From contig KZ538421.1 in NCBI GenBank assembly GCA_000934665.2, positions 1-64,000 of the forward strand: 64,000 nucleotides of DNA. Reading direction: 5' to 3'. Below the pieces are notes generated by a model. That model ran no database searches and was not told where the DNA came from. It saw only the letters and a list, made by a program, of their open reading frames with translations. This document shows, in pieces, positions 1-64,000 of the stretch; the stretch's first letter is position 1, and the number at the start of each line of letters is the position of its first letter. This DNA comes from Catajapyx aquilonaris. Its lineage: Eukaryota. The position numbers and the translations under genes were made by a program.

Positions 1-745
1 GATGTAAACAAGTCGAGGGTGGCACAGTTGGTAACGTGGTTACGGAACTGGCAGTCAGCGCGGCGCTGCCAGATCGTCGCGTTCTTCCTGCGAGTTCTTA
101 TTGTTCATGGAGGGGGGTATTTTTCGTCCCAAAGTTTGGCCAAACCAAGACTGCCACACTCGTGCCCTTTCACACACTTACGGTAATTCTCCCTAAAAAC
201 CTCCTCATGGGCTCGAATCTCACAGGTACCGACATGGAAAGGAGTGATTGCGGGTCAAAATCAAAAACTGTACCTGGCCGCAGCGGCCGCAAATATCGCC
301 CCAGGAGAAAAATAAACACACCATCTCAAAGTGCAACTCCAGATACTCCAGTTTCATGCCGATACCTCCATATTTGCGACCGTGACAGCGAGAGGAAGAA
401 GTGTCAAACTCACAGGCCGGGCCGCGACGGGCTCCCCGCAACAATGAGACGCGGAGCCTAGAGCGAGCTCTTAATGGAAAATATCACTATGCTGTGAATA
501 TGTAGTGGGTTCCAAATGAAATGCCACAGTAGTTACTAACTTTTTGGCTCACCCACCTTGGCCCTCCATAACAAATGTCATAATTTTGTTGTGCAGTATT
601 GACGGCTTATTAAGGTGGCCTAAACTGATGTGACATTATGCCCAGAACTAGAGCAAGGAGTAGGCAGCATAGTGAAAGGAGTCAGTTCCTAAGTTGACTG
701 TCAACCAATTTCACAATTATTGAAATTTTGACTTGCAATCCTTAA

Positions 746-900
746 AGGGACACTCCACTCAAAATACAAGTTGTGTTCTAAAAATCGGGCGAGGAATCCT
801 GATTCCGAGGGTATAAGCAATTTTTCTGGGAGACGAACGGTAAGGGCAGGGCGAGAGGTCAGATTCGTAAAATAATAGTCTCCCGCCAGCGAGTGGAGAC
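746..900. mobile_element. Kolobok-type MITE family A, left end only
   Basis: TTAA followed by AGGGACACTCCACTCAAAATACAAG, as in the complete copies. Right boundary approximate. Confidence 0.7.
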
Positions 901-1618
901 GCCTGGCAGGGACGCCAACGCCTCGTGGCGGCCAGACGGATCACCACACATCAGTAGCTATTTTCTAGCACTACTAGCAGCTACAAGTAACTGCTAATGA
1001 CAAGTCTGTCGCCTAGGCCAGTGCATGCCACACCTAATTGTCTAACAACAAAATGACTAATGGTGTAGCCTGGTAGACACCAATAGTGCTTCATATGGGA
1101 ATTAGTCATTGAAATAGAGCCATCTTCTGGGCCCTAACACATATTAGCTGCTATTCTGAAACGCGTCGCGGTTATTCTAAGATGGCGCCGCCCAGTGATT
1201 CGTTCCGGGACGGNCGCTTAGTTGGCGGAGACAAATATGACGTCACGAGTGGTGTGGAAAAATTCCTGTCGCTCGTTACAAACGTTGCGACGTCCATTTG
1301 TGAAGTAGGCTTGATGCGAGTCCTGTGAAAACTTAGTATTCTGCTTCTAAGCGAGAGAAAAAGGAAAGAAAAAAGTTGTTCATTAGAATGAGAGTCACTT
1401 TGCTCGGCCCCCACTTGCGCGCCTTCAGCGCGGAGACCATAATTCATCAGGTTACAGAATGTTTAGGATTTTGAGGACCTAAAAGTTCATTTACAACTGA
1501 ACGAGTTAAGAATTGCAAGGGTTGCAGAAGGAGTCATCATAGTGACTTTTTGTGAATTTTTTTTTAAAGTTGTGGATTTTGAAGCGTTTATTCTGAACTT
1601 TCATAATTTTTTTTCCAG

Positions 1619-4600
1619 TTCAACCCATTTCATGCGATGTTGAGGCTGCTGTAAAACTTACAAGAACAAACAGCAGGGACCAACAGAAACATGAGAGCAA
1701 CGCCAGGGTGAGGAACAAGGACACAAATGGAGCAAGTTACATAGAAGAGCCAGACAATGGTGGTTTGGTCAGCAACAGCCAGTTGATTGAAGCAAGTTCT
1801 GACATTGGAGCAGATGGAAAAGACTCGAAGCTGCACAAAAAATGGAAACACAAGAATAGTGACTTTATTGATACAGATGAACTATGTGAGAGGAAGAGAA
1901 GGAAGGTGGAGGTTACTCAGAATTCTGCTGTTGAAAAAGATACAGTTGAAGAATCGGAAAATTATGACAAGACACCTTCAATTCAAGAAGATATTGTGAA
2001 ATCTGGAGGTGATGGAGAAAAGAAAACTGAAGGGGTGAATGAGGCTTCTATAATCACAGCTGCAATGCAACAATTAACAAATCTGAACAATTTGCAGAAT
2101 ATTCGAACACGTGAAAAAGAAAAGCGAGTTGCCCAACAAGAAAGTAGTGTGGAAATCAAACGTACAGTTCAGGTTACTGATGACAGTAGGGAGTCCACAA
2201 ATGGATTTGTTACTTCCTCTAATGGGCATAAACTGCCTATTTGCAGTGTTATAGAGGTCATGAACAATCTATTAATGAAAGAGAAAGCAAAGCAGGCGAG
2301 TGCAGCCCTCACAGGAGTGAGAAAAGGTTCCACAATTGCCAGGGTCACAAATGAAGTAATCCAATTACTAGAAATAGAATGTACTCTGATTGCCAACCGG
2401 ATGCGAATTGAAAAGGCAGCTAATGGTGAAAACCCGGAAATGGAACCAGTCACAAATACATCGGAAGATGTATCACCAGTTACTGACATCCCACCATCTG
2501 GTCCTCTGAATGGAACTTTGCATGAGAGTGGATCATTGACATTAGATGATGAACCTACAGATGAAGCTGTTGCCAGAAAGCCTCATCGCAAGCGTAAACA
2601 TAGGGATAGCGAGAGGTCTAATACTAAGAAGCTCAGTCGAGGTGAACCAGAAGTTCAATTAGAAAAGATGAAGGTTTGGGATAATGGAGAGAAAAGTCAT
2701 GGGGTCAATCCTGAAAAGAATGTGGAAGCAGTGAAGGAAAAGCACCACTCACATACAAAGCATACAAGCAGAGAGAACCTTACAGGTGATACAATGAATG
2801 CCCTAATAGATGAGAAGTCAGAAATAGATGGTGGAGCTGTGTCAAGTCTGAGAAGTGGTAATGATTTCCAGAATGTGGGTATCAAAATGTATGAGAATAC
2901 CAGCAATTTGACTGATCAAGATGCTGAATCTAGGACAGAGAAGACTTGCAAGAGTAATTCTGATGTGAAAAGTGTACATGCAGAAACTAGGACAAATGAT
3001 GATGATTTCCATGTAATCAGAAGTGATGCAGATGTTGTTGCAGAGAAGACTTGTGCACAAAATTACACTAATACTCACACTTCGGCATCAGATGGAGGCA
3101 TTGTGAAAAGTTCTGCAGAAAAGCATCATCGTATGTCCAAGTCAAGGTCTCATGAAGAGATGGATTCAAAAAGTAGAGAAGCCCACAAGAGAGCTCACAG
3201 GAAAGCCCACAAGAAAGCCCACAAGAAAGAAAAGAAGATCGACAAGAACAATGATGGTGTAGATTTGAAGGTGCATGAACAAGAACAAGAGAGATGCAGC
3301 AGTCAGAACACTGTTTTGGTGGTTCAAGATGCAGGAAAGAAGGCGAAGCAAGGGACAGAAATAATGGTTCAAGAACAGGAAGAAAAGATATGCAGCAGTA
3401 AAAAGAAGACTGTATCTGGGATACAAGAATCAGAGAAGAAAATTGAGGGAAATGCAGGAGGGAAGGTACAAGGACATGAAGAGAAAAGTAGCAGCACACA
3501 TAAGAGGACACTTTCTGAGGTTAGAGATTCAGGGCAGACTGTGAAGGAGAAGACAGTGGTGAAGGTGCCTAATCATGAAAAGCGAGTCAGCATTCATAAG
3601 ACGACTGTTTCTGAGGTTCAAGATTCTGGGAAGACTGTGAAGGAAAATGAGAAGAAAAGCAGTCATCATAAGGAGATTGCTCCTGAGGTTCAAGATTCTG
3701 TTAAGAAGGCGAAGAAAACCAGTCATGATAAGATGATTGGTCCTGAGGTTCAAGGTTGTGTCAAGAAGGCGAAGAAAACCAGTCATGATAAGCTCATTGC
3801 TCGTGAGGTTCAAGATTCTGTTAAGAAGGCAAAGAAAACCAGTCATGATAAGATGGCTGCTTCTGAGGTTCAAGGTTGTGTCAAGAAGGCAAAGAAAACA
3901 AGTCATGATAAGCTGATTGCTCCTGAGGTTCAAGATTCTGTTAAGAAGGCAAAGAAAACCAGTCATGATAAGATGATTGCTCCTGAGGTTCAAGATTCTG
4001 TTACGAAGGTGAAGAAAAGCAGTCATCATAAGACGATTGTTTCTGAGGTTCAAGATTCTGGGAAGACAATAAAGGAAAATCGGGAGAAGAAAGAAAATGA
4101 AAGGGGAGACAGTCATCAAGAGAAGATTGTTTCTGAGGTTCCAGATTCTGAGTTGAAGAAGAAGGAAATTGAAGAGAAGATCATCAGTCATCAGGAGAAG
4201 AATGTTGTTGAGGTTCCAGACTCTGGATTGAAGATGATGGAAAATGAAGAGAAGAGAAGCAGTCATCGTAAGAAAAATGTTTCTGAGGTTCAAGATTGTG
4301 GGAAGAAAAAGGAGCATGGAGAGAAGAAAAGCAGCCACCGTGAGAATGTTTCTGAGGTTCCAGACTCTGGGTTGAAAAAGAAGGTAAATGAAGAGGAGAT
4401 TAACAGTCATCATGTGAAGAATGTTTCTGAGGTTCCTGACTCTGGGTTGAAGATGAATGAAAATGAGGAGAAGAGACAAGGTCATTGGAAGAAGAATGTT
4501 TCTGAGGTTCAAGATTGTGGGAAGAAAAAGCATGGAGAGAAGAGAAGCAGCCACCATGAGAATGTTTCTGAGGTTTCAGACTCTGGGTTGAATATGAGAG

Positions 4601-6325
4601 AAAATGAGATGAGACGTGGTCATCACAAGAAGAATGTTTCTGAGGTTGAAGATTCTGGGAAGAAAAAGGAACATAGAGAGAAGAGAAGCAGCCACCATAA
4701 GAATGTTTCTGAGGTTCCAGATTCTGGATTGAAGAAGAAGGAAAATGAAGAGAAGATTAGCAGTCATAAGAAGAATGTTTCTGAAGCTCAAGAGTCTGGA
4801 AAGAAAATGGAGCATGGAGAGAAGAGAAGCAGCCATCATAGGAATGTTTCTGAGGTTCCAGATTCTGGGTTGAAGAAGGACGAAAATGAGGAAAAGATAA
4901 GCAGTCATCATAGGAAGAATGTTTCTGAGGTTCAAGATTCGGGGAAGAAAAAGGAGCATAGAGAGAAGAGAAGCAGCCACCACAAGAATGTTTCTGAGGT
5001 TCCAGACTCTGGGTTGAAGGAAAATGAAGAGAAGATAAGCTGTCATCACGAGGAGAATGTTTCTGAGTTTCAAGATTCTGGGAAGAAAAAGGAGGAGGGA
5101 GAGAAGAGAAGTAGCCACCATAAGAGTGTTTCTGAGGTTGAAGATTCTGGGAAGAAAAAGGAACATAAAGAGAAGAGAAGCAGCCACCATAAGAATGTTT
5201 CTGAGGTTCCAGATGCTGGGTTGAAGAAGAAGGAAAATGAAGAGAAGATGAGCAGTCATAAGAAGAATGTTTCTGAAGTTCAAGAGTCTGGGAAGAAAAT
5301 GGAGCATGGAGAGAGGAGAAGCAGCCATCATAGGAATGTTTCTGAGGTTCCAGATTCTGGGTTGAAGAAGGACGAAAATGAGAAGATAAGCAGTCGTCAT
5401 AGGAAGAATGTTTCTGAGGTTCAAGATTCTGGGAAGAAAAAGGAGCATAGAGAGAAGAGAAGCAGCCACCATAAGAAGTCTGTTTCTGAGATTCAAGATT
5501 CTAAGAAGGTGAAGGAAGATCCACCAGCAAAGATTCAAGAACCTGAAGAAAAGAGAAGCAGCATTCAGAAGCCTGTTTCTGAGGTTGAAGATTTAGGGAA
5601 GAAGGCAAAGGCACATGCAGTAGTGAAGGTGCATGAACATAGGAAGGGAATTAGCTCTCAGAAGTCTCTTTCTGAGGTTCAGGAATTAGGGAAGAGGGTT
5701 AAGGTAGATGCAGTGGAAAAAGTCCCAGAACATGAAAAGAGAAGCAGGGACCAAGATTCAGGAAAGGAGGAGAAGGAACATGCAGCAGTGAAGGTGCATG
5801 AACATGAAAGGAGAAGCCACATTCAGAAGATTACAGTTTCTGAGGTTCAACATGCTGAGAAGAAAGTGAAGGAAGATATGTCAGCAAATGTTCATGTGCA
5901 TAATGAAAAGAGAGATGGCATTCAAAAGAAGTCTGCTTCTGAGATTCAAAATTCAGGGAAGAAAGCAAAGGAAGGTGTCACAATAAAGGTGTGTGAACAT
6001 GAAGAAACAAGTAGTTCTCAAAAAAAGAATGTCTCTGGGAGTCAAGATCCGGAGAAGAAGGTGAACGAGGATGACAAAAGGTCGGCCAAAGCAAGTCCAA
6101 CAATATCACAGAGTTATTTTTCAAAGAATAGTGACCAAGTGAGACATGTTCGTTATCCATTTCAAAAAACGGAGAAGAAGGGATTGAACTCAAGTGCAGA
6201 CCCAGGGGAAAAAAAAGTGCCTGTGAAAGGAAGCATGGAAGAGCACATGGCTGAAAGACGGACACATGTTGCCATGGTGCACAATTATTTTCTGCGAGAG
6301 CGCTTTATGAATGGAAACTCTGACG
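1619..6325 (+). CDS. Dnmt3: DNMT3-like giant exon (4707 nt): low-complexity K/E/S/H-rich region with tandem repeats
   Basis: Acceptor ttttttccag ends at 1618. The frame is open from 1621 and includes ORF 1708..6372. Donor G|GTATGA at 6325/6326 is in phase with the ADD exon. Confidence 0.85.
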
Positions 6326-9300
6326 GTATGATATGCCTGCATACATGTCTTGCATGTCAATGTTTCTTGTAGGGTGGGGAGCACCAAACTGACTAAACCA
6401 AATCTGTTTGGATTGTGCTTGTTATTAACCCCTTCGCTGCCAGATAGGCCTGAACCACATAGATTTCGGCCTATGCCTACTCCGAAGATATGGACCAGAT
6501 ATTTTACCAATAATAACAGCTATACTTACCAGATCTGGGAAAATACTATGAATGTGTCTGGAACAATTTTACTCCTCTAGAAGTCCCTAAATTAATTTCC
6601 AATAAAGGTCCATAAAAACTCGAAATTGGAGTACTGCTGGCCAACTCTTAGGTTGATTTGATTATGAAATGCGTGACAATATGCGGAATAACAAGCTTGA
6701 AAACCATGCCAGACGAATTTGCTGAAATCGCCGTACTTTGCGAGAAATAAATTAATACATATTTTCGGCTCTCTGGCACTTTGGAAAGCTACAATTTGGG
6801 GAGTTTTCTGAAGTGTCAAAAGCCGCAAATAAGTATCAATTTATTTACTACTAATATTATTATAATAAATTAATACTTATTTGCGGGTTTTTGGCACTTC
6901 GGAAAATTCACATTTGGGAGTTTTCCGAAGTGTCAAAAAGCCGCAAATGATTATTAATTTATTTCTCGCAAAGTACGATGATTTTAGTAAATTAATCTGG
7001 CATGGTTCTCAAGGTTATTCCGCATATTTTCACGCATTTCATAATTAAATCAGCCTAACAGTTGGTCAGCAGTACTCTAATTTCGAGTTTTTATAGCCGT
7101 GTTTTTGGAATTTAATTTAGAGACTCCTAGACGAGTAAAATTGTTCCAGACACATTCATAATGTTTTCCCAGATCTGGTAAGTATAGTGTTGTCCGATTG
7201 ATTGCACTGGTGTAGCCAGTGTACACTCGTGCAGAAAAAAGCGTCCGATTCACCGGGAGCAGCGTGTCCGATTCGCCAGTGTAACTGCACCAGTGCAAGC
7301 GGGGGGCTGCACTCGCTGCACCAGTGGAGAAGGTGGGGCAGGCGGTGTAAGGCGCGAAGACGGGCTGGCAAGATGGCGGCGGATGGAGGGTGAGTGGAGG
7401 TGTCCGATTCGAGGCCCCAGTGCTGGGTCACACTCGCTGCACTGTGACGTCACCTCCCTACACAGAGTGTAGCCGGTGCAGTGTCAATCGGACAACACTT
7501 ATATCTGTTATCATTGGTAAAATATCTTGTCCGTAACTTCGGAGTAGGTGTAAGCCGAAATCTTTGTGGTTCTGGCCTATCTGGAAGCGAAGGGGTTAAT
7601 TGTTGACAAAAGCTAGCATTATTGACTTTGGTGCTCCCTGCCCTAATAGCTTTTTTATGTCCCTATTTCTAAAGGTTATGGTGCTATTTAAATTTTATGT
7701 TGCAGTGGGGGCAACAGACCTGTTGCGATCCTACAGGGTGGACATAGAGGACGTATGCATTGCATGCAGGACACTTGCATCATTACCATATGATTACCAT
7801 CCATTCTTTACTGGAGGAATCTGTGACAAATGCAAGAAGAAGTTGGTTAAGACCCTGTATGTGTGTGGAGAGGATGGGACCAGTGTAAGTGTATTATTGT
7901 GTTTCCCTAAGTTTTAAGCTGCCCCAAATCGCGAGTTTTGGACTACAAAATCATATACAAATAAACCGGATTAACCAGATAAACGTGAATGATATCATCT
8001 TTTTGCGACCGCTGGAAAAAAACTTCAACAACAACAAAAAAAAATCCGACCTGGACCGGCAAATTTTGGCATACATAGTTGCCCCCAAACCTCCTCAAGA
8101 GATTCCACCCTAAAATTAGTGCAAAAGATGATTCAATAGGTTTAAAATAATGTTCGTAAATGACAATTAGCGGTTGGCGGGAATCTGCGCACTTCAACGC
8201 CGGCCTCTGGCTGGCTGGACGGCGCATGCTCCCCGCGCCTTTTGAATGGCTGAATGTTTACATTCATGAGGGAGTGTGTTTATGTATCACTTCTGCACGC
8301 CTGGCTGGCCTGTGACATAATTCATGCTATGTGCTTGTGTACTGCTTTGTTCAGAGGTGCCAAGGCTACATACCGATAATTTTTTGTCAAGCAGGCAGAG
8401 TGACACAGAAATGGAGTAGGCGCGAATCATACCCCTGCGCCACCTTGTTTGCGCGTTTAAGACTTCACATCTCCGTATCGTATGAGAGGAGGGTCACATA
8501 GATGGCCTCAGGCTCAAGCCTGGACACTATACGGTCTTATTGACTAGTGTTTTCAAGTCTTGTCCCCCAAGTCCCAAAGAAAGAGAATTTTTTGCAGATA
8601 CTTGCAAATGCGCGAAAAAACCACCCGCCTTATTAGGGTTAAAAATAATATTTGGTTTGCCCACAATGTGGGACATACGTAAATTACCTTACTATAACAT
8701 CAGGCCTGCCTAATAATAATTACGGGTATGGCAGTGTTTATTGTAATCCTCATTCCTGCCTGATCAATAGTGTCACTTTCTATATTATAATGGGGACCTT
8801 CAATATTGTCACATTGTCTGGGAACTTAACTCTGCTTACAACATGATAACACCTTAAATTTAAATGAAAAAGGTAAGGTCGCATGGAGGGACGTACATGT
8901 GCCAGGATGATATATTATACCTTGTGCTGGAAGCACCTTATCTCGGTAACTATGCGTCGGAGACCCATGTTGCATATACTTAAAGTGATCGCCTAGAACC
9001 CCTCTATCATTTCCAAAAGCCTCCGTAGGTTAAATTTTGAACCCTGTATAACTTGTTGTTAATGATATGCAAGCGATTTCGTGTGAATTGGCTCAACTTG
9101 AGCTGATATGGTATTGGCAATGGAACATTGAATTTGATGTTTTGAGTGTACAGCATTGATTTTCTTTTTACAGCGTCATTGTATCATCTGCAGCGAAGCT
9201 AAGCAAGTGATTACTTGCTCAAAACGCACTTGCAACAGGTTAGTATCTTTCATGCTGTATGCTGATTTTTTTTGTAAAACATTCTGATTTTACCCCTAGT

Positions 9301-12300
9301 ACATTTTGCAAGAAGTGTTTGGAAGCCTTGGCAGGCCCAGAGGAAGTGGAACGAATCTTGGAAAGTAACATTGGATTATGGAGGTGCTATATGTGCAGGG
9401 ATAACTATGAACCTTTGGGCTTTCTAGCCAGACGTCGCGGATGGCAGCGTTTCGTAAGGAAATTACCTAACAAAAGTACTGTTTTGTGGCATGTAACTTA
9501 AGTATATTTTTTCAGGTGGTCAAGCTGTACCAACCTTATTACTACATCAGTTATCACAATATTACTTATAAGATGAGAGAGCTACGAGTATTGTCTGTAT
9601 TTGACGGGATTGGAACAGGTAAAGTAAAAGCTGTGTAAATTCTGAGTGTGTGATGAGTGTCAGTTGATATCGAAACTTAAAAGGCAATAAGATTACTTTG
9701 ACAAAGTAAATGGTCATATCTGGGATGTAAAGTTGTGTACAAAACCACAGGGTATCGCCAGCAAAACTGATTACCTGATCGGGGGGGNNTTTTAAAAATA
9801 GCGCCCTAGGTGATAATCACTGGATCTGGCACCATTGGTTTCACTCTCGATTCATGCACAAGAGGGGGCTGAACCGTGAGAGACATAAAATGCTAGACCT
9901 GCATCGCGAGAGAGGGCATTTACCGCCTCATATGCTATGCATGATATGATGTCATCATATTGCAACAGCTGTGCTTTTTTTTAAAGGCGGCTTCCACCCC
10001 TCGGAATAATCCAAGATAATTACATGGTTTACCACTCTTTTTGATGAATTACGAAAACAAATGTCCGTTAAAAAAAATTAAAGGCCCAGTTTGAAAGGAG
10101 GTAATGTGAGCCACCAGGTACCAAAAATGGCGGCTAAGGTGGCAAGTAGGCACTGCCTAGAGCTCGGAGCAGTCTGCCCGGCCAATTAGGAGCGAGGACA
10201 CTTTCACGGCTGCAATGTACCTGCAAAATTCGCAGTTTCAGGCCTGCCTGTCCCAGAATATTTGCCTGGTGCCCCACATGGCAATAAATTGCGGAATAAA
10301 CACAGATTCACATAGGAAACAGCACACCACACTCCCTCACAATGGCAGAAGAACTTCTGTATCATAAATGATACAGGTCAACTTATCAGGCAGGACCTCC
10401 CAGGTTGCCCTGTGTTTGTATGGCAGAGGTGTCTTATTTCAGGTGACAGGGGAAACTCCTGGATTTTCATCTAGCTGTGTGCCAAATTTTTTAAACATTT
10501 AGGTGCCATACTTAATGAGATGGGGCCCCATTTGGTAGGGGGCTGAATGGCTGATATCTGGAGAGGGGTGGCTGGGTCGGGGCTAACCAGGAGCACATAA
10601 ACATGTCGAAGTGTACCAAAAGGAAAATGCAGATAGTGGGTTTTGGAATTGTTGGACTGAATTGTATCGATGCATTTCTTTGATGGGCTGCAGTTATTAA
10701 TTCTTTAATGAACAAAATTAAGGTAATGGTGTATATTTGTGACTGATAAATGTGTTCTCAAGAGAAAAATGTTGTGTGGTAGAAGTGGTTTTTTATGCTC
10801 TTCAATGTGTTGAACATTTTAAAGGGACACTCCACTCAAAATACAAGTTGGGCTCTAAAAATCGGGCAAAAAATCCTGACTCCGAGGGTATAAGCAGTTT
10901 TTCTGAGAGACGAACGGTAAGGCCAGGGCGAAAGCCGGAAGTGTGTCGTTCGAAAACCGCGCTCAAACGGGCCCGGTGCTGGTGGCGGCGCCACCCCAAG
11001 GGTGACGTTGGATAGTAGCGCCGCCCTTCCCAACGGCGACTTGGATAAGTTGCCTGCGGGCATGGGGATCCGTGGGGATCTGGTTGTGTCCGAAGCCAAC
11101 TTCCCCTAGTGCCCGTTGGGAAGGGCGGCGCTACTATCCAACGTCGCCTAACTTGGCCAGGTGGACAGGCGGCGCCACTCTCGAACAGACCTCGAATTTT
11201 TTCCGACTTTCGTCTCTTCCCCTGACATTACCGTTCGTCTCAGAGATAAACGGATGGTATCACCGGAATCAGGATTCTTTGCCTGATTTTTACAGATCAA
11301 CTTGTATTTTGAGTGGAGTGTCCCTTTAAGTGAAGTTTGCAAATTTGCAGGTTATTGTTGTCTTTCATTGATGTAATTAGTATCAATAGTAATTATGCTT
11401 TTTACTCTCAGGGCTCTACGTCTTGGATAAATTAGGAATGAAGGTTGAGAGGTATGTGGCTGCTGAGAATGACTTCGATGCCAAACAGGTTGCTACCAAG
11501 AAGTATGGAGGGAGAATCAAGCATCTGAAATCTGTGGAGTCTCTGAGCAGTGCTGACCTAGATAATCTGGGACAGATTGACGTAGTTATTGGGAATATGC
11601 CTTACACAGCTGCAGAAACACCTCATGTTACAGCTGGTAAGTGTTTGTCTAGTTTTTAGTGAAAATTCAGGATTGTAGGTCTGGGAAGTGGAAAAATTAT
11701 GTGTTCTTGAAGGGCTGCGTGTTCTTATTGGTATTACTCACTACCAAACTAACTCTTTCTACCCTCTTAAATTTTGACAATTTTTGGATTTTCTAATTCT
11801 GCTTGGCCTATAGTGTAGTGCAAACATCATCTCTGCTGATCTCCATGTTAGCAGGGTCAAAATACAAGCCAAAAGGCGATATTCTAAAGCCACAACACCT
11901 GCATCCTGTCATGGGTCGCTGCATCTGATACCAGTGATATATAAATGATTTATTAAACTTGATTCATAAATTGCTGCATAAAATTGATTTTGAAGCGTGT
12001 GAGGTGATATTATACTCGTTTTTGCCACCCTAGAGCTCGCTAGAGTCACGGTGACCAGGGACCTGCGACCCGCGACCAGCTGCTAGTGTTGTGGCATCGG
12101 AATATCACCTTTTGCCTTGTGCTTTGACATGAAAATTAGCAGCAGAGGTGATGTTTGCACAACACTATAGGCCAAGCAGAATTAGAAAATCCAAAAAATT
12201 TTAAAATTTATGAGGGTAAAAAGAGTTAGTTTGGTGGTCAGTATCAGTATTTTGCCTTATATGAAGTGTAATGTTTTCCTCGAGCGAGCCAATTGTGGAT

Positions 12301-15300
12301 TAACCAAATCCATGAGTCTTTGCACCAAAAGAAATAGGAGAAGTAAGTCTGGTGGGTATGGTACTCGGGATGATTGGCATAGATCCTGTTGAAGTTCCTT
12401 GTCATCCAGCTGTTCACAAACTGTTAGAAAATATGCAATTATGGTGTAGCAGCCACATTTCCAAGAAATGCAATTGGACTGATGATTCTTTGGCCAGACA
12501 TCTACTCCCCTGCCCCTCCACTTCCTGTGTGCAGTGGTTCGTCATTCAGAAGAATTCTTGACTTTACAAACCCCATAGAATTTCTGGTTTGAAGGAAAAT
12601 GTTCCACTTCTGTGAAGGCAACAGTGAGAAATTCTGAGGCACCTCCAAGAACAAGGATATACCTAACAGACAATAGGGATCACTTCAACACACCATGTGG
12701 ATTTAAGCATAAAACAGCGTATATAGTCATTAAAATTATCACATTTTGCCCAACTATTCACAATAAGACTGACAATGGATTGCCCTGTATTTGTAATCTT
12801 TTTTTATGTGCTTCACAGAAATCCTAAGCTTGTTCCATGAATTCCATCGCATATTACGATATGTGGAGATACGTAACAATGGTCATCATGTTTACTGGAT
12901 GTTTGAGTCCTTGACTATGGAAAAGAAGGAACAAGACATCATGAGCAGGTGAGCCAGTCAGGGGTAAGATATGGTAAGGGATGTGGTGGTGAGGTATGTG
13001 TTGTGGTGTGTTACTATATTAAAATTCAATGACTCTCGCAGCTTGAAAAATGGAGGTTGAAAAATGATACTCTGCTGTTCAAGCAACCCGGAATAGTCCT
13101 GCCTTTGGTTGCAGGAGTTGTATTCATGACTTTTACGTTCTTGTTTCTAGTTCCATTCCCCCATTCAATCCTAGTGTTGTATTTGCTGGCATTTGATGTT
13201 ATTCAACATGGTGCATTCTTCCTGCCATCCAATAATGGCTTTTCCAGGAGTCTGCAAGTGAATTTTAATTTCACTGCAATAGGTCAAGAAACTGTAGTTA
13301 CCTGAGAGGTGATGACGATGCATGCTTTGAAAGATGCTATTTATTTACTTTACCCCATGCATTACAACTTTCTAGTCACTGGAAAATTAGTGTAAGAGCA
13401 GCAACCTTAGACAAAATTGTTCGTATTAGTAAATATTGCAGTTAAATTACATGGCAAATATGTGGCGAGGGTATCAAAGCAAGCGCTCTTGTAGCTTAGT
13501 GGCAGAGCAAGCACTTCATTCAAGTGTTGACCTGGGTTCGATTCCTGGCGGGGGCATGCTATACGATTTACTCCGCCACATTTTGCTGTCTTGCACATTA
13601 AATTATGCAACTGAGCACTTCTCTTGGTGTGGAAGTGTATGGAAATCATGTAGATACGAACAGTTTTGCCATGTTGCTGTGTCGACCAAAATTTTGGTTT
13701 TATACACAATTTCTGAGCCACGGACAGGTTTCCTTGTAAGGGGGAATTTTTCTGCTATCTCATCACCATTTGCATGATAACTTGTGGCTATCATGTTTCT
13801 TATTGCTTCTATGGGTGGGTGGATGTTTTATGATGGGGTGAGATAGATGGTCATGAATTCATATCACGAAAGCAGCAACACATGATTATCATGTAGGATG
13901 ATTTTTTTATCTGGAATAATTAAATATCAAAATTCTCTACATCTCTTTTGGATAGGAGGCATTATTACACCATGCTGTGGAAATTAAGCTCTGGTGATTT
14001 CCCATGTGAATATGCTAGTTATACAGGGTGTTCCAATTGAAATGTCCACAATGGTTATAGATTTTTTTCAGGCATTGAGCTACTTATTTTTAAGCAGTTA
14101 CTTTTGAATAGTTGTGGTTATCAAAAGTATTATCTCCTAATATTGGGGTGAATTGATGAATATAATCTAGCTCCAAATTGCAATGAATTTCTGATTGGGA
14201 CTGGCCCATTGGTACACATGGCATCGAACATCAATGATGTAGATTTTTTTTTTTTATTATTATTATTTTTTATTTATTTTTTTTTTGCAGGCCAGATCTG
14301 CAGAAGATGTTAAAAGGATGGGTCAGTGTAATCCATAGTTAGTGGCTAATACATTTGATAAAAATGTTAAAACACAATTATCATACCTCTAATGATTACA
14401 ATTATTTCGCTACATCTAGGTCTGCATGGCAATTTGCATTACGTTTTTTCTTAGAATATACTACAGTGTGTCACACGTATGCAAGTCCTTTTAGTTTTGG
14501 GAAATTTCGCTTGGCGCTGTAATTTTTTTGTCACTGCTTGTGCCCTGATCCAAGTGCCCAATTATATAGAATCTGCTATATTTGACCCTACCTGGGAATT
14601 TTGTGCATCTGGATTGGACCTCAACAAGCTACAAAAAAATAACAGCTTCAGGTGAAATTTGTGATGACTAAAAGGATCTGGATACCTTATATGTGCAAGT
14701 TTTCTTTCAGGGACAGCTCAAGTTAATATGAACAATGCATGTTTTATACCTGCTGTAGGACAGGCTATAACTGCTAGGAGTGTCTAAGTGCAGCCAAAGT
14801 CTCATTGTTGTCCACGTTGTCACCAGTTGATGCCACCACATTGCTCACCTACGGTGTACACTTGTTTTGGACCAAGGAAGCCATTGTTATCCAGATGAGA
14901 TTGTAGAAGAAACACCTGGAATAGCTGGGGTTCATGATGCAATGAACAAGGATTACAGTCGAATCCCTCTATAACGAAAATCCGCTTATAACGAAAGAAA
15001 ATTTGTGACCGTCAGAGGCCCCATATAAACCCATGTTAAAAATATCCGCTTTTTAACGAAAGGATTAAATTTTTCCCTCCATCAGTCCCACCTCTCCGCT
15101 GAAAAAGGCAGAAGTGGGCAAATTGGGCCATAAATCACCATCTGTGTGTTCGGGATTCAACCTTTTTTCACACATTCAGTCCAAAAGTTGATAATTTGGG
15201 GTCCTAATGGAAGGGAAAGGATTCTCTGGGGGGGAGGGGGGGGGCTGTCACGCAGTGACTCAGAGCTGCCCACTAGATTTATTGCTAGCACGTGCCCCCC

Positions 15301-17978
15301 CCCCCCCCNCCCCCCCCCCCCCCCAAGGGAAGGAGGCAGGTGGTTAAAACCTGGGAATATTCAAGGGAGATAATTATGACCTTTCCTTATCATCTTTCCC
15401 CACCATTTCCTCTTTCCCCCCTTGGGTCTGCTACTTGCTGGAGATTATGGGGGGCATATTATGCCGGCGCCCAGGGTTAGCTGATGGACCGAATTGCTGT
15501 AGCTTATTGTTGTCGACTTTGCGCAGTGCTTTGTGATGTAATCTAATTTAGCGCGGAAGAATTTTTTAACTATTTTTCCCGCTACCAGGGCTTAATATAA
15601 CGCCTAAATATAGAAAAAAGTTAGGTTTAAACGCGGTTTTTTATATAACGAATTTCGCATATAACGAAAGAAAATTTGGTTCCCTTCAATTTCGTTATAG
15701 AGGGATTCGACTGTATTCGAAAAATATTCTGGGTTTTTGGTATTGAGCCTAGCATACCATGTGGCGTTGCATTCCAGGGAGTGCGTTAATAAACCAGGTG
15801 TAAATGAGAAGTTCCTGAATGAATGAGTGAACCTGGCTGGAGCTTCTAAATTTATGCCAGATCATGGCAACATTTTAATTTCTGTTATTAACGTGTATTT
15901 TCTGTGAAAGGAGACGAAAATCCATTCCATTTCTGCATTGGGCAGGTTCTGTTATATTCATCAAAGAGTACATTGCTTGTCCTATGTGTATGGCTATTCC
16001 CAGAAAAAATTCCGCAATGGATAGGTTCCCGCTATGCTCAGGGTCTGTTATGGACAGGTTTCACTATACTTGATGACCTTGCAAGTAGTGTCATGTTGTT
16101 ATACAGTGCTGGACATATTAGCCGTCGCTGAATGTTTTTTTCCGGCGGCGGCGGCGTTACCTGGCAACCCTGTCCGGCGGGCCAATTCAAACATCAGCCC
16201 ATGGAGAGCGCTTCCATTGTTGCCACTGTTTACAAATCGAGTGAGTGAAGGCCCATACACACAGGCCAATCGACGGTTTTGGTTTTTGGTTTTTGGTCGC
16301 GTTGACGCCGCGGACCAATCATGACTCATGTAAACAAGTGCAACCCATTGTTTACAACTTGTTTACATGAGTCATGATTGGTCCGCGGCGTCAACGCGAC
16401 CAAAAACCAGAACCGTCGACGGCCTGTGTGTATGGGCCTTCACGCGGACGACCCAGCGATGGGTCTCTTCTGCCTGCGCACTCACTCACTCGATTTGTAA
16501 ACAGTGGCAACAATGGAAGCGCTCTCCATGGGCTGATGTTTGAACTGGCCCGCCGGACAGGGTTGCCAGGTAACGCCGCCGCCGTCGCTGCCGAAAAAAA
16601 ACATTAAGCGACGGCTAATTTGTCTAGCACTGTAAAGGGAGGTAAATTTTGTGGTTTCCTCCTTTCTTGAATATTATTAGGTGTTTTATTTGAACTGCTA
16701 AATAATTATTGCCTCCAAATTCCTTAAGTAAAGGGGCCAAAACTTACCCCTGGTACAAGTGAAGTACAAGTGTGAACACATCCTCATTAATGTTAATAAG
16801 ACAGGAGTCAGGTACGTTCCAACTTCATCTCTGTTGGCAAGGCTGAAGTATTTATTTGTCAATGACATGAAACCTATCATGTGTAAAGGAGGTAAAACAT
16901 GCATCAGTATACAGGCATGCTGGTAGAGATGTGCATTTTGTAAAATCTGGTCACCACTATTTACCAGCATGCTGCTATTTGTGGGGTAATATGGATATGG
17001 TAAGCAATAATTAGGTTGCTTACCTGCAAGATATTGCATGCATTTTTATTATTTGATTGAAGATACATTGAAGCTCGTAGCGAGAGCAAAAGGGAAGGGA
17101 AGAAGGGAGAGCACAGCAGTGCTTGTTGTAGTAGTGCACCACTGGACATCATGCTCTTGCTTTGCAACAATCTGGGATTAAATTCAGGAGGAAGGCTAGG
17201 AGGGTGATGCTTTCCTCTGTACACAACAGCATACAAATCGGCTGTCCTAAGGAGAAGTGCTGTACTATGGGCGCCAAAAGAATTGACCGGAGTTGATGGG
17301 TATATAGCGCCATATATAGCCTACCCATCAACACCGGGCAATTCTTTTGCCGCCCATAGTACCTACAATAGTTGTACTGTAAGAACGAAGGTCGTGTGGG
17401 CACTTCTTTTGTCCTTGCTGGTTTTGTAGATACGGCATTTCTCCTGGGATGGAAGAAGTGCTAGTGTACGTGAGGAAGTGAAGTAATGTCTTTTTGCATT
17501 TAGGTTCCTGGAAAGTGAGCCTGTCAATCTGGATGCACAGTTGATTCCCAATACCTACTTTGGACGCTCATTTTGGGGCAACATCCCTGGCATCCAGGCA
17601 ACTCTGGACACAGAAAAGTTGGCACAACGACTGTCACTTCAGGAGTTTCTAGTTGGAGGTCCCACTTCCGGGGCGAATGCTGAAGACAACCTCATGACGC
17701 TCTCTACACCAGGACCATCAACTTCGACTCATGGCAATCCCGAAGGGTTCTCCTCGCATGCTACTTCAACATTCAAGTCCAGCGCCCTTTATCCTATGCA
17801 GTGGTTCAGTGAGATGGTGGATGCCTATGGCATGAATAGCCAGTTTGAACACATGGATGGGCTGTCTGTGGGAGTTGTCAGGAAACTTCTTCGAAGAGCC
17901 TCCAGCGCATTGATCATGGCGAATGTCATGCGTACTCTTACACAGTTCTTTCCATGTGTGAAGGAGGAGAAAGAGTAG
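1619..17978 (+). CDS. Dnmt3: DNMT3-like protein: repeat-rich N-terminus, ADD domain and degenerate C5-methyltransferase domain; 8 visible coding exons; 5' end unresolved
   Basis: join(1619..6325,7706..7884,9174..9238,9300..9453,9516..9618,11412..11636,12819..12948,17504..17978). All introns are GT-AG with matching phases, giving one open frame. The translation matches DNMT3 ADD (IEDVCIAC..HPFFTGGICDKC..CIIC..WRCYMC..RRRGW) and MTase motifs (LRVLSVFDGIGTG, IDVVIG, YWMFE, SRFLESEPV, FWGNIPG). Confidence 0.92.
3601..5500 (+). repeat. Coding minisatellite: 60-bp units (SHDKMIAPEVQDSVKKAKKT) followed by alternating 60-66-bp units with core NVSEV(Q/P)DSG
   Basis: Consecutive 60-nt lines 3661..4020 are near-identical. 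The core tttctgaggttc(a/c)agattctg recurs throughout. Confidence 0.92.
6429..7595. mobile_element. piggyBac-type foldback MITE with a nested insertion at 7186..7499
   Basis: TTAA-CCCC...GGGG-TTAA with long inverted arms. The nested element has TIR AGTGTTGTCCGATTGA and a TAT duplication. Confidence 0.82.
7706..7884 (+). CDS. Dnmt3: DNMT3-like exon: ADD GATA-like finger
   Basis: tgcag| GATDLLRSYRVDIEDVCIACRTLASLPYDYHPFFTGGICDKCKKKLVKTLYVCGEDGTS |gtaagt. Confidence 0.92.
7926..8638. mobile_element. 5'-truncated copy of the 18547..19477 piggyBac-type MITE
   Basis: Colinear similarity (aaatcgcga.ttttggactacaaaatc ... cttattagggttaa). Confidence 0.75.
9174..9238 (+). CDS. Dnmt3: DNMT3-like exon: ADD PHD finger, part 1
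   Basis: tttacag| RHCIICSEAKQVITCSKRTCN |gttagt. Confidence 0.9.
9300..9453 (+). CDS. Dnmt3: DNMT3-like exon: ADD PHD finger, part 2
   Basis: cctag| TFCKKCLEALAGPEEVERILESNIGLWRCYMCRDNYEPLGFLARRRGWQRF |gtaagg. Confidence 0.9.
9516..9618 (+). CDS. Dnmt3: DNMT3-like exon: linker and MTase motif I
   Basis: tttcag| VVKLYQPYYYISYHNITYKMRELRVLSVFDGIGT |gtaaag. Confidence 0.9.
10823..11325. mobile_element. Kolobok-type MITE family A
   Basis: TTAA TSD; TIR AGGGACACTCCACTCAAAATACAAGTTG at both ends; internal inverted repeat. Confidence 0.85.
11412..11636 (+). CDS. Dnmt3: DNMT3-like exon: MTase motifs II-IV, catalytic PC replaced by PY
   Basis: ctcag| GLYVLDKLGMKVERYVAAENDFDAKQVATKKYGGRIKHLKSVESLSSADLDNLGQIDVVIGNMPYTAAETPHVTA |gtaagt. 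Confidence 0.92.
11735..12243. mobile_element. Foldback MITE with long TIRs
   Basis: ctaccaaactaactcttt..ggattttctaattctgcttggcctatagtg is mirrored at 12150..12243. Confidence 0.7.
12819..12948 (+). CDS. Dnmt3: DNMT3-like exon: MTase motifs V-VI (FENV -> FESL)
   Basis: cacag| EILSLFHEFHRILRYVEIRNNGHHVYWMFESLTMEKKEQDIMS |gtgagc. Confidence 0.9.
13485..13556 (+). pseudogene. tRNA-like sequence
   Basis: A box tagcttagtgg, B box ggttcgattcc, G-U-rich acceptor stem gctcttg/cgggggc, non-canonical anticodon loop. Confidence 0.5.
14956..15713. mobile_element. Tc1/mariner (pogo/Tigger-like) MITE
   Basis: TA-CAGTCGAATCCCTCTATAACGAA...TTCGTTATAGAGGGATTCGACTG-TA. Confidence 0.85.
16104..16632. mobile_element. 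Foldback MITE (TA TSD) containing an inner palindromic element at about 16250..16438
   Basis: TA-CAGTGCTGGACATATTAGCCGTCGCT...AGCGACGGCTAATTTGTCTAGCACTG-TA with near-perfect arms. Confidence 0.85.
17504..17978 (+). CDS. Dnmt3: DNMT3-like last coding exon: degenerate motifs VIII-X
   Basis: tttag| RFLESEPVNLDAQLIPNTYFGRSFWGNIPG...LSLQEFL...WFSEMVDAYGM...RKLLRRASSALIMANVMRTLTQFFPCVKEEKE*. Confidence 0.9.
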
Positions 17979-18546
17979 TAAGTGCACAAATTGTTGCTGT
18001 TTTTATTTTTATTCACATCAGTTTGCAATTGAGTATTTGATACTGTTTGCCATACATCCATGACGAATTAACTGTTGAAAGGAATAGGAACAGCAAAGGA
18101 ATTTTTAAAAGCATAAGTTATATCTGTTAGGCCCAAACCCTGAAAATGGCCATAGAGCAAAAAAAGCGACCATTTCATGGAATGCTCTTCTCAAAATGGC
18201 CAGATAGCAAAGTGGTCGTTTTTAAAACAGCCAAAGCAGTTTGCGGAGAGAGAGAGAGACGAAAATTCCACTCATTGTCTGCAGGCCTCTCGATAAAGCC
18301 TAATACTACAGTATTATTTATATAAACGCATCGTTCCAGTAATTTATGATTTTTATTACTTCTTATGGTACATCATATGGGAGTCCCTGTAGTATTTTAT
18401 TTCCACTTTTCTTTGGTGTGAACAACATGAAGGGTTGTGACTGAGGTTAATTCAAGTCAAAAGTAAATGCATAGGTGCCCCAAGATCAAAAGTAGTGCAT
18501 CAACATTTTTCTAGAACAAAATCTGATTGCTGCTTGCCTGTTTTAA

Positions 18547-19477
18547 CCCTAATAAGATGGGTGTATCATATGCTGACACGGTGGCTTTAAAAAATTCTGC
18601 TGGCGAAACTAGAGCGTTTTCCCATTATGTAATGGGGTTTCTGTGTGGCTTATTTTATTTTCTCTCACGTAAAAAATCGCGAATTTTGGACTACAAAATC
18701 TTGCATAAATAAACCAGATTAACCGAATTAACTTGAATGACATCATCTTTTTGCGGCTGATGAAAATAAAACTCCCCCCTCCCAAAAAATTATCATGTTG
18801 GCCAGCAAATTTTTGCATACAGAGTTGCCCCCAAACCTCCTTAAGAGATTCCACCCTAAAATTAGTGCAAATGATAATTCAATAGTTTTAACATAAATAA
18901 TGTTCGTAAATGCCAATTAGCGGCTGGCGGGCCATTGTGCAACTCCCGCCCGGCTTCCGTGAGGATGGAGGGGCGCATGCCCTGCGGGGCGTTTGAACAG
19001 CTGTGGAGCAAGGGAGGTTTACACTCGAGTGGGGGTTGTACGTTTGTCTCTGTTGCTGGCTTGCCTGTCCGGTGACGTATTATTTATGCATACGTGTCTG
19101 TTCAGTAGCGCCAGCGCGACACATCCATATCATCGGTGATCGTGCAAAACCTCATATATTCCATTGGTTTTTGCAAGAGATACGAGGTTTTGCATGATCA
19201 CCGACGATATACTTCTTGTCAGCGCAGGAGTGACAATAAATTGGAGAGAAAAATATGTAGGCGCGAAACGCACCCTTGCAGCATCTGTTGAGACTTTTAA
19301 GAATTTAAATCCGCATGGTATGGCAAGAGGGTCCCATAAATGGCCTCGGGATCAAGCTTAGACACGACACGATGTAACTCACTAGATTAGTCACGTGTGG
19401 TCCCTCAAATGAGAACGCAAGTGATTTTTTTGCAGATTCTTGCAAAAACGCAAAAAAAACCACCTGTCTTATTAGGG
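18547..19477. mobile_element. piggyBac-type MITE
   Basis: TTAA-CCCTAATAAG...CTTATTAGGG-TTAA. Confidence 0.8.
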
Positions 19478-19887
19478 TTAAAGCAAACCATTTTGCATTC
19501 AGTCAGTGCTACACTCATTGAAAGGTGATGGTGAAATGGTTGGTGTTAAATTAGTCGGAGTTTTTCAAGAATACTCAGAACTTAGTCAATGTGGCTTGAG
19601 ATAATGATGAACAGGACGTGATGGCCATAATTGTGTCATTATTATTGGAAGTGAATTAATTACAAGTGATAGTCCCGGAACATGCAACAAGCTTTAGAAA
19701 ATCTTTTTCAAAATGCATGGAAATATGAGCAGTAATTGGCAAGAAAGCAGGTAGATGTATTACTGATAGGTACTAAATCATTGAATATGAATGGATACAA
19801 AATAATGTAGGAAAAAGGACATGCAACAATAATACTAATTACTATATAGTAAATATTACTGTCTTAATTTTTCTTCATTATTTCTAG

Positions 19888-19921
19888 ATACCATCAGTTG
19901 GAGGAGCAACTGGACAAATAT
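19888..19921 (+). other. Candidate 34-nt 3' exon of the DNMT3-like gene
   Basis: Strong acceptor tttttcttcattatttctag and donor GTGAGT. The upstream donor GTAAGT at 17978 overlaps the stop, so splicing gives TA|A. Confidence 0.45.
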
Positions 19922-21014
19922 GTGAGTACCATTTGAACCTCAATGGCTGTTGACACTAGAATGCATCAAAAGTCCACCTTTGTTGCAAACAATCAATCCG
20001 TAACACTCCAGTGGGTGATGTGCTCTGGGGCTTGATACACTAAATTCAACTCGGATCAGGTGGTAACATTTTGGCTGACACCAAGGCTACGTGACTTTCA
20101 CACCACATTGCTAGTCGTTGTGGTCCAGTTTAAGGGTGGCTTTTTGGCTGGTAGGGTTTTTGGTAACTGTCCAAGGTTAATTACACTGTACGACAAGGTT
20201 TTTTTTTCTCGGGTTATGATATGCGTTTTCAATAAGTGTTTTCGCTGCTGATTCCAAATGTGTAATTAGAATTGTGCTGTCAGGCACAGTTATTGAGATA
20301 TACTGCATTTACTAATAGACTATCTATTAGTAAATGCAGTATATCTCAAAAACTGTGCCTGACAGCACAATTATAAGTACACATTTGGAATCATGGTGAA
20401 AGGTACTACAGGAATCACTATTCACAACTTCAGAAAGAGCAAAAAGGTTTTTTTTTTTAAGTAGAAGAGTGAAATTAACGGTATATCTGCAAAACATATC
20501 TATTATTTTCTCGCGAACCATGCTTGACCCAGGCCTCAAACATACTGAACCTTATGTCGGTCACAACTAGTGTCACCAAAAAATATGACTTATGTACCCC
20601 AAATACATCACTAATTGTTTAGGTCACAATTCTTGGGCATGTGACTGAGCAAGTGACCAATGAAATGCTATAAAAAGTTATTTTTTCATTTTAGAGAAAC
20701 ACTAATTCCACAGGAGCATTCTCCTGGTGTTTCCCTTTCTTTTGATATATATGTTCATTGGGTTTTGACCACTTCCACTAACCGAAAAAAATTCTCCAAA
20801 AGGGCCTCATTTTCACCCATTTCCGTATATATTTGCGATTTTTTTCCTCCTCATGGTATTGGCCAATATGACCGAAACTTTATAAGCAGCATTAAGGAGT
20901 AGTTGAGTACATCTGCGATTATTTTCACCAAGATCCGAGACTATCTAGCAACATTTAGGCCCACTTGATTCGGTAAGACCCCTAGTAAACAGTTCCAAAC
21001 TTGAAAACGATACA

Positions 21015-21593
21015 CAGTAAAGCTTCTATCAGTCGAACTTCCCAGTCGAAGTTCTCTATAAGTCGAAGAAAATGATGAGCTTGGTCGGTCGCAATGTAAA
21101 ATAATGGGAAATAAACTTCCCCTAACTCGAATTTCTATAACTCGAAGTGCAGGCAGGGCCTTACGATGGGATATCAATGCATTGTAGTCTTCCTAAGTCG
21201 AAGTTCATGTTGCGAGCACAGAAAATTTTATAATTTCCCAGCCGAAGAGTCGAGAGTAGGCCACATGTACGGAACAGCTCAATTTCTTGATCTCCATCTA
21301 CCAGACATACCGAAGGAAGTGTTTGACTCGATTGTGACAATTGAATCCTTGAATCTAAGAGTAGGCAAATGTCCATAACGGAGTTTTTTTTTTTACAACA
21401 AAACAATGAGGAACATTGTAAGTGTGATAGTGAGTTACTTTTAAGTTTTGAACACCTTTCGTCGCTGGATATAAAGGTAGGCTTCCTTATAGAGTTCTGT
21501 GCCTTAAAAAATCCAAATGCTCTAACTCGATTCTTCTGTAACTCGAAGTTTTTTTCCGGTCCCATGGAGATTCGACTTATAGAAGTTTTAGTG
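21015..21593. mobile_element. Degenerate pogo/Tigger-like MITE
   Basis: cagtaaagcttctatcagtcgaa / ttcgacttatagaagttttagtg, with repeated ataactcga motifs. Confidence 0.6.
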
Positions 21594-21740
21594 TATCCCA
21601 AAAATTGTGCCTGACAGAAACCTTCTGAGCAGATTATCGGATTCAGTGCAGAAATTACAATAGGAATCACTATTCAGATCTTCAGAATATAGGAAAAAGT
21701 GACAATTTGTAGAACTGTGTTATTAGTAAGGAAGGCATTT

Positions 21741-22644
21741 TTAGGTTCTAAAAACCCTCAAATAGGTAGGCATTTAGGCCCTGAAAACAGTCAAAATAGG
21801 CTCTTAATAGGCAGTAAAAATCAAGTTGGTCCTAATTTATTTTCATATTTATTTTTATTATTTATGTTATTTATTTTATTTATTATTATTTAATTTATTT
21901 TTTATTTTATTTTTTTATTTAACTTTTTTATTTTTACATCCTACACTTGCCCATGGAATTTTGCAGCACAGTAACAAACTCGCAGTTATTCAGCGATGCC
22001 TGTCTGACAGTACATTTCTACCTGCTGAAAATGACCTTTTGACGCCACACAAAGCAAATGGATCATACTTGAAAAGTGAAATGAGGGGTGTGGTGGAAAA
22101 ACATGATAACTGACATTTTTGTCATTTTTTACTAAACACCTAGCAACTATGCATAAGACATGACAAACAGTTTGGTATACTCCAAGTTCATGTATCATGC
22201 ATGAGACGGCCACACGGACTAGTTCAAAACCAGCATTCCCTATGATTTGTTAAGAAAATGCAAACTTCAATTCGCTCTCCTGAAAAATTACACCTTTGTC
22301 AGTTATCATGTTTTTCCACCACACCCCTCAAATGTCTCCTACAGTCAGTTCATCTGACATGCATACAGCTTCTTCGCTCGTCACGGGTTGAAGTGAGAGG
22401 GATTCCTTGAACGGAAAACCTGCGGAACTCTCGAAAATCTTACAAAACGGTGTCAAAAGGTCGAAACAGGTGCAAAATAGGGACTAATAGGCCATTTAGG
22501 TCCCAACGTCTGATATAGGCAATTTTAGGTTCTATAAAACTACTATTTTTGAGGTTTTTGTCTTATGAAACGGATAGATATTTTGTGTCTGGTGTTCTGC
22601 CTACAAAATAGACAGTTGGTAAAAACCTAGAAATCCGTTCTCTT
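21741..22644. mobile_element. Second copy of the hAT-type MITE (left TIR missing)
   Basis: Colinear with 47072..47726 at both ends. Confidence 0.75.
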
Positions 22645-23975
22645 ATTATTATTAGAATTCTGCATTTACTACTCTTTGGGCTTTGTTCTGAGAAAATGGA
22701 TTGAAGCTGTAAGTAGTGACGTGGATATTTTTTCTTTGCAGTCGGAATGAAGATTTTGGGAAGTTTCACGGAGAAGAATCAGAGGAATCTTAAGTGTATG
22801 TAACTATCCGTTCCCTTGTGATTATATGTGGATGATTTATGTATACTATATGAGAACTGAGAAATATTGAATCATAATGCAATGTTTTGTGGTACATTGT
22901 ACTGACACAAGCAGAAGGAAGGTGCATGGTAAGACAGTAACATCGCAACACCTCTGGTGAAATGTTCGTACCCACAAAAACTGTAACATAGGCTGACTGA
23001 GGAATGTGGTCAGCATTGGCATGAACCTTTCAATTGACAGGATGCCAATATACTTTTTAATAACATGCACATTTCATATGTTTGTGACAGTACAAAACGA
23101 ATCACATTTACCCTGGAAATTTAAAGTTAACCTGTGCCAAATATTAATTGGGCATTGTTATTATTTACAAGAAAGATTTAAAATGTGCCGAGTAATATAT
23201 TTTCCATAAAGCATTGCATTGGTGTTACAAACTGTTTTTATTTTATATGCAGATGTGAATTAAGGGGGTGCTGAAGTGAAAAACTTTGCAAGCAACTATG
23301 TTGCAAAGCTGCAAGTATACCATTATATGGGATGGCAGTCTTGGGGAAATGACCTGAAAAAGTTACTTCAAAAAGTATATGTTATATGTTACGTATGTTA
23401 ATATATGATATAAGATATAACAAAAAAGTTTTACTCGGATATGTCTCAATGGGATGGAATGAAACTGTTGTATTTATGTAACAGTGGCACACTGTGTATT
23501 AATGTGCATGTGGAGTCTTGAGAGATGGAGGTAGACCGAGGTAACCGGTTGATCCATGTGTGTTGATGGATAATACCTGTATTGCTCCAATTGATAGGTC
23601 CAGCGCATTTCAGGAGTCTCATGTTGTTGCTATTTTTCCAGCTCATGTACAAAATTAATGAACAATCTTGAGTGGCCACTACTCGAGCCAAGAGTGACTG
23701 ATAGGAGCGACTGCTAGGCACGTCCGGCTGGCGTGAAGTTTGGGGGGCCATGCCATGTTACCATCTATTGTAATTACAGCCCAGTGATTTAAAAAAAGTT
23801 CTTAAGTGAATACGTACTAAATCTATTTTGCTAGTTAACATGTTCTTTATAAAAAGACCTACAAATTTGAATTGTGTTTCTTAACATTCTGTGTCATTAA
23901 TATTTATATTCCTTAATATGATAGTGTAGAAACTTGATGTGCATGCATTTAACACTCTTGGAATGGCCTACTATA

Positions 23976-24487
23976 GATGGGTCGTTATACGATCGCAACC
24001 ATCGCGCAGATCACGTGCGGCAGTGGATGCAATCCTGGAATGAAGCGGGATTTGTGCTTAGGCAGGATATGAGCTGAAAACACGTGGCCCTTATTTCTAA
24101 CACTGGCCAAGATCCAGGAAGTATGGCCGCCTCCAAGTAGAGCTTTTGGATGATTTCGAGGCAGATATCTGCACTTTACCATGGCGGCGTGTCGCAAAGT
24201 TGGCTTGGACCCTCCTGAGGAAGTAGGCGATGACCCTCGGAAGAGGAGGACGTTGAGAAGCCAAACACGAGAAGTCGTCCATCGGGTGTACACTTACTTC
24301 AAGAGAGAAAAAGAGGCAGGTGAGCCCCTCTGCGACGTTGCCAGAGCTACCGAAAGAACAGCTGAGGCCACGGGTGTAAATGGACGCGATTGCATTTCCC
24401 GCCGGAAACTTGGCAACGTTGTGGGAAGGGGGTGTGTCCTGCGCGAATGGACGTCCAAAAGCGGTTGCGATCGTTTATTGACCCATC
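23976..24487 (+). mobile_element. Internally deleted IS630/Tc1-mariner-type transposon retaining the transposase N-terminus
   Basis: TA-flanked TIRs GATGGGTC..ACGATCGCAACC. The ORF at 24181 (QTREVVHRVYTYFKRE...ERTAEATGV) resembles the HTH-bearing start of insect DDE transposases. Confidence 0.72.
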
Positions 24488-25412
24488 TATAATACAGAAA
24501 TTTCCTCTACTTGCAAAGGTTACTTGTATAATTTTTCTAACGAGATTATTAACACTATAGAGCTCTCCCAGCAATAGGCCCCATCACCCTTAGTGATATT
24601 CTGAGTACATTATGTCAATTATTGTCACATCTGAACTGTTATGGTTTGAAAACTTCGGTTGTTTATCTGCCAAGCTGAAAATTAAGCAGGTTAGCATTTA
24701 AAAATGACAAGTTACTTGAAATGCTAAGTTTTTGGAGTTTTACTGCTAATGCCATCCATCAGCACTGGTATTTTTTCCCCACAAGGACTTTACATGGGAT
24801 AGCTTTACAGCCACTGCTGGCACAAATATCCTTTAATGACGTGGGGTATACACAATTTCCAAAGTCAAATTTTAATACCTGTCAAGTTCATGGCTGGGTC
24901 ACCCTACTGCCCCATCTCGAAGCAACTAACTTTTGAAGTAACTTGGTGTTTTAAAATTTATAGGTGGCAATAGAATGTTTGTGCTACACAATTTACTTGT
25001 TGAAGATTGATGTGTATGTTATACTGAAAGCACCTGGCATCACCCCCCAAGACTGAGAGGTAGATCAAACCCATTATAGTAAGGCCAGTAAATGAAAATG
25101 GGTAAAATAAGCGGAAATAGCTGAATGATGTGGAGATCTAGCCCTGTTTTTATTCGGAATGAGTACGTTTTCTTCCTTTTAAAATATATATTAGTTTGTG
25201 GTTGATGGATTTGCCTGCCATTTGTTGTCCGTAATCAAATTGACATGTGCTTTTACTTCTTTTTGATTATTCACTTGTTGGATGCAATCACTGTATATTT
25301 GTAAGAAAAGGCAGTCAAACATTTCATTAACTGGAAGAATTAACTGGAAGAACAATAACATACTTCTGGAAATTTTCGTTGACAATGTAGTACTAGTAGC
25401 TGTTGTCATTTA

Positions 25413-25879
25413 GGCCTGTATATGCAATAGATTTTTGAAGGCAGAGTCAGGATTAACTCCGAGTTAAGAGGGGGTTTGCCTCCAGTTCTCATACATAATG
25501 TTGCAAGGCAGGGTTGAGTTAGATCTGGAGTCGACCCTGGTCTGGGAGCGAAGCTGACTCTGCCTGATTCCACCAGCTGGGGTTAAGTGTATTAGAAAAT
25601 TACAGGCAGAGTTCAGTTGTAAAAAGTATTTTGGAGCTTCCGGCAGAGGTTGAGACTGGGTGAAAGATATGGGATGAGATGGGTCAGAGAGAGACGACGA
25701 CCCCCATGAAGATGCCGGCTTTTCCCAGAAAATGTTACGGTTTTGGTGTCGGAGTAAAGTAACCCTGCTCTGTTTTCATTATGTATGTGGGTCCAACTCA
25801 ACCCTGGGTTCAACCCTGACTTGCTCTCTACCTGGGGTTACTGAACCCCAGGATATGAGCAGTCTTTTATGTATGGGTC
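25413..25879. mobile_element. PIF/Harbinger-like MITE
   Basis: tta-ggcctgtatatgcaataga / tcttttatgtatgggtc-taa, with internal repeated gggtt/aaccc motifs. Confidence 0.45.
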
Positions 25880-27635
25880 TAAGCAACTGTCGTTCGAAGG
25901 ATGTCATGTTTGTGTTGCCATACATGTAGTTGTACACATGAATTTGTTCCTTTTTTTTCTGTGCACTATACATTGTAATGAGAAATAATAAAAACGGGCC
26001 AAAACGCTCAGTGTTGTTTATTTTCAGTATAGTATTTGGGACGTGGTAATATTCAAATAGTTTTATGCTGGCTCCGTGATGAAAACTGATGTAGAATTAT
26101 TTAATTTTTCTGTGAAAAATGAACCCTTACAATGCACTTGATCCTGAGAGAATGAATCACTGATGTTATAATGCCTGAATATTATTTCACTATCACCAAG
26201 TGATTCAGAATAATGGTTACCTGGCAGTTAAAGCTCCTGTCACACTTGAAAAGAAAATTAGCTGGATGTCTTGCAGCAAAAGGTGAAATAGAAATAGCCA
26301 TAATTACCTGAGGTAAATTAGTTTGTTATTGAGGCAACATTGCATCTGACGAAAACATGACTTGCTTCCAGTAACAATGTTGTACAGTACCGTACTGCAG
26401 TATAATCATCATAATTATTTTTAAGTACCCCGTGCCACCCTTTGCAGGATATTTGGGGGGAAAATGATAAAATAATGAGAGAAGTGACTAATACTACCAG
26501 CCCTACATCATCTCGACAAGTTCAGCAAGAATCATATTTGCACTTAAGAAAGGCTTCACATTTGTGGTACTGGTACTTCATAAATATGGAAGATGTCTTT
26601 CTGAGCACGTGGCAGATAGAGGGTCAGAGTCCTGAATGAATGCGGAATGTGGAAGGTCTGATCACATAATGTAGCAGATGTACTAGTGCAATCCTGAACA
26701 ATTAAACGAGGCGCTTAGAACAATAGTGGCCCAAGTCCATATTTGCCACTTTCGAGATACGGCCGCCATCACACTCGGAAGGCTACTCAAGTTTGTGCAA
26801 AATTAGTGTAAGTCCTAAGTTGGACATTTGGGCAACAGTTGGCATAATTCTATTTATGCTCCGAGGAGAATATATTGCCTACACCTACACCATGGAGCAT
26901 TTCAGGTCAATTTTCGTAGCTTTATTTATTTTTGGACTTGGGCCACTTTTGTTCTAAGTGCCTCACATTGTTCCAATAATTGCGTTGCCTGAAGTGGTTC
27001 GCAATTTTTTGCATTAAGCTGCTTACAATTAAAACGGTTACTTTGAGGGGCTATCAAAAATATTACTGTACTTGCTAATTAAAGCACACTTGGCAATCAA
27101 TCAGGCAGGAATGTTTAACCATTGTTCTGCTAGACAGGTACACTGATTAGTCGGAACCCAGAAGTATAACATATGAGGAGCATAGTGTCAAAGAAGCTGC
27201 TACACTAAGGGACATACAACATGCAATTATCCTCTTAGGGCGTTTCAATTGAAATGACAGTAGCAGTAACTTAGTGAGGTTTTGGCACTAAGCTGCTTAT
27301 TTTCAGTTGCATTACCAGTATTTGCACAGTTCCTTTAAGTAGGTCTCAACCACTTAAACAACCACTAAAAGAAGCCACGTCTGTAGTGCTTGATGTGATC
27401 TGAAAATAGCCAGGAAAACATCTTCGTAAATGTTGCAGAATGAATTATTATTCATTTTGCAACATTTACTATTGCCAGTTGCATAGGCCTACATATTTTC
27501 AATAATCTGAATCTCTGGTGTTGAATTTGGAGCCTAAATTTATTTCAGAGTATGCTTGAATTTTTGTGTTGTACAGAATGATTTGGACAAAAGTACTGCG
27601 ATGGAGAATAGGATGATTGTGTTACATTGGTTAAT

Positions 27636-27870
27636 TTACTCTTTTAAACCATGGGGGTAGCGGTAACCGGCCAGTTGCTTAGCGGATGGAAGCTCGCCTC
27701 TCACCACTTTGCACTTAGCAAGGAGCTCCAGCGATTTTGCCTTTTGGCCGATGGCCACTGACAGGTCTCTCTTGTTTATGTGCAGGCGCTGCAGCATGTC
27801 CTGTGCATTGCGCCTTCTCCCTTCCAGCTCTGCAATGGACATGTTCAGCTCGGCCACCTGTCCAACCAAA
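27636..27870 (-). CDS. Tekt4: Tektin last exon
   Basis: tttcag| LVGQVAELNMSIAELEGRRRNAQDMLQRLHINKRDLSVAIGQKAKSLELLAKCKVVRGELPSAKQLAGYRYPHGLKE*. Confidence 0.88.
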
Positions 27871-30800
27871 CTGAAATGAAATTGTGGTACATGAATGTAC
27901 TATTCGAAGTACCATTAAGACTAAATCAGAATATGCGCTGTTCATGAGTGTTCACAAGTGGATTACGGCACATATCAGAGATGATAGATGCAGCCCCATT
28001 CTGTATTATTCTCATCAATTTGGTGCAATAATTGCAGCAAGTGTAATTTTATTGTTACTAATGTGCTTATCATGCCTGCATGTGTCAACTGCTTTGAAGC
28101 TATACATTGACATGGATGAAAAGTCCCTCTTTATTGACACTTTCAAAGTGTCTGACAATTGAGGCTTTCCGGGCTGCCAGTCAATACATCCCACCGCCAA
28201 CTGTTGCTTCACGCTTCTATTGACTGGTGAAATGTGAAATTATTATTCATGATTTTATGATTATGATTTAAATTTTTTTATAATGAATCTATGGCACCCC
28301 TGGGAGCTGGTGAGGAGTTGGCAGTTTTGCCGAGAGATCACGGTATGCAGGAGTGTCAGGAGGTGGACCTGGGTGGATGGTTCGAGCATTGTAATCAGTC
28401 GTGAGATGGCCTGGGAGGAGGCTTGTCGCAATAAAATTGTTTTTAAGGTACCCATCAGGATTGACTGTCTGGTGATGACCAGCAGAGATGGCAATGTTAT
28501 CTCTCCTTTATTGGTTTCTAGAGCAGGGCAGTAGGCTGAAGCAGCATGAGAGCCAAAAATGTGGCTGCTGATTTGAAGAGCGACAAAAAGCAGCTACCCT
28601 CTCTACCTGCCCCTCGAGTCCTTTTCATGTCGTAGACCTCGAAATGTTTGCTTTAGCGATTGGCCGAGAGTAAAAAGAATCATCCCATTCGATTCTTTCC
28701 TCTTCTCCCCCCCTCTCCCCCGCCCCCTGGTTGCTAGAGAGGAACTGAAGCTAGCTAGGTCAACAATGGCAACCCGGAAAAGAAAACCACGGGTCTCTCC
28801 TTCTTTCGGTGGTGTGCACTCCATCGACATTACTCCTCTCTTCTCACCTTAATAAGGAAGTCTAATAAGTTGAGGATAGCCTATCTTCGCAAACAAGTTC
28901 TTTTGGAAGGAGCCTCAAAGGCCTCGTCTGCACCTACCTATTTACAAATGAAAAGCAATTAGCAGCCGACTAATGGAGAGGTTGTCACGTGTTGGCTGTA
29001 GTCTACCTTACGTTTCTTACGGTCTTCCACACAACATGTGCACGTGCAGTTCTGATGAGGAAATCGACAATTTCCTTCTGGTACCGTATGTTACGTAGTG
29101 ACTTTCACACACTTTCCATATACGTAGGATAAAGTAGCCAAGAGACCTCGTTCTCTGGGGGAACGTGAGGACAAGATATTGCTCCCATCCCCTTCCCATC
29201 CATTTCCTCTGGTAAGATGTTATCCAGGTAATCCCCACTCTGAGAGCCGAAATTCCTGCTGGAACATTTTGTGGCAACTGAAGAACTGCCAAGGCTTCTA
29301 CCATGTCACTATAATTAATTTCTGTCTTTGTCGCCTCAAAGATAAGACACGACCACATGATCCTGTAGTATAGATCCTGGTTACACTGAACTTTTTTTGG
29401 TCATAACTTTTTTTTTGACAGATAGTGTGCGCACTATCACATACTCGTCTTAAAGTACTGGAGGCGTATACTCATCCAGGTCACTCGCAATCGACAAAGT
29501 CGATTGCGAGNTAGTGTGCGCACTATCACATACTCGTCTTAAAGTACTGGAGGCGTATACTCATCCAGGTCACTCGCAATCGACTTTGTCGATTGCGAGT
29601 GACCTGGATGAGTTACGCCTCCTGGCGAGGAGCAGAAAACGAGGGCCATTGTCAATTTTACAGCTTGATATTTCTGATACATTATTGCTGAAAAGACTCC
29701 TCCAAACTACCAAGTCCCTCGGAAAAATAGCGCAACCGCAATACCTGTCACAGCGACACCAAATGCGGACAAAAGGTTGTAATATTGGAGACTAAAAGCA
29801 ATTTATTGGCAGGATTCGAACTGACATGGTCAATAATAGGGTCCTAAGTAGCGCAATCGGAAGAGTCCTCGACTCTGTCTGGATGCCAGTGGGTTTGAAG
29901 CGACTCTGAGCCCTTTTGTTGTTTCTCTGATATAAAAAGAAAATTGACGGACCTAAGCCTAAAATCATATATCCTGTGCCGAGTGATAGTGGGCACTACT
30001 AACCATTACTATCGGAAGTATTATTTTACAAAATATTACCGCCTAGAGTAACAGTAGGGCGAGTATACTTGAATACATCTGCACTCTTAACCATTTACCT
30101 TCTCTAGAGAGGGTAAATGGTTAAGAGTGTGGTCCCTCCAAGGATATAAGATAATGAGAAATGACCACATACCTGATGTGAGCTCCATCACGGCAACGTT
30201 CCATCCGAGTGTTCATATCGCGAAGATACAGGCGCGATTCGGTCTTCTTCTTGGCGCGTCTCAGGTTATCAATACCCTTGGTCAGGTTCCGGATCATTTT
30301 CTCTTGCATCTCCATGTCTTTCAGTGTCTAAAAAATGAAGAAAAAGTAATGCCATTTAACTGAAAAGGGAGGTCATTTTGCAACTAAGTGACTTTCATGG
30401 GAAATATTTTTGAATGGGATCTCACCTAATATTATTAGCTAATATAGGCATAATTTTGCGCTAGTTTGTCTCATTAGGAGCTACTACGGACTCACATTAA
30501 ATGCTAATGGGCAACATCCCACGCTAGTAGTGAATGAACAGAGAGACTATAGGATGTCAAAGTGCGTTCTCACGGATGCGAGAAGCCGCAAAAAAGCGCG
30601 AAAGCTTTTTATTCGCCGATTATCTGTCCGAGCTGTGAGGACGTGAGAGGATGGCGATACTTTCACGTGTGTGACAGACACTTTGACAGTATCGCGTGTG
30701 ATAGAATCAATCACATGCCGCTCCTGTCGTTTTATACTAAATGTCACCGTATGTGGACAGTCAATCTGTGTAGAAAATGATTGCAATATAGCGAGCCTGC

Positions 30801-33800
30801 AGTCGTCAACATGTGTTTTTGTTGTCGACACTCCCAATACTCTAGATTGCATAAAAAATTCATACAAATGTCCAGAACGAGTGACACGACCCTCATATTA
30901 AAGACCCTTCATATTACTGACATATGCAGCTGGTAGTACAAGATCGGCAATAATAATTCAGATTTTTGGGACATTTTCATTGAATCTCTATATGATTGCT
31001 ACGAATTACTTATCGAAAGTGGAAGTTTCAATTATTGGGTAACAGATTGAGCTTGGATCTGTACTCGACCAGGTAAACGGTTCAATGAAAACTTCACGAC
31101 ACATGCGAATGTACACACACAGAAAAATGGCCGCGTCAGGTGACACGCTATGGCAGTCAGGTGACGATATCCCGTTTGACTCGCCAAGCAGAGTCAGTTC
31201 ACTCTCCAAACAAGTCGCCTGACACCTCAGGGGGGGTCAAAGGACCACCCCTCCCCGAACTGCTCTGACTATCCTGGCGGGTCCACTGATGACCCTGGGG
31301 AGTCCCTCGACCATCCTGGCGAGTCAAAGGACACCCCAGAGGAGTCAAATTACTCACCAGGGTCATCAGTGGACCCGCCAGGATAGTCAGAGCAGTTCGA
31401 GGAGGGGTAGTCCTTTGACCCCCCGAGGTGTCAGGCGGCTTGTTTGAAGGTGAACTAGCTGACTCTGCTTGGCGAGTCAAACTGGATATCGCCACCTGAC
31501 TACCATAGCGTGTTACCTGACGCGGGCATTTTTCTGTGTGCAGTACAAAAAAAATCAAATCCTTATAGAACTCATGCAACAAAATTGATTCCTCCCCTAG
31601 GAGAACTTGACAACAAGAAGCATCTAACTCTCTTAGATACTGCTTGAATGAATTTCGCCAAGACTACTCGAGTTTCATAACGAGCTTGAGACACCTCACT
31701 TCTCCCAAAGGTCACGTGCCATTCTAAGATGAAGCCTGTTTATTATAATTGCGACTGAGCAACTTGGTAGTGCACTTGCTTATTCATATCATACATCCTG
31801 TATGAAAGAAACAAAAATTTGAGCATGCAAAAAGTACATAAAGCGGCTATATTTTTCTTCTTGCAAATGAGTATATCCTTGTGCACCACACGGCTTGATT
31901 GCTTTCACCCAGAAAATTGTTCAAGGACCAACTTGTAAGTTGTTTCATTTAACCAACTCGAGCCCGGGAGTTTTCCTAACAAAGACAAATGAACAGCAAC
32001 TGTAATAATATCGCCCTTGTGAAGTTAGGTTTACTTCGTTGTCGTGATAGTTCATACTTGAGGGCTCCAGAGGCTATAATTAATGAGAAGCTTAGTATCC
32101 GCGTGACTTGCATGTTCCAGATTTGCTACTTAGCTCCTGCATGGGCATTTATTAGTGTGCCTATATTCTCTTGTAACTTAGAAGATGAAAGTGGAAACAG
32201 CCAACTGCGCATCTTCTTACAGTTAGTTAAGCATGTGGTCTTCGTCGCATTACATAATTATGACAATTACCTACAAGTGGGCTGGTAGCAGTCAATATAA
32301 ATTTTGAAGTCCCTATATCGCCACACTTCAGAAAAAATTGTGATTTGAATTAATATCACACCACGTAGCTTGCCCATCAAAATTTGATGGGCAAGCTACG
32401 TGGTGTGATATTAATTCAGATAATGAATTTTGTTAACTTTGAGAGACAGAATGTGAAATAGTTTTCTTTCATCATGGCATGATGTTCTGGGTGGCTCTCC
32501 TAAACGTTGCATCCTACAACATCAACAGGTCTGAGCATTTAAAGTTCACTCTTAGATGGAAGTGTAATTAGATGATGTGGAAGAGCACGGTGAGGAGGTT
32601 GGTGGGGGGGGGGGGGTTTNAGAGTCGGTAGGGAACCTTGTTATATCTCAGGACTAATCGACGGCTGCAGCTCTGGTTCGTAAAGGTAAGGGCTCGACTG
32701 TGGTTAGGTCTTAGTTAGGTTTTTTATAATTATTTTGTTGTGCAGGTATAGAACAGTGCCATACCATGTGATCATAGATTGAATTATAAAGACTCTCAGA
32801 ATAAACCTAAATATGCTCCTTCAAGTGCCTGTCAGTGCGCTCCAACCAATCGGGTAACCACTCGACTGAAAAGTGTACACTGGAGTACCAAATACAAGGA
32901 GCACCAAGGAGTACCAAATTCAAGGAGTACCAAGGAGTACCAAATTCAAGGAGTACCAAGGAGTACCAAAGAGTAAGGTACCTAAAGGAGTAGCCAAGGG
33001 GGTAACCACTTTGGTACTCTGGTGTACGTGTACACCTGCGAGTGGTACTCCCAGGCACCCCTCAGGATGGTATACCTCACTCTTTATTACTCCTTGGTAC
33101 TCCTTGAATTTGGTACTCCAGTGTACACACTTTTCAGTCGAGTGATTACCCCCTTGGGAGTAGCCTACCTGGGAGAACCGAAGTGGTTACCCCCTTGGAC
33201 CCAACTGTATACGCCAACATAATTACTCACAATAAACATAACTCCTTGCCTACTATTCATCCCACACCGAGTCTAACATTATCTACAGAAACACTAAACG
33301 TAATAGCACCTGCAATGACCCACCCATACCCACGGTTTCACCATAGAACGTAGGTGGAGGATCCCTAATACAAAAGCTCAAAACAAGTGAATATTCATCA
33401 TTAGGCCCATATAGCTTGCTTAATGGGCTATGCGGCTGGTACTAAATGATGTATTGTTTGAACAAAGAGAACTAGATGGGGCGGGAGGGTGAGTCGGAAG
33501 AGTTTGAACTTGGGACAGTGGGAATGCAACCTCTCGCGACCCTTCACCGTTAGGTCACGTCCCACGTGGCTCCATATTCACACCCTGATTGGCCGTTCCT
33601 TTATGGGTTGCGGAAAGGAGAGTCAGTTACTGTGCAGTGGAGCTGCAAGAGCACGTAACAGATTGCGGACATAGTAAAAACTGTCCAACGTAACGATCCC
33701 GGATGCACTTTGACCCTGTGGAAGTTTCGCTTTGATATAAGGTGCAGTCACGAATTATAACGCACGATACTGCGAAAAACCAATATTTCTGGTATTTATT

Positions 33801-36800
33801 CAATTCATAAAGTTGCTTTCACCCGTTCAAATGTTGCCAACAGTAGTTTAGAACAATAGGGTCAAATGGCAGCAAAACAAAAAAAACAACCTCTGCCAGT
33901 ATTCCAATAAAAATCAGGCGTAGTGTCCCATATATGAAGCCCGTTTAACAATAAGCCGATTTCAATGGCGGCATTGAAAAGCCAGTGTTTATTTTCGCTT
34001 GGAGCTTGACAGGCTGTCACGTGCCATTTTCTAGTAGGAAATAAGCGAGTGTCTGCGTCCCCGTTTTCGCTTGCCTGAGTGTGACAACTCAGATTATACA
34101 GAGATGGACCCGAGCAGAAGGGTGTGTCCACAACAGCAGTGTTGTTCCGCGTCCAGTGGCAGCAATTTCCTAGCCAGGAACTTAGGCGTCTAGTTCGGAC
34201 TCTAGGTTATGTCGACTATGATCGATTTACATTACTCGGAAAGACTGATGAACTGACTCTTTGGACAAATGTTTATGCGCCAAAATGGTGTGCTTACGTC
34301 TGCACTTTACAAAAAAAAGGTGCTTTTCTGGACACCGCAAATGCCACTCTATGTCCAGACTACCAATCACGATTTTGGATTTATATCAAAAAAATCACTT
34401 TCCTTACGATAGGGTCTTCTAACATGAAAACACATTCACAAATGTTTTTCCGCCATTGATGCTCTGACAAATCAAGTTGAATGATTTCACTTAATATTAT
34501 TGGATGAGCTTTTAAGTATTAATTATAGAAAGTATTTTAACATCATCAACCTATTCGTTATAAGTGGAAAATTAGATTTAAAATTTTAAGAGATTTATTT
34601 GTCAAAACATCCACCATAGCCATCGAGCAGACACTTTCATTAAGCTGCTTTAATATCGTCCCTTTCATGAAAATTAATTAGGCCCGTAGTGTTCAAATAA
34701 ATGACATCAAATAAGCTAAACATCCGGTGTTCTTATACGAGTTATTCCATGTAGATAACATGTGAATGGTGATCCACGTGTTACGATACTTACGCCAAAC
34801 CTAGCTCTATATTCTTCGCTTCCGAAGCATAAAATTCACGCTGTAAAAATAATGACAGGAATAAAGAAGTTTTACAGTGTACCCAGCCACTATAAACATG
34901 GGGTTTCTCAATGCCCCACAGTGTCACGTAACTAATAATTGACTCAATTTCAATTGATGTGGCTTTCTAGCTTGGAAGCGCGTCACTTGCATTTTCAAAA
35001 TAGAATCATAAAACCAAGCATGTGTACCCAATATCTATCACCTTATTGCAGTTGTAAAACAACATCGGTTGTTGCTATGTACGCATAGCAGGGCCGGGTA
35101 ATCATGACTGATTTATATGCTGCTGAAATTCTTTTGTAATCACATCAAGCTGAAACGTGTTTAAGCGGAGAGGAGAACACTGGACCAAAAAAAAAAAAAA
35201 TAGTTAAATTTGGAATTTTGGAAAATGTCAAAATTTGGACTTAATAGTACAGTACATTAAAAACATTTGGTTGAAAGTCAAGGTTATTTTAACGAATATC
35301 ACATGTGACAGGACCTATACGTATCCTATACGTATACTATACATATCCTATACGTATACTATACGTATCCTATACGTATACTACACGTATAGATACGTAT
35401 CCTATACGTATACTACACGTATAGATACGTATCCTATACGTATACTACACGTTTATACGTATCCTATACGTATACTACAAGTATATACGTATCCTATACG
35501 TATATACGTATCCTTTACTCATACTATACGTATAATCCGATTTGGTTGAATATTTAGCGTTCGTTCAACTAAATATTTTTTTGAGTGTAAGAAAAGAACT
35601 TGGATACCACAGAAAAAAAGTGTGAGTGTGGAGAAAGAATAGCTCTAATACTGTACTTTCCAGACAAGTAAATTAGGATTTAGGCGAGCTTTGTGCAGCC
35701 TCGTAATTTTCTCCAGGGCTTCGCTCCGACTCGGATATCTTAACCGAATCGGACACTTTCCCTTCATTTCATTACATGCCACCGGCGCACAAATAGGTTT
35801 ACACTCCCAACTTGGCTGCTGGAAAAAAAAAACTCCAGCTAGAATCGCGGGCTCCACATATCTCACTCAAAGTGCTGAAGACCAGACATAACTAACCACT
35901 TGATTTATCGATAATAGTCTCACTGGGTGACACATTTCCTCAGCGACAAAAAGAAACTCCCCGAGTAGTTCATAAATTACACAAAGACGAATGGTGAGAG
36001 GGTTAACAGCGAGTAACTCACTATTCAATAAGTCCAGCACCAATCAGGTTGAGCAGGGGTGAATATCCGAATATCTGAAATTTGCCGCAGAGGAGCAAAT
36101 AGGACAATTTCAAAATCGCCTACTTGTCACAATAACGTGAAAAAATATTCTGTTTCAAAAAAAAAAAAGGAACCAAAAAGACAATTTTGAGCCAAGTACG
36201 TCAAATACACATCCCTAGGCACCAAGCCATCCCTACCACTTCAGCCAATAACACGGAAAGGGTTGGGTGCACTGTCAACTTTCGTAACCGCATTGTTTCT
36301 CGGCAGAATTACCAGATGCCATACTTTACTGTTGGACACTGTTGGGCCAGGTTCTGAATGCCAACCTCTACCGAAAATCCAAATGCGATGTGAGAGGACC
36401 GTAACTCAATATCCACTTCCCTTGCGGCGAGAAAAGAAAGCAAGTGTTGCCGAAAGCATCCAAGAGGTGGCGTTGGGGGAAGGGGGAAAAAGGAACGGCA
36501 TCCCGACTCCACCTGTTGGGTGCTTTTGGTACCACTGCTTTTTTTTCTCGCCGCAAGGGGAAGTGGACATTGAGTTACGGTCTTCTTATATCTGACGGCA
36601 GTACTGAGAGCCTCTTATCGCACTCAGTTATCGCGTTGGGTTGGCATTCAGATAAGACGGTGGGTGGGTGGGACTCACCTTTCTGTGCTGCTCATCTAGG
36701 GCGCGTTTGGCACGTTCCAATTCATCCGTACGGTTGAGAATAGCCGAGTCCACGTGTTCTCCCTTCATGCGCATTGTCTTGGCCATGTCGTCCAGGGTGC

Positions 36801-39800
36801 GGTACACTAACTTTCGAAGCTTTGAGACGGTGTCTATCTCAACTTGCATGTCGCGTAAGCCATGTTCGGTATAATCGTCGTAAGTGAGTGGATTGGATGC
36901 CCTAGAAATTAAGGTTCTCATTAAAGACACAAGTATTGATACTAGTATCGGTTTTATCAGAGTACACAGCCAGTGACGAAGTAATAATAGTAGTGGCGAA
37001 AGCACTAACTGCGTATAGTAGCATGATGTAACGTTTCCAAATTGAAGTGGATCCAACGATATTTAACTAGCTGGTGGAAGATGGAGAAAACTTAACAAGA
37101 CAAGCAGTGTCGACAGCGCACCACTTGTGTACTCTTTGCTGTAACTTCCTGGCTAAATTGCCTTATACATTATGCCCAAGGTCTCTCCCTGTCCTCCCAT
37201 GCTGTACTGCACTTTTGGTAATGGTTTGCACCAGTTCAATTACACTCCTGTCCTACATGCGGAGATTCAGTAGGCCCCCCTATGTGAGATTTTTTCCATT
37301 CAAGCTGACCGAGTAAATGCAACGTAGGGACATTAATCACTCAAAAAATTGAGTTACGACACACGGCAGCAGCAGCAGCATCAGGCCACATGTGCAAGAG
37401 TGCATGTGCCAGTCAATGAACTGGTGCAGGGACCCAAATGTCATGTACAGCTCCCATGATAAATTCTCACAATAATGTTCACAACATGACCCCATGTAAA
37501 GTTGTGTCTTATAGAGTCCAAGCGTATTTAAAAAAGTGCCATTAATGAAGTTGTTCCTCGGTACTATTGTACAAGAGGAAATTGCTGATTTCATACATGA
37601 GTGCTATTCCAGGACTATGTCTATGAAATCTGATGAGCAATCGATTCTACCCCTCTCTTCCATTTCCCAACCCTCAAACGGAAAGGGTGGCTGGGAAGGT
37701 TCAAGAGCAGCCGTGCGATCAATATAGTGTACGGAAATGGTCACAACTCAGTCACATCTACTGTAAGTTGAAAGGTTTCCGGCTGTTTAGATGATGACGC
37801 TATGAATAATGTATCTCGTTAGTTACACCATCTCGAGAGCAGCACCGCACATTAGGTTACACCCCACTGTAACGTCACATGTTGCGTCTGGTACAGTACA
37901 CCATGGGCTGTGTGCCATCGAAGTGTTTATGGGCCACTTTTGTTCACCTGAATGTACAGTGTGAGAGCCATACTTAATAGGCGCAACCAGAGATGTGGCC
38001 GATGTTTTTTAGGTCAAGTAAGTGAAATAAAATCCGGTATTTTTTTTGCATGAAAAACAGTCCCTGCGCAGGGCCAAAGTTGCTAAGCTCTGTTCTAAAC
38101 AAGAGGATTCGAGTGATAATGTGCGACTAAAATTATTTTAGAATCATCGTATATACAGGGTGCAGACAGGGTGTCTCAAATTTTTTGTCCGAACCGTTAT
38201 CGGAAAATTGCACGTAGCTGCTACTTTGTAAGCAGTGACTTGCAACCGGTGATTTGTCGGAGGAATGGGGAATGGGGAAAAAGAGGGTCACACATCCCAT
38301 GGCATGTGTGACCCTCTTTTTTCAAGGCTTGACCCTCAATTTTCAGCGGGCAGCATGTATGCCACTTCAGCCTACGATTCGCAGGGAATATTCCTCGTAC
38401 CTCCGAAAAATCACCGTTTGCAAGTCACTGCTTACAAAATAGCAGCTACGTGCAATTTTCCGATAACTGTTCGGACAAAACAGTTTAGACACCCTGTATA
38501 TAACGAGTGTGGATGCACGTATATTTATCCCGCCCTGAAAATTCTCACGCCCATGTCTTACCGTTCAGTGCTGACCACAGGAAAAGTCCCAAAATCGCAA
38601 TTTTTTTAAAGTCTAAAACCTAGACATAAATCGAGGCATACTGCCAGCGACATTTTCCGAAGCGGCAGAAGAAGTAATCTTGCTCGTCCGGCTTGCAGTA
38701 TCCTTATCTTCAATTCCTGCTTCTGCCGCCCCTGAAAATGTCGCTAGCAATATATGCCTCGATTTATGTCCAACACTGTACTTTGTGGGCCCCATCTCTG
38801 TCATTAAATTTTGTAGGTAGCAATCTCTCTTTGAGCTACACAAATATGATCGTTGAAGGTATTGTGGGTCTTTTGCGATTTCTATCACATACGTTATTGT
38901 GGCGTACAGTACATCTGCGATCCTCTTAGTGATAGCATATTCATTCAAATGAGATAGAAATGTTAAAAGAAGCCGAAAAGGGGGGTACCGAGCAAAATAT
39001 TTCCGCCCACATCCAGACCTATTGACACGTGCCTGACTTTGGACGTATGACCTTTTTCTAAGAACTTGTAATCCACAGAAAGCAGATTCTGAGTTTTATT
39101 AATAACCCCACCCCATGTCTTTTAGTATTTAGAGCGTGAAAGGCCTTTGTCAGCATTATATTCAGCCTTTATGCTCCTACACACATGTTCATCTAGCTCC
39201 ACCCACGCGGTATGCCATTACAGTTCCTAGGTTGCTACCAGCTGTCATCGCCACGATTTGTTGATGAGTTACGCTAGAGTTGGTTCAAAGTTTGGGATGT
39301 CATCCATGTCGTAATTCTGCTTTGATGATTGGAAGGACAGTGATCTCCTGAGGTTTCTTACTGGACAACATGAAAGGGCTGCTATAGTAATTCGCATTGT
39401 TTGCAACTGTTCCTTCAGCAAGTTGGTTGAGACAACGGCTTGTGTCCAGCGAACTCTTTTTTAACTAGTTCATACCAACTGGCATGCAAAACTGTTCCAA
39501 AAATAATTCTCAGCTGAATGTGTGCATGCCGCAAATATTTTGATTTATTGCCGTACTTCACGTTCAAAAAAGCAGCGATATTTCTGCCAGGTGCATTAAT
39601 TCTCGAATTAGTACAGTTGGTGTCATTTCCAAAAACTGGGACTCCAAACAAATTACCGCTTTCAAAAACAGTGCGCTCAGCAAGTTGAGGCTATGCAAAA
39701 AAAAAAAAAAAAATCAATAGACTACGTCAGGGCGATGTAGATGATCATTTCGTCCACTTGCAATGAAGTGATCGATTAATCCACACTTAAAGTGTGTATT

Positions 39801-40119
39801 TCGTAAGTCATTTTGATAGCTGAATTCAAGGGGCTATTAAAAAGTTGTTCAATCACTTGCATGCATAATTAATTCTGGTAGTTTACATAAATCTGAATAA
39901 ATAACGGATGATGGAACACATAGTGAAACGTGACAAATGACACCCGTGTCAAGAAGAAGAAAATCAACTATTTTGATATTTTTTTAAAACGGGGTTATAC
40001 CAGGCCATGTACAGTACTACACCCCGGGCCCCATATAGGACCTATCATCACTCTAAGCAACTATTTTGAACTATTGAATTTCAACAGAAGTTCCCATACA
40101 GTGTGTTCCAAGTACCGGA

Positions 40120-40165
<46 letters not shown>

Positions 40166-43100
40166 GCAGCAGCCATGAAGACTGCTAGAGTCGTAATTAC
40201 ACTATCAATGGACATAGTTACAAGGATGGACGTATATGGGTGTACAGTACTGTACAAGTAAATGACACCAAAAAAGTTCTCGTCTGGATAATCCCAAATG
40301 CTGTAAAAAATAAATAAAGCAGAAAGTACAGTAAACTAGGGAGACCGGCGAATAACGCATTTTTTTTCAATTTTCGGAGGATGTTATCTCAAAACGAGCC
40401 AGGGCCGGCTCAAACACAATCAGCGTATGTTAAACAGTATGAGAGTACCCATGATGCAAGTCTTGCCTTGTATGGCAGAAGCGGATTAGGGTCGTGATGG
40501 GTTCCCTAGCCAATCACATTTATGCCTCCACTTGCCTCCACTCCTATCTTGTACTTCTTACGCAGTAATTCTTTCCCTATACTCTATTTGCAATGGTTGC
40601 GCAATGTCGAGGAAGCAGCAAATTAAAATAATGAGCCATACAATAATTATGCATAGTGGATAAGGCGTCCGACTGCTAATCGGGAGGTCCTGGGTTCGAA
40701 TCCCGGGGCCGGCAACCTTGACAGTGGTTTTCTGTGGTTTTCCACGGTCTTTCTAGGATAATTCCGGGGTCGCTTCCGTATAATATGCCACAGCCGCTTC
40801 CTTCCTTCCCTATCCTTGGAGGTTGAAAGGCCATGCTGGGCCAACCTCCTTAAAGGAAGGGTTCAGTGATTTTGCATGTTGAGCTCCAAAAATCAAACAC
40901 GACTCCCTGATTCGAAATATCCGATCCGTTTTGTTGGCAAATGCACCATAAGCGTAAAATTTCAAGTCAAATATGATTTTTTTGAAAATCAGCGCCGAAC
41001 ACGGCTTCCCTCTAGCCACAAGAGTGGAAGCTTCGATGCAGCGGTCGAAGCTTCCACTCTTGTGGCTAGAGGGAACCCGTGTCCCGTGAAAAGATGAAAA
41101 AATGGGCTCTCATTGGCCACGGTGGTGGCTGGTTACCGGAATTTCCGCGGGAGGCGCTGGCTGTACGCTTACCGTATCGAATACAGTAGCGGATATGGAC
41201 TTTCACCTAACGGAATTTGTTTACGCGGCGTCAGATTCCAAAACTGACCACATTTTTGGAATCAGGGAGTCTTCCTTGATCTCTGAAGCCCAATATGCAA
41301 AATCACTGAACCCTTCCTTTAAAATAACACACAATACTCAAAGACATGATCCACATTATAATCGAAACATAAAATAATTTTGTGCATGACATATGACAGC
41401 CTGAGGGTGACAACAAAATTAATCACAGTTTAATAAATTCTAATCCAGTTGATCACTCACGCTAAAGTCGCTATGTAACAACTTTCTCGCTATCCATCTA
41501 TTCTCTAGGTACCAACAAGCTTGTACATTCTTGTGGTACTTTCCGCTGCTCGTTTTCACTTTAATTTCCGGACCGTTAATTGACTTGAAATACGCCCATA
41601 ATTTTTTTTGTTAATTTTTTGGGGCGTCCAAAACGTCCTTTTTGAAACCTATCCTGAAAGCATCTGAAGGCGAGTCGCGCCAAATTTTTTTATATAAAAA
41701 ATCGCACATATTCGCGCGTAGTTTTTTTGAAAAAGACACCCTCCCTACTCCCACCTAATCCTCATTCCCCCCACTTCCTCCCAATTGTCCTCTTTACTGG
41801 CTTTGACGCTTTCACAGGACCGGTTCTATGAAGGAGCGAAACTGAATTGACGTCCAGTGTGGAGCTGAAGGGTAACGACCTTGTTGAATAGAAGTTGATT
41901 AAATGCTCCAGGCTTAGAGGAGTAAAAAACAGAAGAGATAAATGAAATATCGCTTACTCAGAAGTAATTCATCTGTGTAGGTCTGGTTTTCTGATCTGGT
42001 TGCATTTTGTGAGACTACTCGACTCTGCATGTATTGTTTCATACGGAAGGAATTTTTCATATGGAGGCGGGATTTGAGACGGTGAAACGATATGTGGAAT
42101 TGGTGCGTGAACGAGTATAGTGTGGAGGAAGTTATTAGCTACAAGTTTTTTACTTGATGGGCTTAATCTGTGACGTATTGTGTGGAGATGAAAAGATGTG
42201 ACGCTTGAGAGAAAATGAAGACCTGAAATACTGGCCGGACTGTAATGTCTCCATATGGTATCTCTAGTATTTGAAAAATCCGATTGTTAGACTTATTAGA
42301 AATGTGGTCATGCGCAGAAATTAATCAACTCGAATTCCAGGATGCCTCATTTTTAAGTCATTTTGGACAAAATTGCATGTAGTGCAATTGGAGCGAAAAA
42401 TATTACTGAAGCAGAAAATGTTCTGGTACAGGAAATCCCTATTGCACAAAACTTGTCTTCTATCGAACCTGGCACTAATTTCCTTTGGCACAGAGTTTAT
42501 GTGCTTGCACATTTTGTACTGAACAAAAATGGTACTTGCGGAAACTAGCCGTTAAAGTTTGCTTCTGTCGGTCTGGATACCATCCAGTCCCCCCTCGCCC
42601 CCTGGATACATCATTGGACCAAGGCACCAAACTTAAGGCAACCGCATAACTTCCTCCCTGGTCGAAGCTTGCGGTAGTCTCGTGCTCATAAATGTGGAAC
42701 GAGAACCAAAATCGACAAAATACCGACCATAAAGTCAACAGACATCTGCATTACAATAATATTGCAATTTCTAGGTGTGAACCAGTTGTTGGTACAAGAA
42801 AGGGATGCACTTGTAAACTTTTGTAACGTCTTCCTTGAATGCAATTTGGGTTGCATATATGCAAGGATGAAAGGGGTGGAGTACTTTGATTGCGTAGAGT
42901 AATTTTCAGAAATTCTCTAATTGTTGCATATATTACTTTATAATTGATATTTAAAGGAAGGGTTCAGTGATTTTGCATATTGGGCTTCAGAGATCAAGGA
43001 AGACGCCCTGATTCCAAAAATGTGGTCAGTTTTGGAATCTGACGCCGCGTAAACAAATGCCGTTAGGTGAAAGTCCATATCCGCTACTGTATTCGATACG

Positions 43101-44855
43101 GTAAGCGTACAGCCAGCGCCTCCCGCGGAAATTGTGGTAACCTGCCACCACCGTGGCCAATGAGATTGGCTTAGTCTCGGAGCCCATTTTTTCATCTTTT
43201 CACGGGACACGGGTTCCCTCCAGCCACAAGAGTGGAAGCTTCGACCGCTGCATCGAAGCTTCCACTCTTGTGGCTAGAGGGAGGCCGTGTTCGGCGCTGA
43301 TTTTCAAAAAAATCATATTTGACTTGAAATTTTACGCTTATGGTGCATTTGCCAACAAAACGGATCGGATATTTCAAATCAGGGAGTCGTGTTTGATTTT
43401 TGGAGCTCAACATGCAAAATCACTGAACCCTTCCTTTAAAGCCTGTACAGGGTGTTTCAACTTTTTTGTCCGAACAGTTATCGAAAATTGCACGTAGCTG
43501 CTACTTTGTAACTTGCAATCGGTGATTTGTTGGAGGAATGGGGAATGGGGAAAAAAGAGGGTGACACATTCCAGGCTTGACCCTCAATTTTCAGCAGGGT
43601 ATGCCTCTTCAACCTACGATTCGCAGGGAATATTTCTTGTTCCTCCGAAAAATCACCGTTTGCAAGTCACTGCTTACAAAGTAGCTGCTACGTGCAATTT
43701 TGCGATAACTCTTCGGACAAAAAAGTTGAAACACCCTGTATGCGCTTATAGGTGGGAACTGAGGGGATGGTGATTGGTTGATTCCTTAGGGTCAGTACGA
43801 CCGAATTGCATGCACCGGAACGCATCCAGTGTGAACGTATCCATCATGTTTTACCCCGCCCTATTGTTAGAGATGTCAACGTAGGTCCGGTTGCATGATC
43901 GATAGTAAATCAAGAACAATTGGTTGATCCCTGTAATGCATTGGTGCTAACAATATTTCAAACAATGAATAGCAAGATATTACTATAAATCACGTATGTT
44001 AATTCATATTATGTAGTGTACCAGAAATGCACTTTTCTTGTTTCAAATTAGGAGAATCTTTCGCCTGAAACTATATTATAATATTGCACCATATTTGAAG
44101 AGCTATACATGGATGTCAGAATGTAACGAGTCAGGCCGAAGCTGTCTGACAGGTCTGGCCTGTCTTTCATACGCAATATTCTAGTATATAGGATTAGGGC
44201 TCCGCTTTCGCCCCAAGATTCAACCTCGTCATGAATAAAATCTGGGCCATTATTTTTCATTCTCCCAAGAGGAAGGAAAAGAGAAGCGAGAGAGGCTGAT
44301 AGCAAGCAGACGATATGCCACGAAGTGTTCAGCTTAATTTACCACGCTCAGAATAGACCAGAAAAAGATCAATTTCCTGCATCAGTTTCATCCTCTGGGA
44401 GGTGTTCTTCTCAGGCGTCGAGGAAAAAGAGTGATAGCAGTGTTTGTTGAAAATGTGGGGGATGGGGGGTGATCAATTGTTCAATTCTTACAAGCTAGGT
44501 GGAACACTTGTAATTGCCACGGGTGGCAACACTGGACTGATGGGATGCTTCAAAGTTTAAAACTCTTCGGGGACAGTCACTCACCACGTACAATTCATTA
44601 GAGTGCAGTCGATGTATAGCGGTAGTGAGTGAAAAATTAGTTGCTCATTCTCTCGAGTATTCATTCGGCCTTTCAGGCAGCGTTTAAATACGTGTGTACG
44701 TAAGTACTGGGATAAGTTGAATCAAAATGTTATGAATGTTGAACTACCTAAATTTTCATAATGCGTGGCCAGGTTACAGCAAATTACCTGACACCTTTTA
44801 CAGCTTTCAAGATAAATGAGTCAAAACTACTATTTTGCTAGTTACTTCAGATATG

Positions 44856-44913
<58 letters not shown>

Positions 44914-47900
44914 CATCAGACATTATTATAGGAAATACAGTATATTTTACGTTACCCCCTGATAGGGCGTGATAGGGGGGTGGAATACCACAATTTTTCC
45001 TTCAATTTTCTTATTTTTCTTTTGACTCCGGTGCAAGGATGAAAGGACATGGGGTAAGGATGGGGATTTTTTGGGGATGGAACATAGGTGCAAGGTGCAC
45101 GTCAGAGGGACCTGACGCAGGTGAAGGGGAACTCCCAGGCGGGGATCGAACCTGGGACCTTTCACTCCGCAAGCCGAGACGTTACCATCTCGGCCACCAC
45201 ACCTCCCCGAAATACAGTATTTCAAACGAACGATTGCAATACTTTATGTACTGTAAATGTTAGGTTCCTTAACTTGTGGTGGAGTGTAAATTATTAATAT
45301 TTTACAGAACCATCTATTGGTATCATACTAGATCTGCTCTATTGATGCTGTGTACAATATTATTTTACAAGGAAAATAATGAAATACTCTGACACCATAA
45401 TCACTATCAGCAGCTGCTTCATAAACAGAAAGGGTATACAGTAACTTACAATTTATGAACCGGCACGCATTATATGCCAATATTTTATCCTAAATCATGT
45501 CGCTGCATATTTTGGAAAATGGAACCGATCCATTCCATATCAGTTCGCCTGGAGCAAGTGAGGCTTTATTGGCAGACGAGGAGCAGTTTCAGCATCTTTT
45601 AAAAATTGTAATGTATCTTACAATGCATCGTTACAAAAAAAAAGATATACGTTTGCGTAGTTCTTGCCCGAGGGTATTGTAACGACATTCTGCCCAATTA
45701 CCATTATCTAATTATTATTGTATCCCAGATGACCTTTATCCTGAAAGACCGCTAACCTATGCTCCTTACTTGACCGACTCATAGCCGCCATTTCAGGGGC
45801 TAACTGCTAATACTTGTCTGGAACAACATCAGATAGTATACACCGCTACAGGTAATAATTTAATTATTGGTTCCGAAATGTAGCTATAATGTTCAGAATA
45901 TTGGACCAAATAGGTCTCTCTACAAAGGTGTCTAGTATAAAAAAGCCTATAGAGGGAATCACAAATGAAAATGTGAGACTGGTGATAACTGATGCTTAGG
46001 TCGTCGCGTGCATCAAAGGGATACTGCAGGACCTTGACTGACCTTCGTCGACCTGAAACATCGACTACCCCACGGTCGTATGGCATTTTGTTCATCTACT
46101 TTGTCCTCTCGTTTCGTGCTTTGGCACACTTTCACGCCAACTCTACGTTGCCAGAATACCAGTAAAACCTGCACCTCCCCTGCTTTAATTCATGTCTGCA
46201 TTAATGTTAGCTAGCATGACATACCCGGACACATCGTACTCGATGTAAACATTTGCGTTCCATTTGTAATTAAATGTAACGCATCAAGCCTGACATTTCT
46301 CTCTTTTAGAGGACCACATCAGGCGTCAACTACTTCTACACTATTTGGAGCTTCAAAACACGTCCGTGGGTCCAAAATGGGATTCTTTATCGTCCAGTGG
46401 GCCAGAATATCACGAGGACTTCTTTGTGTACTGCCATGCCGCCAAGATACCATCGTTACCACATTTTTTTTGCTCCCTTTCCTTGAAAGTTGCTGCATTT
46501 TCCGGGAAGCGAGCAAAAATGAAATTTTTGGTCCACCGTCAGCCCCCAATAGACAACAAATTTCTGAGAAGCAGGAAATCACCTAATGCGCTTCCTCTGG
46601 TAAAATAACAGTTTTGCGAGAAAAAGATTTACGCCTTTCATCATCTAGTCAAGGCACGTTCCTCAACTGTGCGCATCTTGGATCACTTTTTCTCTCAGAT
46701 CCATAGGCGTGCTTCGAAAGCAAAAAGATTTTTCTCCCTTCCCTCAGGACCTGTATCACGGAGGGAACAAATATTAACATAAGGTGCTGAACTGCTAACC
46801 CCCTGATTTCATATTACATTCACGCCTCTGATTTTTACCCTCAAGTAATAGGTCATCGCGAATCCTTCAACGCAGTTCGAAATAGCTGGCACAAAATATA
46901 TTGCCAGAATTTAACTCCCGTTTTGCTGCTGATGCAATAAACTACAATCTAGGCTGGCGTTACTCAAACCCGTTTTTGTCTGAGGCTCGGCCTCACAATA
47001 TCATAAGCTTCAAGGCCACCACAAAAATTGCCACTCGTTTCTTGTTGAAACAGAATCCTCAACCTCATAAGTAGAGAACGGATTTCTAGGTTCTAAAAAA
47101 CCCTCAAATAGGTAGGCATTTAGGCCCTGAAAACAGTCAAAATAGGCTCTTAAACAGGCACTATAAATCAACCTGGTTCTAATTTATTTTAATTTCTGCA
47201 CATATTTACAGCCTACTCCTGGCCATGGAATTTTGCAGAACAGTAACGAACCAGCAGTTATTCCATATTTTCGTTTGTTAATTGCAGTTATTCGGTGACA
47301 GTTAAGATGCTCCCTCACGGGGAGCCGATATGACCGATAGAAAATCCGTCGGGCCGAATATAGCAGCTTATTTAACGGCTATTAATAACAGGTATTTCAA
47401 GTCGCAATAGCTGTTAACGGCATATTACCGGGGACCTTGCCGATCAACCGCTTCTTCGCTTGTCACAGGTTGAAGTGGGAGGGATTCCTTGAACGGAAAA
47501 CCCGCAGAACTCTCGAAAATCTTACCGAATGGCGTGAAAAAGGTCGAAATAGGCACAAATAGGTGCTAATAGGCCATTTAGGTCCCAACACCCGAAATAG
47601 GCATTTTTAGGTTCTATAAAACTGCGATTTTTGAGGTCCTTGTGTTATGAAACGGATAGATATTTTGGTTCCGGTGTTCTGCCTACAAAAGAAAAAGTAG
47701 GTAAAAACCTAGAAATCCGTTCTCTACTCATAAGTGTTTCACAAAATGTTTTCAAACCAGTTAGAATATTACATCTTTCCCAAATATCTGATGAGGACGA
47801 GGCATTCTCGACAAAATCTTCCCGAGTGACAGAAATCGGCATAAATTCCCCGCATGCGTCGTCGACTCCGCTAAGGCGTGATTGGCAACCTCAGATGAGG

Positions 47901-50900
47901 TAATGAAAAAAAAAGAGGGTCTGCTTACCACGCTGGAAATCTGGACCGTCCTGGGCGAGAAAGAATGTCCCTCGAATTGTCGTGCAGGGAGATACACTCA
48001 GTGTCCAGGTTGCGGGCGATAGTTTTCTCGGTCCATACCTTCTCACACCTCTCCTTGACGTTCCTGCTTAGACCCAGGTGGTAACTGGCAGATGCGATCG
48101 TTCGTAAAAACAATTCTGAGATGTCATGATGAGCGTTCTTTTCCTGTTGAAGGGATTGAACGAATTATGTAAGGTACGCATACAGTCAATTGATATTCAA
48201 TTTCTAATAATAGGGAACATGTACTTGCACTATGCAGGCCAGGGCACGTTTTTATGATATCTATATAAATAAAGCCGTTTGTGAGTCTGTCTGTCTGTCT
48301 GTCTGTCTGTCCGCCTGCCAACCGTCATTTACCTGCCATCTGTGCTCCACCCCCAGGCCGGGAGAGGATGGAGGTGTTGGGGGTTGACTACAGATGGCAG
48401 GCCAATGATGGTTGCCGTTATACAGGCGGGAGAGGTTGAAAGTGTTTGAGTAGGAGGACCACGGATGGCATTGGTGGGCGGACACACAGAACGACAGACA
48501 GTTGACGGGGCTACTAGCAGGTGTTTTCCCTTCATTCACTTCTTCCCGGACAACGCCGGGTGCCGCAGCTAGTACTATATAATTATGTCAGGCTCAAATG
48601 GGCTATATTAGGTAGGCTATATTAATTAGAAGTAACGACCAGAACTAGCTGTGGCTGTTTTGAAACAACCAGTCCTAGGTCTGGTATTTTGAAAGCGACC
48701 AAACCTAGGTATGGTCGTTTTTTTCGGCCAATGGCCGTTTCCGGGGTTTGAGCCTAACATATACCGTACAGTATAATACTTGTCAGTACACGCAAATGGT
48801 AGGGCCATGTCTGGAGGAATAGCACCAAGCAACTGAATTAAGATGTCCTTTTCATCTTAGGACAATGTACTATTGGACGCCCCCATGCTATTCAATCTCT
48901 TCACTTAATCCGCTGACCAATCAGAAGCCCAGTCTCATCACACTGTTGCCTTTTTCGTGCATATAGTTCGGAAGATTTGAGTGAATCTGGCACAAATACA
49001 CCGTTAAATTGTTGATCAGATTGCGAGAATAATAGATAACAACACTGGCACCAAGAAACGGAAGGACAAGATGGTACTGTGTGGCTGAGGGTCCGGAAAT
49101 TGGGCGATTCGTCTGTCAATCGATAGTGTAACGTCTGAGGATGTCAGGTGGTTACTACCCTAGCGGAAGGGCACAGAAAGAAGCTAGACACCAACTGAAA
49201 GTTACTTCTGACTCCATTATTTCTTTCTTACAGGATCTGCAATATTGCTTTATTAATTCCGATGGCACATAATGAAAGGAATGGACGTGAAATATACAGT
49301 GATGCTGATTTGACAGTCACATTTTGTAGCTTAGATTATTACTTTAATCCATAAATTCATAAAGAGCGAATCAGCGTCTCTGATTCATTACTGAGAAGTA
49401 ATGAAGTGATTCATGGCTAAAACTTGTCTGAGTTATGCAACTGAATGCCTACTGTTATCTACAGGTACGTTGAGTTTCAACAGAATGTGATTACCCTGGA
49501 ATTTACAAACTCCATATACCAGTACAGTATAAGGTAAATTGCAAAAGTATTTCATTTTATTTTTGTATCTGATTGATCTCACACTATACAGCATAAGCAG
49601 GATCAAGACCTCTTATTTTGCATATGTATGTGCTTTAGAGGAAATACTTGTATTTAACCACACATTGAGGGGTGTTATTTGAGTCAAGTGTTTCAATCCC
49701 AAATGAAGGTAACTGTGACACCTGCGAAAATCCGGTGAGATAAGAACGTATTATAAAAGCATTTATCTTGATGAAGATAAGCCTTATAAATCAGGTTGCG
49801 TAACCAACATTTCTCATGGCCGGATTTTAAATAGACGCGATAGCACTCGGCACAGGACAGTGTAAGTTTAAATAGCTCATTTTCCTATGTCATAGTGTTG
49901 GCTTGTCATTAATTTTCTTCTGATAAGAGAAGTTATGTGGCAGAAAACTACGCTGTCACCTACAAATGTCAATATATTCTTGGTCAGTGCAAACAACCTT
50001 GAGCAAGAGGCTAACGTTATCAGCGTTAAGTCAAGCGTCAAGGCTGATTCCACACAAGTCGTTTGCTGATCTGCCGAACGACAAGTCTTGTGCCACCAGG
50101 CTGTCCCTCTAACTCAAGCGTAGTTCAAAAATGGCGGTTTCGTTCTATTTTGATAACTTGAAAAAACCGCAAGGATTCATCAAGTTTGTTGAAGTGGTAA
50201 GTACATATTTTCCTCCTACCAGAAATATATATTATAAGTACCGGTAAATTATTAATTTTGAAATTAGGGGGCTCAATCATTCAGTCATTAGCTGGAAATT
50301 TAATGTCCTTCCTAAGCCAAAATATATTATGAACGAAAAATCCCTCGCGAGAATACTGTTATTAGTAAGTTAATATCAACAAAGATAATTGCAATGAAAA
50401 TTTATTGTATAGTACTCAAGTAAGAGTGTTACATGGGCCAATGCTGTCACTCTCACCTGAGCGACAATGGTACAAGTTGTTGTGGACATACTAATTTTAT
50501 TGAGGAATATGGGGCAAATTGTATTTGATTCCAAACTTTAAAAAGGTATTTAAAATTTTAAAACTAAATGCCAGAGAAACCAATTAAAATAATATCAGTA
50601 GTAATATGTAATGGCAATGTACAATGGCAATTTATGATATGTGAGAATTTTCTTAGTTAGTCCTAATAATAAGCAACATAATAAAAATTTCGGCATATTT
50701 CACAATTTCTCGGCATCACTATTCTTTTCGTAATCACAACACTCATTCTTACCATCTCTCATTTGCGCAAGCAGCCATAAGTGTTTTGAATCATATACCT
50801 TTTAGGTATATGAAGGAAATTTTTCTAAGAGGTTTACTCAGTTTATATTGAAACGATTTTTGATATGTGAGCAATATGGTATATATTTTCCGGCTTTAAC

Positions 50901-53900
50901 ATTAATGTGCATTTAACAATTTCAGCTTCTTGGCATCATTTGCATCAGTTTGGCTGCAAACGATGATTTAGACTTTGGAGTAAGTGGTTCTTCGAACAAA
51001 TCAAGTTATGATGCGACAAGGGTAGTTGTTATTACATTTGGAGGATATTTGATATACAGTGGAGGAATGCTGATCTGCTACTTGACAGATAAAGAGGGCC
51101 ACAAAACTCTTCAGGTAATCACATATTTTAATGCATTTACATGTCATCTACATTTTCATAATCAACGCTTTATCCTCAAAAACATATGCAAGGAAACCAT
51201 AAGTATGTGCATATGCATTTGACTTTTATCAGGTTACATGCATGTCTTCAGCAACACTAGATTCGCGTTTAGATGAATCACAATATCTATATAAATAAAG
51301 CCGTTTGTGAGTCTGTCTGTCTCTCTGTCTGTCTGTCCGCCTGCCAACCGTCATTTCCCTGCCATCTGTGCTCCACCCCCAGGCCGGAACAGGATGGAGG
51401 TGCTGGGGGTTTTGAATACAGATGGCAGGCAAATGACGGTTGCCGTTATACAGGCGGGAGAGGTTGAAGATGTTGGAGTAGCAGGAGATGGCATTGGTGG
51501 GCGGACACACTGAAAGACAGACAGTTGACGGGGCCACTGGCAGGTGTTTTCCCTTCATTCATTTCTTCCCGGGCAACGCCGGGTGTCGCAGCTAGTTATC
51601 CATAAAAACGTCATTACCATCATGTTGAGTTCCTATCACTACCTTGAATTTATGCAGTCTACATTGCATTATTTTCTTTTCAGGAATGTCTTCTTAATCC
51701 TCTGGCTTGCATCATGTACATAGCAAGTGGAGCCCTATTTTGCAACACCTATTCTGACTCCAATTTTCCCGATTATAAAGACTACAAAGAAAAAGGTCTC
51801 GCAATTGGTGCCTTGGCCATTATTAACGGGGTCGCATATTTAATAGACTCGTATTTTTGCTTCAAAGGTAGAGGCATCATTAACTTCTGAGGGATCCCTG
51901 ACAACACGACATTACTGAGATCCTCCTTGTAGCAAGTAGAATGTCCACTTTGCAGAACTTAATGATGCACTACATGCTTTACATTATTCACTAACTCTGT
52001 CATACCATAGAGGTAAAAGTGTAGGTAATTTTTCAAGTCCAAGAAGGGCTGATTGCCATGTTATTATAAGTGTTTAAAATGATTAGGTCCTGCGGAAAGG
52101 GAATCTTTTGAATATGAAGTCAAGTGGAAACCTATCGCCTTTGAGCGGACCTTCAAATAACATAAAAGCAACCAAGCCCACCAAAATCGGAATAAGTTCC
52201 ACTCTTTGTGGCCTCTTCATCCAGAATTAAATCAACCACTTTTCAAATGCCGCTTGGCATGCAGATCCTCTCGAAATGGATGCCTGATTCCTGTGCAAGA
52301 TATTAGAAATATATTCTGGGACTCCAAAGGGCCTTGAAGCCTTATTTAGTATTCATCTCACATCCTCCTTTCCTCACCTTCCGTCCCATCATCTTGTTCC
52401 ACCCACTACATACCAAACGCCAGGGTCTCTAATTTTCAATTTGTAAACACTGTCACATGCTAGCTGCAATTTCCCTGCTCAGTTATGCAAAGAATTGATA
52501 TTCTGCATGAGATGAATAAAGGCGATTCGAAGAAATCCGCAAATTATTTATTCCTAAATCCCACAAGATTTTGTAACCAATATTGTTTTAAATTCAACTT
52601 TTGTTACACCCTGCAGTGACGCACACTCTCTCCCTGAACCAGTTCCCGCCAACTTTGAAACAATAATAACATCCACCCTCTGCCTTCCAAGTGTCTAACA
52701 CTTCGTAGATAGAAAATAATGATCTGCCAGCGTGAAACCTGAACCAGCACCTCGGGGTCACGAATTTGGTCTGCCAATCAACATTAGAAAATACGTGTGG
52801 CGTCCCTAGTGGGACACAGGATAAATATTTGTACAATGTACTGTAGGTGAATAAATCACTCTTAAACGTGGATCCAAAGTCCCTTAGAGACTTGAAGCGG
52901 TACGACATGGTAACGCACTTCGCCTTTAGACAGCTACCTTTAGCAAAGGTAGCCCCCAGAAAAAACTGGTTACATAGAGTATAAGAAAAATCTATTGTTA
53001 TTCTATCATAAACTGATAAATTATTCACAAGGGGTTCATCAGGGTTTAATTGGCCACCTTTTCTCGCCGCCATTACCTACATCTATCATTAGGGTGTAAA
53101 ATCGATGATTTCTACTGAAAATTCAGGTAGGACTGGTTACACAAATGAAACTCGGTTCCACCTGGCTGCTAGCATTCTATCTTCAACAGCTGCCACCAAT
53201 TTAATTGCCGGAAGTTCCGACCCATCTCAGTGGGAAATATACATCTTCCGCTTCTCGACTACAGAATAACAGGGTGAGTCATGATATCCCTCCAAACTGT
53301 TAATCCACATTGTACAGTACACCGCTAAGGAGTGTTCATAATTTGTCTATAACTCCAGATTTATTATGCAACAAAATTGGTTCAATTAATTAACCTGATT
53401 TAGCTTCGAGAAATTTATGACTAGTTTTCTGTTCTGGCAAACATCTCACAATACACCCTCCTGTTTGGTCACAAACAATCCACAGAATCCTAACTCAGTC
53501 TCCAAGACAGGGAATTGCCCTCGCTGGGAGTGAATCGTAGCTCCACTGTATCACTGTTGGACACGCTGGCAACTCTTCGACGTTTCGTAGTCTTTTAACC
53601 TGTTGAATTAGGATTCAGTGCGTTGCTCTAAGGCGATAAATACACAAAAACTTCAAATAAGCCGATTTAAAGGGACACTCCACTCAAAATACAAGTTGGC
53701 CCCCAAAAATCGGGCAAAAAATCCTGATTCCGAATGTGCAATCGTTTTTTTTCTACGCCCAACGGTAACACGGAAAATCATATATCTACACACGTCGTCT
53801 CGCGTCGTCTGCTAAGAAGGGCGATACAACAGCATCTCGCGGCAAACCGGAGAAGTAGAGAAGGTGCTCAACAAACAACTGCCGCGCCAGGATGCCTTCT

Positions 53901-56900
53901 CTAGTTCCGCCCGGTTCCACTGTGGTGGCGTCGCCACCTGCGCCCACCTTCCCCGCGCGCGGTTTTCGAACGACACACTTCCAGCTTTCACACTGGCCTT
54001 AACGTTCGTCTCTAAGAAAAACTGCTTATACCCTCGGAATCAGGGTTTTTTGCCCGATTTTTAGAACCCAACTTGTATTTTGAATGGAGTGTCCCTTTAA
54101 CTCTGATTTCTCTACAAGAAAAGGTAACTGCCACTGAAGTTACACAAAATACTATTCACAATTTTACTACTTTACAGGGTCATCAGTAACCGCTCCAACA
54201 TTTGCATAAGACCACAATAAGAGGTCCGTTTTACGGATATTAAAAATGTATTTAAAAAATGATCAAAAGATGTGAACAATTGACTCTGCCAATACCTTTT
54301 TGTAGGGGATCGTGCTCATGTTTTTAATAGTCACGCTATACATGGATCGAACGTGTAGAATATGGAGTATCACGCACGCCTATGCCATTCTGAGTACAAA
54401 ATCGTGTAAAATCAAGCATCATATTGCTCTTCATGGCAAGTACTGCTAATTACCCCCATATTTTTGCCACCAGATACTATTGAATCGCCAAATGCTCAGA
54501 CATGCACTAATAAAAGCATCGACAATTTATGGTCTCCGTTGTTCATATCGCATACCATTTAGTTATTCTGGCCATAACAATTGGGTTGTTTTTCTAGGAA
54601 GACTTTCCAGAGACAATAGGAAGAAAATATTAGTACAAAGCAGCCCAAGATATTGACACTCATATATAAGGATGTTTTAGAGCAGTGTAGCAGACTAAAT
54701 CGCACGTACAGTCAGGAGAAAATGATATATAAGCAGACCAGGGCCAGGGGTTCACTAAATTTTGGTGACGTCTCTGTTCCAAATATACAAAAGTTGACCT
54801 TATAATCTATCCAATTATACAATAACTCTGGAGCAGATTTTTTTTTCTTTTGCTCGTGACCGTATATTTTCCTAGGCTAGCCGTTTTCACCGAACAAACT
54901 ACGCTACTAGTGCAACAGGATATTCTGCTTGCACTACTTCAAAGTACCGCTATTTCCTGTGCTGCAGAAAGAAAAGCAATTGGTGGTCGCCGCAAAAAGA
55001 TAGATTTAGCTTACTCACGACATAAGATAAGATTGTATTTAGTCTCCATAAGTCCTAGAAGCTCTGGAAAGTGTCGGAACAAGAATCATATACTGATACT
55101 ATCTGTAAAAAGTGGCCTTATCTAGGAAATAGTTTCGGTGCGTTACCAAATGACCACGTCATGTGATTTGGATTTTAAAAACATTTTGTAAAAAGCAAGA
55201 TCATAAGTGGTTGCCCATACGTTTAGTCAGACTTCCCTACAAAAAGTACTATGGTGCTCAAGTTGTTTCGGCCACTTTATCTTGGTCTTGAAGCAACCCT
55301 TCGCACAGGCCCCACGGTGAGCAGGCGTGTGAAGGGTTGCTTCAAGACCATGATAAAGTGACCAAAACAATTTGAGCCCCATAGTACGTCAAACTGCTTT
55401 AAATGTTCACTAAACATGACGTTAATATTCAACGAGCTTTATTGTAACATTATTTTTAATTATTTATTTTTATTGCAACTTTTTGAGAGTTCTGGGTCAT
55501 CCTCAGCTGAACCCCGCCCCATGCCAGGGGTATACTCATTAGACGACCCCTTTAAAATCTTATGAATTCCTGAAAAATGCCATAATACATACTGACATAC
55601 ATTGCACTAAAAATCTGGGTCGAAAACGTTCTAGTCGCAGAGTCAGATAGGGCCCATCATGGCATTTTGAAAAATGTCGGAAGTCCTGCTCCCTTGAAGA
55701 GTGACAGGGGCCATATCCGCCAGTACAAGAAATCACCGCAATCAGCCCGACAAAAGGCTGAATTGCAGACATGGGGCCAAAGCCGCAAAAAAGTGGTGAG
55801 AAATGAAATAGCTTTCCTATTTGTACGGAAGGTGGCCTTCAAACCTGTTAGTTGCTAAGGCCAGGTATTATACATGTCGGACTAATTGTAACGATATTGG
55901 CCTGATTAATTGTTTAAAACTATGAAAAACAAGGAATAAATTAATATGACTGTGTTACTCCATGTTTAATCCAAGGTACACGAACATACTTACCTTACAT
56001 AATATTGTTATCCATTATCTGTTGAGGCGTTGCTTGAACAAAATGTTTTATCACGAGATAAGACAGTAAAAATACACATTCAGTTTGTACTAAAAAGGAG
56101 TACGGAAGAGTGGCCGATAACGCATCCGTATGTGGTTCTACCGTATGTCAACTAACCTCGCATACATACGACTAAAATACTAGCGTACATTTAGTTATCG
56201 CCCTGAATTATTTCAGTTGTATTTCGTTCAAAACCTTTGTTATCAAGAAATTATCAAGTTACACCAAATGTTTTAAAATGACATCACAGCGTGTATTGTT
56301 CTGCTAAACAATACGTCTTTATAGGAAACAAGCGTGTGCAAGGATGTGCAGTGTGCCGCGGATTTATTTGAACTTCTGGAAGATCAATCACAAAGCGGCT
56401 CATTTTGGTATTCCTTTGAGAATTACAAGGAGACCACCCTCTTTGAGTCTTCCGCCATTCATTCACAAGAGGATGTTAGTTTCGCTACAAGGCTGCTGCG
56501 GTTTTGTCAATATTTACATGAAATACCTTGCGCAATATTTAGAGTCATGGAATTTAGAAATGCTATCTCTTCATAATGACACAAAATGCTCATCATCCTC
56601 TTTCCAACTCTAACATTTTCGTCCTCTGCTAATGATGTCCTTTTAATTTTTTTGGGGGTGTTCCGCCTATTAATCTTAGGGTTGGGAAATTAAGGCTGTT
56701 GCCATGATGAGACATTACTGTTGATAGCATGCCGCTGTAATCTGTAAGGACTGGGACGATATACACACGCTTTCAAAAATGTTCATCAAAATTCTGGCTA
56801 CCAATAAATTACTCTCTAGCTACGATAACAAAGTGTTCAAAAACTTTTGTTCACGCCTGTACAACTCCCGTACCTATGAATTTATCACCCGAATATCACT

Positions 56901-59900
56901 TTCTGCCACCAGAACACCGTTAACACCACTCCATCGAGTACAAAATTAATAACAATCACCATTGTTGCCTTTACAAGATATGCATCATTAGTGTCAAACA
57001 CAGCTCACTCCATTTGCAAAGAAGAAATGGGAGCTTTCCTTCACGAACCTATATCTATAAGAAGCGGCCTGAGATATGGCTCTCTAAATTTCTTGTCCGG
57101 AACGTCACGTGATCAAAAAATCAGTTAGCAATAATGAGGAAAATCTATTACAGAAGAAATGAGGCAAAGAAAGTGGAGCACCAAATGCGGTGATAACTCT
57201 TTCTAAACGGAAAAGAGTCTAACGTACACGTTTCTTAAAAGCAAATATCGTCAGCATGGTAGTCCTTAAATAATAAGCCAGCAAGCCAGGATTTTCTGTC
57301 TTCACTAGCATGTAAACAAGTGCAAGGTTAAATATTTCGCTTATTTTCGATTATCTCGAATCTGGTTTTGTGGATTTCACTTGTATATACGGTATATTCT
57401 TTCGATTAATTTGCCTTAAAGGGACACTCCACTCAAAAAACAAGTTGGGCTCAAAACATCGGGCAAAAAATCCTGATTCCGAGGGTATAAGCAGTTTTTC
57501 TGAGAGACGAACGGTAAGGCCAGGGCGAGCCGTCAAAGTATCAGAATTTGCGTCGTCTGCTAATGAGCTGCCCCTCCAGTCTAGCCCGCCCCACTAGTCC
57601 GCGCCGCCACCGGGTACTAGGCGAAACTGGTTCAGAACTGAAAGTCGGGTCTGGTGGGGAGGTGGCCGGATGAAGACTGTGGCACTGAGCAAAGATGGCG
57701 TCGGCTGTGGCGTCGACCGGCGTAGACCAAAGATGGCTGAGGATTATCCAAATTTCTGCCCAGACCCGGGAGAGGCGCTGCTCTTTTGCGCCAGATTCGA
57801 ATTGCCGAACTTTGTCGGCTCGCCCTGGCCTTACCGTTCGTCTCTCAGGAAAACTGTTTATACCCTCGGAATCAAGATTTTTAGCCCGATTGTTAGAGCC
57901 CAACCTGTATTTTGAGTGGAGTGTCCCTTTAATAAATCATAACTTTTGTCAACATCCTATAAAAATATTTAAAAATAATCAGTCGATTCTACAGTATCTC
58001 AATGCTGACAGTACCAAAATTATAATATTTGACGCCTTTTGGAATTTTGTGTGTTTTCACTTGGGACGGTAGAATAATTTCGCTTGACTCGAGAGTTAAA
58101 AATACGACACAATATTTTTTGTTACAGGCAATCAACAACAAAGTCCGTTTTATTACAGAGCTGGCACCACACCAGGATCTATTGTACCCGCGTACAAATT
58201 ACGCGTCCTTTTGTGTGTCGTCTCACAAATCATGGCTTCAAAAGGCGCTCTTGAAAGTTTCTGAGCATAAAAATGTCAAATAGTAGGGTTCTTTTCCGCC
58301 ACTAATCGCGTGAGGCTTCTAGGTAATTCCATGACAAATCGTCACGAATCGTTGGAAATCCTATCATGCATTTTCAAAAAAAACTTGACTTAAAATTTCA
58401 TTTCAAACTGAAATACAATAAATAAAGCACAGACTTATTTCCAACCCACTCTGCGTGCAATAGACAAAAAATTTAAGTGTGACACATGTTAATGACATTA
58501 AACCCGCAGTCCTTTAAACGAGAGAACGATCTGACGTCACAGCATCCATGTTTTCTGAGTATGCGCAGCAGAGTGATTCGGGGACGTGATAGCAGGGAAG
58601 AGCCGGGTGGAGGCGGGCTAAACGTGACGTCAGATCGTTCTTTTACTTAAAGGACTGTAGAGCCACAATTTTTTGATAAAAATTTGTAATTTTCAACACA
58701 GCTGTGAGACTAATAAAATGTAATTGGACTTACATATTCCAGCTCGTTTTCGACCAGATCTTTGGTCAGTTCAATTCCCTCACGCTGTTTCATTAATCCC
58801 AGGCTTGTTTCGTTAACCTTTTTTGCTTCTCCCAGTGTCACTAGAGCGTCTTCCATAAAATGCTTGGCATCATCCAACAGGTCTTGCTCATTACGGAGGC
58901 GCTGAAAGGACGAAAAAAAAGTTTTGAGTAGTTACTGTTTGTCTATAGCAGTGACTAGCCAGGATTCCAGTTCGGGGGGGGGGNNNNNNNNNNNNNNNNN
59001 NNNNNNNNNNNNNNNNNNNNNNNNNNNNNNNNNNNNNNNNNNNNNNNNNNNNNNNNNNNNNNNNNNNNNNNNNNNNNNNNNNNNNNNNNNNNNNNNNNNN
59101 NNNNNNNNNNNNNNNNNNNNNNNNNNNNNNNNNNNNNNNNNNNNNNNNNNNNNNNNNNNNNNNNNNGGGGGGGGGGGGGTCGCCCCACCGCTCCGATCCG
59201 CCACTGGTATACAGTCAGTAATTAAAACATCCGAGATGAGCCAAATTGGATGGAAGTGAGTTGCCGGGAAGGCATGTCAAAAATTCCAGTGCTAAACCTG
59301 AAACTTTTTCTCTATATGTTCATGGGAACTTTGAAAACCCGATTAAAAAAAAAATCCACAAGAGTTCGCCCCCCCCCCTCCCCCCCCCGGGGCTACGTCA
59401 CTGGTCTATAGTCTCTAACCCTCCCTTCTAGTTAGAAACGTTTCTTAGTACACAGTGTGTGGCAGGAATATTAATATTGTGGCACTGCTAGAATTAAATT
59501 CAACTGAATGTAGTTCCACCATAAATGTTATATACCAGCACACAGCATGTAAGAGTCAACAATAAAATAAATATCATTATACTGTATAATGAACTGAACG
59601 CACTCTATTCTCAGTTATGGCAGCGATGTGTTGCTGTTTATATTTGTTATTATTTTCAATTGGTTAAAAGTTTTTGGTCAAATCTATCACTTTTTAGGTA
59701 ACTTTGAAAGGGTCGTTAATCAGGAATCTTTATAAGTCTCTCTATAAGTAGTCTATATTGATACGAATGCGCCCGCCTGTCCTCTGGCCAGTTGAGTGCT
59801 CTTCATACTCAATAAATCTGAGCTTGGGTAGCAAAATTAAATTTCAGCCCTAGACACGTCGAGAATACAGAATATTTGTGACAAACTATGTAGTCAGTTA

Positions 59901-60346
59901 GTGAATGGGAGATTTTTGGACAATCGGAAGAGAGAGAAATACTCCGAGAAAACCCACGCGAGCACAGAGAGAACCTCTCGAAACTCTTTCCACACAATTC
60001 ATTGTAGGACTCAAGGAATTTTTCTGCTACACAATATTAACAAATAGTTGGGGAAGATTAGAATATGGATCATGAGATGTTGATTCACTCCAAGCAAATT
60101 GATGTGGCCATGTGGATAAGATTGTTATTTTCCTGAACCCTCAACGAAAGTTTACAAAAATAAATGCTTACCATGATGTGGTTTTCGAAGCTGGTAACAG
60201 CCGCATGCAAGCTGTCCACTTTATCACCCAGCAAACCTTCTACCATCCTATTCGTATTATGTGCCTTATCCCTCATGTTGTCCAAAGACTGCTTAGATAA
60301 GTTGATCAATCTGGAATTTGAGCACAACAACAACTACAACAACAGC

Positions 60347-60425
<79 letters not shown>

Positions 60426-63400
60426 TTAGGGCCAGTTTCATCAATACAAATAATGGGATTTAACTGTATGACGTTCGAAATTAATATAAATAATTTTAAA
60501 TACTTACTTTCCGGAGCTATCCAAATCAGACTGGGTTATGTTCATCATGTCACCGAACTCTCGTGACCAGCCAAAATGCGAATAACGATGTGCATCAGTA
60601 GGAACTAGCACTCGCTCTTGGCAGTCAAGCTTTTCAGGACACACAAGAGTAGGTGTGTATTCCGCCCTATGAGTGACCGTACGAAAGGGCTTCAGATTGT
60701 CCTGCCCGATGAGAAAGAAAAAAGTCATTAGCTCTGCTCTCTGAAAAACTAATACTAGAAGCAGATTTTACACACTTTACAACTATTGAATGAATTTGAC
60801 GACAGATTGCTTTTTATAAATATCCTGGATTCCTACCTTTGCTCCAGCTGGAGGGCCAAGGTCCGCCATGGACAGAGGTGGTCCAAGGGGGTACATGCGT
60901 GTCAAGGGTAATGCCTGACCACAACCACAAGAACACCCTGGGGCCCTGCACTGACACACGCTCTTCGGTTTCATCAACTTGAATTCGCCACCCTTCTTGA
61001 AGGTGCTGCCTTTTCTGAGACCCTTCTATACAACAGAGAAATAGCATTTATTATTCCAGAGCTACAACAGAGGTACGCTATGAGTTATGTTCCGTTCATA
61101 CCATTACGGTTTTGATGAATCTTGATAACATGACCATCATAACCAAAATGAAAATATCGATCAAAATGTTCAAAAAAATTGTCCCTCACCGAACGTCAAC
61201 AACAACTGAGAGAGCGACTGTCATTGGAATGTGGCAGGAGGCCTTACCAGTCAGAAAATAATGTCGTTTCCATTATCTACTTAATGGCTTAAAGGAAGGA
61301 TTAATGCGCTTGGGGGAGAGTGGAACTTTAAGATGCTTATGGAGACGTACTGTTGCGGTTAAGTCGCCTGGGAAGGGTCGCTTCGTCACCATCCCCTTAG
61401 AGCTATTATACATGGTTTCTTTTCTGGCCATGTTCAAGATATGTTACTTTTATATCAATCAGAGTTGCAGGGAGCATGGAACACATAAGTTCAACTTTTT
61501 TTTTTTTTCATTTATGATTCAGATGCTTGAATGTCATAAACCTTCATGTCCTTACCCAGGGATCCTCATCGAAGACAGGACTGAATTGCGGCTTGTAGTA
61601 CGTCTCTGAGCTGGTCTCCAACTCATGTGGTTCTTCGTGTAGCACGGTGCGATTTTCGTAGAAGAGTGGTGGAGGCAGAGTTCTTGGGTAACCTGGGCAT
61701 GTTACATATTGCTTGGGCAGATCATAAGGGTTGTAACCTGGGCATACTTGAAATTGCCTGGGCCGAGTGAAAGGCATCGCAATGCCTTTGAGATCGCCAT
61801 CTGAAAAGAGGTGTAAATCTGTTAGTATTAATTGTCATTTGCAATGGTTATAATAGCTTAGCAGAAAGGATTTAATTCGCTTTTTATGCGCCACTATTTA
61901 GATCCAAATGTGTAAGAAATAGAGTAGGGGGCAATGATACTGTGCCTGAAACATTAGTGGCGCTATGCTAATGTGTGTGTCGCTTTTGCCAGACAACGGC
62001 CAGAAGGGATGCATGAGGGGTACACAACAATGCCTACTTGTCGGATATCAAGTTTCTGACTTTACAGTATGATAACATGAGAGAACTGTAAGACAAGTCT
62101 AGAGGTTAGCAAACTATGCACTGTACAGGTGAATTAGGATGATGTCATACCAAACATTTTAAACAGATTACACCTCCATATCCTTAGCAAAATAACAGGG
62201 TGGCCAGAAAGTGGACAGCAATGTCTGCTCTGGAGAATCGATGAAAATAATGCTCAAGATATTACGTACAGTAGATAAGATTTCATTTTAGCTGCATGTA
62301 GCCTTAAAGCTCTGAAATTGAGGCTGTACAGGTTATGGAAGGTGGCTATAAAAACTAACGTAGGCTTCGCTTTGGTAATGCAATTTCACCGCGGTATTAA
62401 TCTGCTTAGTCAGAGGAGTCCTCTTCTCATAAAAATGTACTGTACATATCAGCTGTGACGGCCGTCCTTCATGTAGCATTATGCACAGCGATTATTCCAT
62501 AATTTGGCAATGATATCTGTTTTAACTTTCATACAAAAGAAATAAAATTTGCATCACTGGAGTTGGGCCCCTCTTCTTCTTGCCTATTCTATTGTGAGTA
62601 CTAGGGTAACCCATAATTACGACCACAAACAATAGGCATTACATTGGTTTATCCATGGCACAGGGGGAAATATATTGGTACAGCCGGCAATCAACCAATT
62701 CATACCCTTGTGCATACTGTATTTAACAAGAACAACAACAAATTTAAATATAATATTATTATAACAGTCACATACAATTGATGCAATTAATTATAACAAC
62801 ATTATTAATCAATAATAAAATTACTAATCATTTTATGTTAACTCTCATTCACTTCAATTAATTTATTATTCAATTATTATTTATTCATTTTACCCCGTGA
62901 TACAACTGTAAGTCGTTATGGGGGGGGGGTGGCATACCACCATCAGTTTTCTAGTATTTGTTCTACTTTTTTTTAGAGCTTCAACATTTATCCGGATACC
63001 CGGACTGTCCTGTTTCGAATCCCTCTTCCAAGATCCGCACTATCCGGTTAGTGTCGGACGGTCCGGGTTTCGGATCGAAGGTTTGTTGTGAGAAAGGAAC
63101 ATATTTTATTTGCATAATTAAAAACGCATTTATTGGCGGCAGGTAAAAACTTCCAGTCAAATGGTCCATCCCAAAGTATTTCATTAGGCCTATTGTCCAT
63201 GTCAAAACATGAGGTTTATTCGATTTCAGTGAAGAAAAGCTCCCTTTCCTTCTTATTAGGGCTTATTTCTTTTCAAATAATACTTTTAAGGCAGGTTTTA
63301 CAGTATTTAAGTGTTTATTCACATTTTGCTTGTTTAAATCGGATAGTGCAAGGCTACTAAATTGAAGAAGCGCGGTCCGGATCCTGACCCCGAAGCAATC

Positions 63401-63974
63401 CGAGACGTTACCATCCCGGCCACTACGTCTTCCCGTTAATTATTATTAATAACATTTTATTAATCAATAACATTACTCTTAATCAATAAAAACAAAAACT
63501 ATCCCTTAAAATTTTTTGTTTCAGTTCAAAGCAGCTTATATACAGGGTGACCCTAAATGCTGGGCACATAGTTAAGTTAATTGAATTGTAATGTTGGTTT
63601 TCAGTTGTGCCAACTAGCAACAATACATTGTATTGTTATTGGCATATAGGTAATTGAATTTTCAACCCACTCACTATGTCTCCAGGCTTTACGATCACCC
63701 TGTACAAAGAAGAGCATACACCCCACCCCCATATAACATCACACATGCCGATATAAAGATGCCATCAGATGTTAGACAGAAAGGAACAAGCTATGTTGTT
63801 GGTTAGTTTACACTCACGTTGGGAACCCTTTCCATACCTGTAAGAAAAACGATAGTAAGCTAAGGTGTCCCTAGAAAAAGACTTACCACGAGCACGTACG
63901 CCACTGGGCGGCAATGGTCGATCTTTTTGCATCCAGTATGGAACCTTCCTGGGCTCATCGCACATAGATGGCAT
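27636..63974 (-). CDS. Tekt4: Divergent tektin (tektin-4-like), 10 exons, about 616 aa
   Basis: complement(join(27636..27870,30173..30327,36679..36901,47929..48143,58734..58901,60172..60310,60508..60701,60837..61025,61556..61800,63887..63974)); 1851 nt, all phases consistent. Tektin-like segments: RYSHFGW, REGIELTKDLVENELE, KTIARNLDTECISLHDNS, RCRD, KAKSLEL..KC, and C-terminal QLAGY as in TEKT4. The start ATG is near the window edge and the paralogue assignment is tentative. Confidence 0.85.
30173..30327 (-). CDS. Tekt4: Tektin exon with degenerate signature loop (NTRMERCRD)
   Basis: tttttag| TLKDMEMQEKMIRNLTKGIDNLRRAKKKTESRLYLRDMNTRMERCRDGAHI |gtatgt. Confidence 0.88.
31116..31540. mobile_element. 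CACTA/EnSpm-like foldback MITE
   Basis: CACACAGAAAAATG...CATTTTTCTGTGTG, CA 2-bp duplication, near-perfect arms. Confidence 0.78.
32845..33150. repeat. Inverted repeat enclosing (GGAGTACCAA)-type tandem repeats
   Basis: cactcgactgaaaagtgtacactggagtaccaaat is mirrored at 33107..33145. Confidence 0.75.
35316..35535. repeat. TATACGTATCC-type minisatellite
   Basis: Directly visible tandem tacgta-containing units. Confidence 0.85.
36679..36901 (-). CDS. Tekt4: Tektin exon
   Basis: ttctag| ASNPLTYDDYTEHGL...VDSAILNRTDELERAKRALDEQHRK |gtgagt. Confidence 0.88.
38167..38496. mobile_element. Tc1/mariner-type MITE
   Basis: CAGGGTGTCTCAAA...AGACACCCTG-TA; same family as 43448..43738. Confidence 0.8.
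40121..40165. repeat. (TTA)n microsatellite
   Basis: Directly visible. Confidence 0.95.
40651..40849 (+). mobile_element. tRNA-derived SINE
   Basis: A-box-like gcatagtggataagg, B box ggttcgaatcc, followed by a non-tRNA body. Confidence 0.65.
40854..41318. mobile_element. Kolobok-type MITE family B
   Basis: TTAA TSD; TIR AGGAAGGGTTCAGTGATTTTGCAT; internal palindrome. Confidence 0.85.
42955..43435. mobile_element. Kolobok-type MITE family B, inverted relative to the 40854 copy
   Basis: TTAA TSD; same TIRs; near reverse complement of 40854..41318. Confidence 0.85.
43448..43738. mobile_element. Tc1/mariner-type MITE
   Basis: TA-CAGGGTGTTTCAAC...GTTGAAACACCCTG-TA. Confidence 0.82.
44859..44912. 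repeat. (AAT)n microsatellite
   Basis: Directly visible. Confidence 0.95.
45010..45205 (-). mobile_element. tRNA-derived SINE-like element
   Basis: Minus strand reads gtggccgagatggtaacgtctcgg...ggttcgatcccc; a degenerate relative lies at about 63370..63425. Confidence 0.5.
47072..47726. mobile_element. hAT-type MITE
   Basis: TIR TAGAGAACGGATTTCTAGG; 8-bp TSD CTCATAAG on both sides. Confidence 0.88.
47929..48143 (-). CDS. Tekt4: Tektin exon
   Basis: caacag| EKNAHHDISELFLRTI...EKTIARNLDTECISLHDNSRDILSRPGRSRFPA |gtaagc. Confidence 0.88.
48260..48572 (+). mobile_element. Non-autonomous Helitron
   Basis: A|TC start, (GTCT)n tract, subterminal hairpin cccggacaacgccggg, CTAG|T end; second copy at 51286. 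Confidence 0.82.
50131..51890 (+). CDS. Snakeskin-like / MARVEL-type four-TM membrane protein, 153 aa, 3 exons, nested antisense in a tektin intron
   Basis: join(50131..50196,50926..51114,51684..51890); aaaATGg start, phase-0 GT-AG introns. MAVSFYFDNLKKPQGFIKFVEVLLGIICISL...DATRVVVITFGGYLIYSGGMLICY...ECLLNPLACIMYIASGALF...KGLAIGALAIINGVAYLIDSYF has four hydrophobic helices and resembles Drosophila Ssk as I recall it (GFLIY, GCIMWIAVG, GIAMGSLCVIEGALYLLD). Confidence 0.82.
51286..51595 (+). mobile_element. Non-autonomous Helitron in intron 2 of the Snakeskin-like gene
   Basis: A|TC...cccgggcaacgccggg...CTAG|T; colinear with 48260..48572. Confidence 0.82.
52594..53073 (-). CDS. Intronless 159-aa orphan ORF, Cys/aromatic-rich
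   Basis: True ATG with G at +4, non-repetitive sequence, AATAAA on its own strand at 52547..52552. No family recognised. Confidence 0.45.
   Translation of the reverse strand: MAARKGGQLNPDEPLVNNLSVYDRITIDFSYTLCNQFFLGATFAKGSCLKAKCVTMSYRFKSLRDFGSTFKSDLFTYSTLYKYLSCVPLGTPHVFSNVDWQTKFVTPRCWFRFHAGRSLFSIYEVLDTWKAEGGCYYCFKVGGNWFRERVCVTAGCNKS
53671..54096. mobile_element. Kolobok-type MITE family A
   Basis: TTAA TSD and the same TIRs. Confidence 0.85.
57420..57928. mobile_element. Kolobok-type MITE family A
   Basis: TTAA TSD and the same TIRs. Confidence 0.85.
58734..58901 (-). CDS. Tekt4: Tektin exon (absent from the ORF track)
   Basis: ctttcag| RLRNEQDLLDDAKHFMEDALVTLGEAKKVNETSLGLMKQREGIELTKDLVENELEY |gtaagt. 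Confidence 0.88.
58984..59165. other. Assembly gap flanked by poly-G
   Basis: Run of N. Confidence 0.99.
60172..60310 (-). CDS. Tekt4: Tektin exon (coiled coil)
   Basis: ttccag| LINLSKQSLDNMRDKAHNTNRMVEGLLGDKVDSLHAAVTSFENHIM |gtaagc. Confidence 0.85.
60347..60424. repeat. (AAT)n microsatellite in a tektin intron
   Basis: Directly visible. Confidence 0.95.
60508..60701 (-). CDS. Tekt4: Tektin exon
   Basis: ggcag| DNLKPF...HRYSHFGWSREFGDMMNITQSDLDSSG |gtaagt. Confidence 0.82.
60837..61025 (-). CDS. Tekt4: Tektin exon (Cys/Pro-rich head)
   Basis: gtatag| KGLRKGSTFKKGGEFKLMKPKSVCQCRAPGCSCGCG...PPAGAK |gtagga. Confidence 0.75.
61556..61800 (-). CDS. Tekt4: Tektin exon (Pro-rich head)
   Basis: ttttcag| DGDLKGIAMPFTRPRQFQVCPGYNPY...FDEDPW |gtaagg. 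Confidence 0.72.
63887..63974 (-). CDS. Tekt4: Tektin candidate first coding exon
   Basis: MPSMCDEPRKVPYWMQKDRPLPPSGVRAR, then a phase-1 GTAAGT donor that matches the exon starting at 61800. The frame is also open upstream to the window edge. Confidence 0.6.
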
Positions 63975-64000
63975 ATTATCTATTCCGAATGGACGCCAAT

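What the first reader, a model, noticed from the sequence alone, without database searches (positions are those of the whole stretch)
1619..6325. No PWWP domain; a 4.7-kb exon of charged, His-rich repeats is fused to the ADD domain
Seen: about 1570 codons in one exon, spliced in phase to the ADD exon, with no PWWP-like aromatic core (Trp is almost absent). It is dominated by K/E/S/H repeats and basic NLS-like clusters (RKRRKV, KPHRKRKHR, HKRAHRKAHKKAHKK). Established: canonical DNMT3 has PWWP (H3K36me2/3 reader) directly upstream of ADD, and DNMT3L lacks it but is small. Inference: a new architecture in which a very long disordered polyampholyte may bind DNA, act as a scaffold, or drive condensates.
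Basis: partly seen in the sequence, partly recalled or inferred. Interest (0 to 1): 0.72.

Follow-up and report, generated by a model that had tools for sequence, protein, structure and literature searches.

The report
Dead DNMT3 with repeat-expanded linker exon
This arthropod gene is a spliced, catalytically dead copy of the enzyme that starts DNA methylation; it has lost the histone-mark-binding half of one reader domain and stretched a floppy linker to about 1,570 amino acids by tandem repeats, making it an odd variant of a helper-protein type already known from mammals, water fleas and aphids.

Summary
The 4,707-nt exon is real, open, symmetric (phase 1-1) and joined to the ADD exon in contigs of one public run. 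(1) The methyltransferase domain is dead: catalytic Cys710 is Tyr, and other catalytic, FF- and RD-interface residues are changed, under purifying selection (dN/dS about 0.3). (2) The window starts at a contig break. The abutting contig C4804 carries four exons homologous to the C-terminal half of the PWWP region; the two exons with the PWWP core were not found. The genome holds one canonical DNMT3 and five dead paralogues. Two keep a full PWWP followed by the same exon at 638-662 codons with one copy of the repeat unit, so the giant exon is a family-specific PWWP-ADD linker expanded by about 34 tandem units, not a foreign fusion. It looks disordered, near-neutral and charge-mixed; nothing supports condensates or DNA binding. 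Best reading: a non-catalytic, ADD-guided chromatin adaptor like DNMT3L, Daphnia DNMT3.1 or aphid DNMT3x. The scan noted dead DNMT3 paralogues before on other pieces of this genome. New variant of a known kind; interest 0.45.

The parts
1..474 (.). Right half of a ~970-bp palindromic TTAA-flanked element inside the intron before the giant exon; its left half ends contig G000:C4804, which carries the upstream exons
   Evidence: arms 98.4% alike (next best 96.9% among 14 arms compared); the two contig ends rebuild the spacer of a complete copy with no gap
1619..6325 (+). Giant linker exon, 4,707 nt, phase 1-1, 1,568 whole codons
   Evidence: joint to 7706 in X1 contigs
1621..3300 (+). Non-repetitive first 560 codons, collinear with the big exon of paralogues C315 and C3567 (33-35% identity, short conserved islands)
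   Evidence: dN/dS 0.49
1891..1908 (+). Basic cluster RKRRKV, NLS-like; aligns with a basic cluster in C315 (inferred NLS, untested)
3179..3229 (+). 12-nt tandem repeat (4.2 copies) giving HKRAHRKAHKKAHKK; paralogues have one copy, so this 'NLS' is a local micro-expansion
3412..6052 (+). About 34 copies of a 20-33-codon K/E/S/H unit (60-nt array 3651-4060, 66-75-nt array 4110-5502, longer units to ~6050), amplified from a unit present once in C315 and C3567
   Evidence: 19 of 19 gaps between units are multiples of 3
6235..6309 (+). Conserved helical end of the exon, the only stretch AlphaFold2 models with pLDDT above 70
7706..7884 (+). ADD exon 1 (GATA-like finger)
   Evidence: Pfam PF17980 E 1.8e-12
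9174..9238 (+). ADD exon 2
9300..9453 (+). ADD exon 3 (PHD finger); all 12 zinc-ligand Cys of ADD kept
   Evidence: Pfam PF21255 E 2.3e-06
9516..9618 (+). Pseudo-methyltransferase exon 1, motif I (FDG) intact
11412..11636 (+). Pseudo-methyltransferase exon 2: motif II Glu kept; catalytic Cys replaced by Tyr (codon 11603-11605)
   Evidence: aligns to DNMT3A 648-710
12819..12948 (+). Pseudo-methyltransferase exon 3: FF-interface Phe732 is His; motif VI ENV is ESL
   Evidence: joint to 17504 in X1
17504..17978 (+). Last coding exon: Arg790 to Phe, RD-interface and motif X residues changed; stop
   Evidence: aligns to DNMT3A 771-912

Best explanation
The gene encodes a ~2,110-residue non-catalytic DNMT3 paralogue: [C-terminal remnant of the PWWP region, ~100 aa, on contig C4804] - [1,568-aa disordered linker] - [intact ADD] - [pseudo-methyltransferase]. 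It arose in a lineage-restricted expansion (five dead copies beside one active DNMT3). The family ancestor had already lost catalysis and gained a ~640-codon linker exon between PWWP and ADD; this copy then lost the two exons of the PWWP core and amplified one ~24-codon unit about 34 times by in-frame tandem duplication. Most likely mechanism (inferred): a nuclear chromatin adaptor or transcriptional co-regulator that docks on unmethylated H3K4 tails through ADD, uses the dead methyltransferase fold and short conserved motifs at the two ends of the linker to bind partners, is no longer steered by H3K36 methylation, and carries the repeat block as a long soluble spacer whose length is tolerated rather than required. 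Shown: gene anatomy, residue losses, constraint, two splice joints. Inferred: contig join, start codon, disorder, H3 binding, partners.
For: Cys710 is Tyr in 5 of 5 dead copies and Cys in 100 of 101 reference DNMT3s (1 gap); Asn711, Asn757, Arg790, Gly890, Trp893 also changed. dN/dS over 6 paralogue pairs: pseudo-MTase 0.26-0.35, ADD 0.14-0.39; big exon 0.34-0.53 over 4 pairs. All 12 ADD Cys and Asp531 kept. Canonical DNMT3 with PWWP, ADD, PCN, ENV on C9. Full PWWP exons directly upstream of the same big exon in C315 and C3567. C4804 abuts the window and its four exons join in frame, 2,111 aa without a stop; an X1 contig matches 1618-2831 and runs 149 letters further upstream off the window. 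PWWP core exon B profile scores 41 and 47 bits on C315 and C3567 but at most 9 bits on C4804, which has no N; genome-wide searches find family exons A and B only on C315 and C3567. Linker: FCR 0.38, net charge +0.02, kappa 0.16 as in a shuffle, aromatics 1.2%; 799 of 908 modelled residues pLDDT below 50. Precedent: Daphnia DNMT3.1 knockout changes gene expression and its authors doubt a role in methylation (PMC8016896, passages).
Against: No function was tested. The letters of the 149-nt overhang were not shown, so the C4804 join rests on DNA evidence and a single matching base. The 5' end is unresolved: the in-frame ATG at the end of a 24-nt candidate exon (C4804:12911-12934) is a guess from splice-site scores. 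Splice evidence is one run of unrecorded kind, possibly from the same source as the assembly. The AlphaFold2 model is single-sequence, so low confidence is weak evidence of disorder. His-rich, well-kept unit cores could be functional rather than tolerated.
Confidence: 0.6

Rival explanations
1. True DNMT3L analogue: the dead domain binds the active DNMT3 on C9 and stimulates or targets de novo methylation, with the long linker as a reach-extending tether.
For: Dead catalysis, loss of RD-interface residues His873, Asp876, Arg885, kept Phe772 and kept ADD; an active partner exists; proposed for Daphnia DNMT3.1 and aphid DNMT3x; DNMT3L uses the FF interface (PMC11401227 passage).
Against: The Phe that aligns with DNMT3L Phe261 / DNMT3A Phe732 is His in 4 of 5 copies and Lys in the fifth, against Phe in 99 and Tyr in 2 of 101 references. 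Binding was not tested.
Confidence: 0.3
2. The repeat block is the selected innovation: a His/Lys/Glu-rich multivalent region that binds nucleic acid, metal or partners, or drives condensates, and replaces PWWP in targeting.
For: The frame is kept over 4.7 kb and 19 of 19 inter-unit gaps are multiples of 3; a second paralogue (C5676) has independently grown different repeats in a 927-codon exon at the same position; His reaches 8% in the core array and the 60-nt array is net basic, +0.10; DNMT3C precedent of PWWP loss with a diversifying N-terminus (PMC7306680 passages).
Against: Whole exon near neutral, charges not blocky (kappa 0.14 in the main array, 0.135 shuffled), aromatics 0.4%; dN/dS among unit heads is about 0.73-0.75, close to neutral drift; frame keeping is expected of any exon upstream of needed domains; two paralogues do with one unit.
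Confidence: 0.15
3. Decaying or neutral duplicate: a transcribed copy on its way to a pseudogene, with PWWP loss and repeat growth as signs of relaxed selection.
For: Lost PWWP core; dN/dS in pairs with this copy is a little higher for the pseudo-MTase (0.31-0.35) than among the others (0.26-0.28); sister C1653 has a frameshift near the start of its big exon and no PWWP exons in 24 kb upstream.
Against: No stop or frameshift in 2,111 codons, canonical splice sites, dN/dS far below 1 at dS 0.6-0.9, spliced contigs.
Confidence: 0.08
4. The PWWP core is present but missing from the assembly or too diverged to detect, so the protein has a complete PWWP like C315 and C3567.
For: The assembly is fragmented (20,583 contigs); the exon-A profile is weak even on positives (7-10 bits); no transcript of the 5' end was read.
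Against: C4804 runs 13 kb without N upstream of the first remnant exon and holds an eIF2-beta-like exon on the other strand at its far end; the exon-B profile separates positives (41-47 bits) from C4804 (9 bits; background up to 11); retained neighbouring exons are 41-43% identical to paralogues and were found easily.
Confidence: 0.1

Closest known systems
Daphnia magna DNMT3.1 (PMC8016896 and PMC11963560, passages read)
   Same: Arthropod DNMT3 paralogue with ADD and a diverged, non-catalytic MTase domain beside an active DNMT3.
   Different: DNMT3.1 keeps PWWP and lacks five of six MTase motifs; here motifs I and II are kept, the PWWP core is lost, a 1,568-aa linker is inserted, and there are five dead copies while the active enzyme keeps PWWP. 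No orthology shown.
Aphid DNMT3x (bioRxiv 10.1101/2024.02.14.579807, abstract and passages read)
   Same: Lineage-specific duplicate lacking residues needed for activity, proposed to act like DNMT3L.
   Different: Has PWWP and ADD; single paralogue from an aphid-lineage duplication; no giant linker mentioned in the passages read.
Mammalian DNMT3L (PDB 2pv0, 4u7p)
   Same: ADD plus dead MTase-like domain, no functional PWWP, RD interface not kept.
   Different: 386 aa against about 2,110; DNMT3L keeps the FF-interface Phe261, which is His here; this protein keeps motif I and a full-length MTase fold and shares ADD exon sizes with the arthropod enzyme on C9, so the likeness is most likely convergent.
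Rodent DNMT3C (PMC7306680 and PMC11401227, passages read)
   Same: Duplicate that lost PWWP-coding exons and has a fast-evolving N-terminal region.
   Different: DNMT3C is catalytically active; here only the core half of the PWWP region is lost and catalysis is dead.
Canonical arthropod DNMT3 (C9 of this genome; Strigamia, Limulus, Tachypleus as nearest database hits at 62-63%)
   Same: Same ADD exon sizes (179, 65, 154 nt), same last intron, a phase 1-1 exon just before ADD.
   Different: That exon is 147 nt in C9; PWWP-core-to-ADD distance is median 174 and at most 285 residues in 124 reference proteins, against 802 and 828 in C315 and C3567.

Membership tests
DNMT3 family (by descent) | ADD domain followed by a C5-MTase-type domain most similar to DNMT3 | tested here: met
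   Pfam PF17980, PF21255; PDB best hits DNMT3A/B/C; all inspected top hits of the profile search are DNMT3s
Active de novo DNMT3 (DNMT3A/B type) | Catalytic Pro-Cys-Asn in motif IV | tested here: not met
   Pro-Tyr-Thr; Tyr aligns with Cys710
Active de novo DNMT3 (DNMT3A/B type) | Motif VI ENV, motif VIII RxR, motif X with Trp893 | tested here: not met
   ESL; Arg790 to Phe; Trp893 to Ser
Active de novo DNMT3 (DNMT3A/B type) | SAM-binding motifs I and II | tested here: met
   Phe640-Asp-Gly642 and Glu664 kept; Asp686 is Ser
Active de novo DNMT3 (DNMT3A/B type) | PWWP domain with its core upstream of ADD | tested here: not met
   Core exons not found in window 1-1618, on C4804 or elsewhere in the assembly; C-terminal exons present; 5' transcript not read
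DNMT3L (orthologue) | Descent from the vertebrate DNMT3L gene | tested here: inconclusive
   No DNMT3L sequence was in the tree; the five dead copies form one long-branch group of unresolved position (quick tree); exon structure matches the arthropod enzyme, which argues for separate origin
DNMT3L-like cofactor (function) | No catalytic cysteine, ADD kept | tested here: met
DNMT3L-like cofactor (function) | FF-interface phenylalanines for binding active DNMT3 | tested here: inconclusive
   Phe772 kept, Phe732 is His
DNMT3L-like cofactor (function) | Binds and stimulates an active DNMT3; binds H3K4me0 | not testable with these tools
   Needs biochemistry; the four-exon domain could not be handed to the complex predictor as one chain
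Daphnia DNMT3.1 / aphid DNMT3x clades | Orthology | tested here: inconclusive
   A profile of the five last exons found 56 proteins at E up to 0.001 among 1.84 billion representatives, none below 1e-10, so no close relative outside this genome; the two named proteins were not compared directly

The most novel reading that the evidence does not exclude
This arthropod has turned DNMT3 into a five-member family of pseudo-enzyme adaptors that differ in reader content (full PWWP in two, a remnant in this one, none found in two) and in independently repeat-expanded linkers. With the FF-interface Phe replaced in all five, they would work through a new interface, and the hypervariable His/Lys/Glu repeat block of this copy would be the targeting module that replaced H3K36 reading, for example in transposon silencing: an invertebrate counterpart of DNMT3L and DNMT3C rolled into one expanding family.
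Probability: 0.15. Interest if true: 0.75.

Novelty: new variant of a known kind. Interest (0 to 1): 0.45.

Why it matters
Non-catalytic DNMT3s are known as single genes in mammals, Daphnia and aphids. Five constrained dead copies beside one active enzyme, with stepwise PWWP loss and a family-specific linker three to nine times the usual PWWP-ADD distance, would be another independent origin and a natural series for asking what DNMT3 proteins do without catalysis and how much of their targeting needs PWWP. The giant repeat exon itself is a clear case of in-frame tandem expansion of a disordered linker; it matters beyond that only if the repeats prove functional. The case also shows that 'domain absent' calls at contig ends need the neighbouring contig.

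Tried and rejected
Pfam PF00855 over the genome gave 22 matches, among DNMT3 loci only C9; it missed the intact PWWPs of C315 and C3567 because an intron splits the motif, so that blank alone was rejected as evidence. Protein database searches with the last exon (longer proteins) and with the first 403 codons of the giant exon found nothing; the Atlas gave no usable hit; Pfam gave no credible family for the giant exon (one chance-level match) and none for three paralogue big exons or two remnant exons. No RNA holder was listed for the stretch; the one listed run is of unrecorded kind; parts of the gene without listed contig cover say nothing. The key-residue table was mis-numbered (reference isoform with an odd C-terminus) and was discarded and redone; the careful tree did not finish, only the quick tree is used. 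The regular-expression count left 15 of 153 proteins unparsed and is not used as evidence of other dead DNMT3s. The long antisense ORFs at 3529-5592 were taken as by-products of the repeats. C5676 and C1653 were considered as partners for the orphan C4804 exons and rejected: neither shares the element arm, and C1653 is far closer to C315 than the remnant exons are. The first exon of the eIF2-beta-like neighbour could not be placed, so a head-to-head promoter at C4804 11.5-11.9 kb remains a guess from CpG content. No complex prediction was sent. Literature searches that found no description of this family or linker: (open-access library only; supplements not read, and the supplementary species tables of PMC8821070 could list these copies).
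Full report
OBSERVATION. The + strand has one open frame from 1597 to 6372. With the acceptor at 1619 and the donor at 6325 the exon is 4,707 nt, begins and ends in phase 1, and splices in frame to seven further exons (7706-7884, 9174-9238, 9300-9453, 9516-9618, 11412-11636, 12819-12948, 17504-17978), all with AG/GT ends, giving 2,011 codons and one final stop. Composition and Trp scarcity are as described (K 15.0, E 12.3, S 11.6, H 5.8%; 3 Trp in 1,591). Contigs of one public run, X1, whose kind is not on record, carry the joints 6325/7706 and 12948/17504, both GT..AG, and listed pieces match 1618-2831, 2930-3704, 3946-4305 and 5448-6324 without a changed letter (8 of 172 pieces were shown). 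The exon is therefore real and joined to ADD; this is one run and may share its source with the assembly.

The exons after ADD (Pfam PF17980, PF21255) align to DNMT3A/B/C. The residue facing catalytic Cys710 is Tyr (codon 11603-11605). In an alignment with 101 reference DNMT3s (those holding the needed motifs), Cys710 is Cys in 100 and a gap in 1; this gene also has Asn711Thr, Asn757Ser, Arg790Phe, Gly890Arg, Trp893Ser, the RD-interface changes His873Gln, Asp876His, Arg885Val and the FF-interface change Phe732His, while motif I, Glu664, Glu756, Phe772, Arg792, Asp531 and all 12 ADD cysteines are kept. The roles given to these residues are recalled from DNMT3A work; the FF and RD interfaces are named in PMC11401227 (passages), and His faces DNMT3L Phe261 (weak alignment, E about 1).

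A FAMILY. The genome, whose canonical DNMT3 is nearest to centipede and chelicerate enzymes at 62-63%, holds six ADD loci and six matches to the last exon. C9 is canonical, with PWWP, PCN, ENV and motif X. C315, C3567, C1653 and C3203 (probably the 3' part of the C5676 gene; link not shown) all have Tyr for the catalytic Cys and group together with this gene on a long branch (quick tree). ADD exon sizes (179, 65, 154 nt) are the same as in C9. dN/dS is 0.26-0.35 for the pseudo-MTase and 0.14-0.39 for ADD over six pairs (Nei-Gojobori). A profile of the five last exons found no close relative among 1.84 billion representatives (56 hits, none below 1e-10). Three earlier notes of this scan report dead DNMT3 paralogues on other pieces of this genome; they agree but are not independent support.

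THE GIANT EXON IS THE FAMILY'S LINKER EXON, EXPANDED. C315 and C3567 have a phase 1-1 exon of 638 and 662 codons at the same place, collinear with the first 560 and the last ~100 codons here, with dN/dS 0.34-0.53. They hold one copy of the unit that occurs about 34 times here (loose motif count; alignment). Units are 60 to 99 nt (one interval of 261), and 19 of 19 gaps in 18 unit-to-unit alignments are multiples of 3. The HKRAH cluster is a 12-nt micro-repeat present once in paralogues. C5676 has grown other repeats in a 927-codon exon at the same position. In 124 reference proteins with both domains the PWWP-core-to-ADD distance is median 174, maximum 285; in C315 and C3567 it is 802 and 828. 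In the same references with ADD showed no PWWP core, many of them partial, so lack of PWWP is not rare in databases.

PWWP. The window starts at base 1 of contig C766. C315 and C3567 have complete PWWP exons 0.85-1.45 kb before their big exon, which the Pfam genome search had missed. A search with the last of these exons found an orphan copy at the end of contig C4804. C4804 ends in the left arm of a palindromic TTAA element and the window begins in the right arm: the arms are 98.4% alike, against at most 96.9% for the other pairs involving them among 14 arms compared (of 48 listed matches), and the two ends rebuild the spacer of a complete copy base to base. Four C4804 exons (13101-13199, 14785-14823, 14886-14921, 14977-15100) are 41-43% identical to the paralogues' C-terminal PWWP-region exons and join the giant exon in frame across a 2,186-nt intron: 2,111 codons, no stop. 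An X1 contig aligns from 1618, one base before the acceptor, and has 149 more letters that lie off the window; the last C4804 exon ends in the matching base, but those letters were not shown. The two exons with the PWWP core were not found: local alignment gave noise-level scores, a profile of exon B scored 41 and 47 bits on held-out C315 and C3567 but 9 on C4804 (background up to 11; the exon-A profile was weak even on positives), and genome-wide searches found exon A only on C315 and C3567 and exon B only on these and C9. A candidate 24-nt exon ending in an in-frame ATG would give 2,112 residues; this start is a guess.

HOW IT PROBABLY WORKS. The linker has 38% charged residues, net charge +0.02, charge mixing equal to a shuffle (kappa 0.16) and 1.2% aromatics; only the 60-nt array is clearly basic. 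A single-sequence AlphaFold2 model of its last 908 residues has 799 below pLDDT 50 and one confident helix at the conserved exon end. By general knowledge such chains are expanded and soluble, poor drivers of condensates and poor DNA binders. I favour a nuclear, non-catalytic adaptor that reads H3 tails through ADD and binds partners through the dead fold and short conserved linker motifs, with the repeat block as a tolerated spacer (0.6). A functional repeat module (0.15), a hidden full PWWP (0.1) and decay (0.08) are less likely. All functional steps are inference.

COMPARISON AND NOVELTY. Dead DNMT3 paralogues are described in Daphnia (PMC8016896, PMC11963560; passages) and aphids (bioRxiv 10.1101/2024.02.14.579807; abstract and passages); PWWP loss in DNMT3C (PMC7306680; passages) and Daphnia DNMT3.2. 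A survey of ecdysozoan DNMTs states that it scored presence, not paralogues (PMC8821070; passages; supplements not read). Searches found no account of a five-copy dead family or of such a linker. Verdict: new variant of a known kind. The anatomy is unusual and well supported; the function is untested. Interest 0.45.

Noticed in passing
window 17976-17984, 19889-19922, 22742-22795: In all five dead paralogues a splice donor sits at or right after the stop codon. Here the donor appears to split the stop (TA|), and a candidate next exon near 19889 begins with A, which would complete TAA; further short candidate 3' UTR exons follow. Another acceptor could read through.
   Followed up: partly
G000:C1653:24471-44747: Paralogue with no PWWP exon found in 24 kb upstream and a frameshift near the start of its big exon, but an in-frame ATG 39 nt into the exon gives an intact 925-aa PWWP-less protein with dN/dS about 0.3.
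   Followed up: partly
G000:C5676:5474-8257 and 9718-9897; G000:C3203: Most diverged paralogue: 927-codon exon with its own acidic and K/E/G repeats before ADD; its 3' part is probably on C3203; no PWWP exon found in the assembly.
   Followed up: partly
G000:C315:57705-57838; C3567:3529-3675; C4804:14785-14921: The family has two 36-39-nt mini-exons, each starting with a Cys-x-Cys-like motif similar to the start of the following exon, apparently duplicated from it and absent from canonical C9.
   Followed up: no
window 1-474 and genome-wide: Abundant ~970-bp palindromic TTAA-flanked element (48 listed matches of 305 candidates); many contigs break at its centre, so its arms can be used to rejoin contigs.
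   Followed up: yes
window 6370-7645: The intron after the giant exon is almost wholly nested inverted repeats, which could pair in the pre-mRNA.
   Followed up: no
G000:C4804:722-1033 (minus strand): Exon of an eIF2-beta-like gene facing away from the DNMT3-like gene (E 0.04); its first exon was not placed.
   Followed up: partly
window 36628-37062 (minus), with further likely exons near 27750-27870 and 30170-30330: Tektin-family gene downstream on the other strand (Pfam PF03148, E 3e-08).
   Followed up: no
window 1619-6325: CpG observed/expected is 0.25 in the giant exon against 0.68 for the window, as expected of a gene body methylated in the germ line.
   Followed up: no
G000:C9:218453-219985 (minus): Intronless 511-codon aldehyde-dehydrogenase-like ORF (succinate-semialdehyde dehydrogenase-like by recall) near the canonical DNMT3.
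   Followed up: no

Follow-up and report, generated by a model that had tools for sequence, protein, structure and literature searches.

The Catajapyx gene is a member of the DNMT3 family by descent and, judging from its motifs, not an active enzyme. The best explanation, to which we assign a probability of about 0.6, is a transcribed and selectively maintained DNMT3-family pseudoenzyme that combines a disordered repeat region, an intact ADD domain and a dead methyltransferase (MTase)-like domain. As part of the same explanation, this last domain probably cannot methylate cytosine at C5. Direct support comes from the homology, the loss of motifs, the open frame, the splicing and the conservation of the ADD ligands. 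The working mode is most likely non-catalytic. The ADD domain would read the histone H3 tail, and the fold of the dead methyltransferase would have a structural or oligomerising function. With the K/E/S-rich repeat region as a scaffold, the whole protein would bring in or control further chromatin factors, among them perhaps an active DNA methyltransferase. We infer both the scaffold or regulator role and any partner.

Gene extent, splicing and transcription

The window, the 64-kb stretch of Catajapyx aquilonaris DNA that was analysed, carries the gene on its plus strand. The initial annotation had confined the gene to 9516-17978, which proved too narrow: the gene starts at or before 1619, and a large exon and three ADD exons (7706-9453) lie upstream. 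Its sequence statements were all reproduced, among them the intact frame and canonical splicing, with an AG acceptor and a GT donor at each of the exons D-G and a single open frame. Exons A-G are seven GT-AG exons that together form 442 open codons. No second DNMT3 copy and no alternative exon with PCN were found within the 64-kb window.

The large coding exon (1619..6325, plus strand, about 1569 codons, phase 1) is bounded by an AG acceptor at 1617-1618 and a GTATGA donor after 6325. Over its 4.7 kb, the coding frame contains 0 stops, compared to 78 and 174 in the other two plus-strand frames. The encoded region is rich in K (15%), E (12.5%) and S (12%). Pfam recognised no known domain in it at E<=1 (a 13.5-bit chance match was the only hit), and blastp against the DNMT3 panel gave no match at E<=0.01. 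Tandem Repeats Finder places in-frame repeats at 3651..5502 (plus strand) that consist of 6.8 copies of 60 bp and 19.6 copies of 69 bp, and the repeat unit reads like RSSHHKNVSEV(Q/P)DSG(L/K)KK.E.EEK. Nineteen consecutive peptide units (887 to 1319) are 22-31 residues long, 17 of the 19 measuring 22-25, and the frame is kept throughout.

Upstream of the large exon lies a CpG-rich, promoter-like stretch (1100..1500, plus strand, CpG o/e 1.22). Candidate first coding exons are given by 15 ATG/donor pairs in the needed phase (e.g. ATG 1182 with a donor after 1194), none of which is backed by RNA. A PWWP domain was found neither in the 64-kb window by tblastn with the PWWP-bearing DNMT3s P0002, P0004 and P0005 (the three informative queries, P0003 being a partial protein that lacks PWWP) nor in the large exon by Pfam; a PWWP exon may lie upstream of the window.

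Transcription is seen in X5, another sample (2022) with few RNA-type contigs of low depth, for which the kind of run is not on record. One X5 contig (record 17) joins 5800-6324 directly to 7705-7884 with the intron spliced out, and the same 6324/7705 intron is read into by DNA contigs of X1 and X2. Splicing of the transcript is supported across this intron; exons B-E are absent among the X5 pieces listed. Exon G is covered by records 21 and 22 (17502-17783 and 17793-17977, respectively) with 0 differing letters. X5 appears to use the exon F-G junction as well, because its depth of 1.02 in the bin that contains exon F (12655-13111) is what 130 nt would give at the 3.6 depth of record 21, and because 133 letters of record 21 precede its exon G part.

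At the 3′ end (17976..17983, plus strand), a TAG stop at 17976-17978 overlaps with a GTAAGT donor at 17978-17983. Letters 1-185 of record 22 (823 letters) lie on 17793-17977, and the remaining 638 letters lie elsewhere. The X5 depth of bin 17682-18138 is wholly explained by records 21 and 22, with none on 17978-18138. Record 22 leaves the genome at the donor over the TAG, and the true C-terminus is probably located in an exon further downstream. A Pfam search for such an exon after the 17977 donor, on 86 plus-strand ORFs of at least 40 aa between 17979 and 34000, returned nothing at E<=0.01.

The ADD module and the methyltransferase-like domain

The ADD module is encoded by three plus-strand exons and sits just upstream of the MTase-like domain, as is characteristic for the DNMT3 family. 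Exon A (7706..7884, splice sites AG/GTAAGT) harbors the GATA-like zinc finger and matches the Pfam model PF17980 (ADD_DNMT3) with E 1.8e-12 and 47.5 bits (cut-off 26). Its best PDB match is DNMT3L at 6.5e-7, followed by DNMT3B and DNMT3A. Exon B (9174..9238, AG/GTTAGT) continues in frame with a part of the PHD finger (CIIC...C...C) in which the Cys columns are conserved, and exon C (9300..9453, AG/GTAAGG) ends the PHD finger; the ORF that holds exon C reaches 25.1 bits (E 1.9e-5) with PF21255, the cut-off of which is 27. All 12 ADD Cys columns common to two intact DNMT3s (P0004 and P0005) are kept, and the ADD identity is 35% compared to 42% between the two intact proteins. The acidic stretch DDDG of the ADD domain reads GEDG, and one of the acidic residues with which DNMT3A contacts H3 is a Gly in the Catajapyx gene. 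The ADD domain may bind the histone H3 tail, a prediction drawn solely from its conserved zinc ligands.

The MTase-like domain is constructed from the plus-strand exons D-G. Exon D (9516..9618) encodes a linker and an intact motif I (LRVLSVFDGIGTG), and exon F (12819..12948) encodes the helix LFHEFHRILRYV and motif VI (WMFESL for W.FENV), both placed by splice sites and alignment. Exon E (11412..11636) contains motifs II-IV according to phmmer and the MAFFT alignment, and exon G (17504..17977) contains motif VIII, the TRD and motifs IX and X according to phmmer, alignment and X5 records 21 and 22. Homology to the C5-MTase fold of DNMT3A/B, a further feature of DNMT3-family membership, is seen with phmmer and blastp. 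Exon E aligns with the PDB chains of DNMT3C, DNMT3B and DNMT3A (phmmer E 1.7e-8 to 2e-5, VIGNMPY opposite VIGGSPC), exon G with DNMT3A (phmmer E 3e-9), and the spliced model with panel DNMT3s at blastp E 1e-57 to 2e-73 and 28-35% identity among the 40 matches listed.

The catalytic motifs depart from the family pattern in the way that the initial annotation had described. Instead of PC(N/Q) in motif IV, ENV in motif VI and RxR in motif VIII, the gene reads PY, ESL and FGR. Motif IV is VIGNMPYTAAE for (V/L)IGGSPCNDLS (phmmer and MAFFT), in which a Tyr, encoded by TAC at 11603..11605 (plus strand), takes the place of the catalytic Cys; the PC is present in 120 of 122 panel proteins. The loop after motif IV is 5 residues shorter than in the vertebrate row and 7 shorter than in the tick rows. 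In the MAFFT alignment of the spliced model with four intact DNMT3s, motif VI is FESL for FENV, and the TRD reads MTLSTPGPS for RT(I/V)TT(R/N)xNS and carries a 13-residue insertion. In exon G (read as YFGRSFWGN, EMVDAYGM and LLRRASSAL for motifs VIII, IX and X), phmmer sets YFGRSFWGN opposite HRARYFWGN, EMVDAYG opposite EMERVFG and RRASS opposite GRSWS. The resulting architecture is the one initially proposed, an ADD domain followed by an MTase-like domain that lacks the catalytic Cys, with no PWWP in the window.

A change from Cys to Tyr takes one transition (TGC/TAC), and this residue alone could be an error, but the whole surrounding motif is altered. Among the differences between sequence and run, 40 of 165 are listed and none falls at 11603-11605, which is not evidence either way; nor do the stretches that X5 leaves uncovered count as evidence.

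The overall conservation of the domain is reduced. The window gene keeps 43 of the 98 MTase columns that are invariant in the four intact proteins. Each intact protein keeps 98 of the 111-126 columns that are invariant in the other three, and the window gene keeps 47-56 of those. The MTase identity to intact DNMT3s is 31-37%, compared to 48-64% among the intact ones.

Motif I (FDGIGTG) is intact, the commonest panel form being LFDGIGTG (63 rows of the 122-protein panel), and the motif II Glu is kept (AAEND for ASEVD). With motif I complete, the protein may have some SAM-dependent activity left, in its original or an altered form. It could still be a transferase that uses SAM, with another substrate or with a chemistry in which no Cys nucleophile is required, and the retention of motif I and the motif II Glu alongside changed DNA-facing motifs points in this direction. 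Such an enzyme would have to work with RRASS instead of G(R/K)(S/A)WS in motif X, which is part of the SAM pocket, and neither PF00145 nor any other Pfam methyltransferase model matches any single exon. To our knowledge, no conversion to a Cys-independent transferase has occurred in the DNMT3 family, and we consider this reading very improbable.

A DNMT3L-type cofactor is an alternative of more substance, although an unlikely one. The dead domain would pair with an active DNMT3 paralogue encoded in the same genome via an interface of the DNMT3A-DNMT3L type and would stimulate or target de novo methylation, with the ADD domain checking for unmethylated H3K4. The ADD plus dead MTase arrangement without a PWWP in the window is consistent with such a role, as are the best PDB match of the ADD exon (DNMT3L, 6.5e-7), the retained helix FHRILRY and the Phe retained in SRFLES, the counterpart of RFLES in DNMT3A. 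In the Catajapyx gene, however, a His (LFHEF) occupies the position that aligns with the second Phe of LFFEF, a residue needed for the 3A-3L interface and invariant in the four intact DNMT3s. An active DNMT3 partner is moreover absent from the 64-kb window, and motif I and the TRD/IX/X region are present, unlike in DNMT3L.

The base composition bears on the same alternative. CpG o/e is 0.16-0.38 in the gene body, 0.68 in the whole window and 1.22 at 1100..1500. Since gene-body CpG is depleted while GpC is near 1, the sequence suggests germline methylation in this genome, and a working methylation system would suit a cofactor. Species that methylate with DNMT1 only exist (accessible part of PMC12576374), and the CpG depletion therefore does not require an active DNMT3. 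If the genome were without an active DNMT3, DNMT3 would here be wholly repurposed for a methylation-independent chromatin role. The cofactor role has also been proposed for Daphnia DNMT3.1 and aphid dnmt3x, as described in the accessible parts of the papers cited below. The maintained pseudoenzyme with a non-catalytic working mode is the reading we prefer over a DNMT3L-type cofactor.

Probable maintenance of the gene, and its relatives

The gene does not resemble a pseudogene under drift, because 12 of 12 ADD Cys columns are kept, a spliced contig exists and the frame is rarely open under simulated drift. The 442-codon frame was stop-free in 2 of 300 simulations at 80% identity and in none of the 300 run at either 60% or 45%, figures that give a rough guide, as the simulation used substitutions only, ignored indels and started from the present sequence. 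The divergence is uneven by domain, with the ADD domain near the level of the intact pair and the MTase-like domain well below it.

Alternatively, the gene might be decaying while still transcribed. It would then have no function of its own and would be a recent pseudogene or the final DNMT3, now degenerating, of a lineage on its way to losing de novo methylation. Decay would fit the extreme end branch in the tree (2.79 vs a median of 0.29), the empty orthologue searches, the low depth of the RNA contigs and the loss of DNMT3 in numerous lineages (cf. the accessible part of PMC12576374). The 442 open codons in seven exons and the 1569 in the large exon argue against decay, as do the splice sites, all of which are canonical, and the ADD domain, which keeps 12 of 12 Cys and shows about the level of conservation seen from one intact DNMT3 to another. 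Simulated drift to 60% identity never left the frame stop-free (0/300), and the repeat units vary in length in frame only. Decay is improbable, and a selectively maintained pseudoenzyme is preferred.

Close relatives were searched for with different parts of the gene. Exon G gave no scoring match among 487 candidates (proteins of 287-2000 aa), and the large exon gave none among 7996 (proteins of 862-2744 aa). HMMER with exon G against 1.84 billion representatives gave 5 matches at E<=1e-3, four of which are intact DNMT3s with 27-29% identity. The exon G, large-exon and HMMER searches thus returned no orthologue, and a feature search of the ESM Atlas gave no usable match. Daphnia DNMT3.1 and aphid dnmt3x are absent from the 123 proteins returned. 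P0001, a HMMER match to exon G, is a spurious repeat protein and was rejected as a relative.

A quick IQ-TREE was built from 50 rows out of the 122 panel rows plus the window; the 73 rows left out are mostly fish, Hymenoptera and fragments. It leaves the window row unplaced on its end branch of 2.79 (median 0.29), and no starred set holds this row. The nearest rows by path are chelicerate, but an end branch of this length makes proximity no evidence of taxon.

Comparison with known inactive DNMT3 proteins

Inactive DNMT copies that regulate active ones, such as DNMT3L and DNMT3B3, are central to mammalian germline methylation, and partners of this kind have been proposed, without biochemical proof, in Daphnia and aphids. 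Dead DNMT3 copies are already known from water fleas and aphids, which weakens the claim of novelty for the Catajapyx gene. If the pseudoenzyme reading is true, a further lineage with a retained and expressed dead DNMT3 would strengthen the case for a repeated origin of pseudoenzyme partners. The contrast of a kept ADD domain and motif I with lost DNA-facing motifs and a giant repeat would help to map the surfaces of the fold that matter outside catalysis. In practice, the gene is of limited value until its full transcript and any active partner have been established. Tentatively, the gene might represent an origin, independent of those in mammals, Daphnia and aphids, of an ADD plus dead-MTase regulator that is fused to a charged repeat scaffold of ~1570 residues and keeps motif I. 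As an adaptor, such a protein might sense SAM or read H3K4 and direct the methylation machinery of the organism.

In Daphnia magna, DNMT3.1 is reported to have only motif VI left out of six motifs, and the copy without PWWP is the motif-complete DNMT3.2. According to the accessible part of the paper, the authors draw a parallel between DNMT3.1 and DNMT3L and propose an interaction of DNMT3.1 with DNMT3.2, and the DNMT3.1 knock-out shows phenotypes under starvation only (PMC8016896). The initial annotation had cautioned that a diverged Daphnia paralogue was known, and rightly so, as DNMT3L-like roles have already been proposed in the parts of the two reports that are accessible (PMC8016896; bioRxiv 10.1101/2024.02.14.579807). 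Both DNMT3.1 and the Catajapyx protein are invertebrate DNMT3 copies with a diverged MTase domain. Compared by description only, and as far as the accessible text goes, DNMT3.1 keeps motif VI, whereas the Catajapyx gene fully keeps motif I and no PWWP was found in it.

In aphids, dnmt3x is an old, retained DNMT3 paralogue in which residues required for methylation are missing. Germ cells express it together with dnmt3a, and a DNMT3L-like role has been proposed for it (accessible part of bioRxiv 10.1101/2024.02.14.579807). By its description there, dnmt3x combines PWWP and ADD, whereas the Catajapyx gene has an ADD domain and a giant repeat exon, and a PWWP was not found in it. The motif patterns of Daphnia DNMT3.1 and aphid dnmt3x, as described in the accessible parts of the papers, both differ from that of the Catajapyx gene. 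The literature searched on DNMT3L-like, tick and arthropod copies yielded no further dead or DNMT3L-like DNMT3 from invertebrates, and the accessible part of a crustacean genome paper makes no mention of dead DNMT copies (PMC5111886).

In ticks, inactive-looking arthropod DNMT3 copies are represented by P0067 (a hypothetical protein of Rhipicephalus microplus) and the unnamed P0055. These two alone among the 122 panel proteins lack the motif IV PC. They read PS for PC, GSI for ENV and RAM for RAR. They differ from the Catajapyx protein in that their branches are short and fall inside the tick clade, that motifs IX and X are preserved (ELEGLFGF, LLRKAWSVP) and that their substitutions are other ones.

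DNMT3B3 and Arabidopsis DRM3 are inactive family members that act as partners of active ones, according to the accessible parts of PMC7846833 and PMC2965745. Unlike the Catajapyx gene, DNMT3B3 is not a separate gene but an inactive splice isoform of mammalian DNMT3B, and DRM3 comes from a plant, has its motifs rearranged and carries UBA domains.

DNMT3L resembles the Catajapyx protein in its ADD domain followed by an MTase-like domain without the catalytic Cys and in the absence of PWWP (none in the Catajapyx window). DNMT3L is ~390 residues long, without a TRD or C-terminal motifs. The comparison does not suggest a common origin with DNMT3L, but the tree cannot place the Catajapyx protein. 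The losses that define DNMT3L, those of motif I, the TRD and the C-terminal motifs, are not shared by the Catajapyx gene. Motif I is lost in DNMT3L (LSLFEDIKKEL in the PDB chain), whereas FDGIGTG is intact in the Catajapyx gene, which in addition has the TRD/IX/X region, in rewritten form, and ~1570 residues before the ADD domain.

Exons, transcript evidence, and extent of the DNMT3-like gene

The window is eukaryotic in character, with kilobase introns, interspersed repeats, and a GC content of ~41%. Seven + strand exons (A–G), with AG acceptors and GT donors throughout, join into a single open frame of 442 codons, which bears out the intact frame and canonical splice sites described in the initial annotation. 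Exons A (7706-7884), B (9174-9238), and C (9300-9453) encode an ADD domain. The hit to Pfam PF17980 has 47.5 bits (cut-off 26), PF21255 reaches 25.1 bits on one ADD exon, just under its cut-off of 27, and the matches among PDB chains are DNMT3L, DNMT3B, and DNMT3A (6.5e-7 to 1e-4). Exons D (9516-9618), E (11412-11636), F (12819-12948), and G (17504-17977/8) form a DNMT3-type methyltransferase (MTase) domain, as exon E matches DNMT3C/3B/3A chains (E 1.7e-8 and up) and exon G matches DNMT3A (E 3e-9). Judged by these scores, the likeness of both domains to DNMT3 chains is far beyond chance.

The gene is larger than the 9516-17978 first assigned to it, as the ADD exons and a 4.7-kb coding exon (1619-6325, + strand) lie upstream. 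The large exon has zero stops in one frame versus 78 and 174 in the remaining two and yields a K/E/S-rich product of ~1569 residues. Its 60-bp and 69-bp tandem repeats vary in unit length and never break the frame. A Pfam search of this exon gave no domain, and no similarity was found to the N-termini of the other DNMT3s in the comparison. The donor GTATGA after 6325 is in phase 1 and compatible with exon A. The exon itself requires a phase-1 donor upstream, and 148 codons are open ahead of its first Met. A CpG-rich stretch at 1100-1500 (CpG o/e 1.22) looks like the promoter. The N positions (a 183-N assembly gap at 58984-59166 and single N at 1214, 9788-9789, 15309, 29511, and 32620) all fall outside the exons.

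Transcript evidence comes from X5, a run of a second sample of the same organism dated 2022, the kind of run not being on record. One X5 contig covers 5800-6324 and continues directly with 7705-7884; it is spliced, because it skips the intron that contigs of the DNA runs X1 and X2 enter after 6324. A second contig covers 17502-17783 with 133 letters preceding, and its depth exactly explains the X5 cover over exon F, which supports the F–G junction by inference. This RNA evidence is thin. In a third contig the match stops at 17977 and 638 letters from elsewhere follow. Since 17978-17983 reads GTAAGT and no X5 depth is left over on 17978-18138, the TAG at the end of exon G, initially taken as the stop, is probably removed by splicing, placing the C-terminus in a later exon. 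A Pfam search of the 86 + strand ORFs of at least 40 aa in 17979-34000 did not locate this exon.

Repeats and a neighboring gene

Copies of a short repeat family (742-854, 10819-11329, 53666-54100, 57416-57932) occur in either orientation, partly as inverted pairs, and are 92-96% identical across ~113 bases. Its word depth in the DNA runs is 20,000-30,000 versus ~20 at single-copy parts. It is a high-copy MITE-like element, with copies both within introns of the DNMT3-like gene and upstream of it. The F–G intron additionally harbors an internally inverted repeat (16100-16640, arms 86-94% identical), also of very high depth, and a tRNA-like sequence (13485-13556, ARAGORN, unusual anticodon ATT (Asn)). 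X5 contigs break at 13522 and 13557, and the tRNA-like sequence probably represents a SINE of tRNA origin and not a tRNA gene. Downstream lies a multi-exon tektin gene on the minus strand (27636-61000), whose ORF pieces 27636-27899, 36628-37062, and 58710-58931 are examples; three pieces match PF03148 (Tektin) at profile positions 65-121, 196-270, and 319-382 (E 3e-8, 8.4e-6, and 1.1e-7).

Loss of catalytic motifs in a maintained frame

Every motif substitution claimed initially is present, as shown by HMMER alignments, exon sequence, or multiple alignment. HMMER aligns VIGNMPY with VIGGSPC (motif IV), YFGRSFWGN with HRARYFWGN (motif VIII), EMVDAYG with EMERVFG (motif IX), and RRASS with GRSWS (motif X). 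The motif IV Tyr codon TAC is read at 11603-11605, as described; PC is found there in 120 of the 122 panel DNMT3s. The spliced model was also aligned with four intact DNMT3s: two from ticks, an unnamed 2694-residue protein, and a vertebrate DNMT3A-like one (P0004). N-terminally P0004 resembles a transposase, and its C-terminal tail is unrelated; its source record probably fused gene models, and only its residues 371-830 entered the comparison. Here motif VI reads FESL instead of FENV and the TRD MTLSTPGPS instead of RT(I/V)TT.xNS. The loop downstream of motif IV is 5-7 residues shorter and the TRD carries a 13-residue insertion, while neither motif I (VFDGIGTG) nor the motif II Glu is changed. 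The window protein keeps 43 of the 98 MTase columns invariant among the four. In a leave-one-out control, each intact DNMT3 keeps 98 of the 111-126 columns on which the other three agree, and the window protein 47-56 of these columns. The motif IV Cys is the nucleophile required for cytosine-C5 methylation in this family. Catalysis should be abolished in the window protein, given a Tyr at this position and changes in ENV, RxR, the TRD, and motifs IX and X.

Such losses could also mark a pseudogene, and no orthologue was found, in addition to the thin RNA evidence. The gene is probably not one, however. ADD conservation is about equal to that between intact DNMT3s (identity 35% versus 42%), with 12 of 12 shared ADD Cys columns kept. 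The divergence is uneven, as MTase identity is 31-37% versus 48-64% among intact DNMT3s, far beyond the ADD. Splice sites are canonical everywhere, and spliced RNA-type contigs exist. In a 50-row tree the terminal branch of the window protein measures 2.79 changes per column (median 0.29). Substitution-only drift simulations of the 442-codon frame (300 runs per identity level) stayed stop-free in 2/300 runs at 80% identity and 0/300 at both 60% and 45%. Change of this extent would have closed a neutral frame.

Mode of action and relation to known dead copies

Because selection has maintained the ADD, motif I, and core helices despite lost catalysis, the window protein is most likely a non-catalytic chromatin protein. 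The ADD would read the H3 tail, the joined methyltransferase fold would play a structural role, and the long charged repeat region could serve as a scaffold. It may pair with an active DNMT3 in the manner of DNMT3L. The architecture of ADD and dead domain and the kept Phe of SRFLES would fit, as would an FHRILRY helix resembling FHRLLQY of DNMT3L, a match that is not significant (E 0.3). Against pairing, His occupies the position of the second Phe of LFFEF, a residue that all four intact DNMT3s share and that is essential to the DNMT3A–DNMT3L interface. No second DNMT3 copy, alternative PCN-encoding exon, or PWWP lies within the 64-kb window. Gene-body CpG o/e is 0.16-0.38 and GpC stays near 1, a pattern suggestive of germline methylation in the organism. 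It does not prove an active DNMT3, because methylation by DNMT1 alone is known in some insects.

The 50-row tree leaves the protein unplaced; paths to chelicerate rows are slightly shorter, which means little on such a long branch. P0067 (Rhipicephalus microplus hypothetical protein) and the near-identical unnamed P0055 represent a tick DNMT3 copy with LIGDSPSSDL, WIFGSI, and ARAMLFWGN, in which PS, GSI, and RAM replace PC, ENV, and RAR. Both branch among the intact DNMT3s of ticks and, by these motifs, look like another inactive copy. The open-access literature searched yielded no paper on this copy and no invertebrate case other than those of Daphnia magna and aphids. PMC8016896 describes D. 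magna DNMT3.1 as missing five of the six MTase motifs, “as with the DNMT3L in mammals”, and as a possible interactor of DNMT3.2. Aphid dnmt3x (bioRxiv 10.1101/2024.02.14.579807) is likewise proposed to have a DNMT3L-like role. The concept is therefore already in print and the novelty claimed for it modest. The initial interpretation is partly supported: a dead, maintained DNMT3-family gene fits the changed catalytic motifs and the kept ADD and frame, whereas its status as a paralogue, its arthropod origin, and a DNMT3L-like cofactor role are conjectural. The gene is a new, very divergent member of the dead DNMT3 copies. Its distinctive points are the giant repeat exon and the retained motif I; motif I and the TRD region, both kept here, are lost in DNMT3L, which also speaks against a DNMT3L-like pairing.
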